Positions 1-64,000 of a DNA stretch of 64,000 nt are shown piece by piece. Numbering within the stretch: position 1 is the first letter of the stretch; the number at the start of each line of letters is the position of its first letter. The stretch comes from Albugo candida (lineage: Eukaryota): NCBI GenBank assembly GCA_040437565.1, contig JBDOQK010000048.1, positions 62,001-126,000 on the forward strand, read 5' to 3'. The notes under the pieces were generated by a model. The model was not told the DNA's origin. It ran no database searches and was given only the letters and a program-made list of their open reading frames with translations. A program made the translations under genes and the position numbers.

Positions 1-3000
1 AAAAAATCCTTTCATTATCGTTCCTCGAAATGTATCGTAGAAAATCTCGGCCTTCCCACTAACTCCATCAACCACTGCATCCTGGAGATATATTCTGTCT
101 CCGCTCCCGTCCAGGACCGAAAATGTGATGTTCCAAACGACTTTGGAAGTGGTAAATTTGCTCACTTTGATCGGGTACAAGCCCAAACCTTTAGAAATTG
201 CTTCATGCAGATCATCGGTATTTGCATCGATGCTAACTTTAGCCCATCTCGATGCATTTGTCGTCAATCCAAGAGTAATCTCCCCGGTTGTCTCGGCCGC
301 GGCTCCCGATATACGCATAACACTTTTCGATACTTCTGAAGTTGAACTGAGATTATCATCGACAATTCTGAGCATTTTCCGCTCACTTGCATCCAGATCA
401 AATGTGATATCCCAACAGAAACCATAATAATTTGGCACATACGACCTAGAGACATTGACATTTAAAGCCCCCTCTATTGATCCCAATATATCTCGAAGCT
501 CCAAGGCGCGAATCATAGAACTCAACACGGGCGTTACACTCAGTCCATACGCCAAGACAAAATGGCCAGATATGGGGCTCTGAGAGGATATTATTATTCG
601 TTGAACTTCCATGACCTTATCTTGTTGTGGAATGTGTATTGATACGACAGGTTGTGACAAATTACTCTGAAGCAGTTTTATTGACTGAATCTCACTTCGA
701 ATTGGTTTTTTCGCTCCATCTTGTAAAGTGTGCACATGAACTCTGGCCCCTTCGTCATTACTTATCAGAAGCTGATTATCTGACATCAACATATCGATGT
801 TTCCAGCCGTGGGTTGAAATGTCACTGTCCAAGAGTAACAAGAATGATCGTACGGATCGGATCGAGTTATGGCCATGACCGGAAGAAACTCGGACAGGAT
901 GCTGAACATAGAATTTCGGGTCCCATCCATACCCGGAGCATCATATGCGATATACCTTGACCAACGTATACCGGTCCCGACGCTATTTGTTGATCCTAGC
1001 GAAAAGTATCCACTCAAATCCGAGCCTCGTGATTTTAGATGTGTTGATATCACCTGTACTTCCGATCGTGCGATAAACGCCGCGATGACGATTTCGAATA
1101 TAGTTGGTCTCAGGGTACTAGAAGGAGTATAACAGCGAACTGAGGTGCTTGACTGTTGGTAGGCAGGCACCACAAAGTTTCGTGAGCGTCTGTGGCCAAA
1201 TTGGCAGTGTGTAATGCGTAGTCCTCTCTCAGTTGAGTGGTAGTCAACCACGGTCGCGGTGCCACCGTTGAAGGGACCCGATTGAGGATTTATTTTCCGT
1301 AATTCAATCTCCGGGTAATAATTGAAACGAGTTGAATTTGGTATCGGAATAAAGTCTTTGTTATTGTTTGAGATTCTGAGGCTTGCCCACCCTTTTGCCC
1401 GATAAAGCTCCGCATTACTACAGGTGGAATTGCACCAATGTCCTAGAATTGAAGGGGCTTTACAAACGACCGAATTGCTTGATAGAAAAATCCCTTTTCC
1501 AACGCTAGTCGACGTATAATTCCTTGCAGGAGTATTGATTGACCACGAGCAGCTTAACATGGATGAATTGATAAAGTTGGTGCCTTGTATAGTTACTGAC
1601 GAGCCCCCATGACTCGATCCTGAATTTGGATAAATAAAACTCTTCAGAATGATTTCTTCGTAATAAGTGAAAATTGCTGTTCCAATAGATTCAAGACCAG
1701 CATCTGCTGAGTGCCCATCAAAGAACATTCGCAGTGCTACGTACACGGATCGTACCGCTGTAGATGGAGGACTTGTGCAACTCACAGCGGTGGCATTCAA
1801 AAAGAACGCATCGGAAATTGTTTGTCCAAAGACACACATAAGGCGCGACTCTGAAGTAAACCACTCCCCCCTGAGTATTATAGGAGTTCCGCCTCTTGTT
1901 GGACCGATGTTAGGTTGTACATCCCAAACGGTAGGATTACGTACATATTGATACGTGAGTCGGTTTTGCGCGACGTCTTGTCCATTATACAACACTTCTA
2001 CACCAACACAACCTGTTCGTAGACGAATTGAATCGATGCTGGATTTTGCATCAGTTGGGTCACCAACATGAAGTAAATACGCTTTTAGAAGAGGTTGCAT
2101 ACAATGACCCAATTTCAAAGGTAATGTGTCGAATGTTATATTCCAAACAATTTGAAATGAATTTTGCAGGTCTACGAGTTCAATGGATACATTCCTGACT
2201 CGGAAAGAGCCATTGACCAACTCTTCAATTGCTGCTGCGATCTCGTACCCTCTTGATGAGAGGTTTAAATTGTCGACTGAGCTGTCACCGTATGTGAGTT
2301 TTACTCTTCTACTTAGCGAGTGGGCATATCCTTCCTGTAAGCGAGACACTCGGGCTTCACGTCGACTAGATTCGATTGTAAAAAGATTTACTTTACCAAA
2401 ACCACTCGGGAATTCCACGGTCCAATTGCGGCCCGAATTTCTATCTGTAGAGCTATCATGTATTTTGATATCCCGACTAATTAGAATTGCTTTTATAGCT
2501 TCTTGCATATCAACGGCTGTAGAACTGGTTGATAAAGGTTTTGATACTTTTCCTCCGAATCCAAGTCTAATTGGAGAAATCGATGCACAAGGATATTTTG
2601 TTCTACGGACAACTCCTTTCCCCCGTGTATTAGATAGATGGTTGACTTCTATCTGAATCAATGGACGAGCCTTTGGTATGATTCGATCATCGAGAAACGT
2701 AATTTCCCAGCTGTAGCCGTCGTAATGATCATTGTGATCGCGTCTCACTTGAACGATCTCTCCAAGCGAGCGAAAGACTTGTTTCATTTCAATAATCGTA
2801 GCATTCGAGGAGACTATAGCTGTTCTTTTGTTATATGTTAGCAATAAATCATCCTTAGTCGATGTGAAGTCACTTTTCCGGAGAACGATCCATCCAGCTT
2901 CGACATCTTTGCGGTATATGGAGCGAAGATTTCTTGTACAGAACGTCAGTGGACGTAACAATCCACTCTCCGATACAAACGTGACAAGCCAGCCATAGCC

Positions 3001-6000
3001 ATCCCCAAATGGAAATGGAGACTGATCGAGTCGCATGCGAGATACCACAACTGAGCCATAGAATCCTGGACTCTCAAGCAAGTCCTTCATCATATCCGCG
3101 GTTGCGTTCCAAGGGATCGATCTGTACGTGAGTCCAGCATCCGCAGAAATGGAAATATTACCCTCAATAACGGAGCTTCCATTCGCATATATCATGTACA
3201 CTTGTCCCGGGTTCGAAGCATCGATTATTTTCGTATTGACGACGTAGTGCTTCGTTGCTTCATACGGTAATGACACTCTTGGATTATCTAACTCTTGCAC
3301 ACCAGTACTTGTGATTCGCCATACATATGACGATTCACTCTGGTTTCGACCAACGAATACATCGTTGACTGCTGGAAATGACGACAAACGATCGAAAATA
3401 TCTTTAACATCATTCCTAGTTGCTGTCACTATGGAAATGGGCTTCGACTTCATTTGAATGTATGCCTTGATGTTCAATTGACTATCTGCTGGATATGAAG
3501 CATTCAATGGGATCGCAAAAGGGCCCATCGGAAGAAAAAAATCGATTTGAAAGCTTAAATGTCCAATTCGAATAACATCCCCGCGTTCAACGATGCCTGT
3601 GATATTCTCTGTCGTATGAATGATCGGCCAATTTTCTTGAACTGTAACAAACCCTGGTAAGCCAACATTGGTTGGTCCATGAGATAATTGTACTACCGAT
3701 GAGGATGGATTGCAGTTAGACCCAATCCCGTCTTGCAGTGTTTCCTGTGTTGCGATCACAGCCCCGTTTGAGTTGGGTTCTATTAACTTCACGCTAAGAT
3801 CAGGAATATCGTCGGTATTAGCAAAAGTGATCAGCCATGAAAGACTTTGGAAAAAGTCCGAGTGCAAATTTGACACGGAGACGTGGTGCCCATGAACAGC
3901 CGATAACCCTCCAACCAATGACGCAAATTCGATTTCTGAAGCCCCGGTGTCTATTGATACTTCTTCTCCAGCCAATATGAGTGAGAACCTACCAGAAATT
4001 GGCAATAATGTTCCATTGGTGACCTCGCTTATGGTAATATTTGCATCATATTTAGTAGAAACGAGAGTTGTTTGAGCACCACCAGCGGACAGCTCTGGAG
4101 TATTCGCATAAATTTTAGGGTGAGTGAATGTTACTAGCCAGATGAACGATGTTTTGCCTGACATACCATTTGTACGACTAACTGTTGCTTCCCCAACAGA
4201 CGGGAGAGCATTGAGAGCCTCTGCAATAAGTTGTGCTGAACTGTCAAAAGGTAAAAGGGGAGTGGTCTCTTCTCCAGCAAACCTTAGAAAAAAGTGCCCT
4301 GATAGCACGCCACCAGAGTCGGCTTTCGTTTCAATTCTTTGTACCTCCATCCACGTCTGTGTTTGTAAATTTATAATTGATCCATAAGCATGACTCGAGC
4401 CCTCAATCTGACGTGTATCAAGCCAAACTACATCACCAGGATTATGCGATCTATATGTTACATCCCAGAATCTACCTCCAGAGAAATCACTCCCACCATA
4501 CTTGACTTCTATGTCTGTAATGAGGTTAAGACCATACAGCGCCAATCGTATAGCATCAGATGACGCAGTTATTGGGAGAGATTCTGTTACATGTTCTGAA
4601 ATTGCCATCCTGAAGCTACCCTTTAGAGGGACGATCTGTCCCTTTCTGACCTCAGCAACTCGAATCCATGGAAGAGGTCTATAAGGCTCTGATACGATGT
4701 TGATGATTTCAAGTTGTTTCAAATCGCCGAAATTGAACGGAAATGTAATCTGCCAAGTCTTCATACTTTTTGCAATCCTTGAAATCAACGTAACATTCAA
4801 ATCATCAAGCGTTGTCAGATTACTCATTGCGTTTGCAACATCTCTTGCATTGGCATCGAACGAGATCGGATTCGTTATAGCTCCCTCGTAACCAATCTGG
4901 AAGCTTCCAATGAGTCCGGGACTGCACAAAAGAGTGACGTTTTGTATTTCTGATACCAGTCCTTTTCGACGTTCGAATGAGTCAGCTACAAACATAAGTG
5001 TATGACCTGTGAGACTATCTTCAGGGACTTTTTGTAATCTAAGGATCGGTATATCACCAGCGACATAGAAAGTAATGTCCCATCGATGACTGCTGTAGAC
5101 AGCTGAACTTGAAACATTGATCGACACCGACAAGTCAGCAAGACAGCCTGTGGACGATGTCTGCGAGTGCTCAAAATAGTAAGATCTGAGAAGATTATCG
5201 AGCACCTGCTTTAAATTCGCGAGTGATTCGATGGGAAGAAAAGCTATACTTTCTTTTCCAGAAAGAGCGAGAATGTGAGGAGTCGAATCCTGCAACGGGA
5301 CCTGAAATTCGAGGATTTGCATTTCCCACACCGACCTTCTCTGCGTGATCGCGATCCGTTGTATATTCGGTGTATGGCGTAACGTTAGATTAATGCGTTG
5401 GATTTCAGATCGCTTACTAATCGCATAGTGTTGAGATTCAATTTGAGGGTGGACGCCAAGCATATCACTGCTTGAGGCCGTAAAGGGGTGCGAAAAAGAA
5501 TAACCAACAGGAAAATGTATGAACCACTCTCGATCACCGTTCAGACCTGGACCTTTCATTGTGCAGTAGGCACTTCCTAGCCATGATTGGAGTGTCGAGC
5601 AATTCGCATTGACACTGATTGCTCTAGATTCTTTAGTCAGTGGATGTCGAAGAATCATGTTTCCTTTCAAGGGCATTGGTGTTCCACGCATGCTAACAAG
5701 AATAGAAAGACCGGGTGATAAATTGCTTTGTAAGTCTCCATATTTTCCAGAAAGATTGAAGGACTTATCATTCGATTGAATCAATGGGATATCTCGATAA
5801 GCTTCAGGGAAATTTATCAAGAAAGTTCTAAGGCTGTCTGGAGACTCCACTTCTCGAACTAGGGCTGATCTGGATTGATCTAAGTTCTGCAACAAAGATT
5901 GTAAATCTCGAGCGGTAGCATTATATGGCAATTCGGTTGTTGTCTCACCACCGATTGAGAGAGTGAAAAATCCATATGGCAAATGAGAAGTTGCATTTCT

Positions 6001-9000
6001 AGTACGAATTACATTGCTCCCAACGTTCGTTAGCATACTGGTGTCTACTTGCAACATTTTTTGCATGCCAGGATTCCGAACAAATATGATTTCCCAGAAG
6101 TAGGTTGTTTCTATTTCATGATTCGATAACACGGTATTCTCGCGGTAAAAGCGCACAAATGGCCGCTTTACACCACTGAGACCTAATAGTGCAGAGCCCA
6201 TACCGTCCGCATCAGCATGTACATTAACCATCACGCTGTTTGAAGAGCCTATAATCGCAAATGACCCATCCAAGATACTATCTAGATGAGCTCCGTGTAT
6301 GGAAAGAACCTGTATCTCGGCCACCGTACCCCGTCGAATCCTATCAACCATACACCATGATTGACTTCCTTGTGAAGCATCTGTGTTAATACTCAACAGC
6401 GGTACGGGTCCGACAGTAGATGTGAATGTAACAAGCCAATAATGGGAGTTATTGTCAAAATCCGAAGCCGGAGACACTTCAAATCTTANNNNNNNNNNNN
6501 NNNNNNNNNNNNNNNNNNNNNNNNNNNNNNNNNNNNNNNNNNNNNNNNNNNNNNNNNNNNNNNNNNNNNNNNNNNNNNNNNNNNNNNNTTGACTTCCTTG
6601 TGAAGCATCTGTGTTAATACTCAACAGCGGTACGGGTCCGACAGTAGATGTGAATGTAACAAGCCAATAATGGGAGTTATTGTCAAAATCCGAAGCCGGA
6701 GACACTTCAAATCTTAGCGCCCATGAAGCAGCTTCAGAGAGAGCTTGGGAGAGCTTTATATGATCTACATTGTAAGGGAGCCATTCTGTGAGGCCATTGG
6801 AAACCACTATCTGGAATCTTCCCCCAACTTCATTACCGACAGATACGGATATGCGCTGTACTTCCGGTAGTTCAGCTGTGTAGACGAACTCGACAAGCTG
6901 GATTGCGGGTTCATATCCTCCAGATAGAGTTCTGATGTGGATCATTTCGTGGTCGTAAGAATTATAATTGGTGAATTTCATTTGTAATATTTGACTTGAA
7001 GCTGACCAAATTTTAGTAGAAATGGTTTGTACTTCTGGTTGATAAGGCACATAAGGTAGGTATATGCTTTGAATCTCATTTTGCTCTTTAGGAACTTCAA
7101 AGCGGAATTGTTGAATCTCGGTGCTCATGTCATCTTGCGAGTATGACGGAGGTGTTTGACACTCAAGCTCATTCTCGTTCCTCATAATCCCAGCACTTTT
7201 TTCCCCATCGAACAAGCATACCACATTGGAATCAGCTTTAAAACCAGTGCCTACAATTTTCACACTGTTTCCCCCGTATATACTTCCATAAGCTGGGTGT
7301 ATTGTGGACAAAGTCGGAGTGTTCAGGACGTAGAAGAATAGTTTATCACTCGTGTAGTCGATTCCCCCATTCAGTGAAATATCGAGAAGGTATGTGAGAG
7401 GCTGTAGTTTGGGCGAGATACAGAAAACTGAACAATTAGCCCACGATCCCTGAACAGTAGATCCGTCGAAATTGTTAGCTTTGAAGCGGCATGTGACGTC
7501 CTCTATCAGGAGCGAATCCAGGCAAACCTCTAATCTAACTTGAATCCTTGTACCTCCTTCGATAGAACCTGAATTAGGATATAAATTTAGCAACCTTGTC
7601 CACCTGACGTAAGTAAATGACTGATGCGTCAGATCCTCTTGAAATCCAGCCACGCCATCTATCCCCTCTACAAGAAATGGTACGATAGACTTACTACCGG
7701 TGATTGTAGGAGGGAAAGACAAACGTGACCGAGGTGGTGAGTTGCAACTGTATTCGGTCGGCGACATATTTCCAGCTTTAACATATATCGAACCAAATTT
7801 ACAAAAGAGGCGAAGGTCCCGCCGTGAGTTTTTGCTGGGAGGACGAAGGGTTCTAAAGGTTACATTGGTACCTCCACTGAACGGCCCACTCATAGGATGA
7901 TAGGATTGTATCATTATCACGTCTGTGTACGCGAAACGAAGTGTTGTTGAGGGGTTAGTATAGTCGATATCATTACCAGCGACTGCAACCAAAATGTTTT
8001 TCGCATGTACCTCCGCTGGGAAGACACATTCAATCTGACGGCTTGATCGAAAAGTAGCTGGAGCACTATGTAATTCCCCGATCATACATCTCAAGCCGTC
8101 ATCTTCTGAAAAAAATGTACCATGAATCGCCACTGTTACTTCTTCATTTAAATGCCAACTAGTGGGGCTAATTCGGGATAGAAGATAAGGTCGGTGCAGC
8201 AACAAAGTCTTCGTTGTCGTGCTATATTCCACACCGTTGTTTGAGGCTTGGACTTTCAGCGCAAGAAATTTCCGGGCTTTTAAATTCTTTAATTGATCCA
8301 ACTCACATTTTATACGAGTAGGAGAAATAAAAACTGCGGGTACTTGGAGCCCATTCAGTCGACATGATAACCATTGTGTGTTCAAAAAGTCCTCGCCGGT
8401 GATAATGAGACTATTCAAATGACCAAAATAAGCCTTCTGTGGGGTGATTGAGGAAACCGTTGGATTACGGACATAGTAGTAATCCATAGTTTGTGTAGCG
8501 TAGCTTGGTCGATGGCTCGAGGTGAAGATATCAGTGATACCAAAATAAAAACTTTGCTGAACGAGGCCGAAATGTATACTTGACAGAGACTCTCCTGGAG
8601 GACTGCTGCATTCTAGCGTACTTTCATTTACGTATTTTAATGGAGCAAGGCGTCGTCCAAATGCGCATGATAGAAACCTAATCTGTTGAAGGTCAATTCG
8701 ATCAAACTCACTGCACGAAAAACGAACTCGCGTTTTCCCTTCAATCTGGCCAAATGAAGGGAAAATCTTGGTGATATGAAAGGTTGACAAAATCTGAATT
8801 TTGTTTTCGCTATCCACAAAAGTGTCGTTGTCCAACGAAATCGACACAGAATGCTCACCATCTGCAAGCCTATGCACAGGAACAGAGCACGTGATGAGAG
8901 CTGGCGAAATCCATTTTGCACGTGCGACGGTATAGCTTTCTCCAAACTTGCAAACCGATAAATTTGACGCGTACGGTGAAAAATTTCTTCCACGTATTTC

Positions 9001-12000
9001 TAGGTGCGGAGGTTTTGCATCATTCCTTTGAGCGCGAAAGAGCCTCAATGGCATAATAGAATCAACACTGGGACAGACATCATACGAAAAAACGAGAGTA
9101 TTGCTCATGTCGGCGCCGGCGTTGATGCTCAAAGATACGGAGATAAGTCTTTTTCGAGCAGACAATTTAAANNNNNNNNNNNNNNNNNNNNNNNNNNNNN
9201 NNNNNNNNNNNNNNNNNNNNNNNNNNNNNNNNNNNNNNNNNNNNNNNNNNNNNNNNNNNNNNNNNNNNNNNATTTTGTTTTCGCTATCCACAAAAGTGTC
9301 GTTGTCCAACGAAATCGACACAGAATGCTCACCATCTGCAAGCCTATGCACAGGAACAGAGCACGTGATGAGAGCTGGCGAAATCCATTTTGCACGTGCG
9401 ACGGTATAGCTTTCTCCAAACTTGCAAACCGATAAATTTGACGCGTACGGTGAAAAATTTCTTCCACGTATTTCTAGGTGCGGAGGTTTTGCATCATTCC
9501 TTTGAGCGCGAAAGAGCCTCAATGGCATAATAGAATCAACACTGGGACAGACATCATACGAAAAAACGAGAGTATTGCTCATGTCGGCGCCGGCGTTGAT
9601 GCTCAAAGATACGGAGATAAGTCTTTTTCGAGCAGACAATTTAAAGTCATCTTTTGGGATCGTTACACGAACTTGAGTTGGAGTCACAACGTCGGGGATT
9701 ACTACGACAACAACTTCATTTGCTTTCTCATCCATGCTTCGAAAGTAGATCAGCACGTTATCATGTAATGTACCCAGGTTCAATCCCTTCAAATGCAGCT
9801 TCGTTTTTTGCACATTATTTAGATGGTTCGGATGCAAAGACAATAACATTGGATGATTTACATATGTGAATGTAACATTGCGTTTGGGTCTGACAAGCAA
9901 TTTCTTTTCCATATTGGTCGAGTATATTACAATTGCGAAGGGATGTGTTGAGGGTCTCGTAACACCATCAGTTTGGCACGGCTGAGATCGTTTTATTGGA
10001 AGCTCGGTATCGCCAACCTGACAATATATATGCAAGGTGCTAAGCTGCGCAATCAATCTGTCGTTAAAGTTCTCTGGTAAGATGTGAATTTGAGTACCAC
10101 CTTGCATTGAACCGATCGTTGGACTGATATAGAAATCTTCCGTAAACAGCAAATTGTCTAAGAAACCTGTATCACCGATCATTTGAGCATAGTCTTGACC
10201 ATTGTTGCCTATAGCAATAGTTGACTCGAACAAGATCCAGGGATTCGAAACTTCGCTGTACAAACAGGACTCATTGATATAAGTTGAATTGATTGGCATA
10301 GATTGAATTGTTTGATTCCAATCTGGTGAGCTTCTTGAGTCATGATCCATAGCAGCTATAACAGAACTTGATTCTGTGAAGTCGGTTCCAAGTATCCAAA
10401 GTGCGAAAGAATTAGAACCGGTTTTGGTCAGGAGTGGCATCGCATGAATATGCTGAATGCTAGGTTGTGTATAGCCCATAAAAAGAATAGCATTTGACAG
10501 AATACTCCCATGTGAACGTATCTGAATTGAGAGCTCTTTTTCGCCGGCGTTGGTTTGGCCAAATTTGGGATTCCTTGGTACAAGGCAGTGCAAAATGCTT
10601 CCTGTTTTCGATTTGTAAGCTTTTACTTTGAAAGCATTGCCAAAAATGCATTCGATAGTTTCGTCATTTTGATCATATGAAGCATCTAGATACAGTTTTG
10701 TTCCTCCGTAAGTAGGCCCACTTCTCGGTTTGATTGACCGTAGTCTTAGATCCGATATTATTCTTATTGTCTTAAGAACTCGTGTTGGATCAACTTCTAG
10801 GCTCAAACCAATAAATTCGATACCACGTGGAAGCGGAGGAGACAGGCATAAACGATGCGTTTCATTTACTCGTATAATTGACTCTTGCCATCTGAATGTC
10901 TTGATTGAGTCCGAGGTAAACACACACTCACTCGCAAATGATATTGTCTGAGACGCGCAGTTATTGCACGTCAGATATAGCGGAATGCGGCCGGATCTTG
11001 TAGCCACAAGGGGACTGACTGTAAATTCTTGCATGATATCGTCTAGCCTAAGTCTTAACTTTTGAGTTGTGAAGTCAACGCCATTCAGTGTGATCTCGAC
11101 ATGCACAAATCCACTATACCACAGCTCTGAAGTCATTTGGCCTGATTCTTTCGCGCCTAGTTCGCAGCGAATTGTGCTGGGGGTCAAAAGTATCGCAGTA
11201 GCTCGCACCTGTGTTCCGATTTTACAAAGTAGTGCTGATGTATTCTGGAATCCACTGCCTGTAGCCAAAATTACCACGGGATATGGTTCATCTTGTGAGA
11301 AGCTTGAGATTACTTGTATCATGCTGAGTTCTGGATCTTCATAGTATGTGTATAAATCAGCTGATGATAATAATTCACTCCCGTTTTTCGAGCTCCTTAC
11401 AGAAACTCGAACATTGGCTTGATTTGAAGTTGCATTAGGTAGACTGGGTAATGGTGGGGTGCTGCAGCTTATAACAGATTCATTTACGCGCTTACCTAAG
11501 TGCAAAGCCCCACCAATGTCGCAAAAGAAAAAGTCTCGTTCGTGCAGAAAGACGTCGAGATGTATGTTGATATTTGTACCCCCACGAACACTTCCAAATG
11601 AAGGTGTGATAGCTTTGAGCTTCGGTAAAATTCCTCGTTCGGATGTTAGATGAACATCAAATGTGCTGAAGAGCTTTGTTTGTAAATAAAGCTCCACTCG
11701 GCGGAGTATGACTCGATTGCAAACCAGTTTGCACTTTGAGAAATCATGCGGTAGTTGAAAAGTTACGTTTCGCCATCCAATTGTAGATAGCAAAGATTCC
11801 CTATATCTGGTGAGCCGAGTAATACCCTTTAGATCTTGATACGTCATTGTGGTTCTACATGCCCAAGATCGTGATGAAGAAAAATCTATTCCGCTTATAA
11901 TGAGATCGTCATAATCCGGTGAATGACTAACCAGTTTGAATTGGAGAGGAAGCGAGCCTGGAATGATCTGCAGTTTATCAGATGCTACAGCTATCTCTTG

Positions 12001-15000
12001 ACCATGATGGTGGATTGAGACACTGATGGCTTCCGTAGGCATCAAGGGTATGACGCATTCAATAAGCGTACTTGCTATCACATTTGTCTCAACTGATCTA
12101 TAATTTCCAAACTGACAAGCGTGGTCTTCAATGAAGTTTGAGCCATATAGACGAAGTATCTGATTTGGTTGCTGAGAAACTAGTTGCGGAGTAAAATAAA
12201 AAATCGTAGGACTAATTGTATAGCGAAAGCTCATCGTGTTTTCACTATATCGCTCTTTATTCAGGAAGACTGAAGCATTGATCACTGTTTCTGTATGAAC
12301 GGAAGACGGTTTGGGGGGTGTATCACAAGTTAGAATGAGATATGGCTTGGATTTAACATGAAGAACTTTCGCACTTCTCAATATGATCCATGTAGCGTCA
12401 TTGTGACTTGTGAACGCACAGTCGAAACTGAAGGTTTCATTGATTACAAATGCCGCATGCTCCAAAGCGAGACGAAGAAGGGTACCACCTTGACTGTCTC
12501 CACTATCAGGCTCGAGTGATAATAACATTTTGCTGGAGAAGAATGAGAACTTTTTGGGTAAACTTGCACTACTCTCAATCGTAATTTGATTGATCTTGAG
12601 TAAGAATGGTACTTGAGTTGCAGGAATTCCTACAGGGCTTTTGCATATGACTTCAGAGTCGGACACAAGCGTGCCTTCCACGGGACTTGAACCAAACCAG
12701 CAATTAATATTCAAACACTTTTCTTCTTTCGGGATGTATAGTCTTGTGAGCTCTAGAAGAATATCCGTTCCGCCAAGAGCTGATCCAGCAAGTTTCGAGG
12801 TTTTCTTAATGTGTACATCAGGAACAAATTCGAACCTGACACTGTCACTTATCGCGTAAAAATTCGAATCCAAGACCCTGAACTGAGCAACCTGTGCTTC
12901 GTGCTTGGGTGTTATGCACCGAAGACGATTATTTGATTCAGTTTGAGCTTCAATACGGCTATTCTCACCGAACAAACACCAGTACTTTGTCTCTTCTTGT
13001 ATCTTCGTTCCAGATAAAAAAAAATCATCCTGACTTTCAAGCCAAACCTTAACTGCGCTTCCTCCCGAGGCAAAAGCTGAACTAGGACAAATCGATACTT
13101 TCATCAAAGAGGCGGTGCTTCTCAATTTTGCATTATTGCTAAAGTGGAATACCAGGTCATCTCTAAAGTCGTACACAACCAATTGCAATTCTAGAACTCC
13201 ATATTGTGGAAGATGAGGGACGTTGCAAACCGCTGTATGGTCAGTAATAACCAACCCAAGACTTTCTGCGATAATCAGCGCCGAAGTCGATTTTGTTGAC
13301 ATGAATCGACACATTAAAGATGCTAGAGGAGCTGTAAAACCAGCCCCAGTTACGTTGATATGAATGCCGGTGGAATCGGTACTGATGTGGGAAGGTGATA
13401 TACTGTGGACTATCATATCTCGATTCATTTGAAGAGCTTTGCTAACACGCAGAAAGTTCTGACCATCGCAAGCAACAGAAATCGAGTATCGTTTTCTTTG
13501 CTGTAAGTCAATAGTCTTTGCCCAGGCGCACTCAATTTTTGTGTCTGATGATATATTAGCCCCGAGTAATTGTGTATCTCCAAGTCTGCACTTTGCTTCA
13601 CGAAATGAATACTTGTAGAAACCACTTCCATGTAATTCAAGACCGAAGGTATCTCCAAACCGCGNNNNNNNNNNNNNNNNNNNNNNNNNNNNNNNNNNNN
13701 NNNNNNNNNNNNNNNNNNNNNNNNNNNNNNNNNNNNNNNNNNNNNNNNNNNNNNNNNNNNNNNNTTTCTTTGCTGTAAGTCAATAGTCTTTGCCCAGGCG
13801 CACTCAATTTTTGTGTCTGATGATATATTAGCCCCGAGTAATTGTGTATCTCCAAGTCTGCACTTTGCTTCACGAAATGAATACTTGTAGAAACCACTTC
13901 CATGTAATTCAAGACCGAAGGTATCTCCAAACCGCGAATTTCTCACTCTAATATCTCGGATAATTTCATCGGGTGTGTAACGAAACACTATTGAAGTTTT
14001 GCAGTGATGAACCATCTGCCCCTGGCAAACTCCATCTATTGAATACTCAAATGTCAGATTTACTATTCCCGGGACCTTCCAAGACGGTGAAATGCACTGA
14101 ATACTCGATTTGCTTGTATCGATAGTTGCAGCCAATGTGACTTGATCATAGCGACAACAGATACCTATCACACTGCGTTTCTGAATTGGCAAATTCTGAA
14201 AGTGTACAATGGTAACTGTTCCTCCTCTGATCGGTCCGACCAGATTCATGACCTCGTTGATCAATAGAGGCTCAGCCATAAACATATTAACAGGATTACT
14301 GTGAACTTTTATGAGCTTTTCAGCCTCCACTATGAAAAATCTGACAGAATATTTCCCAGGTTTCAAATTCGGACTTTTGAAATAATATCGGTCATGAGAA
14401 ATGCCTCCTTCCTGGTATATTTCTAGTGGTGAGCGGGCTTGCTCTTCCATATGTTCATCATATAGGAAGCAAGAGACACTGGTATTGTGAAGTAAAGATA
14501 CGCCTTCGACAGATATCTTTGCCTCGATTCTTTTGGGAGCAAGTCCGTTGGGCGATGTCGCGCAAAGTTGCCAGGGCAATATTTTTGGAGAAATTGTTAC
14601 ATTATGAATCATTTTGATATAAATGAAGAAGACGTCACCAACACCTGATACGATCTGCTTGCCGAAAATACCCTCATAATCAAATTGTACTGTTAGGTCA
14701 AGACGCATTTGTATCATATCGACCTCAAAATTCTTCACTGATGGTGCCACACAGACCAGTAGAGTAGATGAGACGTATGTTGCTATTGAAGAGACCACAA
14801 TTCCATCTTTCGTACTAAATTGACAGGAAGTGATCATATCGGTCCTGGCTACGAACCGTTGCCCGTACACACGGATGATCTCACCACCAGTAGATGACCC
14901 TATTCTGGGATTGACTGCGTATAACTCAGGAATCCAATGATAATTTATAGCGGCGTGAAGAGAGCTGAAGAAATCTTTCCCATTGATGCAAACAAAAACT

Positions 15001-18000
15001 GACAGCTTCGTAGGAAAGCTTGCTTTTGGTACTCCACATGATACTAGTGTTGTACTCAAAAAAGTACCTGGAGAAATTGCTTTCTCCCCTATTCGGCACA
15101 TGATTCTTCCGGTATCGCGAAATCCTCTTCCGAAAACGTACGTCTGACTTATTTCAGAAGCCTTGTTTGGTTCATTCCGGATGAAGAGAAGATTCGGCTT
15201 CAGCTCATGAATGAGAATTTTGGGAACGATGTGGATTGAATGATCGAAATTATAAAAATCCACATTATTCACTGATACCTCGACTGTGATATATTGGGAA
15301 TCGGTCGAAAGTTTACGGAAAACTAGATCGCATTGTATCAGTGATGTATTCATGTACAAAGCCTTGACCAAAAGAGTTTTGTCAAAGCGGCAAAATGATG
15401 AAGGTGAAAAGTTTTCTCCTCTGAGCCTCACATTCGTCAAAACATTCTCATGTATCGTGGTCGGAAAAATTGATCTAATCCGAGGTTCTTTGATATAATA
15501 GAACAAAGAGAGCAGTGGCATTGCAAAATCTTCAAGAGGACAGTGTAATGTAACACTGGCAGATCCACAGTACGCAGAAGCTGGGGTCAAGCACTTGAGA
15601 ACTTCTCTAGACTCCGAAGTCGGAGTCGACGAAGCTTCAACATAAGAGACGGCCATAATGTCGTTCTTCGTCATATAAAAGTGACATTCCCAATACGGGC
15701 ACGCTGCTGGAAAGGATTTTCTAAATGGGATCTCAATTGTTGTCCCACCCTTTGCTGAACCTAGTTTGGGTGAAAATGACGATGCGTTATAATTTTCTTG
15801 CTTAAGATTCGAGCTCCGTTGATTCCGCGCACTAATATTGTATCTTATATCAGTGAAATCGACCCCATTAGCAGAAAAATATACGTGCAGACTCTCCAAG
15901 CCATTCTGTAGACGATTTCTTGGAGGTATATCGCATCGAACGTGGGTATCTGACATCCATATTGCTTCTGCTCTTATCTTCAAATTACCAAACAGACAGC
16001 ACATTGTGGGTAGTCTCGGGAAAGATGTTCCCACTATGTGCAATACTTTTCTCGTTTGTGGGCTGTAACCTTTACCAAGTAAAGACCGATCCGTAGTAAC
16101 AACACTCGAATGGATTGAGAAATCATGAAAATACCATAAAACTGGTCCAGTGTGGAAGTGCTGTCCATTGAATGTAATTTGAGGTCGAGTTCGCATTGCT
16201 GTATTCATTTTGGGGCTCACACAGCGAGCTTTTATATCCGCATGCCCACCTTGCGTGGTTAGCAATTCCCCTCTAACCAGGATGCTGCCAATACGGCAGA
16301 ATATCAGATCTGGACTGATCTTGAGTTGTAGACCATACATAGTGAACGTCAAAGTACCACCACTTGTAACACTTGCGCTTCGCGGATGTACATCCACGTA
16401 CTTTGGTCTAGGATACAACTGCAAGTTCTGCAGTCCCTCAGCAATAGTAATCCCATATCCTGAATACTGTACTGAAAGACTGAGGATTGCTTCATTTAGT
16501 TTCAAAGGAAAACGCTGCATATGAACGCTCGAAATGATGCATTCTACTTGATCATCTTGAATGTAGGAAGCCGCAACGGTCGTTATTCCATCCAGAACAC
16601 AAACGCTGTAGCTAGAATTTAAAAAATGCTGACCCGACAGCTTTAATATAATTGTTTCACCATACGGAGCAAGTGTAGGGCTGATTCGAACAAGTTTTGG
16701 AGTCTCTTTGTAAATCAATTGCCAAGGGTATAGATGAAATGCATCGCCAAGTCTCATTCGAACGCGCTCATATCTTCTCGTCGTATTAATGGAATTCCAT
16801 GGTACCACGCACTGAACAACATTGTTACTGTGCACTATGGCAGGGATCGAGTAGCGTCCGGAATCATAGATACATCTAAGAAGCGGTGTGACCATGAAGT
16901 TCTCACCTGAGATTGCGACACTGACTGAGCCAAATCGATATTCAAATTCTGAAAGTACTCGTTGCTCGCCAACATTATACGTGGTCCTTATGTCACGTGC
17001 ATGATTATGTGGATAGTCCGGGCTTAATGTCTCTTGGCTGAATGAAGAAGAATGCATACTGTTCGACATATCCACAAATACATGGTACACAAGACTTTGG
17101 TATGACTGGCTTTTTGTGATGATCGCGTTGCCATGAGAACATCGGGAAATTGCACGTTGCAACACTACCGAATCCTTGATTTCGTGAAGAGCACTAGTGA
17201 TACACTTCAGAAACTCCTCTTTTCTACTTTTATATCCATGTGTAGATTCAAGTTTGCACATACTACTTCCATTCGCAAAGGACCTCCGTGATTGAGGTGA
17301 ATAGCCTGATCGTATCTGCAACGAGGTGTGCGAAGACCCATGAATATGCTTATCTGTAACTTGTTCCAACTGAGAAGGCTTGGCTTGAACTAACACAGAG
17401 CTAAGCATGCTTGTAGACAAGTTCCTACCGCCATGTGAAATTGACATGGAGCTATCTGAGATTTCATCCGAATAGAAATTCCATTGAGATTTTCGATCGT
17501 GACGGCTTGGAATNNNNNNNNNNNNNNNNNNNNNNNNNNNNNNNNNNNNNNNNNNNNNNNNNNNNNNNNNNNNNNNNNNNNNNNNNNNNNNNNNNNNNNN
17601 NNNNNNNNNNNNNCTTGATTTCGTGAAGAGCACTAGTGATACACTTCAGAAACTCCTCTTTTCTACTTTTATATCCATGTGTAGATTCAAGTTTGCACAT
17701 ACTACTTCCATTCGCAAAGGACCTCCGTGATTGAGGTGAATAGCCTGATCGTATCTGCAACGAGGTGTGCGAAGACCCATGAATATGCTTATCTGTAACT
17801 TGTTCCAACTGAGAAGGCTTGGCTTGAACTAACACAGAGCTAAGCATGCTTGTAGACAAGTTCCTACCGCCATGTGAAATTGACATGGAGCTATCTGAGA
17901 TTTCATCCGAATAGAAATTCCATTGAGATTTTCGATCGTGACGGCTTGGAATTGAATCTTCAAAAGAGCGCCACACCAATACATTTGACTGTATTCGGGA

Positions 18001-21000
18001 TTGCATTGTCAAAGATGGACTGTCAAGACGACCAGCGCCATGAGGTGGCACTGGAGCCAAGGCTACAGAAAAACAATATACTTCTCTTCCAGCGGAGCTA
18101 AAAAAGCTATCTGAAGCAAACCAGAAGCAAACATTGAACGCTTTAGGTCGTTTAGTAATTCCAGTGTTTCTCATGCTGCTTGCACGAGTTCCGGAGCTAT
18201 TCACCGACTGTGAGGCGATGCAGAGGGATGACATATCTACCGGAGTGGCTAAGATATGTTTGTTGACAGTAATCGACATAGATGCACATTTTTTCTGTGT
18301 GATAATTGGAGACGGACACACATAGTGATTAGCGGTGGTGATGAATCCTTCAATGCGCGCATTATCGACGTAACAATCGACCTCAAGTGTATCAGGTAAT
18401 GGATGATCGCCTTCGCTGAATTGCACCACCACACCTCTCAAGCTGTGTACCAAATGCTGAAGCGGATAGATTTTTAATATGCGAGGCATCCTAATATAAT
18501 GAAAAGGTACTCCTTCTGTGCAATAATCACGACCAAAACATAGGCGCACCATAGTCAGTCCACTGAAGTAAGCCGGGATATTTTTGCAGCAAGCCGTAGT
18601 TGTATTATAAATCACCGCCGATGAATATGCGGTGGTCATGTTTGCATTCTTTGCTGTGTGACCAAATGCGCAAGTGGCTATCGTGCTAGGTTGGAAGTTC
18701 ATCCCTGTAATGATCATAATTTGTCTATCTCCGATTGTCAAGCTAACTTTCCTTGACAAACTGACGATTGCTGGAGCCGAACGATAATGAATCGGAACTC
18801 TTAAATGAGTGAAATTTCCACGCGCTTGTACCTCACTAACACGTAAGATATCTGAGTCGGCGTCATCACACAAGCTACGATGAGTTGACTGCGGCCAGGT
18901 GCAATAAATGGTAGTCTCATTCACATAGACTGGAACCAGGTCGAGCTTTCTCAAGATAAGGTGACATTTGATTTGCGAATGTGATCGTAGAAATGCTCCA
19001 TGCAGAACAAAATCAAACTTGGAGTTGCAATAAATCTTTGTCGGGGACACAGAAAAAAACCTTGGAGCAGAATAGATACGCATATCTAAAGTGCTGTTCA
19101 TTCCGGCATAATGTTGACCATTGTTTGAAATCTCTATTGTATGTATCTCAAGCAAGTGTTTTTGCATCGCTGCAGGAATCAAGCAATGGGCAGTTGTTGA
19201 GCTCGAAACCTCAGTGACCGCGGTTTCATAAAGCCTATTGAAACGGCAGCGAAAATACTCGGAGGAGAAGAATCCGCTTCCTCTTATTGTCACCGATACA
19301 GTCCTTTGCTCTTGATGTAGGATTGATGGGCTTGTGCTCGTGATAGCCTCTTGCACTAACACGCACAGAAAAGTGAGATTACAGAAAATCTGTGCAATAT
19401 CGAAAGCTTCACAGCGTGCGTACCCAAGAAAGTGTATATGATGGAAGATTGATCGAACTTTACAAATTGATGGGAGTCTTGACTTCTCACTGCTTCGATA
19501 TAAAGTGAAACTAGGCCGGGTGGATGAGATGGTGATGTGCAAGACATATGTCGTTTACTGATCCAAATAGCAGGCGATGACATCTGTTTCGTTGGTGAAT
19601 GAAAAATGCATCGGAAAACGGTATCCGGCTCAAATGGTCCGCCTGTTATCATCAATTTGGTGTTTCCAATGTCAGGTCCAACGCGCGGGCTTATGTCCTC
19701 GACGATTGGAGAAGCTAAACATTAAGACAATAGCACTCATAAAATGGTAGCTCAAATAAAGCGACTCATTACCGCGATACTCGTACACCAATGATGTCGT
19801 TGTAGCTGCACGCACAACTTGCACCAATCCATTCGGACCCTTATACGCTACTCCAAGAGATACATTGACTTCACCAGCGGATGCTGACGGAGGAGATTCA
19901 CAGCTGATAAGTGTTGACTCTATCCTTGTTACATTTGTAGTGTAATCATCAAACATACACACAAGCCCAGATGATCCTTTGTTCGAGCGAAAGCCCCTTC
20001 CGTATATGGTGATAGTGTTTGTAGCTATTGCATATCCACGATTTGGCTTCAGTGAAAAAGCCAGGGGCATTGAAAGAAATTCAAAATAGTCACGGGATTT
20101 AAGTATGAGTCCTCCTGCAAGAATGCAGGAAACAACGACATCTCCCGTTCTTGATGTGCGGTGAGGAGCGAGACGGACCGAAAGCAGGTGATCCTTTAAA
20201 ATCAAAGCCTTTGCATACACACTGCCAACCATGCAATGCGAATGGTGGTCCACAAGTGAGCGAAATCCGCTTCCAGTGATATATATCAAACTCTCAACTT
20301 CTATGAAGCCAAAAGAAGGATATATTCCTGTTAATGAAGGTGTTGGTACATACTCGAAGAAGAATAGAGGCTGATGAGGTGCCAGTTCATCCAAAGAAAG
20401 TATAACTCTCGAACTGCATGGAGGGGATGGTGGTGATGTGCATCTAATCAACTTGCTTTTGTGTATTGTCGCTGATGTAGATTGATTACCGAAGATGCAC
20501 GAAATATTTGTGTAAAGCTCCCACTGCAAGTCCGAGTCGACCACCAGAGTAACCTCTGTGCCCCCTTGGCTGAAGCCTCTATCCGGATAGAGCTGCGATA
20601 TTTTGATAGGCGGTATCAATAGTACTGAGATTGCATTAGCCGATACGCGATGATCGTCTTGATATACCTCAACATCCATAGTTGGTGTGGAAATGTTCAC
20701 GTCACAATGTGAAAGTGGACACATGATGATGTTCGATGTGACCATTTTTGCAGGAATATGACAAAAGGTTGACACAGATTTGGTATGACAAAAATACTGA
20801 GCTTCACGCAATGAACAAACCGAGTGGTTCGGGTCTAGGATAGCTAGATGGATCTTCAAAGAGACATAAGATCCCTGCAAAAGTGCATTTGGTTCCACTG
20901 AACTAATGACAAGCGGAGGAAAAACACAGAACCAGATCGTTTCCTGTGACACCACTAATGCATCATTGCTGACCGAAACTTTGTAGCTTCCTATCTGCAA

Positions 21001-24000
21001 ATTGTTTGGGACAGTGCAAGCCGCATATGCGTCACTGCTTACCACGCAAGACTTGGACTCGTGTGTGTGGCCGAAGAAGCATCGGAACGCCGTACCCTTG
21101 TAAAAATTATGTCCAGTGATTGTGATAGTGCCAACATAGGTAGTGCTGATCTCGACATGGTGCATAGCTACCGGGAAAATTGACTCGATTGTCGGGATGA
21201 ATGCTTCATTCTTGCGTGGCCTTGTCACGTTTTCATGTATGAATACTTGCTGCCGTTCCTGTTCAGTCCAAGACGCCTGCAAATCAAAAATAGTTTGCTG
21301 TGTTGGTGGCACCAGCGGCTGGCTTTGTAGAAGGCGCTGCAAAGAAATATTGTTACCACTCATCAAATTGTAACTTTGTGCAAAGGCGCTAAGAGGTACA
21401 CACTCAGCGCTGACGGACTCGAATGGGAAACTGACCATATAAGGAAAGTGGTTGGAGATCTCCGTATTCGTACTTCTCCATCGCCCAGCGTCAGAACCAT
21501 TCATCATTCGTACACAAGATCGAAATCCATGATGGTAGAAATGATATCTTTCCCATTCGCATAGCATGCTTGGAACCAAATTCATTCTTTTCAGAAACGA
21601 CACCCGACTCATGCACACGCCCAATGTATTATTTGTCCTGTTCTCGTTTGGAAAGTACTGATAATCTTCGCAACTCATTTCTTTGCATAAAAGTTTTCCT
21701 TGACTCAAAGTAAAAGTTTGGAAACGCAGCAAAGCCAAGACAAGCTGTTTGACAGAACACTGTAATGATAAAAGTTGAAAAGAAGGCAACGATCCTGTTT
21801 GATCTTTTAACGGATTTGCCGTATTATTCTTGGATGATATGCAGACCAAGGGCATCAGTTTTAGAAAGGCTTGCGTCATATGGTATCTATGATTTGTTGA
21901 TGACAGCAGAGCCTGATCGGATAAAAAATCTAAATCCATTGAGTCTCCCAGCTGTTTTGTATCGTCAAATGCGAGAATATAAATCATGCAATTGTCGGAG
22001 CTATAGAAGTGTATGCCGTCTTGACTGAATCCAACATTGTACGTTGTATCCAGTAATGTGATATTCCGTACATGGCACAAGATCATTCGAGCTGACACAA
22101 AGGTAGCGGAGGTACGAATGACGTTGGAGCCGCTCAAGCGACAGAATAGTGACGAGTCATTGAAAAATTTGCTTCCGTGGACATTCAAATCAAAGTCTGT
22201 CTGATACTTGGCAATATATTTCGGTAAAACATTCGAGACTCTCGGAGGTGAATAAACCACAAGCTCATGCAGACTTATTTGGATATCTGAACTGGTGAAT
22301 TTTGCCCGAGTAAAGATAACCCTTGCTTGAGAAGGTGATTTGATTTTGTCACACATAATAATACTGAAATGCGATCTAACATCGACTGTAGCATTTCGTT
22401 CAAATCCTTCAAACTGACAGATAAGAGGACCAAACACATTGACCCAGTATGTGATATCGAATAAAACAAAAAAGTTGACTATAAAATCGGTGGCAACAGG
22501 AACCATCTCGGGGGTGCTTTTGATTACACGAGGAAGTTGGACATACGTAAACTTCCAGCTGATGCCAAGCAATTGCAATCCATTGATCCAAATAGTAAGC
22601 GGAACATCCTGACTCATCTTTGCCATCTTTCCCAAGTACGTTGGAGCGATACAAGAGAATTTGGTGGATGCGATGATTGTGGCGAGTACGCTTGTGTTAC
22701 CAAACTTGCACACGGTATGAAACTTTTCATCTGCTCCACTTGCATTGAAGATTATACGAGTATTTCCCATGACGAAGGCAACAAGCGGGTATGCGTCAAA
22801 TATTCGAGGTGCGTGCATACACGTAAATACTGACTTGTTGGTTGGGGCAGAAAATTCTTGTTGATTGTATGAAAATTGTACGAGGAATGCATCTTCGTGG
22901 TATGACAGCGGGGCCCAACAATGTGCAACATTTTCAGATATTAGCTTTGCAACCTTGATCACCGTGGTATTGGTCGTGGTAGACACGAAACGACAAACTG
23001 TCAAATCTTTGTAGAATGTGATACTACTTTTGAGCACTACTGCAATAAGCGTTTCACGTGTCATGATTCCTGTATCTGGGAAAATTCTCGTAATCAATGG
23101 CACTTCGGTGAAGTAGAACATCTGAGTTGTTGGCACAAATTTTGGAAAGCCGATTACCAAAAGTGATATGTTGCTGATACCTGGGGCTGATATAATAGGA
23201 GCTTGACACTGAAGAAGCATATTTGACTTATAAGAAGCAGGTGAGGTATATTGGCCATCTGAGAAGCTGCAGCTATAGCTGTAAAAAGGAGGGATGCCAT
23301 GAACTTCAAGGGAGATGATAGTAGCCCCAGTAGATGACACAGCATTCAATGGAGTGATCACCACGGATGTTGTCTCCGGAAGCATATCCTGATCATTTCT
23401 TCGAGATGTGAAAGCGTCACCATTTACTGAAACTTCCACAAGAAGAGATTCGTGCGTCAAAATCAATGACCTTGACGAGGCAAAAGTACATTGAATATGG
23501 TTCTCGGTCACAAATATTGTTGTAGTGGATATGTGGTCGGATACTCTACACTTCAGACTGCTTGAGTTCCGAAAATGAGATCCGAATATTTCAAAAACAC
23601 TATCGCCATTTCTCTCGCTGACTTTATAATGTGAAAGGTGTGGTTTTGGTACCAGTTCGAATTGCCCAGCGGACACAAGAACATTGTTGGACAGTGAAAG
23701 CGCTAATTCAAAAGATTGTTCGACCGGTCGATTGCACAAGTTGCAGAAAACTCGATCATACGTCACGCTCGATGGTCGGTACTGTTGATAGCCATTCAGA
23801 ACACATAATATGCTCTCACTATTACCTGTACTCACCGGTAACCGTTGCAACACAATTGTGGTATCAAAGTGCGCAATACGGCTACTTGGGTTAACTACAG
23901 AAAGGTCGAAGGCCGCAACAGCATTGATCAAAACTGATTGAGGTGATAAATAATTTTGAAAAGTTGAGCCCACCGAAAGGGCGAGGTCGGTGACCCGATC

Positions 24001-26303
24001 GATGTATACATAGCATATAAGCTTCGATCCACTAATAAAGACGGTCGGAACGTCAATACATTTGCCGTCTAGCAGTTGAATGGTGCAAATTGAGTCGAGC
24101 TGGAAATTATAGCCAGATATTTCTACGGTGACATTCCGTGCTTCCGAAAAGTAAATTACGTTAGGCGTTACAAGGGTAATCAATGGAGTGGAGACCAAGG
24201 TATGGTCGTAGTAAGTAGCGCCGCTTGAGGGTTGCATGTCACTGGAGTGCAAACCAATTAGTATTTGGTTTGCATAGCTTTTGCATTCGGAATCTGGAAT
24301 GTGATTACGTCAAGCTGTTGGCTCAAGTCTGAACCTGATAAAACTGTTGTGGCTTCTTCGTCTGCGCCTTGCAGGCCACCGATCGGAGAAAAACTAGTCG
24401 CTGTTTCACTCCTCATATGATTCCGTAGACTTCTTCCAGTCTGTGTGGTCAAAATTAGAGATGTAGTGCTATTCTTTCCCACTTCATCAATATCTATCAC
24501 ATTAAATACACGTTTTTGTATCCCTATCGATCCACTTTGCAAGTCTAGACCCAGCAATGGCGCTGATTTACCCTCTGGACCGTTTGTAGAGACAACGCCA
24601 ACGATATGACCACAAACAGACGAGCTATGAAGATTCTGAACAGGTTTGCCATCGATCAAACCACAATCAGACCAAGTGCGTATATTTTGCCCTCGCCGGA
24701 AGTGATCTAGCGAATACGAGGTGCATCTAAGTAATGTTGCATTTCTCACCACTTGTCTTGGTTGTGTAGCTAGGAAGGGAAAGATTGAGGATCGCTGATA
24801 GATGCTTAGCAGCTCACATGCGTTGCGACAATCAGCGCAAGTCAAATCGAAGATCCTAAGTCCGTCGACCATCTTGCTATCCTGTCTGCCAGCTTCGTAT
24901 GCATAATCACCGCTCGTGGTGCTATGATTAGCTTCTGGATCGAAAACGTAGTGCATACCATTTCCTATACAGCAGCAGTTGCGCTCTGCTCCTGATTCGG
25001 TAATAGAACTGTCTTCCAAAAAAATCTCTGTTTTNNNNNNNNNNNNNNNNNNNNNNNNNNNNNNNNNNNNNNNNNNNNNNNNNNNNNNNNNNNNNNNNNN
25101 NNNNNNNNNNNNNNNNNNNNNNNNNNNNNNNNNNTTGGTTTGCATAGCTTTTGCATTCGGAATCTGGAATGTGATTACGTCAAGCTGTTGGCTCAAGTCT
25201 GAACCTGATAAAACTGTTGTGGCTTCTTCGTCTGCGCCTTGCAGGCCACCGATCGGAGAAAAACTAGTCGCTGTTTCACTCCTCATATGATTCCGTAGAC
25301 TTCTTCCAGTCTGTGTGGTCAAAATTAGAGATGTAGTGCTATTCTTTCCCACTTCATCAATATCTATCACATTAAATACACGTTTTTGTATCCCTATCGA
25401 TCCACTTTGCAAGTCTAGACCCAGCAATGGCGCTGATTTACCCTCTGGACCGTTTGTAGAGACAACGCCAACGATATGACCACAAACAGACGAGCTATGA
25501 AGATTCTGAACAGGTTTGCCATCGATCAAACCACAATCAGACCAAGTGCGTATATTTTGCCCTCGCCGGAAGTGATCTAGCGAATACGAGGTGCATCTAA
25601 GTAATGTTGCATTTCTCACCACTTGTCTTGGTTGTGTAGCTAGGAAGGGAAAGATTGAGGATCGCTGATAGATGCTTAGCAGCTCACATGCGTTGCGACA
25701 ATCAGCGCAAGTCAAATCGAAGATCCTAAGTCCGTCGACCATCTTGCTATCCTGTCTGCCAGCTTCGTATGCATAATCACCGCTCGTGGTGCTATGATTA
25801 GCTTCTGGATCGAAAACGTAGTGCATACCATTTCCTATACAGCAGCAGTTGCGCTCTGCTCCTGATTCGGTAATAGAACTGTCTTCCAAAAAAATCTCTG
25901 TTTTAAATTCTCGCAAGAGTTTGCCAAGTTGGAATCGGATATCGGTACAGCGACTGTTTTCCCTGTTTTTTCCGTCAATGAGCCCACTTAAATATGCAGT
26001 AATAGCGACGCTCGAACGAGACCAAAGTAAAACACACACATTGGAGCCGCGACAAACCTTTGTATCCGCAAAAATATTACCACCCAGACTAGGAGAAAAT
26101 CCTAAAAGCTCATGGCCATGCTTTACAGTAGTGCACCAGTCCGTATAATTATTTCTCTCTCGGTGAGCATTATTCCAACACTCAGAATTGTTTACCAGTA
26201 AGAACACGCATTCAGATGGTACAGAATCATCATCTATGATTAAGAATGATATGCAGAAAGCTGATAGCGTGCTTAGATACCATATGAAAAGCAAATGAAT
26301 CAT
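1..26303 (-). CDS. Giant secreted/surface IPT/TIG-repeat protein with nested 'EVQ..G.F.L...W.VTF' beta-repeats; partial, continues beyond window start (7,951 codons in window)
   Basis: ATG at 26303 starts MIHLLFIWYLSTLSAFCISF (signal-peptide-like). GT-AG introns at 24294-24334 (inferred, less certain), 19715-19772 and 19356-19423 join the ORF-track pieces in frame. Removing five gap duplications (offsets 228, 474, 272, 439, 870) and these introns leaves 23,853 nt, exactly 7,951 codons, to position 1. The 1-13664 part is absent from the ORF track, consistent with an open frame that has no stop in the window; spot translations are open. Repeated IPT/TIG motifs, e.g. VQPNIGPTRGGTPIILRGEWF...CVFG...VSCTSPP and ISQLYPDRGFSQGGTEVTL...CIFG...IRCTSPP. 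Confidence 0.85.
6361..6716. repeat. Assembly artefact: 6361-6488 duplicated as 6589-6716 across 100-N gap
   Basis: Identical sequence abutting both sides of the N run 6489-6588; offset 228 keeps the frame. Confidence 0.9.
8798..9645. repeat. Assembly artefact: 8798-9171 duplicated as 9272-9645 across 100-N gap
   Basis: Identical flanks; offset 474; produces duplicated ORF-track entries (9004/9478). Confidence 0.9.
13493..13936. repeat. Assembly artefact: 13493-13664 duplicated as 13765-13936 across gap; causes false frameshift
   Basis: Identical flanks; offset 272 is not a multiple of 3, which explains the false end of ORF 13425..17633. Confidence 0.9.
17175..17952. repeat. Assembly artefact: 17175-17513 duplicated as 17614-17952 across gap; causes false frameshift
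   Basis: Identical flanks; offset 439. Confidence 0.9.
24265..25904. repeat. Assembly artefact: 24265-25034 duplicated as 25135-25904 across gap
   Basis: Identical flanks; offset 870; the apparent internal repeat in ORF 24258..26312 is an exact copy. Confidence 0.9.
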
Positions 26304-26494
26304 ATTGCGCACAAGCGACGAAAAGTCGCGAGGGACCTAACTCTACTTTTGTCTGGGCCATCAGTCGGCACACATTCGGTCATCAAACAAACCCGTGCTC
26401 ATTTTTCTCAACCCCGAGTCGATACCTGGAAAGCATCAGCGGAGATTTTTCGGGTAGAAACGACATAGCTCAAGATTAGTTGTAAGCACTGACG

Positions 26495-27455
26495 TCATTG
26501 ACTGTATGCGCCAGCAAGGGTAATGCTCGGGAAAAAATACGACTGCTCAGAGGTCTAATGCGCAGCATGCATAACATTAAGCGCTGTAAGAATTGTTTGT
26601 CTATACGTACCTGATCATCAATCCATGTCATTCCTCCTCGTTGCAGTAGCGTCAAGGCAATCATGGAGCGCTTCTCATCCCATTTAAGTTCTTTTGTTAT
26701 GAGAGACATATCGATCCTACCCCCAGTGGTTTGTGCGATTGCTAATATCGCTAAATGATCAGAATTGAGTTCAGTTGGCACTGTTACAATCTGGTAGCAA
26801 TGATCAGTGTTAGAGCAATAGATTGCAATCAACACGAGCACATACCATTGTTCTATCTTTCAACTCGATCAACTGGAAACCTTCACCCAGAATTCTAAGT
26901 TTATTTATTGCACGGCGGACGTCGTCATTCGATATGCGCTATGTAAGGGAAATTACGCATGGTGGATAATTTTGTCTCAGACTCACTTGTTTATTTTGAC
27001 CTCTTTTGATATGTAAAAAACGTAGCAAGTCCGACATCGTAATCAGTCCTCCATTTTTCGGCCTACCAACGTGCATTAGGCACGACTAGAGCTCGACTAA
27101 TGGGATGCTTTACGTTTCACCTTGTGATAATGCAGACTTCAATGATCTGGACTGCAAGCTCATAGTAGAACTCACCGAAGGAAAGCATCTCCGACCAAAA
27201 TCCTTTATTAGAAACCAGTGGATCGACTCCTATTTTAGAGCACATGATCTGAAAATGCTTTCGAAATTCGGGGTCCTTTTTTATGTCTTGTTTGTATCTT
27301 TGAGCAAAATCCTGTAGGTTTATACGAAACAGAGATAGTTGAGAATTGATGTGCGCTAATTTCGCTTCTGAAAATTGATCGGCAGCTTCTGTGTATTGCT
27401 TCACATTTTCCTGTTTCTTTCTCACTGCGGCAACACCAACACCTCTTCGTAGCAT
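26495..27455 (-). CDS. SNF8: ESCRT-II subunit VPS22/SNF8 (EAP30), 5 exons, about 247 aa
   Basis: [14 protein letters not shown]...[51 protein letters not shown]...NGGLI...VPTELNSDH...WIDDQ...YFFP. Introns 27063-27120, 26939-26986, 26791-26845 and 26555-26610 give 744 nt in frame. Confidence 0.95.
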
Positions 27456-27608
27456 CCTGTAAGGTAGATAATTAGCCAATACCAGAAAGAGTATAAGTGT
27501 TTTTGAAACGTGACAAAAGCACAGGCTTAATCCTGGAACTAGGCACCCGTGAAGATGGCTACACACTTTCCTCAGAAAACGTATAGAGGATGTTACATTC
27601 CCACCTTG

Positions 27609-27973
27609 CTACAACAACACCCGCCAGTCGTCCCATCGTGTGTACTCTTCGTTCCACTGCCTTCCCAACAGAAGTGGTGCCGCAAATTCGATGAAGTTTT
27701 GAAGTGCAATATCGAGACCGATTGCCATCTCTACTTGACCTAGCTGCTTGGTGAAGAACAAGCCACAAATTCGTGAATCAAACGCCGCAACCAAAATATT
27801 ATGAAAATATTCGATTATATATATGTGTGCTTCTGAGCCTTCTAGACCCCTTGTGGGGTTCACCATCTACGACACTTTGCTACCCTTATTGCAAAAGCAT
27901 TCTGGGCAAATATTACGTGGTAAAGCAATTGAAAATCATAATTTGGCTGCATCAACTGAAGCAGTAGCGACAT
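27609..27973 (-). CDS. Possible small hypothetical spliced ORF upstream of SNF8
   Basis: MSLLLQLMQPNYDFQLLYH joins in frame through a 50-nt GT-AG intron to ORF 27609..27866. No recognisable family. Confidence 0.25.
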
Positions 27974-28734
27974 TGTGAGTTGCAAAGTCTCGAAGATGCC
28001 CCTGCAATTACGACTTTATCCTACTAGTCGTAGATGAATGTGGAAAGCACACCATTATAAACTGACCCCCCCCCAGTATGCCAGATTGAGCCCTATATGG
28101 GAAGGAACATAACGTGCAGTTCAGCAACAACAAAAAATACCACGTGTATTACGTCCCAAACGTGCTAGTAGATATTCATTCCATTGTGCTCAAAAAAGGC
28201 TAAGCGGTACGCACAATGTGAGTGAATGACATGATATTTACATGTTTGTGCTGATCCACAGCGCCTCTCAAGACTTCGGTCCTTCAGACGAGTGTGTGAT
28301 CAAATCTCTATCGTTCGTGTCAATTTGATCGTTTCAACCAAAATGATTCCCGTTTTGATTGACGAGAACTGTGACATACATATGACTTCAATATTAACAA
28401 TCATTCAGCACTTGCATACTTTAATGATCAATTGACGTTGCTGTGCCATTTGCGAAACTTTCCTACGTCATTCGTGTCAAAAAGTCTCATCATGAAGATT
28501 GGGAAGCTATGTAAACATTTGAGAAATCAGCAAAGTCTACGCGTCCGGATTTACAGCAAAATACAGCGGAAGCGCTGTGAGGTCCATCCTGCATATACAA
28601 CAAGATTGAGCAGAAGAAGAGCTACGGCTAAATATTCAACTCTGTATGAATTATGTTTCAAGGATATTGACAAGCCAGCGTTGCAAAAATATCTGACATC
28701 AATCCTCCAAAGATTGGTTGTATCAGCTTCATAA

Positions 28735-29350
28735 TCATAGCGTGCAGCCCCAAGTAGTCCCGAACTGAGCGCATCGCGAATGTGTCCAGAGAACGCACTC
28801 GTATCCTCCAAGATGGCTTGGGTTGTTTGAACTACAATCGCCCACCACCCGTCTCCACATGCCCGGGCAGTTGTATCCAGCTGGCATGATGCCTGAGCCG
28901 GAGCATACCGGGCCTGATACGCAATATGTTGCATCTCCTTGAACACTGATAGGTGTGCATTCAAAATCGAATTCAAATCCGAGTCCTTAATTAGGATAGC
29001 CGGAGTAAGGGTTGAAGGCACCCCTGATGGCTGATCGAATGGATTGTATTGCCCATAGATAGACAGAGTTGCTATAGGGGACCGTATAGGTGATGCAGGA
29101 TACTGAGTGTTTAACCAGTACCGTATGGATATGATCCAAAAGAATTTGCCATTTAGGGGGACAACATGGTTTGTGCTCCATATGGTGCAATTCCACTGAA
29201 TTCAGCGTTGCTGTCGGGTTCGGAGCTCACTTCTTCGAATTCCTTTGCCAGTGGCTGCGTTCGTTCACCCCCAATGGTGCAAAATAGCATGGCTGCTATT
29301 GCGCTGAAGCATAATATCCGACGAATGTCTATTGCAATAACTTTAGACAT
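28735..29350 (-). pseudogene. Pseudogene of secreted G/P/Y-rich protein with oomycete Cys-rich 'GDATYC-GPVCS...WGC' domain
   Basis: Signal-like IRRILCFSAIAAMLFC; several in-frame TAA stops and frameshifts; C-terminal frame reads CTPISVQGDATYCVSGPVCSGSGIMPAGYNCP...DCSSNNPSHLGGYECVLWTHSRCAQFGTTWGCTL*. Confidence 0.8.
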
Positions 29351-29527
29351 AAATAGTTTGAATTATGCATTCACTTTTTCAATAGCGCAAACTAATTCCA
29401 TCAAAAATCCAGATTATCTGTTTGTCGTGCAACGCGACATTTATACCTCCCATCTGTACGAATTGATGCCAATTTCGCATAGTGCAAGACACTTATAACT
29501 ATACCCTCAATTTTTAAAATATATCTA

Positions 29528-30342
29528 GGGTATTGACATCCCGACAACTTCTTTTTTAAATTACAACATGCCTAAAATTATACTTTCACAGCTTTATCGT
29601 TTTTGCAAAATACATAAATGTTTTTACACTTCAAGCTAATTACATTCATACACACCTTAAATTGGTGCTCCAACAACTTCAATCGGATATTATTTATGAT
29701 TGGCTAATACATTGAATGTTTTAACTGTGATAGGCTATTATATGTGACAATTTCCATTTGACTCTTAGCATTTGAGCATCGGACACAGGGAAATGCAGGG
29801 GCAGCAATTGGGGAAAATCGGCCATAACAAGCGGTCTTGCAGAATTCCGGCTACAAGGTTAGTTTCAGGACAAGCTTTAGTAAAAAATTAGATATTTTTC
29901 CTTCACAGAAGTTTTTCTTAACACATTTTCTTTTCGGCCGTTGAAATAGAATAACTTTTGCATATTTACGACGCATTATAGCTCAACAAACTGGCAATGA
30001 ACTGTCTATTACTGATGAGTGTTTAGCTCAGTTGCAGGTATCTGTATCTACAAGATTTAGCCTTAGACGTAGATGGCTTCTAGTAGTTATAAATGTAAAC
30101 TCATTTATTTTTCAAGAGTAGTGGGAGTAGTAATTCAACTAGGCATGACGTAATCTAAATTAAAAATAAATGTAATTTAAAATGTAATTTAAAATGTAAT
30201 TTAAAAAAATAGTTGTCGGGATATCAATACCCATTAATTATTGTCCCCAAAAAGTTGTGGGAGCAATAATCTAAGTAGGCATGATGTAATCTAAAATGAA
30301 AATAAATGCAATCAAAAAAAAGCTGTCGGGATATCAATACCC
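29528..30342. mobile_element. Non-autonomous TIR DNA transposon, probably Mutator-like; 8-bp TSD TATATCTA
   Basis: Left end GGGTATTGACATCCCGACAAC is inverted relative to right end GCTGTCGGGATATCAATACCC. TATATCTA occurs at 29520-29527 and 30343-30350. A second copy of the right TIR ends near 30231. Internal remnant G-K-I-G-H-N-K-R-S-C (zinc knuckle) lies near 29810-29840. Confidence 0.8.
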
Positions 30343-30952
30343 TATATCTATTTATAGATTTTTGGGGAAGGACTTCTGATTGGGACCAAAAACTCACGAA
30401 AATATCCCTGACAGACATTAGTGCTGAATTTTTGAGATTAATGTCGATAAAATAAAAATAAAATTCCAAGCCCGGCACTGGCCCTAAATCAGCCATGCCA
30501 CGTCTTAAAAGCAAAGGAAGCACCTACGTGCGGCGTCAAAGGCAGCTACGGAAAAGAAGAGTCAGAAACTTGGAGCAGATGAGGATGTTCATGAACGAAA
30601 TGGCGAAACAATTTTCCTGAAAAGCAATGGTTCTTCTCATACAACCAGTGAACACGACAGTGAAAACAAAATAGAAAATGGCGTCGAAGATGCTGACACA
30701 GTCATTAACACCATAGAGAGAGCTGTTCTTCTAGTTCTGGACAACAGCAATCGCCCCCTGCGCTATGTTGAGAACTCGTTGCGTGCACGTAGACGCAAGA
30801 ACGCGATGCTGAAGAAGGCTGCAGAAGGCTCAAAACCATTAACATCGCACAGGCAGCCGAAGATAACGGTTGTAGAAGTTGTTGGAGAGGATGAGATTGA
30901 TGCGGAAAGCGAAGCGGGTGATGAAGCTGACAATGATGAGAATGGCGATGTA

Positions 30953-32226
30953 CTGTAGATTACAAAAACTATACGTTATTTTTCTAAAATCCACACCAAT
31001 GAAATAAGATAAAGAGGACTATTTACCCATATAACTTTATGTTTCCGACTCCAAATAATTTGTGAAATGTGAAGACACGTTGTTTAAGCACTAAGGAGAA
31101 AGCTACCATTGTCGGATTGCATCAGGCAGGTTCGAAACAGCGAAAAATCACTGCCCAAACAGGTTTCACCCAGTCAGCCATTTCGACAATTCTACAGAAC
31201 TGGCGTAGAATAGGTGCGGTGGAGGGCCCAAGGAACACCATCAAAGCTGTCAGAAAGGGACCGCATGTCTATTGGGCGCACTGTGATGCAGAATAGGCGG
31301 GCGCCACTAGCAGAAATCGCGAACAATGCGAATACTACGGCATTGCTAGGTACAATCCGTAGCGCCCTCCATGAATTGGGCTTCAAGAGCCGCATTGCCG
31401 CCAAGAAGCCTTTTTTGACGGATGAATACAAGGTTAAGAGATTGGAGTTTGCTCGGAAATACAAAAATTGGACAGCAGAGGACTAGAAGAAGGTGTTGTG
31501 TGGCGTCGCCTGGATGAATGAGTGTTTGGCGCCAACATTTAGGAGTGGACGGTCCTCATTGATGATGGGGTGCTTTTGCTGGTGAGAGGAGTATACAGAT
31601 GGTAATCATGCCACTTTAGCATCGCACTGCCACCGAATTTGTCAATCTGATCTATGACGCTGCACTTGGACCATGTATGGACGACCAGGATGACAAGAAA
31701 GGCCTCATTCTTATGGAGAATGGTTCACCAGTCCACCGGAGTAGTGCAGCAAAGACCGGGCGTGAAAGCGGTCGCTTGCAAAGCTAGAATGGACTTCCCA
31801 AAGTCCTGATTTCAACCCATCGAAAACCTGTGGTAGAATCTTGAAGATGCCGTCCAGAACCACGACAGGCCAAAAAACGTCGAAGAAATGGCTACCATAC
31901 TTGGTGAAGAATACGGCAAGGTATCCCTCGAGATGCTTCGATGCCTAGTAGATCAATGCCAAGGAGAATTGCTGCTGTTCTTGCTGCCAAGGGTGGATCA
32001 ACTCGCTGGTGAAGCCTCCCCAATGCCACGCACATTTTCGACGAACACTGCAATTTCTGCCTATAAATACTGCAGCAACGACTTTTAACATAGTTCAATG
32101 TCAGTCCCGAGCATTTTTTTTAGATAAGTTTGGCTCTTTGATCATTAAAAATTGATTCTTTGTCAAGGTTGAAGCGATAAACTAACCCTCACATAAAAAA
32201 TAACTCATAATTTTCGTAGGCTACTG
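30953..32226 (+). mobile_element. Tc1-like DNA transposon (defective), 1,274 bp, TA target duplication
   Basis: Imperfect TIRs (left CTGTAGATTACAAAAACTATACGTTATTTT; right, reverse-complemented, CAGTAGCCTACGAAAATTATGAGTTATTTT), TA at 30951-30952 and 32227-32228. Transposase remnants: HTH LSTKEKATIVGLHQAG...SAISTIL, PSKLSERDR, AAKKPFL...KRLEFARKYKNWT, ILMENGSPVH, SQSPDFNP; contains stops and frameshifts. Confidence 0.9.
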
Positions 32227-33433
32227 TACTGTACGTAGCCGTTTGTGGTCAGACGGGGCTCTCATCATGGTAATTGAGAAGCTCACCAAGCCGGCACAGA
32301 AGGGAAAAACGGAAAACCATGCGGCGCGTGCCTCTGCAATACTTGCATACTTTCGCTTAATAAAATGCGGAAGGAGAAGGATGGCCACCAGCTCCCTTAT
32401 AGCAGATGCAGCTGGAAAGGGGGTATATTACGCTAAATTAATTCGTACATGGTCCTTCGCCTTCCTGGAGAAGGTTCTCTTCCTGAATTGAGGCAAGGAA
32501 AGCATGCCAAACGAAAACAAATCCTTCATGATGAAGATTGTATTTTGCCTTTGCAACAGTACCTTCGTGAAAATAAATTCAACGTGGAAACATACGAATA
32601 CTAAGATCCTTGTGGGATTGGGTTATGATCCTTCGCCAACAATATATGAGAGAACAATGATGCGCTGGCTGAATGCCTTCAACATCAAGTACCTTGAGGT
32701 TTAAAAGGGCATCTATATTGATGGGCATGAAAGGGAAGACGTCTATACATACCGCCATGAATTCCTCGAAAAAATGGAGGAGCTAGTACCTCAGATATCT
32801 ATCATCGCACCAAAAGGGGAAGATCGCGAAGGCGAAATAATGTCGCCATCAGCCAAAATTCGACCACTTCTTTTGGTTATCACATCCATGTCAAAGCGCT
32901 CTCCGCCAATGATAGTTTGAAACGCCTTTGTCTGCCGGATGGTGAACAGCCATTGCGTAAGAAAAGTGAAGGAAGAAGTATTTATGTGAGCAAATTCTTG
33001 TGCCCAATTTCAGGACATCTGGCATTGAATGAAGAAAAACGAGCGCGGTTTCCTGCACTACCAGAAAAAGCATGTGTGATTATGCACCCTGGTGTCCAGC
33101 ACGATGTTTGGTGGAAATCAAAGTTTTTCCGACAACGCTCTTCGTGCAAATCGAATGAAACTTAGTCCAGGTGGAAAATGTCCCCCCATGCGGTGGACAA
33201 CCTGGGGCGATGGAGTTCATCAGGATATGACTTTCCCAGAGGATTATGCAGACAAAGACCTTCGTGGAAAACCAAAGGGCATCAAAATTGTTCTTGATGA
33301 CTCGGTCTTTGGCGTGCAGGACTAACGCTTGACTGTCGTGGAAAGTGTCGTCTGGTGTTGCAAAACTGCTGCGCAAGAAAAATTACAGCAAACCAGCGCG
33401 ATTTCCTGCAACAGATGTGCATGTTGGAGGAAC

Positions 33434-33663
33434 TGTTGCTAATACCGCACGGAATGGGAAATTGCTTCACTGAAGGGACGGAAAAATAGAAGCATGTATA
33501 TTATTCATGACTGTTAGTTTGTCTTTCCACGGCCTTCGTTAATTACGAAACCACCGCGTCGGGACAGTCCCAGCGGAAGGTATACGAAACCACTATTTAG
33601 ATCTTTGGATCTTTTCACCAAAACGTCCGGCGGATGGCAATGTGGAATCGTTACTTTTCAACA
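33434..33663. mobile_element. Solo LTR (230 bp, TGTTG...CAACA) with near-perfect 5-bp TSD
   Basis: Begins TGTTG and ends CAACA; flanks GGAAC (33429-33433) and GGAGC (33664-33668). Removing it restores the host frame MLEELIRSSAHMIIFYPKFHC. Confidence 0.8.
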
Positions 33664-35821
33664 GGAGCTGATTAGGAGTTCTGCCCACATGATTATATTC
33701 TACCCAAAGTTTCATTGCAAACTTGATTTTATTGAGAACTTTTGGGGTGCTGCCAAACGATACGCTCGTAAAAATTGCAATTTTTCCTGGGTTGGACTGA
33801 AAGATGGTCATAAATGCATTGAAATAGGTAACTCTGGATGAGATACGCTACCACTGCCGAAAAGGCACAACGATACATGGACGTTTATCGCAAAGGTATA
33901 AGCCGCAAAGACGCGGAATATGCGGTCAAGAAAGACCGTTCGCACCGACGTGTTCCGAACTCCATCCTGTTGGCATAAAATGCCTTGTAGCATGATATTG
34001 GATATGTATCACAGACCAGAAATGTTGCGCTCTCTTATTAACTAATATGTACAACCCGGTGCTCTCGCAGTGGCTACAGTATATATGTCTATCAATAGGA
34101 AATAATTAACTGCGGCCAAATTTCCTTCTCTCCATACAAAATCACGAGAATTCGCCAAACTTCAACCTCTTACTACTTCGTCTACAATAGAAATTTAATA
34201 AACTCGGGCTCTATTGTAAGAAAGCCAATTCCATGTGCTTTCAGTATACGGAGAACATTTTGCTCTATTTTTTTTTTGGTATTAGTAGGAGTTCTTGTCC
34301 ATGGAATTTATGGTCTGATTATAATTGTCTTGCACTGTACTCGCACTATTCACAATTAGACGATCTCAACACGTCAATTATATATGCTCGATGATGCGAC
34401 ATAAAACGTGCGACTGTAACATATTCCATCAGGAATCCCGTAGTCGACAAGATTGTATTCGACTGCTAAGAAAAATCAGTAACAGATGAATTGTTATGCA
34501 GCTTCAGAATTAAGGTATTTTGAATAATATGGCGTCTTATCTTACCTCATTCAATCAGAGACGACCTGAGATCTTCCGTTACAATATGACGTACAACTCA
34601 TGCTATCATTTGATTGTGGTGCTTTAGTCGCGTCATCTTGATTCCAGCTTTAGTCGTACTACTCAGCTTCGTCCATCGAGTAAATGTCAAGCTTTGAGGC
34701 ACAACGCTCATCAGGTATATGAGTACCTGGTACTGACAGTGTGTATTGGAGATCCTAAGGAGGAATATGGTGGTCATGGACAGGCATTTACACAATACGA
34801 TATCTGAAGCGGTCACTGAAATCTTGCGTTGTGTACATAAGTCCGTCCGTGTCAACCTTCTCAGAAACTAAAATATCATCTCTTCGACATCCACAATCAT
34901 GAATGAATCTACATCACTCGGAATGAACCCTTGGAATAAGTGTACCTTGTCCGATAGCATGGGTCGATTAAGATATATGCCGCGAAAGGGAAAGATTCGG
35001 ATAAATGATGCAATGCCAAGTGCCAAGACTAGCCGAAAAGAAGTCTTGGAATAAGTATTCGGCAGCAATTCAATGCTTCGTGAAATGAAAGTTGCGCGCA
35101 TGTCAAAGATCAATCGTTTATGTCACAAAAAAGATGGAAAGGTTATTAGTGGAAGTCGAGGTTCATTACGATTAAGATGCATTGTTGGTTAGGCGATGTA
35201 CAGGCAGGCTCACATTCGTATGTGGTTTTGGTCATGGACCCACTGGTATTGCAGCTCGACGCAGAAAAATAATCTTAGAGCAGCGACCTTATGTGGCTTG
35301 AATTACGTCTTAGAGATTCTTAGCGAGCTATACGGACGACGTGCAGGCTAGTGACCACGTGCATCTATAACGAAAGATATTTACCTAGGACAACAAAACG
35401 GGTCAGCGCATGAGCGCCAACTACATCTGATTCTCTTGTAGAATGCTCTGAACGAATTTAAGCACAATTTTACATCGTCCAACAGGCAACCAAACTCATC
35501 AGCATTCGGTTGGAAAAAACGTGAGCATGTGATTGGAATGTTGTGCCTGCGCATGGACCCTGAATAAAGGAAAAGATTACATCCGTCAGGATGACAGATT
35601 TCTAGCATTATGTTTTCTCCACATTGTCGTGGCCAGGCGACGTTCGAATGCGCAGTTCGACAGTCAATCGAGGCTTTCTTTTGCATTACTATATAGGATA
35701 TAAGAGCGCTTCCGCAAACAGAAGGACGTGCAAGTTCATGCAGTTCACTACACTGTATGGGAGGTAAACTAAGTATTTTCGCTAGGCAAAAGGTTAATGA
35801 AAAAGAATTCGAAATAATATT

Positions 35822-37181
35822 CTACTCAACACTTCTATTCAGACTACCATCTCCTGAGGAATCGTTGAACGCGATTTCGATCGGTAGACATGATATTGCA
35901 TACAAAGCAAACGTGACAACCGCCCCGATGACGAAATTCCTCTTCCCTTTGACGCTGATTGGATCTTGTAACGGCTCTTTAGCTCTTTCGGTGCTTGACT
36001 TTATTCTCTCTTCGACAACTTCTTCAATCATTTCGCGTTTTCTCCAGTCGATACTTTGATATGGTGTAAGCAGACCTTTATCGACCGGAAAGGCGACGGG
36101 ATCTAAGAAATGATTTTGAATCTGCCTCACAAAATAGTTGTCTTCATTCTGAGTATAGCCTTCTAAACATGCAATATAGTTCTCCGAGTCCCGACTGAAA
36201 TATTGCGCACGGATAGTCTTGGCCACGTCGATGAGTGTTGGCGCAAACTCGAACAGGACATCGCGAAGTTGTGTATTTGCTAGTCCGTCAATTACATGTC
36301 CAAAGATTTCTGCATCCAGGGAATTTGGATGATAACCAAAACTGTACCTGGAACTCTTTTCTGACAGTTTTGCATTTAATGAGGTATAACAGTCTCTAGC
36401 AACGACATAAGCCTTGCACTTGCTTAATTTAAATCTGCGATCGTAGCGAGTATTACATTTTACCTGTTCTCTAGAAGAGATACCATGTGCTTGAGCTTCC
36501 TTCAGCGCTGCATTGCGCATCATTTTTGGAAGAATCCGATTTAGTGGAAACGGGATCACATTTCTAAGCTGTGGTAATGTGACTTCCTCGTACTCAACAT
36601 CGTCAACCCAACGACAGTATGACTATCGAAACAATAATTAAATCATCAAGATCTAGGTGTGTGCACCACTGACCAAAGCATACGCGAGCTTCTCCGTGAT
36701 GATACTCCTAAATGCAAAGACATCCGCTTTCTCTTCAGCCGTCAAATGAACATCAATATCGACATGAAACTACGATGGATAAACGTGTAAGAAGACTACA
36801 CAAAACGTGTGAGCAATTAAATGTACAGTCTGCAGATGTAAGTTTATATCGCTTTTAGAGAGTAGATAATTTCCATCGTGCAATTGTGGTAGGTCACCTT
36901 CAAAGCACTCTATCAAGAGTTCATCACAAAACTGTTTCAGTGTGCTTACCAGATACTTCATACTTTGGATATCGTGAGTTATGCACGTGTAAATTCAACT
37001 TAGCCATTCGTGCATATGCTATAATATTGTACGCTGGCCAAAATTGATGCAGAACAATCATGGATCCATAATCTTTAGAGGTTTTGGGCACAAATTCTAG
37101 ATATTCATTAGATTCTTTCCGCAACTTTTGCTTGAAAGGAGTCGACGGCAAAAGAGAGGTAAAACGGTTTGTTGGGAACAT
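35822..37181 (-). CDS. Metaxin-like mitochondrial outer-membrane protein (GST-like fold, C-terminal TM helix), 4 exons, about 399 aa
   Basis: AYARMAKL...SGDLPQLHDG...IDVHLTAEEKAD...YCRWVDDVEYEEVT...IPFPL...YSFGYHPNSLDAEIFGH; TM NFVIGAVVTFALYAIS. Introns 36898-36949, 36770-36826 and 36623-36673 give 1,200 nt in frame. Confidence 0.85.
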
Positions 37182-37276
37182 CTACGCACTGCCGCATTCA
37201 ACTCAGATCTGAGTCCGGCAAGGACCGGTGCGCTTTCTGAACCGCATTCGATTGTCCAATAATCTTGTAGAAGGCG

Positions 37277-39424
37277 ATGGCGGAAATGGTGCAGCATGCA
37301 ATGGAACAAATGATTCCAGAGCTGGATGACTTTGCAGAAAAGCGGTTGTTCAAAGATGTACGTGCTAAACGCCGTTCTCAATTCGATTGCTCATTGCTAT
37401 TTTAGGAGGAAATCCATCAGATTCTGGAAAAGCGCCGTACATTCGAATACACGATGAAGCGTATTCCTATCCGAACAATCGATGGATTACGATACATTGA
37501 ATTTGAGTTGAATTTGAACGCATTACAGAAAAGAAGAAAAAAGCGGCTCGGTATGTGCTCGTTCCCACGCTGCCATGGCTATTGTTTGACGTTGTGCTGG
37601 TTATAAACAGGTCTAACGAAAAAAGGAGCCAGCGATTATTCAGGGTTGAGACGAATTGAGTCTATATTTGATCGTCTCTTATTCAAAGATCGAGGAAATG
37701 TTGACTTGTGGTTGCAGTACATTGACTTCCTGAAAGCTGAAAAAATTCACAAGAAGTTATCTCAAGTTCATGCATCTGCTTTACAATATCACCCTCATGT
37801 AGAAGAACTATGGATTGAAGCATCTTCACATGAATTTCAAATACACACAAATATGGATGCTGCACGAGCACTAATGCAACGTGCCATTCGATTGAATCGG
37901 GATTCACAAAAGCTGTGGCATGAATACTTTCGTTTGGAGCTTTTATTCATAAAAAGGCTGCTGTAAGATGCTTTCATTGCTTCTTGTAAGCTCCTGCTAA
38001 TTAATTTCAGTTCCCGACGTAAGGTGTTAAAATTGGATATCCATGAGGAACAAAGGGCAAAACAACATCAATCAGGAACATCGGACCTCGTGCTATTTGA
38101 TGGCATATATAATCAAGTTGTTGCCGATGCATCTACTTCCAAGACAACTTCAGACACACAGCGAATGCAGGAGGAAATATTGAACGGAGCAATTTTGCAA
38201 GTCGTCTTTCACAATGCAATTGAGCAAGTACCTAGTGATGTGAATTTTCGACTGGAATTTATTCGACTTGTGAACGACTCGAGTCTTGGTTCTTTGGAAA
38301 AGCTGAAAGAGAACATCTTAAGCTCATGCTTACGAGATTTTCCAGAAAACGAGGATTTGCATTGCTACAAAGCTGTGCGTCCGCTTGAGTCACTCAATTC
38401 TGATTCCAATCAAGACTGCGAGATTGCCGAGCAAAGGACCATGACGAGTTTTAAAAAAAGCGTTCAGGAATTAGGAACTTTGTCGATGAGAAATAAATTC
38501 ATCGATTGGATTGTTGTGTGGGCAAACTCTGTCAAACGAAGTAACAAATTTGTACAACACGCGGAAGAAGCTCTGCGCTGGTTGGCTTTCGACAATTTCG
38601 AAGAAGGTGGTGCAAAGATTGCTTGCACATGCGTTCATTTCGTCAAGCGACAGAAGGGTTACCAAAGCGCTCTAAATTTAGTCGTAAAACTTATTGCGAA
38701 ATGGAAAGAAGTGGGTTCAGATAAATCAGTATCTTGGGCAGACTTATGGTTACTATATGTTAATTTATTTCTTCACATTAAATCAGCGGGTACGATGGCA
38801 AAGACTGAAGGAAATAACAACATAAAGTGCCAGCGCGACAGCTATGATTCGGCCATGCTATCAGCGAAGAAAATCATATTGAGTGGACTCCAGTCGGTCT
38901 CTACAGCGCGAGACAAGTACCTCTTGGATCAGTATTTGCTGCAATTATTGCTTGGCACATCGACCGTAGATTCAACAGAGCTACATCAGGTTTATCATGA
39001 AGCTTTGGCTAGACAGGAAGAAGATTCAGATATTTGGCACTCCTTAAGAGACCAGTATCTCAAATGGATTTTTGCAACGAAGAGTTTCGAGGAGTTGGAG
39101 GCAGCTGCGAAGACGTTCATGACTTCAAATCGTCTGCTTCCGACCGAGAATACTTACAAGTTTCTGTTGCAATTGATTCACATGAAGATGACATATTCTT
39201 GTAATCAGAAAACTAGCACATCGATCTGCAAGATATTTGAAAGACTTGTCGACTTATTTGGTCAGCAAAATCAACAAGTCTGGGCAAAATACATACAGTT
39301 TCATGTTCAGCGAGGCGAGATTGTTGAGGCAAATAAAGTATTTCATCGAGCTACACGCGCAATTCCTACAGTTGCTTGGACTGAAGGATACGGGATCGCT
39401 AATTCACAGGGCCGCGATGGCTAA
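37277..39424 (+). CDS. UTP6: U3 snoRNA-associated protein 6 (HAT repeats), 4 exons, about 663 aa
   Basis: MAEMVQHAMEQMIPELDD...EEIHQILEKRRTFEY...RYIEFELNL...LWLQYIDF...LWIEASSHEF...AARALMQRAIRLN...LWHEYFRLEL. Introns 37358-37405, 37551-37610 and 37963-38010. Confidence 0.93.
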
Positions 39425-39604
39425 ACGAGTTACCAGTACAGCGCTCTTCAACATTGCACCTGATAGTCGGATCATTTAGCGGCTTTATCGATCAAATATT
39501 GGAATTTAGCGATGCTTTTATTGAAGCATGCGATATCTGGAAGTAACTACTCTACTTTCTCCTACGTCGTACCAATTTACATCTCGGGTACATTGAGGCC
39601 TACT

Positions 39605-41272
39605 TTACGCAGCCCTCACTAGGAATATTCTGACAAATCCTTGCTGACACTTTTCCAATGCCGCTGATAGTTTCTGTTCCTCATTTGCATTCCATGACAG
39701 CGAACACTTTGGGTTGTTGCGAGTCGTACGCAACTTATGTAGTTCTCGGAGCTCGTCTCTATTCGGATAGAATACTATCAAGAATAACGAATCTTCTGTC
39801 GGCAGCGACTGAAGAATTCTCGTTTTTGCATGATCAATTTCTTCCTGAGTGGACTTCCTAAGTCGAGCCCAAGTAAAATGAGGTGGAAAGCCAGTAGTGA
39901 GCTGGTTAACAACCGCGCTGATGATTTGATCATTTGTATCGCACGCGATTGCACTGGCCGTATCACACGCTATTGAGCGACAAGCGCTTCTAGAATCCAC
40001 AATGAGCACTGACTTTTTTGCTTTGCACAATTCTCGGATCAAACTCTTCTTGGCTTGATGCGATGCTGGTGACGGAAAGTTTGGACCGTGAAGCACTTTT
40101 CGTTTTACGAGCTGTAAAGTAGCTACGGCATCCTCGATACTGCAATGCCCCTGATCGTCATTCTGAATTACTCGCTGCAAGAATTTTGCTGCTAGGAATC
40201 TCAGAGCCGACCGGAAAGGTGGGCCCTTGGGGTGTGGAAATAATAACACTGTGTCAATGATACGCCGGTGGATGATTCTGAGCGCGCACAGGTCGTTTTC
40301 TATCGAATGGCCGATTAATATCGCTTCTGCTGGCACAATATCCAAAAAACGGTCTTGTATGTCCTTCAAACGTGTGCTGCAATTGTGCATAAGTTCGGGA
40401 GTTATGCCTGAATACTGAGTGCAGTAGTCAACAATCGGATTCTCAGGACAGACAAATTCGTCTAGCAAAATCTTCAAGTCCTATTAGTACTCACTATCGC
40501 GATTCAAGCATTACGTACCGTTTCAAACGAATCGATAAGTGTCAAGCGGCATAATTCAGTTCCCTTGGTGGTTTGACACATCTCACAGTCAAGTGCGAAT
40601 ACAAGATCCTTGACGTCCCTAATATCATCGGGTCTCTTGAGCGTTGTTTCTCTATACATGGCTGCATTGTCTTTGAATATCCCCTCAAGATTATGCTTCA
40701 GTTCCGCATCATCCATCACGTAAAACTCCAATGGTGGCTTGCTAGATGCATCCTTGACTGAGGTGCAACAGTTAGCATTTTGTTGCTCTGATGTACGAGC
40801 TCTACCTTTATGAGCTTTCTTGAACCTTTTGATGCGGTGCTTCACTGCTTTCCGAGCCGCACGCTGTAGCGTGTTTAATTCTTCTTTTGATGCTTTCATG
40901 TCAAGAAATGTAGTATCACTTCTGGGAATACCGTCGCCAGTAGACAATTGCACGGGAAGGCAAAACTCAACTACGTTTTGAGAATTGTCAGATGTATCTT
41001 GTACACTCAGCGCTTCCCAAGCACGTCGAGCGATATCTAAAGGGATTTGTTCCAAGTCTACATCTTCGCAAACCAGCAAAACAGTGCTTCTGATCGACTT
41101 CGTGTGCAGCATGCAAGTAGAAATGGAAGCCCACACGTCCTGTTCACATTAGTATTCGAGTCATTTCATTGCGGGCACATTGAAATTAATACCGCACCGT
41201 CAATGAAAGCTTAAGATCATTCTGGCGATGGCTTTCAAGCAAGCCCATTACAATGCTCTCAATCGCGGCCAT
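39605..41272 (-). CDS. REX1-like DEDDh 3'-5' RNA exonuclease, 3 exons, about 520 aa
   Basis: ExoI FALDCEMC, DYCTQYSGIT, ExoII LIGHSIENDL, IIDT, ExoIII GHCSIEDA. Introns 41140-41197 and about 40481-40518 (alternative in-frame acceptor at 40472). Confidence 0.9.
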
Positions 41273-41606
41273 AGATTCACAGCCAATCGCATCTTATTGG
41301 TGCGATGTTTAGCCATCATAAAAGAAAGGGGATTACTAAGACGGTTTGTTCAACCCGTGCTAACAAATATGGCATTCGGCCGCGATCACGAGCGCCTTCC
41401 AATATACCAGTTTTGAGCCCATTTTCGTGTCGTTCGTATGGACCAGGACCTAGACCTTAATCTCCTGCATTCCTTCGTGGTCTTGAAAATCACATTTCGT
41501 TTCAAACATTCACTGCTTAACCATCTCAATGAATATGCATCGGGCTCCCAGCTGACATAAAAGGGAGAAAAGGTCCACTGGGAATTATGGTAAAATATCA
41601 GGGGGA

Positions 41607-42352
41607 AAATCATCTCATAGTACTTGGTACAGAGCGGTCTATTCGTATTCAAGTGTAGATCCGCTCGTTAAGCTTCAACTTGAGGCTAACAACCAGAACT
41701 GTTGTGGTGATATATCTGGATGCAGGATCATACAAGTATATCTAGCAAGTCGTGTAAGATGGGCATGGTATGAGCGAATCTTCCTGTTGACTACCAATTT
41801 ACAGGATGAATGATGTAGGGCGAAGATACAAGATATACCCCAGTCGTTACATGTTTCATTATGGGTGAATTTGCGAAGTCAAGCTGCTTTCTCTAGCCTT
41901 TTGTGCCACCTCTGTGCGACGTACAGAAGNNNNNNNNNNNNNNNNNNNNNNNNNNNNNNNNNNNNNNNNNNNNNNNNNNNNNNNNNNNNNNNNNNNNNNN
42001 NNNNNNNNNNNNNNNNNNNNNNNNNNNNNAAATCATCTCATAGTACTTGGTACAGAGCGGTCTATTCGTATTCAAGTGTAGATCCGCTCGTTAAGCTTCA
42101 ACTTGAGGCTAACAACCAGAACTGTTGTGGTGATATATCTGGATGCAGGATCATACAAGTATATCTAGCAAGTCGTGTAAGATGGGCATGGTATGAGCGA
42201 ATCTTCCTGTTGACTACCAATTTACAGGATGAATGATGTAGGGCGAAGATACAAGATATACCCCAGTCGTTACATGTTTCATTATGGGTGAATTTGCGAA
42301 GTCAAGCTGCTTTCTCTAGCCTTTTGTGCCACCTCTGTGCGACGTACAGAAG
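41607..42352. repeat. Assembly artefact: 41607-41929 duplicated as 42030-42352 across gap
   Basis: Identical flanks around the N run 41930-42029; offset 423. Confidence 0.9.
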
Positions 42353-43214
42353 AATCCACGAAAACAGGATAATACGGTGTCAGTGCAACAGCAGTGAGCA
42401 TTACGTGCTCTATCACCAAATGAACATGTTTGGTTGAAGTGGCAACGCAGCGAAGGAAATGCTGGACAGATGATTATGGCTCGCCTATGGCGTGTCCAAT
42501 TGATGGAAGACTTACTCGCTTGCAATAGTTCATTGAGACCCTTATAGTTACATCCATCTTGCTACCGCTATTGAAGACTACGATAACTATCACAAGCCGA
42601 TTTCCGAATCACAAGAATAATTCTTTTCTGCCAAGTTTGACACGCTGGTGGCTAGATCACTTTCCACAATTATTTGAGTTATATTCCTCTATACAATCAT
42701 ATCGTCATTCAAGCTGAACACATTCTGAAGTTCCAATTTGATGATGTGGGTTTATCAATAATTCTAGCCTCGGTTGATCGGAGTTTTTCTTCCTAAGAAG
42801 GCTGACTTATGTAGCAATGCACTAAGTGAATATCCGATTCAGATATCGTATGAGGTAGAAATATGTCAGCAACCAGCATATTCCCTCGTAAGAGATTTAA
42901 GAAGCGTTGTCCAATACAGGCTACTCCCACATCTGACGAGCGTTCTGCCTCAAACCTTGACATTGTACTCGATGAACGAATATCAGTAGTACGACCACGC
43001 ACATTTTATGTCGCATCTTCGAGCATATAAGGATTACGTTTTGAGATCATCAAAATTGTGGGTGGTATTGGTACGCAATTGTCATCGATTCGTACAGACG
43101 GGAAATAAATGTCGCGTTGTACGACAAACAGACAATCTTGATATTTGATGGAATTAGTTTGCGCTATTTGGAAGTGAATGCATAATTAAACTATTCCTAT
43201 CTAAAGTTATTGCA

Positions 43215-43844
43215 ATGGACATTTCGTCGGATATTATGCTTCAGCGCAACAGCAGCCATGCTATTTTGCATCGTTGAGGGTGAAGGAACGCAACCACCGG
43301 CAAAGGAATCGGAAGAAATGGGCTCCGAAGCCGGCAGCAACGCTGAATTCAGTGCAATTGCACTCTATGGGGCACCAACCATGTTTCCCCGTCCATGGCC
43401 AATTCTTTTGGATCATATCCATACGGTAATGGGTACGGTCCCAACAATCAGTATCCTGTATCACCTACTACAGCAACTCCATCTATCTATGGGCAATACA
43501 ATCCATTCAGTCAGCCACCAGTACCACTAAATGGGTATGTGCCATCACCGTTCGGCGGTGCCTTCAACCCTTACTCCGGCTATCCTAATCAAGGACTCGG
43601 ATTTGAATTCGATTTTGGATACACACCTTTCAGCGTTCAAGGAGATGCTACATATTGCGTTCAAGGCCCTGTATGCTCCAGCTCAGGCATCATGCCAGCT
43701 GGATACAAATGCCCGGTTGCATGGAGCCGAGCGGTGGACGATTGTAGTTCAGACAAGCCAAGCCATCTTGGAGGATACGAGTGCGTTCTCCCGGCACATT
43801 CGCGGTGCGCTCAGACTGGGTATGCTTGGGGCTGCACGCTGTGA
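43215..43844 (+). pseudogene. Disrupted paralogue of the secreted G/P/Y-rich Cys-domain gene (3' 149 codons intact)
   Basis: ATG GAC ATT-T-CGT CGG carries a +1 insertion relative to the 29350 copy, and there is a -1 shift just before 43395. ORF 43395..43844 is intact: MANSFGSYPYG...SVQGDATYCVQGPVCSSSGIMPAGYKCP...DCSSDKPSHLGGYECVLPAHSRCAQTGYAWGCTL. Confidence 0.75.
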
Positions 43845-46744
43845 TTATGAAGCTGATACAACCAGTCCTTTGGAGGATGGCTATGAGATGTTTTTGCAAC
43901 GCTGGCTTGTCAATATCCTCGACACATTTATACAGATTTCAATATTTAGCCTTAGCTCTTCTTCTGCTCAATCTTGTTTATGTATGCAGGATGCACCTCA
44001 CACGCGCTTCCGCTGTATTCGGCTGTGAGTGTCAGCAAGTAGCCTTTGCTCATTCTTTCAATCGCTTATTTGTCTGTATTTAATATTTGTGAAGGACTTG
44101 CTTTTGTTGATAATACAATAGGTTACTCAAAACATCATCTCGTCTTGCTTCTGCGATGGAGGATTGTGATAAATTTCACAATCCTCGAAAGCCCTTCTTT
44201 ATTACACTACAGTGATCAATTTCGACTTTTCGTGATTAGCCGATAACTCTGACCACTTCAAATTGTACTATCGTCTGAGTCTTTACCTTCTAAAATACAT
44301 TTCTGTATGTACTATTCCGAGTTCCTTCATTATAAGGTCTGTCAACTGATGTGACTTCATCGATAATGTATATTGGATGTAGTGGCAGCAATACTTGCTG
44401 AGAAAGCTGACACACACGGAATCATATATACAAAGCTTCAGCTCAGTGCTCAATTCAAATATTGTGCGATGTGGATATGCGTAGAGTCCGACCTATACCT
44501 CGCTGAGAGAGTAAAGAGACGCTATCGAATCCCAGTTGCCCCGTGATGAATAACCACAATTACGTGATTACATTGATTTTGAATTGTGTCGTGACGAACA
44601 ATTACAAGTCTGGTCATTTATGCTGGTATTAGACACTAGATCCGATTTAGCGGCGTAACTATCGATCCGTTTGGTCCTTGTCTTGCTTCGTACGAGCCCA
44701 AAAAACCCATCCAAATCCAATCCAAGTTTCCAGTACCAGACACAACATATTACAATTGTACTTTTTGTCTCACAATATCGAGCAGATGTAGATCAACGTG
44801 TCTATATCTTCAAAAGGTGGGTGGTATTTGTACATAAGATCATCTATCAGCAATGATAGGAGGGAATGTCGCGTTTGGATGCAAACAAGCTTGCAATGCT
44901 TTTCAAATTTGCGGTGTGTTGTCTGTGCGTGTTCCACGTGTACTTTAGAACGATCATTTATCAGCGTTCCTCTCGTTCGCAGGTTGTCTTATGGAAGGTT
45001 TGTGGTCTAGTCCGCGGAATATGGACTACCTATGGTGGACGATTTGAGGAGTTGACGACTAGTGCCGTCTGTGTTGAAACGGATCGCATCTAATGCGATT
45101 AATGGTTGAAGGCTCAACTCTCCTGTTCGTGTGGGGAGTAGAGGTGAGCCTTGACACGATTTGTCCAGATACTGGTACTCTATGGTAGGTGTGATTTCTA
45201 AGAAAGATTTTCCGGTCGCTTCTGTGGGAATAGGATGCAGGTCTTCTACCGTGGATGATGGTTGTCGACCTTGCTGCACTTATCGCCCAGACAAGACTTT
45301 AAGGAAGACAAAATTTGAGAACATGTTAACAGAATGTGGTGGGTTCTCGACGCATCATACCCACATGGTCTGCTGATAACCCAATTAAAAAATTGTTTTC
45401 GAACGCTCACGTTATACAGCGAGGGAAGCATTTGTTAGCTGTTGATGAAGAAACATCCAGAAGCGATATAGTAGCCCCGATGGCGCATGCCAAGCCTTGT
45501 CGTGGAGCACGCATGTGTTCAAGGAAGAAAACGAAGCAGGTCGCTCGTTTTAAACAGGAATAATGGATCATTTCTAGTTGCAGGGTTATCATTCCGAACT
45601 TTTTTAAACAGGGTTTTGCTCTGACCAGATCTACCAAAATCTCGTTTGAACATTTGTGTACGCTGCCATGTACCAATGGTATCGTTGCGAATCTGACGCA
45701 TTGCATTGTACGTGTATTGCCAGAAACGTTACTTCTATTGTCCGTACAATCTGAGTATGAGTATGATTGCAAGCTTTGTCAAATCACTATCATTTATATA
45801 ACCCGCAAATAAGATTGGTCAAGGTCTTCTTCAACACGCATTTGTGTCGTATAAAAGAGTTTAGCCTGCAGATAGTCATCTTGAAACATGCTTGATATTC
45901 TTCGACCAAACCTTATCGCACAAGTTGGCAGCGAGTCCCTCGCTCTTTCACAAATTAATCTTTTATTCTCATGCTGCGCTTGTATTCCGGTCATAGATGC
46001 ATTAACTTGCGTGCATGCATCTTTTGCATCCTTACTGTGTCGAATTCTCCCATCTGCAGGTCTGCGATACAATACGGAATGGACTCGACCGACGATTGTG
46101 TGCCGAGCGCTACATCGCCCTCGTGATCAAGCTACTTTATCCAGGAGCAACAGGTACTGGCTGGGATGCTTCATTTTCATGCATGATTGTCTACGTCTGA
46201 AAGCTACTTCTCGTAAGCGTTTCACTTTGATCCTCATTCAATTCTCAGTCTATAAAGTACTGATCAGATCTGTCAAGCAGAAGCTAGTTGGAGTAAAACC
46301 TACATTATGCCATCGAGACTCCTTGTTACCACTCAATTTCGTGTTGAATAGGCCGGTACAAATAACAGATAACTCTACTCGTAAGGACTTGACAATTTCA
46401 GATACTTTCTGAATCACCGAATTGATCGCCCATCGTGTAAACGAATAAAATAAATACTTTAGTGAATACGGATACTGATTCATACTGCGGAATGAAAATG
46501 CGTTAGCTCTTGTTACCTACTTTCTACTGGATGATCGCAGTTTTGTCTTCCCAGTCCTATCAGGGAGTTCAAGTGGTTCAATTCTTCTCTATATTACCAA
46601 TTCACGCAGTTACAGTAATCGATAGCTTGTTATAAGCCTGACACATAATTAAACGAGCTCGGTACCGCTGCTGCTGTATTACATGATTAATCATCTCGCG
46701 AATGGCTCGTAGCCAATAAATTGAGCATTTCAAGGTCCAAATAC

Positions 46745-46865
46745 TGATCTAGCCCATGAGGTCGAGAAGGCATTCTGTGTGTCTGTTGAGCAACACGATA
46801 CCGATCAGCGCTCCGTGGGCTTCCTTAAAGTGCGTATACCTAAGGATTGTGATACCGTACGTAAC
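46745..46865. repeat. About 120-bp direct repeat, copy 1 (copy 2 at 49865-49985)
   Basis: TGATCTAGCCCATGAGGTCGAGAAGG...ACCGTACGTAAC recurs 3,120 bp downstream with several substitutions; no gap nearby. Confidence 0.9.
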
Positions 46866-47010
46866 ACATGGGAATCTATTTTGGAATTAGGAAGCCATCA
46901 GAAGTCGATGAAGACTGGTCTCTTAGCATGGGGGATGAAGGAAAATGACCTGGTGCGGCTCGTCTATCCGAGAGTAACAGGCTCATTCTGAAAGTAAAAC
47001 AAAAGAAACA

Positions 47011-47487
47011 ATGTTTGAAGATCTAGCAAAACTAGCACAAGCAACTATTTATGCTGTCGAGCGTCTGCTCCACTCGGTCACAAAGACCATCAAATCATGG
47101 TTCGGATCGACGCATGTGAACGTGGACGGGTCCGCTAGAAAGATTGTTTTCGTTGAACCGATGTCATCCAAGAAACCTATTTACTCGACGAAGATCACGA
47201 CCCTCGCCGATCAAGGTTTGGCCGAACAAGGTTTCGAGCAACTGAGAGCGCATCTTGTCGCACAACTGGATGTGGCGATTGACGAAGGTATGAAACAAGT
47301 CGAAGCGTTTCGCGAAATTGAAGAAGGCCTCGCGATGGAAGAGGAAGACGCCGAAATGAGCTCGGTGGTGGAGTATGAGAATGAAGATGATGTGGCTGAT
47401 AGCTTGGAGTCTGAAGATCTCCTGCAAGAGATAGAGACGCTACTCTTTGAAACTCGAGCTATGCTATGTACATACGCTGCTGATTAG
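47011..47487 (+). CDS. Hypothetical 158-aa protein with acidic helical C-terminal half
   Basis: ATG preceded by A-rich context (AAAAGAAACAATG), single exon, protein-like composition, AT-rich 3' flank. No family recognised. Confidence 0.65.
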   Translation: MFEDLAKLAQATIYAVERLLHSVTKTIKSWFGSTHVNVDGSARKIVFVEPMSSKKPIYSTKITTLADQGLAEQGFEQLRAHLVAQLDVAIDEGMKQVEAFREIEEGLAMEEEDAEMSSVVEYENEDDVADSLESEDLLQEIETLLFETRAMLCTYAAD

Positions 47488-48047
47488 CGATTGATCAATA
47501 ATGTAATATAATGAAATTAGTCGATTTTTATTTAACTACACTTCATTTTTCTCTATATTAAAGCTGGTCAGTATCATGCATCAGTAGAGAATCAAAGCAT
47601 CATAGTAGAACAAGCAGAAGGATGATCAGACCCGCTGATACGTGCACATGTATCCCTTTGACCCTTCTTCTTGCTTTTGATCCTAACGTGGTGTTTTGTG
47701 CCATCAAATAGGTTTCACGGAGACGTAGATATTGATGTTCGTATTTCATAGATCTAAGGACCGGTTTCGCTACATATTGCATCAGCGAAAGACCTCGGAC
47801 CGCAAGTGCTCAGAAAAAGTATAAATAGAATAGGCGAGATGATCCTCATCGCTATACCAGCGTATATCATGTGTACATTGTCAAGATAGTTACGCATCCT
47901 ATATGACGCCTCTCATTTACATCAGGAGTTACTTGATTAAGAGTACTCTCAATGGCACACATGATTGAGGCTAGGAAAAAGTAAGCTGAATCCATATCGT
48001 TGGTACTTATTGAAAAGTGCAGTTCAGTTGTGGCATTTGTGGCAGCT

Positions 48048-48126
48048 GCGTTGGCGTTGGAGTTGGAGTTGAGCATGGACATGGACATACACATGGACTT
48101 GGATGCGGAATTAAATTTGGAACTCG
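48048..48126. repeat. Degenerate hexanucleotide tandem repeat
   Basis: GCGTTG GCGTTG GAGTTG GAGTTG AGCATG GACATG GACATA CACATG GACTTG... Confidence 0.6.
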
Positions 48127-49864
48127 TTCAGACTTTATCGAAGACTTGCGAGGTGGTATCAGCAGATGGAAGTACTCCATATACCCGTCTGGGCGGCCAG
48201 CAAACAAGCCAGCTTCAAGTATCCAGCAATGACTCTTTTGCAAGCCAGCTCAAGATATGCAGCATGACTGTGCGACCGTATAATTGCGACAGGGATTCGA
48301 ATATGGGGTAATAACAGCAGGATGATGTAAGAATCTCTCCGAGTCTCACGACACGTATGCATTCGGCGGGAGATTCCTTCTTGCTCGCCATATGAACCAA
48401 GATGGTCACGATTGAAGGACAACGATAGACAGGATGCTGCCTATATGACAGGCTTATCTATAATAGAATATCAATGCATAGTATTCAGTTTATACTTTTT
48501 TACATTTATAAACATCTTGATCGCAACAGGACATTGACACTATTTTGTGCGCATTCAAATCATATTCCCACACCACATTGCTTTGGTCTTTCAATCGCGT
48601 ATACTAGAAGGATTGAAGCCATTCCTTGCAATCCGTGCAAGATGAAGTCTTGTGAGGGACAACACATAAGGTTAGAAATGCTGCATATCATAACGTCCAT
48701 TTAATTGGTAGGGCAATTACAGAAGACATTACTGAAGACGACATAAGTAGAATCTAGCTAGAGCGTAAGGTATCTAGTGTTGTACAGAGGACACGCCAGC
48801 AATGTCTCTACAACTCGGACTCGTATTTCCTTTCTTGATTTGAAACACCAGATTGGATCGATTCCGCACAGAATTCTGTATGATCTTCATGCAGCTGTGC
48901 ATTGTATCTTTGAATATCAGTGCAAGTTTGTATGAGACCACATGAATGGTGTATCTTGAGTCTACGTCAGTGAGTGGTCAATCGGTATTCGGACTGGAGA
49001 ACTTACTTAACAATCAACTTCCTCAAGACCATAACTAGATAGAATGAAAAGTGCTTGTACCACCCAACCATTACAATTTGCTCTTAGCACAATTAGCTGT
49101 GCCACACATCCACTTTCCCCACACCCGAGTGCATACAAGCTTCTCTTGTACAACTATCTTCCATACTACATTTCCGCTACTTCATGTACATAGAATCCAT
49201 CGCATTCGAACTCATTCGAATAACATAATTGGATTGCAATGTTCAAATTCGAAGAATGGGATATGCACCGCACTTTTTGTCAATGATTAACACTTGCACT
49301 TCCTTGTGGATGTTGCTGTCATGATGTCAAAGATAAGGAATATCTACACGTATCTTGGTGTTGAACGATATAATCCCATATGACACGATACATTTTGTCA
49401 CCTTCGGCAAATGAACGTGAGGTCGTTGATTCAACGTTGAGGCACTCGATATTCGTCTTTTTCCGACATGATACCAGAATATAGGACCATCCATAATCAT
49501 GATCGTCGGTGTAATACTTGAGCACAAGAAGGAAGCTTCTTTTATACAGCTCATCCGATAACATTCTTCTGATACCCTTTGTATGTCACCACCTCATTTC
49601 TTGCCCAATGCACCATGCTATTTGAGTAGTTTGGATTGTATAGTTGAATTTGGCGTGAAAGTCCAGACCATAGTCAAATGGCGTAATCCATTATGCTTTT
49701 CATGAATAACTCCTCGCCTAGCGGAAGCAATTATACTCAAACACTTTGTCATACTGAGTAGAGATAATGTCCCCAGCGACAGGTATCTCTCCAAAAAAAG
49801 CTGACATTCCTAATGAATAGTCGATAATTGCACATCTCCTTCTTGAAAGATGCTTTATGTCTCT

Positions 49865-49985
49865 TGATCTAGCCCATGAGGTCGAGAAGGTATTCTGTAT
49901 GTCTGTTGAGCAACACGATACCGATCAGCGCTCCGTTGGCTTCCTTAAAGTGCGGATATCTAAGGATAGTCGTACCGTACGTAAC
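49865..49985. repeat. About 120-bp direct repeat, copy 2
   Basis: Matches 46745-46865; lies just 3' of the LCMT-GNAT stop codon. Confidence 0.9.
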
Positions 49986-50011
49986 GCATTTGGGAAGCCA
50001 TGCATTCATAT

Positions 50012-51774
50012 TTAAATCAAATTTTTACTAAAGTGAAGTAAATTGAATTTTGCAAATGATTCGGTTTGTGCCACACGATATCCCTTGCTCTTATAAAATT
50101 TGTCGGCTGCTACCATCGCATCAGTCGTTTTCAAGGATATAACCTTGTATCCACGCTCCTCAGCAAACGATTCTCCAATCTCGACTAGCCGGGACGCAAT
50201 CCCGCGCCTTTGATAAGCTCGGTCGACCCTCAGTCCTACGAGATTTGCCTCTTCTCTTTTCTCGTTGTCGTCTGGTTTAAGGCCCAGCGATCCAATGACT
50301 TTATCTTCCGTAACTGCCACCCAAAAATGAGCTCGTGATTTGAGATGCACAAATGTATTCTCAATGTCCGCCATCTCATTTTGCAGTTGTTTTGCAAGGA
50401 ATACTTTAACAGCTTTACCTTTGGGCGCATCATCATCGAAAATAGCGCTTTTGTATAATTCTCTCGCTGTTTCTAGTTCTCTTTTCGAACACTCTATTGT
50501 TCGAATCATTATGGCTGGAAACGTGAACAAATCCGCTCGAACTCCAACTTGCTGTTGTAAGCCGCAAAACATGTCTATCATATTCGCTCCTGCCGAATTT
50601 CTACCATCTTCAAAAGGCGCATTGCTGACGATAGTGATTGCGTAGTGGGCATTCGTAATTGCCAAATCTGCGTATTCGTCAAAAGGTTCCAGCGATAGGA
50701 GGAGGTCACGCTCGGAGCATCCTTTCCAGATACTATTCATGTCAAACATTCGAAATTGCTTCCAGCCAGCACTCAGAAGAAATCGAGACGCTTGATGCTG
50801 TGATGGAATTCCTGTTTGCACCATTGACCTCAATTCACACCCTTTGGTTTTGAAGTACTTTTGCAATGTGTCGCTGAACGAATCGTTAAGTGAAATTGGG
50901 TCATATGCAATCAATGCTGCGTTTCCTGTAAACCAGTCTGATAGCCAAGCTAGCAGCTCTGTGCCTCGTTCAAAAGGCAGATAGGACTAAGAGATCAGAA
51001 TACACTTCTTAAAAACGGCTTCAATGCAAAAATGACTTACGAGTACGCATTCCATCACAATCAGAGTGGGTCGTGCAGGTGAAAGTCCCAGCTGAGAAAA
51101 TGCATTCTCGATTTGTGCGAGATCCCCCAGATCGGCTTCGAGCAATGTATATGAGCAATGTAGTCGCTTCATGTGGCACTGAAACGAAACCGAGCTGGTA
51201 GATTCAACGATTTCGCCTTCGTTTTTGAATAAGACCTCGAAATTTTTCGCGGTCGCAACTATATTCTTTTTTTTGGAAATGATCACCGAGGAGTCCACCT
51301 CAACAAAATGCATACTAAGTTCCGAATGTCGATGTAATAATCGGAAAAATAACGTGTCAAAACCAGCGCCAAGTGAGATTATTTGTACTTGTTCGGAAGA
51401 CGCTAAAGAACACATTTACGCTTTCTTCCACAAAGCACGACAGCATTCGTACCTTTCGTTAAGAATGCCTCTACTGCATTTTCTATCGCAATATAGCGCA
51501 AGTAGTATCCGACATGAATCTATCACTCTCTCGTCAATGGAACTCAATCAGAATATGTACGGGTTTCTGACGAGGGGAATTCGACGTGCTGAACCAGTGA
51601 CAAAATATTGCAAGAAATCGTCTTTATAGTAGCCAAGCTGTACAGCGGATCTACGTTGGAACAATGTGCACCTTAGACGTCAAGTAAGAGCATTATACGG
51701 TAAAATTACAGCTTACATCGCGCAGCATCGAGTGCTGTCTCTGCGACATTAGGAGCACTGGAGTGCGGTCGCAT
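50012..51774 (-). CDS. Leucine carboxyl methyltransferase (LCMT/PPM family) fused to C-terminal GNAT acetyltransferase, 5 exons, about 515 aa
   Basis: LCMT motifs: VAETALDAARCKLSAVQLGYYKDDFLQYFV, RRIPLIHVGYYLR, QIISLGAGFDTLFF, FVEVD, PTLIVMECVLSYL, LEPFDEY..L...HY. The same exon continues into GNAT: HFWVA...VIGSLGL...LRVDRAYQRRGIASRLV...AADKFYKSKGY. Introns 51651-51709, 51520-51571, 51403-51452 and 50987-51040 give 1,548 nt. Confidence 0.9.
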
Positions 51775-54700
51775 TATGGTAAAGTAATTGCTGTTATCTT
51801 TCAGTTACAAAGAGCGGTGATCGTGCTCTTGCGTGATACGTATGGATGACATTGTGACTCGGATTAAAAGGCGTTAAATAGTGTAACTCTCAGCACTTGA
51901 GATGCGTTCAGTCTACAGTATTCCAGCCGATCGATTGATTATTTAATGACCTCAAGCTCATGAAAGGTATTTCACTTATGGTCATGCAGCGCGTATCAGG
52001 CGTTTTCTAGGTTCGCAGTCTTGGTAAGGACCGATACAACCTCTTTAGTATAGTCAAGGTTAAGGTATTCATTATACATTGTAGCATGTTTTGCAGCATT
52101 TGCGCTGATCTGCACGTGACGATGCACTGCCTTGAAACCAAAAAAGTGCTGTAGTGGCAACTAAAGCCACCACTACCGAGAACGCGCTCAACCATTCAGG
52201 AACGCGCCATGAATGAGCACAAGAGTTTGTCGATAGCATGAAAGATAAAGCTTGACATAGAGCGGCTAAGACAGAACTCAGTTTATTGGCTTGGAACCGG
52301 AAGAGTCAGAGATGAAGGGGTCTTGGAACGATGAATACATTACCTATTCTACCACAGTGCCTACGTGGTAGCTGTTATCTTTAGAACATCGGTGATGCCG
52401 TACTTCTACTCTATCAACGTTACAAAAAAATCAGCATCAATCAAATCGTTAGAAGCTATCCGCCAGGCTTCTTCTGTAAGCATATTATACTTGGTTCGGC
52501 GCTTTCGTGAATGACGAGATGATTTTACAATCAGTAATTCATGATCCAATCCATCGTACTTCCGACCAGGTTGACTTCCATACTCCTTTGATACAATTGC
52601 TGATTAATGAATATTTTTTGCAAATAAATTGAAAGTGTATCGTATCAAACGAGCGCTACTGCTGATTGTATGTGCATTATGCATTTCTCTAGTTGCTTCA
52701 TTCACGTCAGACGAGCATGTCTGCTTACACCATTTCCATCCCATCATACCTTGCGTTGACATTGAAACAGACTGATACAAATAAATGTCAAAAACCAGCA
52801 CGCAACTCACGGCCTCAAGTGATAGTGATTCTTTACGTCGATTGCTGATTGAAAGAGCTCTGTCAGCAAGCGCTCACGTCAGACCCTGCATTATGAGTTT
52901 TGTTTCCTTTGCCCTACTAAGATTGGTAGTGTGACTGATTGCAAAATCTTCGTTGAAACACTCTTTTTCCCAACAAAAAGTCTTCTTCGTATGATATAAG
53001 GGTGACAAGAAATTTCTCATCGTGGTAGTGAGCTTCGCATTTAACTAATTAAGCTTTGTGAAAATGACCGAAGTTTGAATAGTGATTCATGTTGAGTAAG
53101 CTACTAGAAAATCGGATGAATGTGCATGAAGAGCACTCGGATAACAATAAGGTGTTTGCACTACTTGAAGAATTTTAAATAGATGTTATCTTTATGCTGC
53201 AAGTGAGAAGACCTCAGTTGAAGGTGCCTATATTACTAGAATTAGACTAACTGACTTCTCTAGTTGCCTAGGCTATCTTANNNNNNNNNNNNNNNNNNNN
53301 NNNNNNNNNNNNNNNNNNNNNNNNNNNNNNNNNNNNNNNNNNNNNNNNNNNNNNNNNNNNNNNNNNNNNNNNNNNNNNNNTCTTAAATAACATATATACA
53401 TATAAAAAACGTTTCGTGAAATACCTGTGAGAGATGATATTATGTCTTCTCGTTGATAATCCCGTATCGTAGTAGCCTCAGCACCCTTAATACGAGACTA
53501 TGTCCAGCTTGTAAATGCTGTAAATTTGTATAGTTGTAAAGCTGTAAAAATGGTTCAAAAGTACCGTGGTTTCGAATTGGTGTGCACCACACTACGGTGA
53601 GCATAACCAGCCAAGTAGGACTAGGATCTGAGTTGCACTTGCATTTTGACTTGTCTGTGCCGTACCCGCAGTAATGATCTTCGGCTTCTCAAAAATCCAC
53701 CAAATGACCCTGCGTTGCGAGTTGATACAGCACCTTTTAAGTGAGAAGACCTCATTGGAATGTTGCCGCGAGAAGAATGATATTTGACATCATCCTATAT
53801 TCTTCATGTCAGATAAAACTAATGTATTGTGCCAAATGTGTCCACTCTACAGATGAATCAAAATTGCTTCGTTTCGTCGCGCACAGCTCAATTAGGATAA
53901 AGCGCAGCCCGTATCTCAATTCTTTGAGCACATAGAGTCCTGGATGACTGGTTACTATAGCTGTGTGAATTTAGAGTCAGAGCATACCGAGCCGCATAAA
54001 CAGTATATAGCATCTCCATAAACACATACAGGTGTATAGACAAATCAAAGCCTTGTCCAGGATTCCCATGATAGAGATCAGAGTCACTTCAATTGATGGG
54101 ACTGGATACGGATATTAAGGTACTATTGGTCGACTAAATGGTTGGATGCCCATAGAAGGATGGAGTGACCGGAATAGTTGTGAGAGGATAGGAATGGTTG
54201 CTCAATCCAGTAACGTATGGATACGATCCCAAGTATAGTGGCCGATGAATATCCATTGTACCGATGTGAAATATAGAAAAATAGATAAGAAAGTGTATCG
54301 TTATGGAGCATGGATGCCCTACTTACACGCTAGATAACTTTGATCCCAATGTATGAATTGCGGTGTGACACTTTTTTGCCAAACAGACCCGTGCTGTTCG
54401 ATCCTATGAAATCGTCAAAGCTCCTCCTGTAGTTCATCAATTGGGGAGCACGTCGCTATTCAGCTTAGTTTAGTCATGTACGGGCCGGAGTGAGGAATGC
54501 TGGAGTATGTGGTGTCCTCTTAGAACTTTACTCAAAAGCTGTATCGACAAAAAGGATCCTCATAGATGCAGAGTTCTTTAATAGCTTTCATGAAACGACC
54601 CCATCATACCAATTTATCAGAGTGCGTGCTCTTATGTGACTTCATAGTTAGGATTGTTAGCTCTCAGGTACATGCTGTTGTCTCTCGCTTGGATTAAACC

Positions 54701-56154
54701 TATAAAGAGGAATAGCTCATATTGCGGATATATTGCTCGCAAGCTCCCGAAAGCTTCAAAGAATGACCATTTTGATAAAGCCTGAGTGAGATCCATCACA
54801 TGTGTGGATACCAAAATTCACACAATATTGAAGGATATATTCTTGATTTGTTTTTTATTACGAGCGAATAATTTGTTGCCAAAAGTTTATGATCGGTAAC
54901 GCTTCGTTACAGCCGAAAGGAGCCTCATTTATTTAAATCATTCGAAAAAATTGTGCTCTCGTGGTCACATCATTATATTATCACTGACGTTTGCTGCTTC
55001 TATTCGCGTGAAAGCGCTGAATTCAACGAATATACCAACGGAGGTGACGCGGAGGCAAAGCTAACGCTAAAAAGCTTCTGATTGTAGATCTGAGTCAATT
55101 GGTATACGAAAATGCTTTCAGACTTTGTGCTGTTTAAATGTGCAGATCGCAATGGCTACTACTGGTAATCGCTTCGTCTTTTCTCTATCCTGAAGCTGTA
55201 AAGGTAGAATCTGATGTTACTGCTCCAATTGACATGAGCTCTCGATGGAGAGGATCGCTACGGCCGTTGTGCAATCTAAAGATGAGGGTTACGCACAATT
55301 TTTCTGACTGAAGCCTTCCATCTTTATGAAGCGGAGTTTCGTTGGCCCAGCCACAATCATCACATTACTGGGCAGGCATCGAGTATGTCTATCCAGTGAG
55401 CGATTGGAATCAAATTCATACATACTTGGAAAGTCGACGAGTGGGAAGCTATCCGTGTCATAGCAAACGAGAAGAGCACCACAGGCAGGTGTCAGCAGAG
55501 AGAATCATTTGTCTGTTTAAATGCATTTTGTCAACAGGAGAAACTTTTACGAGTCCAAATATGCGCTTCATTCGTCCGGCATGTTTTTTACGATTTTATG
55601 ATACCTTAGAGAGTAGGCAGATGCATAGTCTTCTTTTCAGGTCGGAGTACGAGAATCTTATTCATTATATTACTTTCACGCATTCTATCAGTCTATGCAG
55701 CACTAAATGGTTTCGATTATCATTCGGTGGTAGGGACCGACCAATAGATTTTCAGTAAGACAAAACTTTTCGCTCCTGTAGCCTTTGTTTTCATGATTCA
55801 CCTTATGCCTGCCTCTTGGTCTGGGTTTTCGCGTACTAAAGAGAAAACGTATCAGTATACACCCTACCATCGAGATAACTCGCACGGTTAAGTTGATTCG
55901 TGTGTTGTAATTACCATAACGTATCTGACGGCACCAAACCAGGATACATTGTACAAGTGTCGAGCTGATGGCATGATTATCTTTGCTGTAGCATTAGACA
56001 ATTGAAGTGGTTGATGACATCATTTGGGTCAATATAGTGTGTTAATCCCTCAAGTATGATAAATGATAATATATTAGGTGTATATAAATGGCATTTGCCA
56101 GAATAAAAAATAGTATCTAGCAGCAAGAGTGAAAGTATCCTATTGACAATCAGA

Positions 56155-56367
56155 CTACTTGCCCCATTGTCGTTGCACAACAGGTGCAACAGGTAATGGA
56201 GGAGCTGGCCATTGTCGTTGAGCAATAGGAGAAGCTCCCCATTTCGATGGCCCGAGCCCGGGTGGTGGGTAAAATGATTGCCCTCCATGGTAGCCTCCAT
56301 TTTGGAGGCCCCAGTCGTTTTCCATAGCGCATCCCCATGTATCCCAATTCACTTGAACACATAATGT
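56155..56367 (-). CDS. 3' fragment of secreted Cys-domain family member (5' part lost in gap)
   Basis: TLCVQVNWDTWGCAMENDWGLQNGGYHGG...PIAQRQWPAPPLPVAPVVQRQWGK*; near-identical to the end of the 57244 gene but with a different 3' flank. Confidence 0.65.
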   Translation of the reverse strand, partial: TLCVQVNWDTWGCAMENDWGLQNGGYHGGQSFYPPPGLGPSKWGASPIAQRQWPAPPLPVAPVVQRQWGK

Positions 56368-57243
56368 NNNNNNNNNNNNNNNNNNNNNNNNNNNNNNNNN
56401 NNNNNNNNNNNNNNNNNNNNNNNNNNNNNNNNNNNNNNNNNNNNNNNNNNNNNNNNNNNNNNNNNNNATCATTTATGTCGAATAAGTGATTTGTCAGATA
56501 AATCAAGTGAACGCTACCATCACTCACCGGATTGCTTCAATTCACGATATTCGTGCTGTTGTATTCCTATCGAAATACGTGGCGAATATCGAACTATTGT
56601 GATATGAGGATGTATTAGTGGCAGAAGGGTATGAAAGAACGATAAATCAAGTGTCTAGTCTGCTCATGAGCTTGCAAGTGTTCAGTGGCGTCACGTGTCG
56701 AGATCACGAAGTTCAGCTCGATCAAAGAAGCTGGACCCATATTCGATCAAATATTGACGCTAAAATAGGGTAGCGCAAAAAACAGCAAAAAGCCATTCCA
56801 TTTTTCAGCGTATTCACATGATAGACAATAAAAATCCAGAAAGTAGCCAAAGCTTAATTCTTATANNNNNNNNNNNNNNNNNNNNNNNNNNNNNNNNNNN
56901 NNNNNNNNNNNNNNNNNNNNNNNNNNNNNNNNNNNNNNNNNNNNNNNNNNNNNNNNNNNNNNNNNTAAAAATCCAGAAAGTAGCCAAAGCTTAATTCTTA
57001 TATTACATCTTGACCAGTACATAAAATTAGTGAAAGGTCATTCAATGCATGTTCTATGTTCTGAACGCATGTGTGTCAGCTTTGAAAAGGCCTCTATACC
57101 AGTTTGCTAATGATAACAAATAGTGGCAGGTAGTGACCAACACATAAATAGTAGTAAAAGAATATATTTGTAATAAAAAGTGATATTAATATGCATGAGA
57201 AGATCGAGTAATTAAGCTAAATAGATAATATGCTTATTGAAAA

Positions 57244-57786
57244 TCATTTACCCCATTGTCGCTGAGCAATAGGAGAAGCTCCCCATTTCGATGGCCCGAG
57301 CCCGGGTGGTGGGTAAAATGATTGCCCTCCATGGTAGCCTCCATTTTGGAGGCCCCAGTCGTTTTCCATAGCGCATCCCCATGTATCCCAATTCACTTGA
57401 ACACATAATGTNNNNNNNNNNNNNNNNNNNNNNNNNNNNNNNNNNNNNNNNNNNNNNNNNNNNNNNNNNNNNNNNNNNNNNNNNNNNNNNNNNNNNNNNN
57501 NNNNNNNNNNNATAGGCATCTGTCCACCTGGCATCATGCCTGGGTTTCCAAAGGGTGCTCCCATTTGGCCATTGGGGTACTGGCTGTATGGATTGGAACC
57601 AAATGGCAGTATTCCTCCTTCTGTCTGGGATTGGCCGGTGGCACCTGAATCGGCTGGGTTGCCTGAGGGTGCTGTGTTCGAATCACCATTTGTAGAAACA
57701 GGCGCATCCTGAGCGCTTGCGGTGTCAATTTGTGCGTAAAACAAGATGGCAGAGGCTGTGATGCTCAAAATTCGTTGAATATTCAT
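57244..57786 (-). CDS. Secreted G/P/N/Q-rich protein ending in a 'C....WGC' motif (middle hidden in gap 57412-57511)
   Basis: Signal peptide MNIQRILSITASAILFYAQIDTASA|QD, then low-complexity GILPFGSNPYSQYPNGQMGAPFGNPGMMPGGQMP; after the gap TLCVQVNWDTWGC...QRQWGK*. Confidence 0.8.
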   Translation of the reverse strand: MNIQRILSITASAILFYAQIDTASAQDAPVSTNGDSNTAPSGNPADSGATGQSQTEGGILPFGSNPYSQYPNGQMGAPFGNPGMMPGGQMPXXXXXXXXXXXXXXXXXXXXXXXXXXXXXXXXXXTLCVQVNWDTWGCAMENDWGLQNGGYHGGQSFYPPPGLGPSKWGASPIAQRQWGK

Positions 57787-57842
57787 AATGATTGGAATCA
57801 AAGGTTGATGTTTGGTGTTGCTAGTAGATCACTGGAACAAGT

Positions 57843-57858
57843 GAAATTGAAAAGTGAG
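57843..57858 (-). promoter_or_regulatory. Oomycete-type INR/FPR core promoter motif
   Basis: Minus strand CTCACTTTTCAATTTC matches YCAYTYY-N-CAWTTNC, about 57 nt upstream of the ATG at 57786. Confidence 0.6.
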
Positions 57859-58541
57859 AGAAGCTGAGTGCCAGAATCACTCTACCAATTGTTGTTTCAT
57901 TGTTGCCTGGATTTTATGACTTGTGAGTGATTTACGTGTCATTGTGGGTATAACGTCTGAATGTTACTTGATACTACCAAGGGAAATGACTCATAAGGAC
58001 GGTAATCAAGTCAAATATTTACAAGAAAATTTGCGTACAACGTGGCATTAGATGATAATATCGCTTGATTCTGCGCGCTGGTCGTTAGCACCACGATGGT
58101 ACGCAATGAATCCAGTACAACCACGTGATAGGTATCAAAGTAACGACCTAATGTTTGGTGGAATTCCAATAAATCCAGAGTGATTTTAGCAACAAGTGAA
58201 GATCTGTTGATGCAAAACTTCGCAAAGCACGCAGAAATGAACAGCAACTCGTTCATAAGTACTCCTGAGAAGTTTGCTTTTGATGGCGCGTGACATTGCT
58301 CAACTCCAATATGAAGTGTCTACCTATACATAGGCACCCTAATATAGCGTATTTAGCGCGATAAGAGTGTGCATCAGATCTTCCAAGATTCACGTTACAT
58401 GTTCTTAGAATGCGGTGTGTACACATTAAAATTCATCAGAACCACCTACCACGCGTCCAATTCAAAATTGAGTTGTAGAGAATATCACCCTTTAAATTTG
58501 TCATATTTCAAATTACTTTTTAACGAGAAAATCAAATAAAA

Positions 58542-58982
58542 ATGGGACGTTCTAGAAGATCCGCTCCATCACCTCAACGTCGCGCATCGCCTTCATCGGC
58601 ATCCAAGCGACAAGCGCCGCCTCCAGCCCGAACCGCTTCTGCACAAGCTCCAGCACATGCAAGTCAAAGCAGCTCTGGAGGAATGATGAGCGGCCTGATG
58701 GGAACAGTTGCTCAAGGAATGGCATTTGGCACTGGTAGTGCGATGGCCCATCGTGCGGTTGGTGCTGTCGCCAACTCTTTCGGGGGTTCCGATAACTCAT
58801 CAGAGGGCCCAGCCGTTGTGAATGAACAAGCATCTCAACAGTCTGATAACTCTGTTAATGCATGCAGCCCAGATCAGAATGCATTTTTGCAATGTTTGAA
58901 TGCAAATGTCAACGATATCAGTTCGTGTCAATTTTACTTGGACAAATTCAACCAATGCAAACAGCAAAGTGCATACATGTAG
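58542..58982 (+). CDS. CHCHD2: CHCHD2/CHCHD10/MIX17-family mitochondrial twin-CX9C protein, 146 aa
   Basis: Basic N-terminus, GLMGTVAQGMAFGTGSAMAHRAV helix, C-terminal CSPDQNAFLQC...CQFYLDKFNQC (CX9C-CX9C). Confidence 0.93.
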   Translation: MGRSRRSAPSPQRRASPSSASKRQAPPPARTASAQAPAHASQSSSGGMMSGLMGTVAQGMAFGTGSAMAHRAVGAVANSFGGSDNSSEGPAVVNEQASQQSDNSVNACSPDQNAFLQCLNANVNDISSCQFYLDKFNQCKQQSAYM

Positions 58983-59522
58983 AGAGCAAGTAGTACAGCA
59001 GTCTCATTCATCGACTCTGTATTTCATAATACACTGAAAACCTTACGAGTGTTGTTATGCGACTATCACTTTGCAACTGAGCGGGTCGCTTCATCTCTAC
59101 GGTGCTGAGAAGAAAGTCTGATCCTCATTCTCGCTACTATGCATTTAGATTAAAACATCTATCCGTTATCTCCGTTACTATCGACATCGAAGGTTCATGC
59201 TATTGCAACCTTTATGACGCCATTTATGGTCCGAAAGAAGAAGATATCGCACTTCAATAAATAGAGTGAAATCTAGCACTATTTCATTCCTCACCCTACT
59301 TCTACCGCTCACGTTTAGTATAATACAATAGAATCTCTTCTTCCACTCACATGACTATGGGCGTCATTTCATCCTCGTGGAATGCCTAAAGTTACGTTAT
59401 AACCTTAAATTCTGCTTTAAAGTTTGTCACACTAAAAAACAGAAGCACTCTCCTCCACTCGTCACTTCATTAAAAGCTCCGACCCTTTCATCATTCCAAG
59501 ATAAAAGTAGAAGAAAAACACC

Positions 59523-62180
59523 ATGGTACAGCGTCTTTTGCCTCGCTCTCCAATCCACTCGACATATTATTTTGACCTGTTTCTCTGACATGCGTTTTAG
59601 GTGAATTTTACAGTGGATCAGATGCGTGAGATCATGGACTACACCAAGAACATTCGGAACATGTCTGTGATCGCCCACGTGGACCACGGAAAATCGACTC
59701 TGACAGACTCCCTCGTATCCAAAGCGGGTATTATATCGGCCAAACACGCCGGAGAAGCGCGTTTCACAGACACTCGTCAAGACGAACAAGATCGATGTAT
59801 CACGATCAAGTCGACTGGTATTTCCATGTTTTTTGAGTACAACATGGACGTTGGTGAGAAAGCGACAGCTGCCAAAGTAGCGAATGAAACCGCTGAAACC
59901 ACACAGACTTCATCAGACACTGTGGAAATCAGTCAGAATTCGTATTTGATCAATCTCATCGACTCACCTGGTCACGTTGATTTCTCCTCAGAAGTCACTG
60001 CCGCACTCCGAGTGACTGATGGAGCGCTTGTGGTTGTCGATTGTATTGAAGGTGTTTGTGTTCAAACCGAAACTGTGCTTCGTCAAGCGATCAGCGAACG
60101 AGTAAAACCAGTTTTAATGGTCAATAAAGTCGACCGAGCGTTGTTGGAACTTCATTTGGAACCAGAAGACTGCTACCAATCGTTCTCTCGTGCTATTGAG
60201 ACAGTGAATGTTGTCATTGCGACTTACAGAGATGAAAAACTCGGCGATATGCAGGTGTACCCTGATCATGGAACTGTCGCATTTGGTTCAGGTTTGCATC
60301 AGTGGGGTTTCACTCTTAAAAAGTTTGCTCGCATGTACTCCAAGAAATTTGGAATTGAGGAAAGTAAAATGATGCAAAAGTTATGGGGAGACTGGTATTT
60401 TGACGCTGAGAACAAAAAATGGACAAGTAAGAACAACGCAGCTGGAACTCTCAAACGTGCATTTTGTCAATTCATTATGGATCCTATTATCAAAATGTTT
60501 GATGCGATTATGAACGATAAAAAACAAAAGATCGAAAAGATGCTGAAAGCTCTCGGTGTGGAACTTAAGTCGACGGAACGGGAACTTGGAGGCAAGCAAT
60601 TGCTCAAAGTTGTCATGCAACGTTGGTTACCGGCAGCCGATGCGGTTTTGGAGATGATTGTCGTTCATTTACCGTCACCCATCACCGCTCAGCAATATCG
60701 AGTCGACACGTTGTACGATGGTCCGTTGGATGACGAATGTGCCAACGCAATTCGAAAATGTGATGTGAATGGACCGCTTGTGATGTATGTGTCAAAAATG
60801 GTTCCTACTTCTGACAGAGGTCGTTTTTACGCCTTTGGTCGTGTCTTTGCGGGTAAAATCGCTACTGGACAGAAAGTTCGACTTTTGGGTCCGAATTACG
60901 TTCCTGGCCAAAAAACAGATCTCTGGGTGAAGAATATTCAGCGAACGATCATCATGATGGGACGATATGTTGAGCAAACCCCCGATATTCCTGCTGGCAA
61001 CACGTGTGGTCTGGTCGGTGTTGATCAGTATCTGCTCAAGTCGGGTACTATCACAACCAGTGAATCAGGACACACGATCCGCACGATGAAGTTTTCAGTG
61101 TCGCCTGTTGTTCGTGTCGCTGTGCAAGCCAAGACTGCCGCTGATCTGCCCAAGCTTGTGGAAGGAATGAAACGGCTTGCCAAGTCTGATCCTATGGTTC
61201 TCTGTTACACGGAAGAGTCTGGAGAACACATCATTGCAGGTGCAGGCGAACTTCATCTCGAAATTTGTTTGAAAGATTTGCAGGAAGAATTTATGGGCTG
61301 TGAGGTTCAAATCTCGGAGCCTGTGGTATCATACCGCGAAACAATCCAAGGAGAATCATCCAAAACGTGCTTGTCCAAATCTCCCAACAAACACAATCGA
61401 CTATTTTGTGTTGGCGCACCTTTGGGCGATGATTTGACGGATCAAATTGAAGAAGGAAAAGCCGAAGTGCTACCTCGTCATGATTTTAAGCTACGGGCAC
61501 GTTACTTGGCCGACAATTTCGGATGGGATGTCACCGACGCCAGAAAAATATGGGGATATGGACCCGAAGGAACAGGACCGAATTTGTTTGTTGATCAGAC
61601 CAAAGGTGTCTCCTACTTGAATGAAATCAAAGAATCAGTTTTGGGCGGATTCAATTGGGCAACCAAAGACGGAGTTCTGTGTGAAGAAGGAGTCCGAGGA
61701 ATGCGTATCAATTTGCTCGATGTGGTACTTCACGCGGATGCGATCCATCGAGGTATGGGCCAAATTCTACCCACAGCCCGTCGTGTCGTGTACGCTTGCC
61801 AGCTGACAGCTTCGCCCGCTTTGATGGAACCAGTGTTTTTGGTCGATATTCAATGTCCTCAGGATGGTGTAGGTGGAGTCTACGGGGTCCTCACACGTCG
61901 TCGTGGCCACGTGTTTGCTGAAGAACAGCGACCTGGAACTCCAATGATGCAATTGAAGGCGTACTTACCGGTGAACGAATCATTTGGCTTCACGGCAGAT
62001 CTTCGTCAAAGCACTGGTGGAAAAGCGTTCCCCCAATGTGTTTTTGACCACTACCAGGTCGTTCCTGGAGACCCATTGGATGTAAGTACGATGGCTGGTA
62101 AACTTGTTCAAGGCGTACGCACGAGGAAGGGACTGAGCGCGGACGTTCCGCCATTGGATCGATACTATGACCGCTTATAG
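59523..62180 (+). CDS. EEF2: Eukaryotic translation elongation factor 2
   Basis: Exon 1 is only the ATG (59523-59525), intron 59526-59600, then VNFTVDQMR...[14 protein letters not shown]...DSPGHVDF...NKVD...diphthamide loop LHADAIHRG...[12 protein letters not shown]...YYDRL. Confidence 0.99.
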
Positions 62181-62333
62181 GTTTATACAGTCCCTACCAC
62201 CGACACCAAGTGTTCTCATTGATTGCAGGCTCATTGTGTTAGGATCAATAAAACCCGACACTTTTTCTCTAAATTTTGTTAGGAATCATGTACCGGTATA
62301 CTGCCACACGGTACACTGTACCATCTCGCAGAC

Positions 62334-64000
62334 ATGAGCTCTCCGCATGCAAATGCATCGCTTTGTAGCGAAACGCGCGCACTTGTCACCGCCTCTACAA
62401 GCACGCAAACTGAGATTTCTTCAGAGGAAGTGGCAATGCTTCCTCTCCCGGGTATGAACGTCCCAAATTCCATCAGTTTCAGTCCCGATGGACAGATTGT
62501 AGCGTACTTGCAGTCGAATGAAACTGAGCTGACAAATAATCTGTACGGCGTCCACGTTCCTTCCCGCTCGAAAAGCGACTCGTTCGAAGGCCCTTTACTA
62601 CTCGCAACGCCGCCAAATAGCGGCAATACGGAAGTGAATTTGTCGCTTGAGGAACGATTGCGTCGTGAACGACAGCGGCAATTGGGCGTTGGTATCACTT
62701 CGTATATGTGGTCTCCTACCTCCCTGCGGTCGACACAGAGGCTCTTATACCCTCTACAGGGCGATTTATACATCCAGGAAGACGTTGGATCGGAACTTGT
62801 GCTCTTATTCGATCGATTATCGACGGGAGTCGCCGGGGGAGCGATTGATCCTCAGTTTTCCCCTGATGGAAAGTACATCGCATTTGTGCAAGATCGTGAA
62901 ATATATGTGATCCCTAGCACGTATCAAGACCAGACGACACCGGTGAAGGCTGTTCAAGTCACAGAAGGCGCTGGAAAACGACCTGGAGTCTCCAATGGAT
63001 TGGCATGCTTTTTGACCCAGGAAGAATTATCGCGATACCGTGGATTTTGGTGGTCACCTGATAGCACACATATCGCTTTTGAGCAAGTCGATGAGTCTGG
63101 AATCGATGAGTATCGCATCATGCATCTGGGCGATCCCACATTGGGTCGAGATGCACAGGAAGATCATCGTTATCCCTTTGCAGGAACAATGAATCCTCGA
63201 CGTCGTCTGGGGATCGTTCGGGTCCCTATCGACCAACAAGACATCAATGAGCCAGTTTGGATGCGTTTTGAGACTGTCGATCAGTCCGAGGAGGATTTTT
63301 ACATCAGTCGAGTGAATTGGCTGCCCGATCAATCGCTCGGAGTACAGCGACTGAATCGCTCTCAGACAGAGATAACGTTTATTCGCTTTGACACCAGTAC
63401 TGGGGAAGGTATCGTTCTTCTACAGGAACGCAGTTCTGTCTGGGTGAATGTCCATTATTTGTATCGAGGGCTGGAAAGTCATAAACAGAGCGGATTTCGT
63501 TTCGTTTGGGGATCCGAACGAACAGAATATATGCATTTGTACTTGTACGAATACAATGCTGACTCAATGAAGACCGAGTTTCTGGGCGCTTTAACACGGG
63601 GAGAATGGAATGTCGAGTCGATCGAAGGGATCAATTCGTCTCAAGACAAAGTCTTCTTTTCCGGTACCTTGGAATCTCCTTTGGAACGACATTTGTACGC
63701 GACTTCTCTGACCCCATTTCCGACTACCGACAATGACGAACAGAGTCCCGTGCGTCTGACCAAAGAGCAAGGAATGCATACTATCGTGATGGATCGATTC
63801 TGTCGAGCGTATGTGGATCTGTACAGTTCACTGGAAGCTCCACCTGTAGCGTATCTCGTTCGAATTCCCCAGGACGCCCACGTACTCGACCATGACGCTC
63901 TGCTTTGTATCCTCGCCGAATCTCGGTTCCCGCTCCACGATAAAGTTGAAAGTCGAGTGACAACGCTACAATGTGCTCATAAATTGCCTCCACCACGCAT
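62334..64000 (+). CDS. Dipeptidyl peptidase IV-like (family S9B), N-terminal beta-propeller; partial, runs off window end
   Basis: Open frame with ISFSPDGQIVAYL, LSLEERLRRERQRQLGVGITSY, DPQFSPDGKYIAFV, QEELSRYRGFWWSPDS, HRYPFAG, SERTEYMHLYLY, SPLERHLY. Start at 62334, or at 62288 with a short intron. Catalytic domain lies outside the window. Confidence 0.92.
   Translation, partial: MSSPHANASLCSETRALVTASTSTQTEISSEEVAMLPLPGMNVPNSISFSPDGQIVAYLQSNETELTNNLYGVHVPSRSKSDSFEGPLLLATPPNSGNTEVNLSLEERLRRERQRQLGVGITSYMWSPTSLRSTQRLLYPLQGDLYIQEDVGSELVLLFDRLSTGVAGGAIDPQFSPDGKYIAFVQDREIYVIPSTYQDQTTPVKAVQVTEGAGKRPGVSNGLACFLTQEELSRYRGFWWSPDSTHIAFEQVDESGIDEYRIMHLGDPTLGRDAQEDHRYPFAGTMNPRRRLGIVRVPIDQQDINEPVWMRFETVDQSEEDFYISRVNWLPDQSLGVQRLNRSQTEITFIRFDTSTGEGIVLLQERSSVWVNVHYLYRGLESHKQSGFRFVWGSERTEYMHLYLYEYNADSMKTEFLGALTRGEWNVESIEGINSSQDKVFFSGTLESPLERHLYATSLTPFPTTDNDEQSPVRLTKEQGMHTIVMDRFCRAYVDLYSSLEAPPVAYLVRIPQDAHVLDHDALLCILAESRFPLHDKVESRVTTLQCAHKLPPPR

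What the first reader, a model, noticed from the sequence alone, without database searches (positions are those of the whole stretch)
2010..7145. Bracket-matched, nested repeat architecture: about 1,600 residues inserted inside one split IPT domain, implying a branched out-and-back stalk
Seen in sequence (minus-strand translation): an IPT domain starts normally (...GETVKIVGTGF...VVCLFDG...ELECQTPP, ending near 7145), but its closing strands (CVGVEVLYNGQDVAQNRLTYQY) appear only near 2010. Directly after CQTPP come seven short strand motifs (EIQQFRF, EIQSIYL, EVQTIST, QILQMKF, EMIHIRT, AIQLVEF, EVQRISV) spaced 14, 14, 14, 15, 14 and 14 residues. Only the last is followed by its normal body (G.F.L...T..L...A...AL...W.VTF). 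A second run of three (EIQRINL, NIQRIAI, EMQILEF) lies at about 5405-5305. Later bodies lack a leading strand (near 5990, 5670, 4620, 3990, 3700-3320, 2850, 2570, 2300). By eye there are 8 orphan strands and 8 orphan bodies (9 if QVYMIYA near 3200 is not a leading strand), and the order works as a last-in-first-out stack. Established: 14 residues of extended beta strand span roughly one beta-sandwich domain length. Inference: the outgoing chain donates one strand to each domain and the returning chain completes them, forming a rigid side branch with a sub-branch off the IPT backbone, i.e. a tree-like single-chain surface protein. I do not know of this being described for oomycete proteins, but I cannot search the literature.
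Basis: partly seen in the sequence, partly recalled or inferred. Interest (0 to 1): 0.92.

Follow-up and report, generated by a model that had tools for sequence, protein, structure and literature searches.

The report
Nested strand-ladder stalk in giant protein
A giant surface-type protein of an oomycete-like organism carries a 1,700-residue insert inside one IPT domain in which a run of single beta-strands laid down on the way out appears to be matched, last-in-first-out, by strand-less domains on the way back, a way of building a branched double-pass stalk from one chain that I could not find described.

Summary
One open minus-strand frame carries an IPT domain whose first 60 of 84 profile positions end at 7147 and whose closing strands lie at 2010-1942. 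Between them are 14 copies of a ~100-residue alpha/beta unit. Six are complete, eight lack the first strand, and eight spare 'EVQ-type' strands lie in two ladders (6 + 2) at 13-15-residue spacing.

In the window's own AlphaFold model of the sub-branch, one solved 90-residue phage domain superposes on ladder strand T2 plus a body 240 residues downstream. In a Pythium homologue, an AlphaFold model re-forms the split host Fn3 domain. ESMFold2 docks three ladder strands onto three strand-less bodies in last-in-first-out order (score 0.77, best control 0.00). Across 83 homologues, spare strands track strand-less bodies (r 0.80).

The main six-strand ladder of the window was not modelled. The unit is not a beta-sandwich. 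It is homologous to the C-terminal-extension domain of mycobacteriophage Bxb1, whose gp23 carries a shallower nest. I rate it a new variant of nested discontinuous domains, of high interest.

The parts
7147..7320 (-). Host IPT/TIG domain, N-terminal part (aa 2037-2094), ends ...ELECQTPP
   Evidence: Pfam TIG profile positions 1-60 of 84, E 7.5e-12
7099..7119 (-). Ladder strand S1, EIQQFRF (aa 2104-2110). Predicted partner by stack order: body aa 3697-3806
   Evidence: Matrix score 10.1. Pairing inferred by stack order, not modelled
7057..7077 (-). Ladder strand S2, EIQSIYL (aa 2118-2124). Predicted partner: body aa 3610-3696
   Evidence: Score 14.7. Pairing inferred
7015..7035 (-). Ladder strand S3, EVQTIST (aa 2132-2138). 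Predicted partner: body aa 3514-3609
   Evidence: Score 16.2. Pairing inferred
6973..6993 (-). Ladder strand S4, QILQMKF (aa 2146-2152), degenerate. Predicted partner: insert-bearing body aa 3236-3408
   Evidence: Score only 1.1. Accepted on 14/15-residue spacing and on the 7-strand ladder of orthologue P0015
6928..6948 (-). Ladder strand S5, EMIHIRT (aa 2161-2167). Predicted partner: body aa 2581-2672
   Evidence: Score 6.4. Pairing inferred
6886..6906 (-). Ladder strand S6, AIQLVEF (aa 2175-2181). Predicted partner: body aa 2479-2580
   Evidence: Score 6.9. Pairing inferred
6358..6870 (-). Complete unit C1 (S7 EVQRISV plus body, aa 2187-2357), the hairpin tip. It contains the assembly artefact 6361-6588 (100 N plus a 128-nt exact duplicate)
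   Evidence: HMM positions 1-94. Duplication shown
5995..6324 (-). Complete unit C2 (aa 2369-2478)
   Evidence: HMM positions 1-100, score 100.8
5689..5994 (-). Strand-less body (aa 2479-2580)
   Evidence: HMM match starts at position 13-16
5413..5688 (-). Divergent strand-less body (aa 2581-2672)
   Evidence: No HMM hit at domain E 0.01. GNMILRH...REWFIHF motifs read by eye. The orthologue has an equivalent unit
5386..5406 (-). Sub-ladder strand T1, EIQRINL (aa 2675-2681). Partner: body aa 3141-3235
   Evidence: Score 16.3. Small single domains align over model range 1-8..565-573 at Z 4.2-6.5
5347..5367 (-). Sub-ladder strand T2, NIQRIAI (aa 2688-2694). Partner: body aa 2927-3024
   Evidence: Score 12.6. 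9d9w_Aa aligns at Z 11.8, 86 aa, 1.9 A on model range 19..356
4963..5331 (-). Complete unit C3 (T3 EMQILEF plus body, aa 2700-2822), tip of the sub-branch
   Evidence: HMM positions 1-100. VIA hits on model range 31..157
4651..4962 (-). Complete unit C4 (aa 2823-2926)
   Evidence: Bxb1 gp23 9d93_Ma aligns at Z 14.1, 104 aa, 2.2 A on model range 157..265
4357..4650 (-). Strand-less body (aa 2927-3024), completed by T2 in the model
   Evidence: HMM match from position 15. VIA range 19..356
4009..4356 (-). Complete unit C5 (aa 3025-3140)
   Evidence: HMM positions 1-100. phmmer E 0.0017 to Bxb1 gp23. 9d9w_Aa aligns at Z 10.1 on model range 358..472
3724..4008 (-). Strand-less body (aa 3141-3235), completed by T1 in the model (weaker support)
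   Evidence: HMM match from position 15. VIA ranges 5..568 and similar
3205..3723 (-). Strand-less body with a ~70-residue insert after its first strand (aa 3236-3408)
   Evidence: HMM positions 15-73 on aa 3318-3374. The same insert type recurs in P0014
2890..3204 (-). Unit C6 with a degenerate own strand QVYMIYA (aa 3409-3513)
   Evidence: HMM match from position 11. Orthologues have EVRLLYV and EIWMIYV
2602..2889 (-). Strand-less body (aa 3514-3609)
   Evidence: HMM match from position 24
2341..2601 (-). Strand-less body (aa 3610-3696)
   Evidence: HMM match from position 20-23
2011..2340 (-). Strand-less body (aa 3697-3806)
   Evidence: HMM match from position 12-20
1942..2010 (-). Host IPT domain, closing strands CVGVEVLYNGQDVAQNRLTYQYV (aa 3807-3829). 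The next IPT starts directly after
   Evidence: By eye it matches the closing part of the neighbouring IPT (TYLLDISLNGGIDYTSDKLFFYV). The 36-aa piece alone gives no Pfam hit. The next IPT is at profile positions 1-66
1..1131 (-). Start of the next nest: IPT N-part, complete unit (E at aa 4123), spare strand EIQSIKL (aa 4246), complete unit (aa 4274), strand-less body. It is cut by the window edge
   Evidence: Orthologue P0002 closes the equivalent nest with 3 spare strands and 3 bodies, then IPT closing strands

Best explanation
The 1,712 residues between the two parts of one IPT domain (1,636 once the assembly duplicate is removed) form a single-chain, double-pass stalk built by intramolecular strand complementation. 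The repeat unit is a ~100-residue alpha/beta domain. It is homologous to the C-terminal-extension (CTE) domain of mycobacteriophage Bxb1.

The unit's first strand (E-V/I-Q-x-I) lies between the 'WxVTF' strand and the last strand of the sheet. A complete unit starts and ends at the same pole, so it can only be a tip or a leaf. A body without the first strand enters at one pole and leaves at the other. It leaves a slot for a strand that runs the opposite way.

The outgoing chain lays down six such strands (S1-S6), one per ~14 residues. It turns at two complete units and comes back through strand-less bodies that take up S6, S5, ... S1 in reverse order. This returns the chain to the point where the IPT domain closes. 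Between bodies 5 and 4 a second, self-closed nest (T1, T2, three complete units, two bodies) forms a sub-branch.

Shown by prediction: the T2 pairing in the window, and the full last-in-first-out pairing plus host-domain closure in a homologue.

Inferred: the S1-S6 pairings, the pole geometry, stiffness, and an extracellular structural or adhesive role. That role rests on the IPT and Fn3 context and on a signal-peptide-like N-terminus in homologue P0005.
For: Anatomy: there are 8 spare strands, 8 strand-less bodies and 6 complete units, and their order is a well-formed bracket word. The orthologues keep it. P0015 has the same 7-strand ladder and 3-strand sub-ladder at 29% identity. P0002 is colinear over aa 2377-3830 at 32% identity and closes with IPT strands.

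Window model (9-sequence alignment, mean pLDDT 66, pTM 0.35): 9d9w_Aa, a single ~90-residue domain, aligns 86 residues at 1.9 A, Z 11.8, over model range 19..356, which is T2 through the end of body aa 2927-3024. Small single domains align over ranges starting at 1-8 and ending at 565-573, which is T1 plus the last body, at Z 4.2-6.5.

Homologue P0005 aa 880-1470 (15-sequence alignment, mean pLDDT 88.5, pTM 0.60, ladder strands pLDDT 90-94): single Fn3 domains align 90 residues at 1.9 A, Z 12.3, over model range 1..575. The Bxb1 CTE 9d93_Ja aligns 86 residues at 2.1 A, Z 11.4, over 50..406, which is ladder strand 2 plus body 2.

ESMFold2, three ladder strands against three bodies, no alignment used: ipSAE 0.77 (runs 0.78, 0.77, 0.77), best of 3 controls 0.00. 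The runs agree in at least 94% of contacts and the partner's pLDDT is at least 84. The mark was reached by 51 of 78 solved complexes and 2 of 108 mismatched pairs. On eukaryotes it was reached by 39 of 65 solved pairs with no like complex among older structures and by 2 of 126 unrelated pairs. The lowest-error contacts pair s1 (41-45) with 467-471 and 509 of body 3, and s2 (52-58) with 362-369 and 403 of body 2. Both run antiparallel.

Counts: in P0014, aa 234-4351 read by eye holds 21 spare strands and 21 strand-less bodies. The stack never goes negative, and the region starts and ends at NHL repeats. From the excess of bodies I had expected six further strands somewhere upstream (I guessed a missing N-terminal exon). 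They turned up in the undisplayed part of the same ladder. A second region, aa 5350-7144, gives 11 and 11.

Automated counts over 83 homologues with 8 or more units: correlation of spare strands with strand-less bodies 0.80, against 0.46 with complete units. The sums are 616 and 694. The difference is within 1 in 37 of 83 proteins, against a permutation mean of 15.6 and a maximum of 29 in 10,000.

Homology: the unit HMM hits Bxb1 gp23 at domain E 5e-17. It finds three N-halves followed by C-halves, which is a nest in a solved protein.
Against: No structure job was run on S1-S6 with their proposed bodies, or on the two IPT halves of this window. The window model has low overall confidence, and the ladder region has pLDDT 56-66.

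VIA gives only the first and last aligned residue, so 'strand plus distant body' is inferred from a compact domain fitting that range. In the second-look run, the best 9d9w_Aa alignment fell on a complete unit instead (358..472, Z 10.1).

Predictors have seen complete units, and possibly Bxb1, and may fill any vacant slot with any EVQ strand. The complex test is uncalibrated for peptides and for pieces of one chain.

The counts are noisy. In 19 of 83 homologues bodies exceed spare strands by 4 or more, and in 8 of 83 the reverse holds. P0013 and P0022 show runs of strand-less bodies with no ladder within 260 residues upstream. The prefix-order shuffle test was unconvincing for nearly every protein (lowest values 0.037 for P0014, 0.074 and 0.095).

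Every strand-less body is preceded by the previous unit's last strand at hairpin distance, so a local substitute was conceivable.
Confidence: 0.8

Rival explanations
1. The strands complement bodies between molecules rather than within one chain. The ladder of one molecule fills the slots of another, giving domain-swapped dimers or polymers as in donor-strand exchange of pili.
For: A vacant slot plus a spare strand is exactly what donor-strand exchange uses (recalled from the chaperone-usher pilus literature). The ESMFold2 pass was obtained with the strands as a separate chain, so it cannot tell in-chain from between-chain pairing. Equal counts per molecule also fit a symmetric swap.
Against: The monomer AlphaFold models close on themselves. 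The split Fn3 re-forms from residues 1..575, and T2 joins its body within one chain. The nests always sit inside a split host domain (IPT, Fn3, NHL) whose halves must meet. The bracket order is never negative in the hand-read nests.
Confidence: 0.08
2. The ladder motifs fold locally as a meander or sheet extension of the next complete unit. The strand-less bodies are self-sufficient and use the preceding unit's last strand in place of the missing one.
For: DSSP of the window model shows 10-12-residue strands separated by only 2-3 residues at T1-T3, at pLDDT 56-66. I first read this as a meander. Every strand-less body follows a 'xVxVxEVxxG' strand at the same distance at which EVQ precedes a complete body. 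Some homologues have runs of strand-less bodies with no ladder nearby.
Against: Single-domain superpositions span ladder strand plus distant body in both AlphaFold models. ESMFold2 contacts put the ladder strand between the WxVTF strand and the last strand of each body. A local fold gives no reason for spare strands to track strand-less bodies (r 0.80; within 1 in 37 of 83, against a permutation mean of 15.6), or for 21 and 21 and 11 and 11 in P0014.
Confidence: 0.07
3. The pattern is an artefact of assembly or a decaying pseudogene with shuffled repeat fragments.
For: Four 100-N gaps in this gene are flanked by exact duplications, so the assembly is imperfect. Several ladder strands and two bodies are degenerate.
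Against: The frame is open for 4,476 codons. It is open for 6,047 codons once the four gap-plus-duplicate artefacts are collapsed. The duplication touches only one complete unit. The same architecture is kept in orthologues at 29-34% identity and in many independent proteins.
Confidence: 0.02

Closest known systems
Mycobacteriophage Bxb1 CTE domains: gp14 capsid and gp19 tail-tube C-terminal extensions, and gp23 'tail tip cage/Dit' (PDB 9D93, 9D9W, 9D9X)
   Same: Same domain family. phmmer E 0.0017 from one window unit to gp23. The unit HMM built from eukaryotic proteins hits gp23 at domain E 5e-17 to 8e-15 and gp14 at 9e-11. VIA Z 14.1 (104 aa, 2.2 A) and Z 11.8 (86 aa, 1.9 A). By HMM coordinates gp23 is itself nested: three N-halves (positions 2-63) in a row, then C-halves (positions 56-99).
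   Different: In gp23 the break lies after the third strand, so half a domain goes out and half comes back, and the depth is 3. Here the outgoing part is one strand, the depth is 6 (13 in P0014), the nests branch, and the hosts are eukaryotic IPT, Fn3 and NHL domains. I could not read the Bxb1 structure paper (not held), so I do not know whether its authors describe the nesting. [quoted passage not shown]
Flagellin and the flagellar cap FliD (D0-D1-D2-D3 hairpin of discontinuous domains)
   Same: The chain runs out and back, so each proximal domain is made of an N-terminal and a C-terminal segment with the distal domains inserted (recalled). FliD D2-D3 structures are among the fold matches: 6iwy at Foldseek E 4.5e-4, 6kty_A at Z 6.5, and 5h5w_B at Z 5.7 over model range 5..568.
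   Different: Depth 3-4, different domains at each level, helical proximal domains, no repeated single-strand ladder, no branching. The Z scores are middling.
Nested domain insertions in integrin beta (PSI, hybrid, beta-I) and complement C3 (CUB split by TED)
   Same: A host domain is split by an inserted domain whose ends meet, and the insertion is repeated recursively (recalled, not tested here).
   Different: Depth 2-3, unrelated domains, no strand ladder.
Donor-strand complementation in chaperone-usher pili
   Same: An incomplete fold with a vacant strand slot is completed by a strand supplied from elsewhere (recalled). This is a likeness of working principle only.
   Different: There the strand comes from another subunit and completes an Ig-like fold. 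Here it is predicted to come from the same chain and to complete an alpha/beta fold.

Membership tests
IPT/TIG domain (Pfam PF01833) as split host | N-terminal strands match the family profile | tested here: met
   aa 2038-2096 match profile positions 1-60 of 84, E 7.5e-12, 45.5 bits against a cut-off of 20.9
IPT/TIG domain (Pfam PF01833) as split host | The closing strands (profile positions ~61-84) are present and pack on the N-terminal part | tested here: inconclusive
   The 36-aa piece alone has no Pfam hit. By eye it matches the closing strands of the neighbouring IPT. Contact of the halves was not modelled for this window. The analogous split Fn3 re-forms in the homologue model.
Bxb1 CTE-like domain | Sequence similarity to gp14, gp19 and gp23 CTE domains | tested here: met
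   phmmer E 0.0017. Unit HMM against gp23: domain E 5.4e-17, 7.1e-17 and 8.4e-15. Against gp14: 8.6e-11.
Bxb1 CTE-like domain | Same fold | tested here: met
   9d93_Ma Z 14.1, 104 aa, 2.2 A. 9d9w_Aa Z 11.8, 86 aa, 1.9 A. 9d9x_Ha Z 10.3. These compare predicted models with solved chains.
Nested discontinuous-domain (out-and-back) architecture | One compact domain is formed by two chain segments separated by inserted domains | tested here: met
   In models only. Fn3 over range 1..575 and CTE over 50..406 in the homologue. CTE over 19..356 in the window model.
Nested discontinuous-domain (out-and-back) architecture | Last-in-first-out order of pairing | tested here: met
   ESMFold2 contacts pair s1 with body 3 and s2 with body 2. 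The window model pairs T2 with the nearer body and T1 with the farther one. Not tested for S1-S6.
Donor-strand exchange polymers | The complementing strand comes from another subunit | not testable with these tools
   The monomer models close on themselves, but in-chain and between-chain pairing cannot be told apart by prediction.

The most novel reading that the evidence does not exclude
These proteins follow a bracket grammar. Each spare EVQ strand opens a level, each strand-less body closes one, and a complete unit is a leaf. A linear gene can thus encode a branched tree of double-pass stalks growing out of IPT, Fn3 or NHL host domains, to a depth of at least 13 levels and 21 pairs in one insert. 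The grammar appears in oomycetes, diatoms and at least one bacterium, and in a shallower form in a phage tail protein. The first strands made would have to stay unpaired until 1,700 to 4,100 further residues exist, so folding would run from tip to base. That would be an extreme case of long-range contact order and would call for a holding mechanism during secretion.
Probability: 0.55. Interest if true: 0.88.

Novelty: new variant of a known kind. Interest (0 to 1): 0.8.

Why it matters
Nested domain insertion is known at depths of two to four (flagellin, FliD, integrin beta, C3, and by sequence Bxb1 gp23). If the prediction holds, this is a regular, repeatable rule. A ladder of single strands at a 14-residue pitch, later zipped up by strand-less domains, builds long stalks in which every domain is clamped by two passes of the chain. 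The stalks branch, and their two ends meet, so the insert hangs off a host domain without breaking the host's own chain of domains.

That would give a new design principle for stiff single-chain fibres. It would also pose a hard test for protein-folding theory, because partners lie thousands of residues apart. It would explain a large, unannotated repeat family in giant stramenopile proteins. The unit has no Pfam model in the copy searched, and it links to a phage decoration domain of unknown function. It also shows that domain annotation by contiguous hits will systematically misread such proteins.

Tried and rejected
1. I first read the DSSP of the window model as a local meander of T1-T3. 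The VIA ranges contradicted that.
2. A beta-grasp guess for the unit was dropped. The fold matches are CTE, FliD D2/D3, RRM and ferredoxin-like.
3. I tried counting ladder strands from spacing alone. The histogram of WxVTF-to-GxF distances has a peak near 41 and a shoulder at 50-58, but no clean 14-residue steps.
4. Region-wise automated bracket parsing miscounts. It needs a recognisable complete unit right after a ladder, and it misses ladders followed by a divergent tip (P0029).
5. The shuffle test on the minimum prefix sum was unconvincing for nearly every protein (lowest values 0.037, 0.074 and 0.095).
6. The Pfam scan of the whole protein finds only TIG-type families, plus one sub-threshold hit (Qn_am_d_aIII, E 0.004, 17.9 bits against a cut-off of 22). 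The ESM Atlas gives only unnamed, mostly diatom clusters. PHROGs gives only weak hits: tail sheath E 0.0055 and major tail protein E 0.013.
8. Literature searches found nothing on this architecture. Four further searches concerned Bxb1. The Bxb1 structure paper is not held. Supplements were not consulted. The library lacks most subscription journals, so this is weak evidence of absence.

Full report
WHAT IS THERE

The finding lies in one very long open frame on the minus strand (window 1..13428, 4,476 codons, running off the window start). Pfam sees only IPT/TIG-type domains in it (TIG E 5.5e-100, 11 stretches), apart from one sub-threshold hit.

Two 100-N gaps fall inside the frame, and each is flanked by an exact direct duplication (128 nt at 6489-6588, 374 nt at 9172-9271). 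Collapsing these two and the two further gaps upstream gives a single 6,047-codon frame. So the ORFs at 13425-17447 and 17464-19167, which also carry TIG domains, belong to the same gene.

- The IPT domain that begins at aa 2037 matches the Pfam profile only over positions 1-60 of 84 and stops at ...ELECQTPP (aa 2094, window 7147).
- The strands that normally close an IPT domain (CVGVEVLYNGQDVAQNRLTYQYV) are at aa 3807-3829 (window 2010-1942). The next IPT follows directly.
- Straight after CQTPP come seven E-V/I-Q-x-I-type motifs, starting at aa 2104, 2118, 2132, 2146, 2161, 2175 and 2189.
- A position matrix taken from the unit profile scores six of them at 6.4-16.9 bits. Such scores occur at 0.44% of positions in the IPT-only parts of the protein.
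- The fourth motif (QILQMKF) scores 1.1 and rests on spacing and on the orthologue.
- A second run of three lies at aa 2675, 2688 and 2702.

A profile built from five complete units matches complete units from its first position. It matches the other units only from position 11-24, so those units lack the first strand. With the divergent body at aa 2581-2672 and the degenerate own strand of the unit at aa 3409-3513 (EVRLLYV and EIWMIYV in orthologues), the tally is 6 complete units, 8 spare strands and 8 strand-less bodies. Their order is: S1-S6, C, C, B, B, T1, T2, C, C, B, C, B, B, C, B, B, B. That is a well-formed bracket word.

WHAT THE UNIT IS

The unit has no Pfam family in the copy searched. 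The ESM Atlas gives only unnamed clusters, mostly from diatoms. A full HMMER search of 1.84 billion representatives with aa 2670-3830 found 430 proteins at E up to 0.001. Named ones come from Pythium insidiosum, the diatom Thalassiosira profunda, a record coded CCRYP in EukProt, and a Verrucomicrobiota MAG.

The only solved relative by sequence is 'tail tip cage, gp23' of mycobacteriophage Bxb1 (E 0.0017). A profile built only from the eukaryotic proteins hits gp23 at domain E 5e-17, and the capsid protein's C-terminal extension at 9e-11. Structurally, the best-modelled complete unit of the window superposes on gp23 at Z 14.1 (104 residues, 2.2 A). [quoted passage not shown] Weaker matches are FliD D2/D3, flagellin outer domains, phage sheath decorations, RRM and other ferredoxin-like folds.

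So the unit is an alpha/beta CTE-type domain, not a beta-sandwich. The phage extensions are dispensable and of unknown function according to the passages I read in PMC8704799. [quoted passage not shown]

DOES THE LADDER COMPLETE THE BODIES?

Three independent lines agree.

(a) The window's own sub-branch. I folded aa 2668-3240 with a 9-sequence alignment (mean pLDDT 66, pTM 0.35, ladder region 56-66). No coordinates are returned, and from the strand lengths I first took the ladder for a local meander.

The all-against-PDB structural alignment says otherwise. The ~90-residue capsid CTE domain 9d9w_Aa aligns 86 residues at 1.9 A, Z 11.8, over model range 19..356. That range runs from T2 to the end of the strand-less body aa 2927-3024, across two complete units. 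A compact domain can only fit that range if T2 sits in that body.

Small single domains also align over ranges that start at residues 1-8 and end at 565-573, which is T1 plus the last body. They include FliD D2-D3, ferredoxin-like designs and an RRM, with 72-102 aligned residues, but only at Z 4.2-6.5. The tool reports only first and last aligned residues. In the second-look run the same capsid chain was placed on a complete unit instead (Z 10.1).

(b) A homologue with a better alignment. P0005 (P. insidiosum, 3,575 aa) has two nests, each inside a split Fn3 domain. The second is three spare strands, one complete unit and three strand-less bodies, after which the Fn3 resumes. Twenty-four other proteins align to more than 420 of the 591 residues of this stretch at domain E 1e-68 or lower, and five more match more weakly. 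I used 13 typed segments and 2 whole proteins.

The model of aa 880-1470 has mean pLDDT 88.5, pTM 0.60, and pLDDT 90-94 on the ladder strands. Single Fn3 domains superpose on it with 90 residues at 1.9 A, Z 12.3, over range 1..575. So the two Fn3 parts, about 480 residues apart, form one domain. The Bxb1 CTE domain superposes with 86 residues at 2.1 A, Z 11.4, over range 50..406, which is ladder strand 2 plus body 2.

(c) A second predictor with controls. ESMFold2, without alignments, was given the three bodies (residues 186-518) and the three ladder strands (36-79) as separate chains.

- Score (ipSAE): 0.77 (runs 0.78, 0.77, 0.77). Best of 3 controls: 0.00.
- The runs agree in at least 94% of contacts, and the partner's pLDDT is at least 84.
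- The mark was reached by 51 of 78 solved complexes and 2 of 108 mismatched pairs.
- On eukaryotes it was reached by 39 of 65 solved pairs with no like complex among older structures, and by 2 of 126 unrelated pairs.
- Peptides and pieces of predicted chains are untested cases for this mark.

The lowest-error contacts pair strand 1 (41-45) with 467-471 and 509 of body 3. They pair strand 2 (52-58) with 362-369 and 403 of body 2. The residue numbers run in opposite directions. So the order is last-in-first-out, and the donated strand lies antiparallel to the WxVTF strand and next to the body's last strand.

GEOMETRY (INFERENCE)

Reading the secondary structure of the models with these orientations, a complete unit makes eight passes and so starts and ends at the same pole. 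A body without the first strand makes seven passes, entering at one pole and leaving at the other. It needs one strand running the other way.

That explains three things. Complete units occur at hairpin tips or as leaves. Strand-less bodies form the return path. The ladder pitch (13-15 residues, 7 in the strand) equals one domain length.

COUNTS IN OTHER PROTEINS

In P0014 (7,591 aa), read by eye, the stretch aa 234-4351 begins right after NHL repeats with 13 spare strands. It continues: C B B, s2 C B3, s3 C B4, s1 C B4, C B3, s1 C B, s1 C B4. It ends where NHL repeats resume. That is 21 strands and 21 bodies, and the stack never goes negative.

I had at first seen only 7 of the 13 strands. 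From the excess of bodies I expected six more somewhere upstream, and I guessed a missing N-terminal exon. They turned up instead in the part of the same ladder that I had not displayed. A second stretch (aa 5350-7144) gives 11 and 11. In P0002 the nest downstream of the window's orthologous one has 3 and 3 and ends with IPT closing strands.

For the automated count I excluded the query protein. I kept the 83 of 160 homologues with 8 or more detected units, and I called strands at a matrix score of 8 or more. The results:

| Measure | Value |
|---|---|
| Correlation, spare strands vs strand-less bodies | 0.80 |
| Correlation, spare strands vs complete units | 0.46 |
| Partial correlation given total units | 0.40 |
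| Sums (spare strands, strand-less bodies) | 616 and 694 |
| Proteins with difference within 1 | 37 of 83 (permutation mean 15.6, maximum 29 in 10,000) |
| Proteins with difference within 2 | 46 of 83 |

Total strands against total units gives r 0.91 over 84 proteins.

AGAINST

- Bodies exceed strands by 4 or more in 19 of 83 proteins. In 8 of 83 the reverse holds.
- Some of this comes from truncated gene models and from degenerate strands that the matrix misses.
- P0013 and P0022 have runs of strand-less bodies with no ladder within 260 residues upstream. I could not explain them.
- The order test by shuffling was weak.
- Predictors that know the complete unit may dock any EVQ strand into any empty slot. 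The structural results therefore show compatibility and a consistent register, not proof.

COMPARISON WITH WHAT IS KNOWN

Discontinuous, nested domains are well known: flagellin and FliD, integrin beta, and C3's CUB and TED (all recalled). By my HMM coordinates Bxb1 gp23 is a nest of this very domain. It has three N-halves (profile positions 2-63) in a row, followed by the C-halves (positions 56-99). I could not read the structure paper to see whether this is discussed.

What differs here:
- The break point lies after the first strand.
- The regular single-strand ladder follows from that break point.
- The depth is 6 here and 13 in P0014.
- The nests branch.
- Nests recur inside IPT, Fn3 and NHL hosts in giant eukaryotic proteins.

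Four literature searches aimed at such an architecture returned nothing relevant. The library misses most subscription journals, and I saw no supplements.

VERDICT

I put 0.8 on intramolecular, last-in-first-out strand complementation for this insert. I put 0.08 on the same complementation between molecules, 0.07 on a local fold with self-sufficient bodies, and 0.02 on artefact; the remainder is left unassigned.

The biological role is unknown. An extracellular structural or adhesive fibre is the reasonable guess from the IPT and Fn3 context and from the signal-peptide-like start of P0005.

Noticed in passing
window 6361-6716, 8798-9645, 13493-13936, 17175-17952: Each 100-N gap in this gene is flanked by an exact direct duplication (128, 374, 172 and 339 nt). 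These are unmerged contig overlaps. With each gap and one duplicate copy collapsed, the minus-strand frame is open for 6,047 codons. So the ORFs 1-13428, 13425-17447 and 17464-19167 are one gene. The gap at 25035-25134 has no such duplication.
   Followed up: yes
window 19672-26303, minus strand: Two further long ORFs lie on the same strand (1,521 and 681 codons). The first has four or more TIG stretches (E 1.2e-42). The second has no Pfam hit. They may be upstream exons of the same gene or a tandem paralogue. The CTE-type unit occurs only at window 73-6870.
   Followed up: partly
window 3205-3723 (aa 3236-3408): One strand-less body carries a ~70-residue insert right after its first own strand (…LPGFVTVQENWPIIHTTENITGIVERGDVIRIG…). 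The same insert type (LPGxVxVxxG…DLT…RGDxIxI) recurs in about a dozen or more units of homologue P0014. It is a further level of domain insertion, of unknown fold.
   Followed up: no
L001 9928-11985 (Bxb1 gene 23): By the eukaryote-derived unit profile, the phage protein gp23 has three N-terminal half-units in a row (aa 268-324, 328-387, 388-461) followed by C-terminal half-units (aa 513-557, 561-598). It is a nested arrangement of the same domain with a different break point.
   Followed up: partly
P0012 (2,967 aa, named by its source as a Verrucomicrobiota MAG protein): A bacterial protein carries 17 units and 17 EVQ-type strands. So the unit, and perhaps the strand bookkeeping, is not confined to stramenopiles and phages.
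   Followed up: no
P0014 aa 115-233 and 4352-4520; P0005 aa 30-76 with 800-870, and aa 880-916 with 1396-1450: Nests are hosted by different split domains. An NHL-repeat propeller hosts a 4,100-residue insert in P0014. Fn3 domains are split after strand C in P0005 and in 24 or more related proteins. In the window protein and its orthologue P0002 the IPT hosts are always split right after the Cys-x-x-Pro motif.
   Followed up: partly
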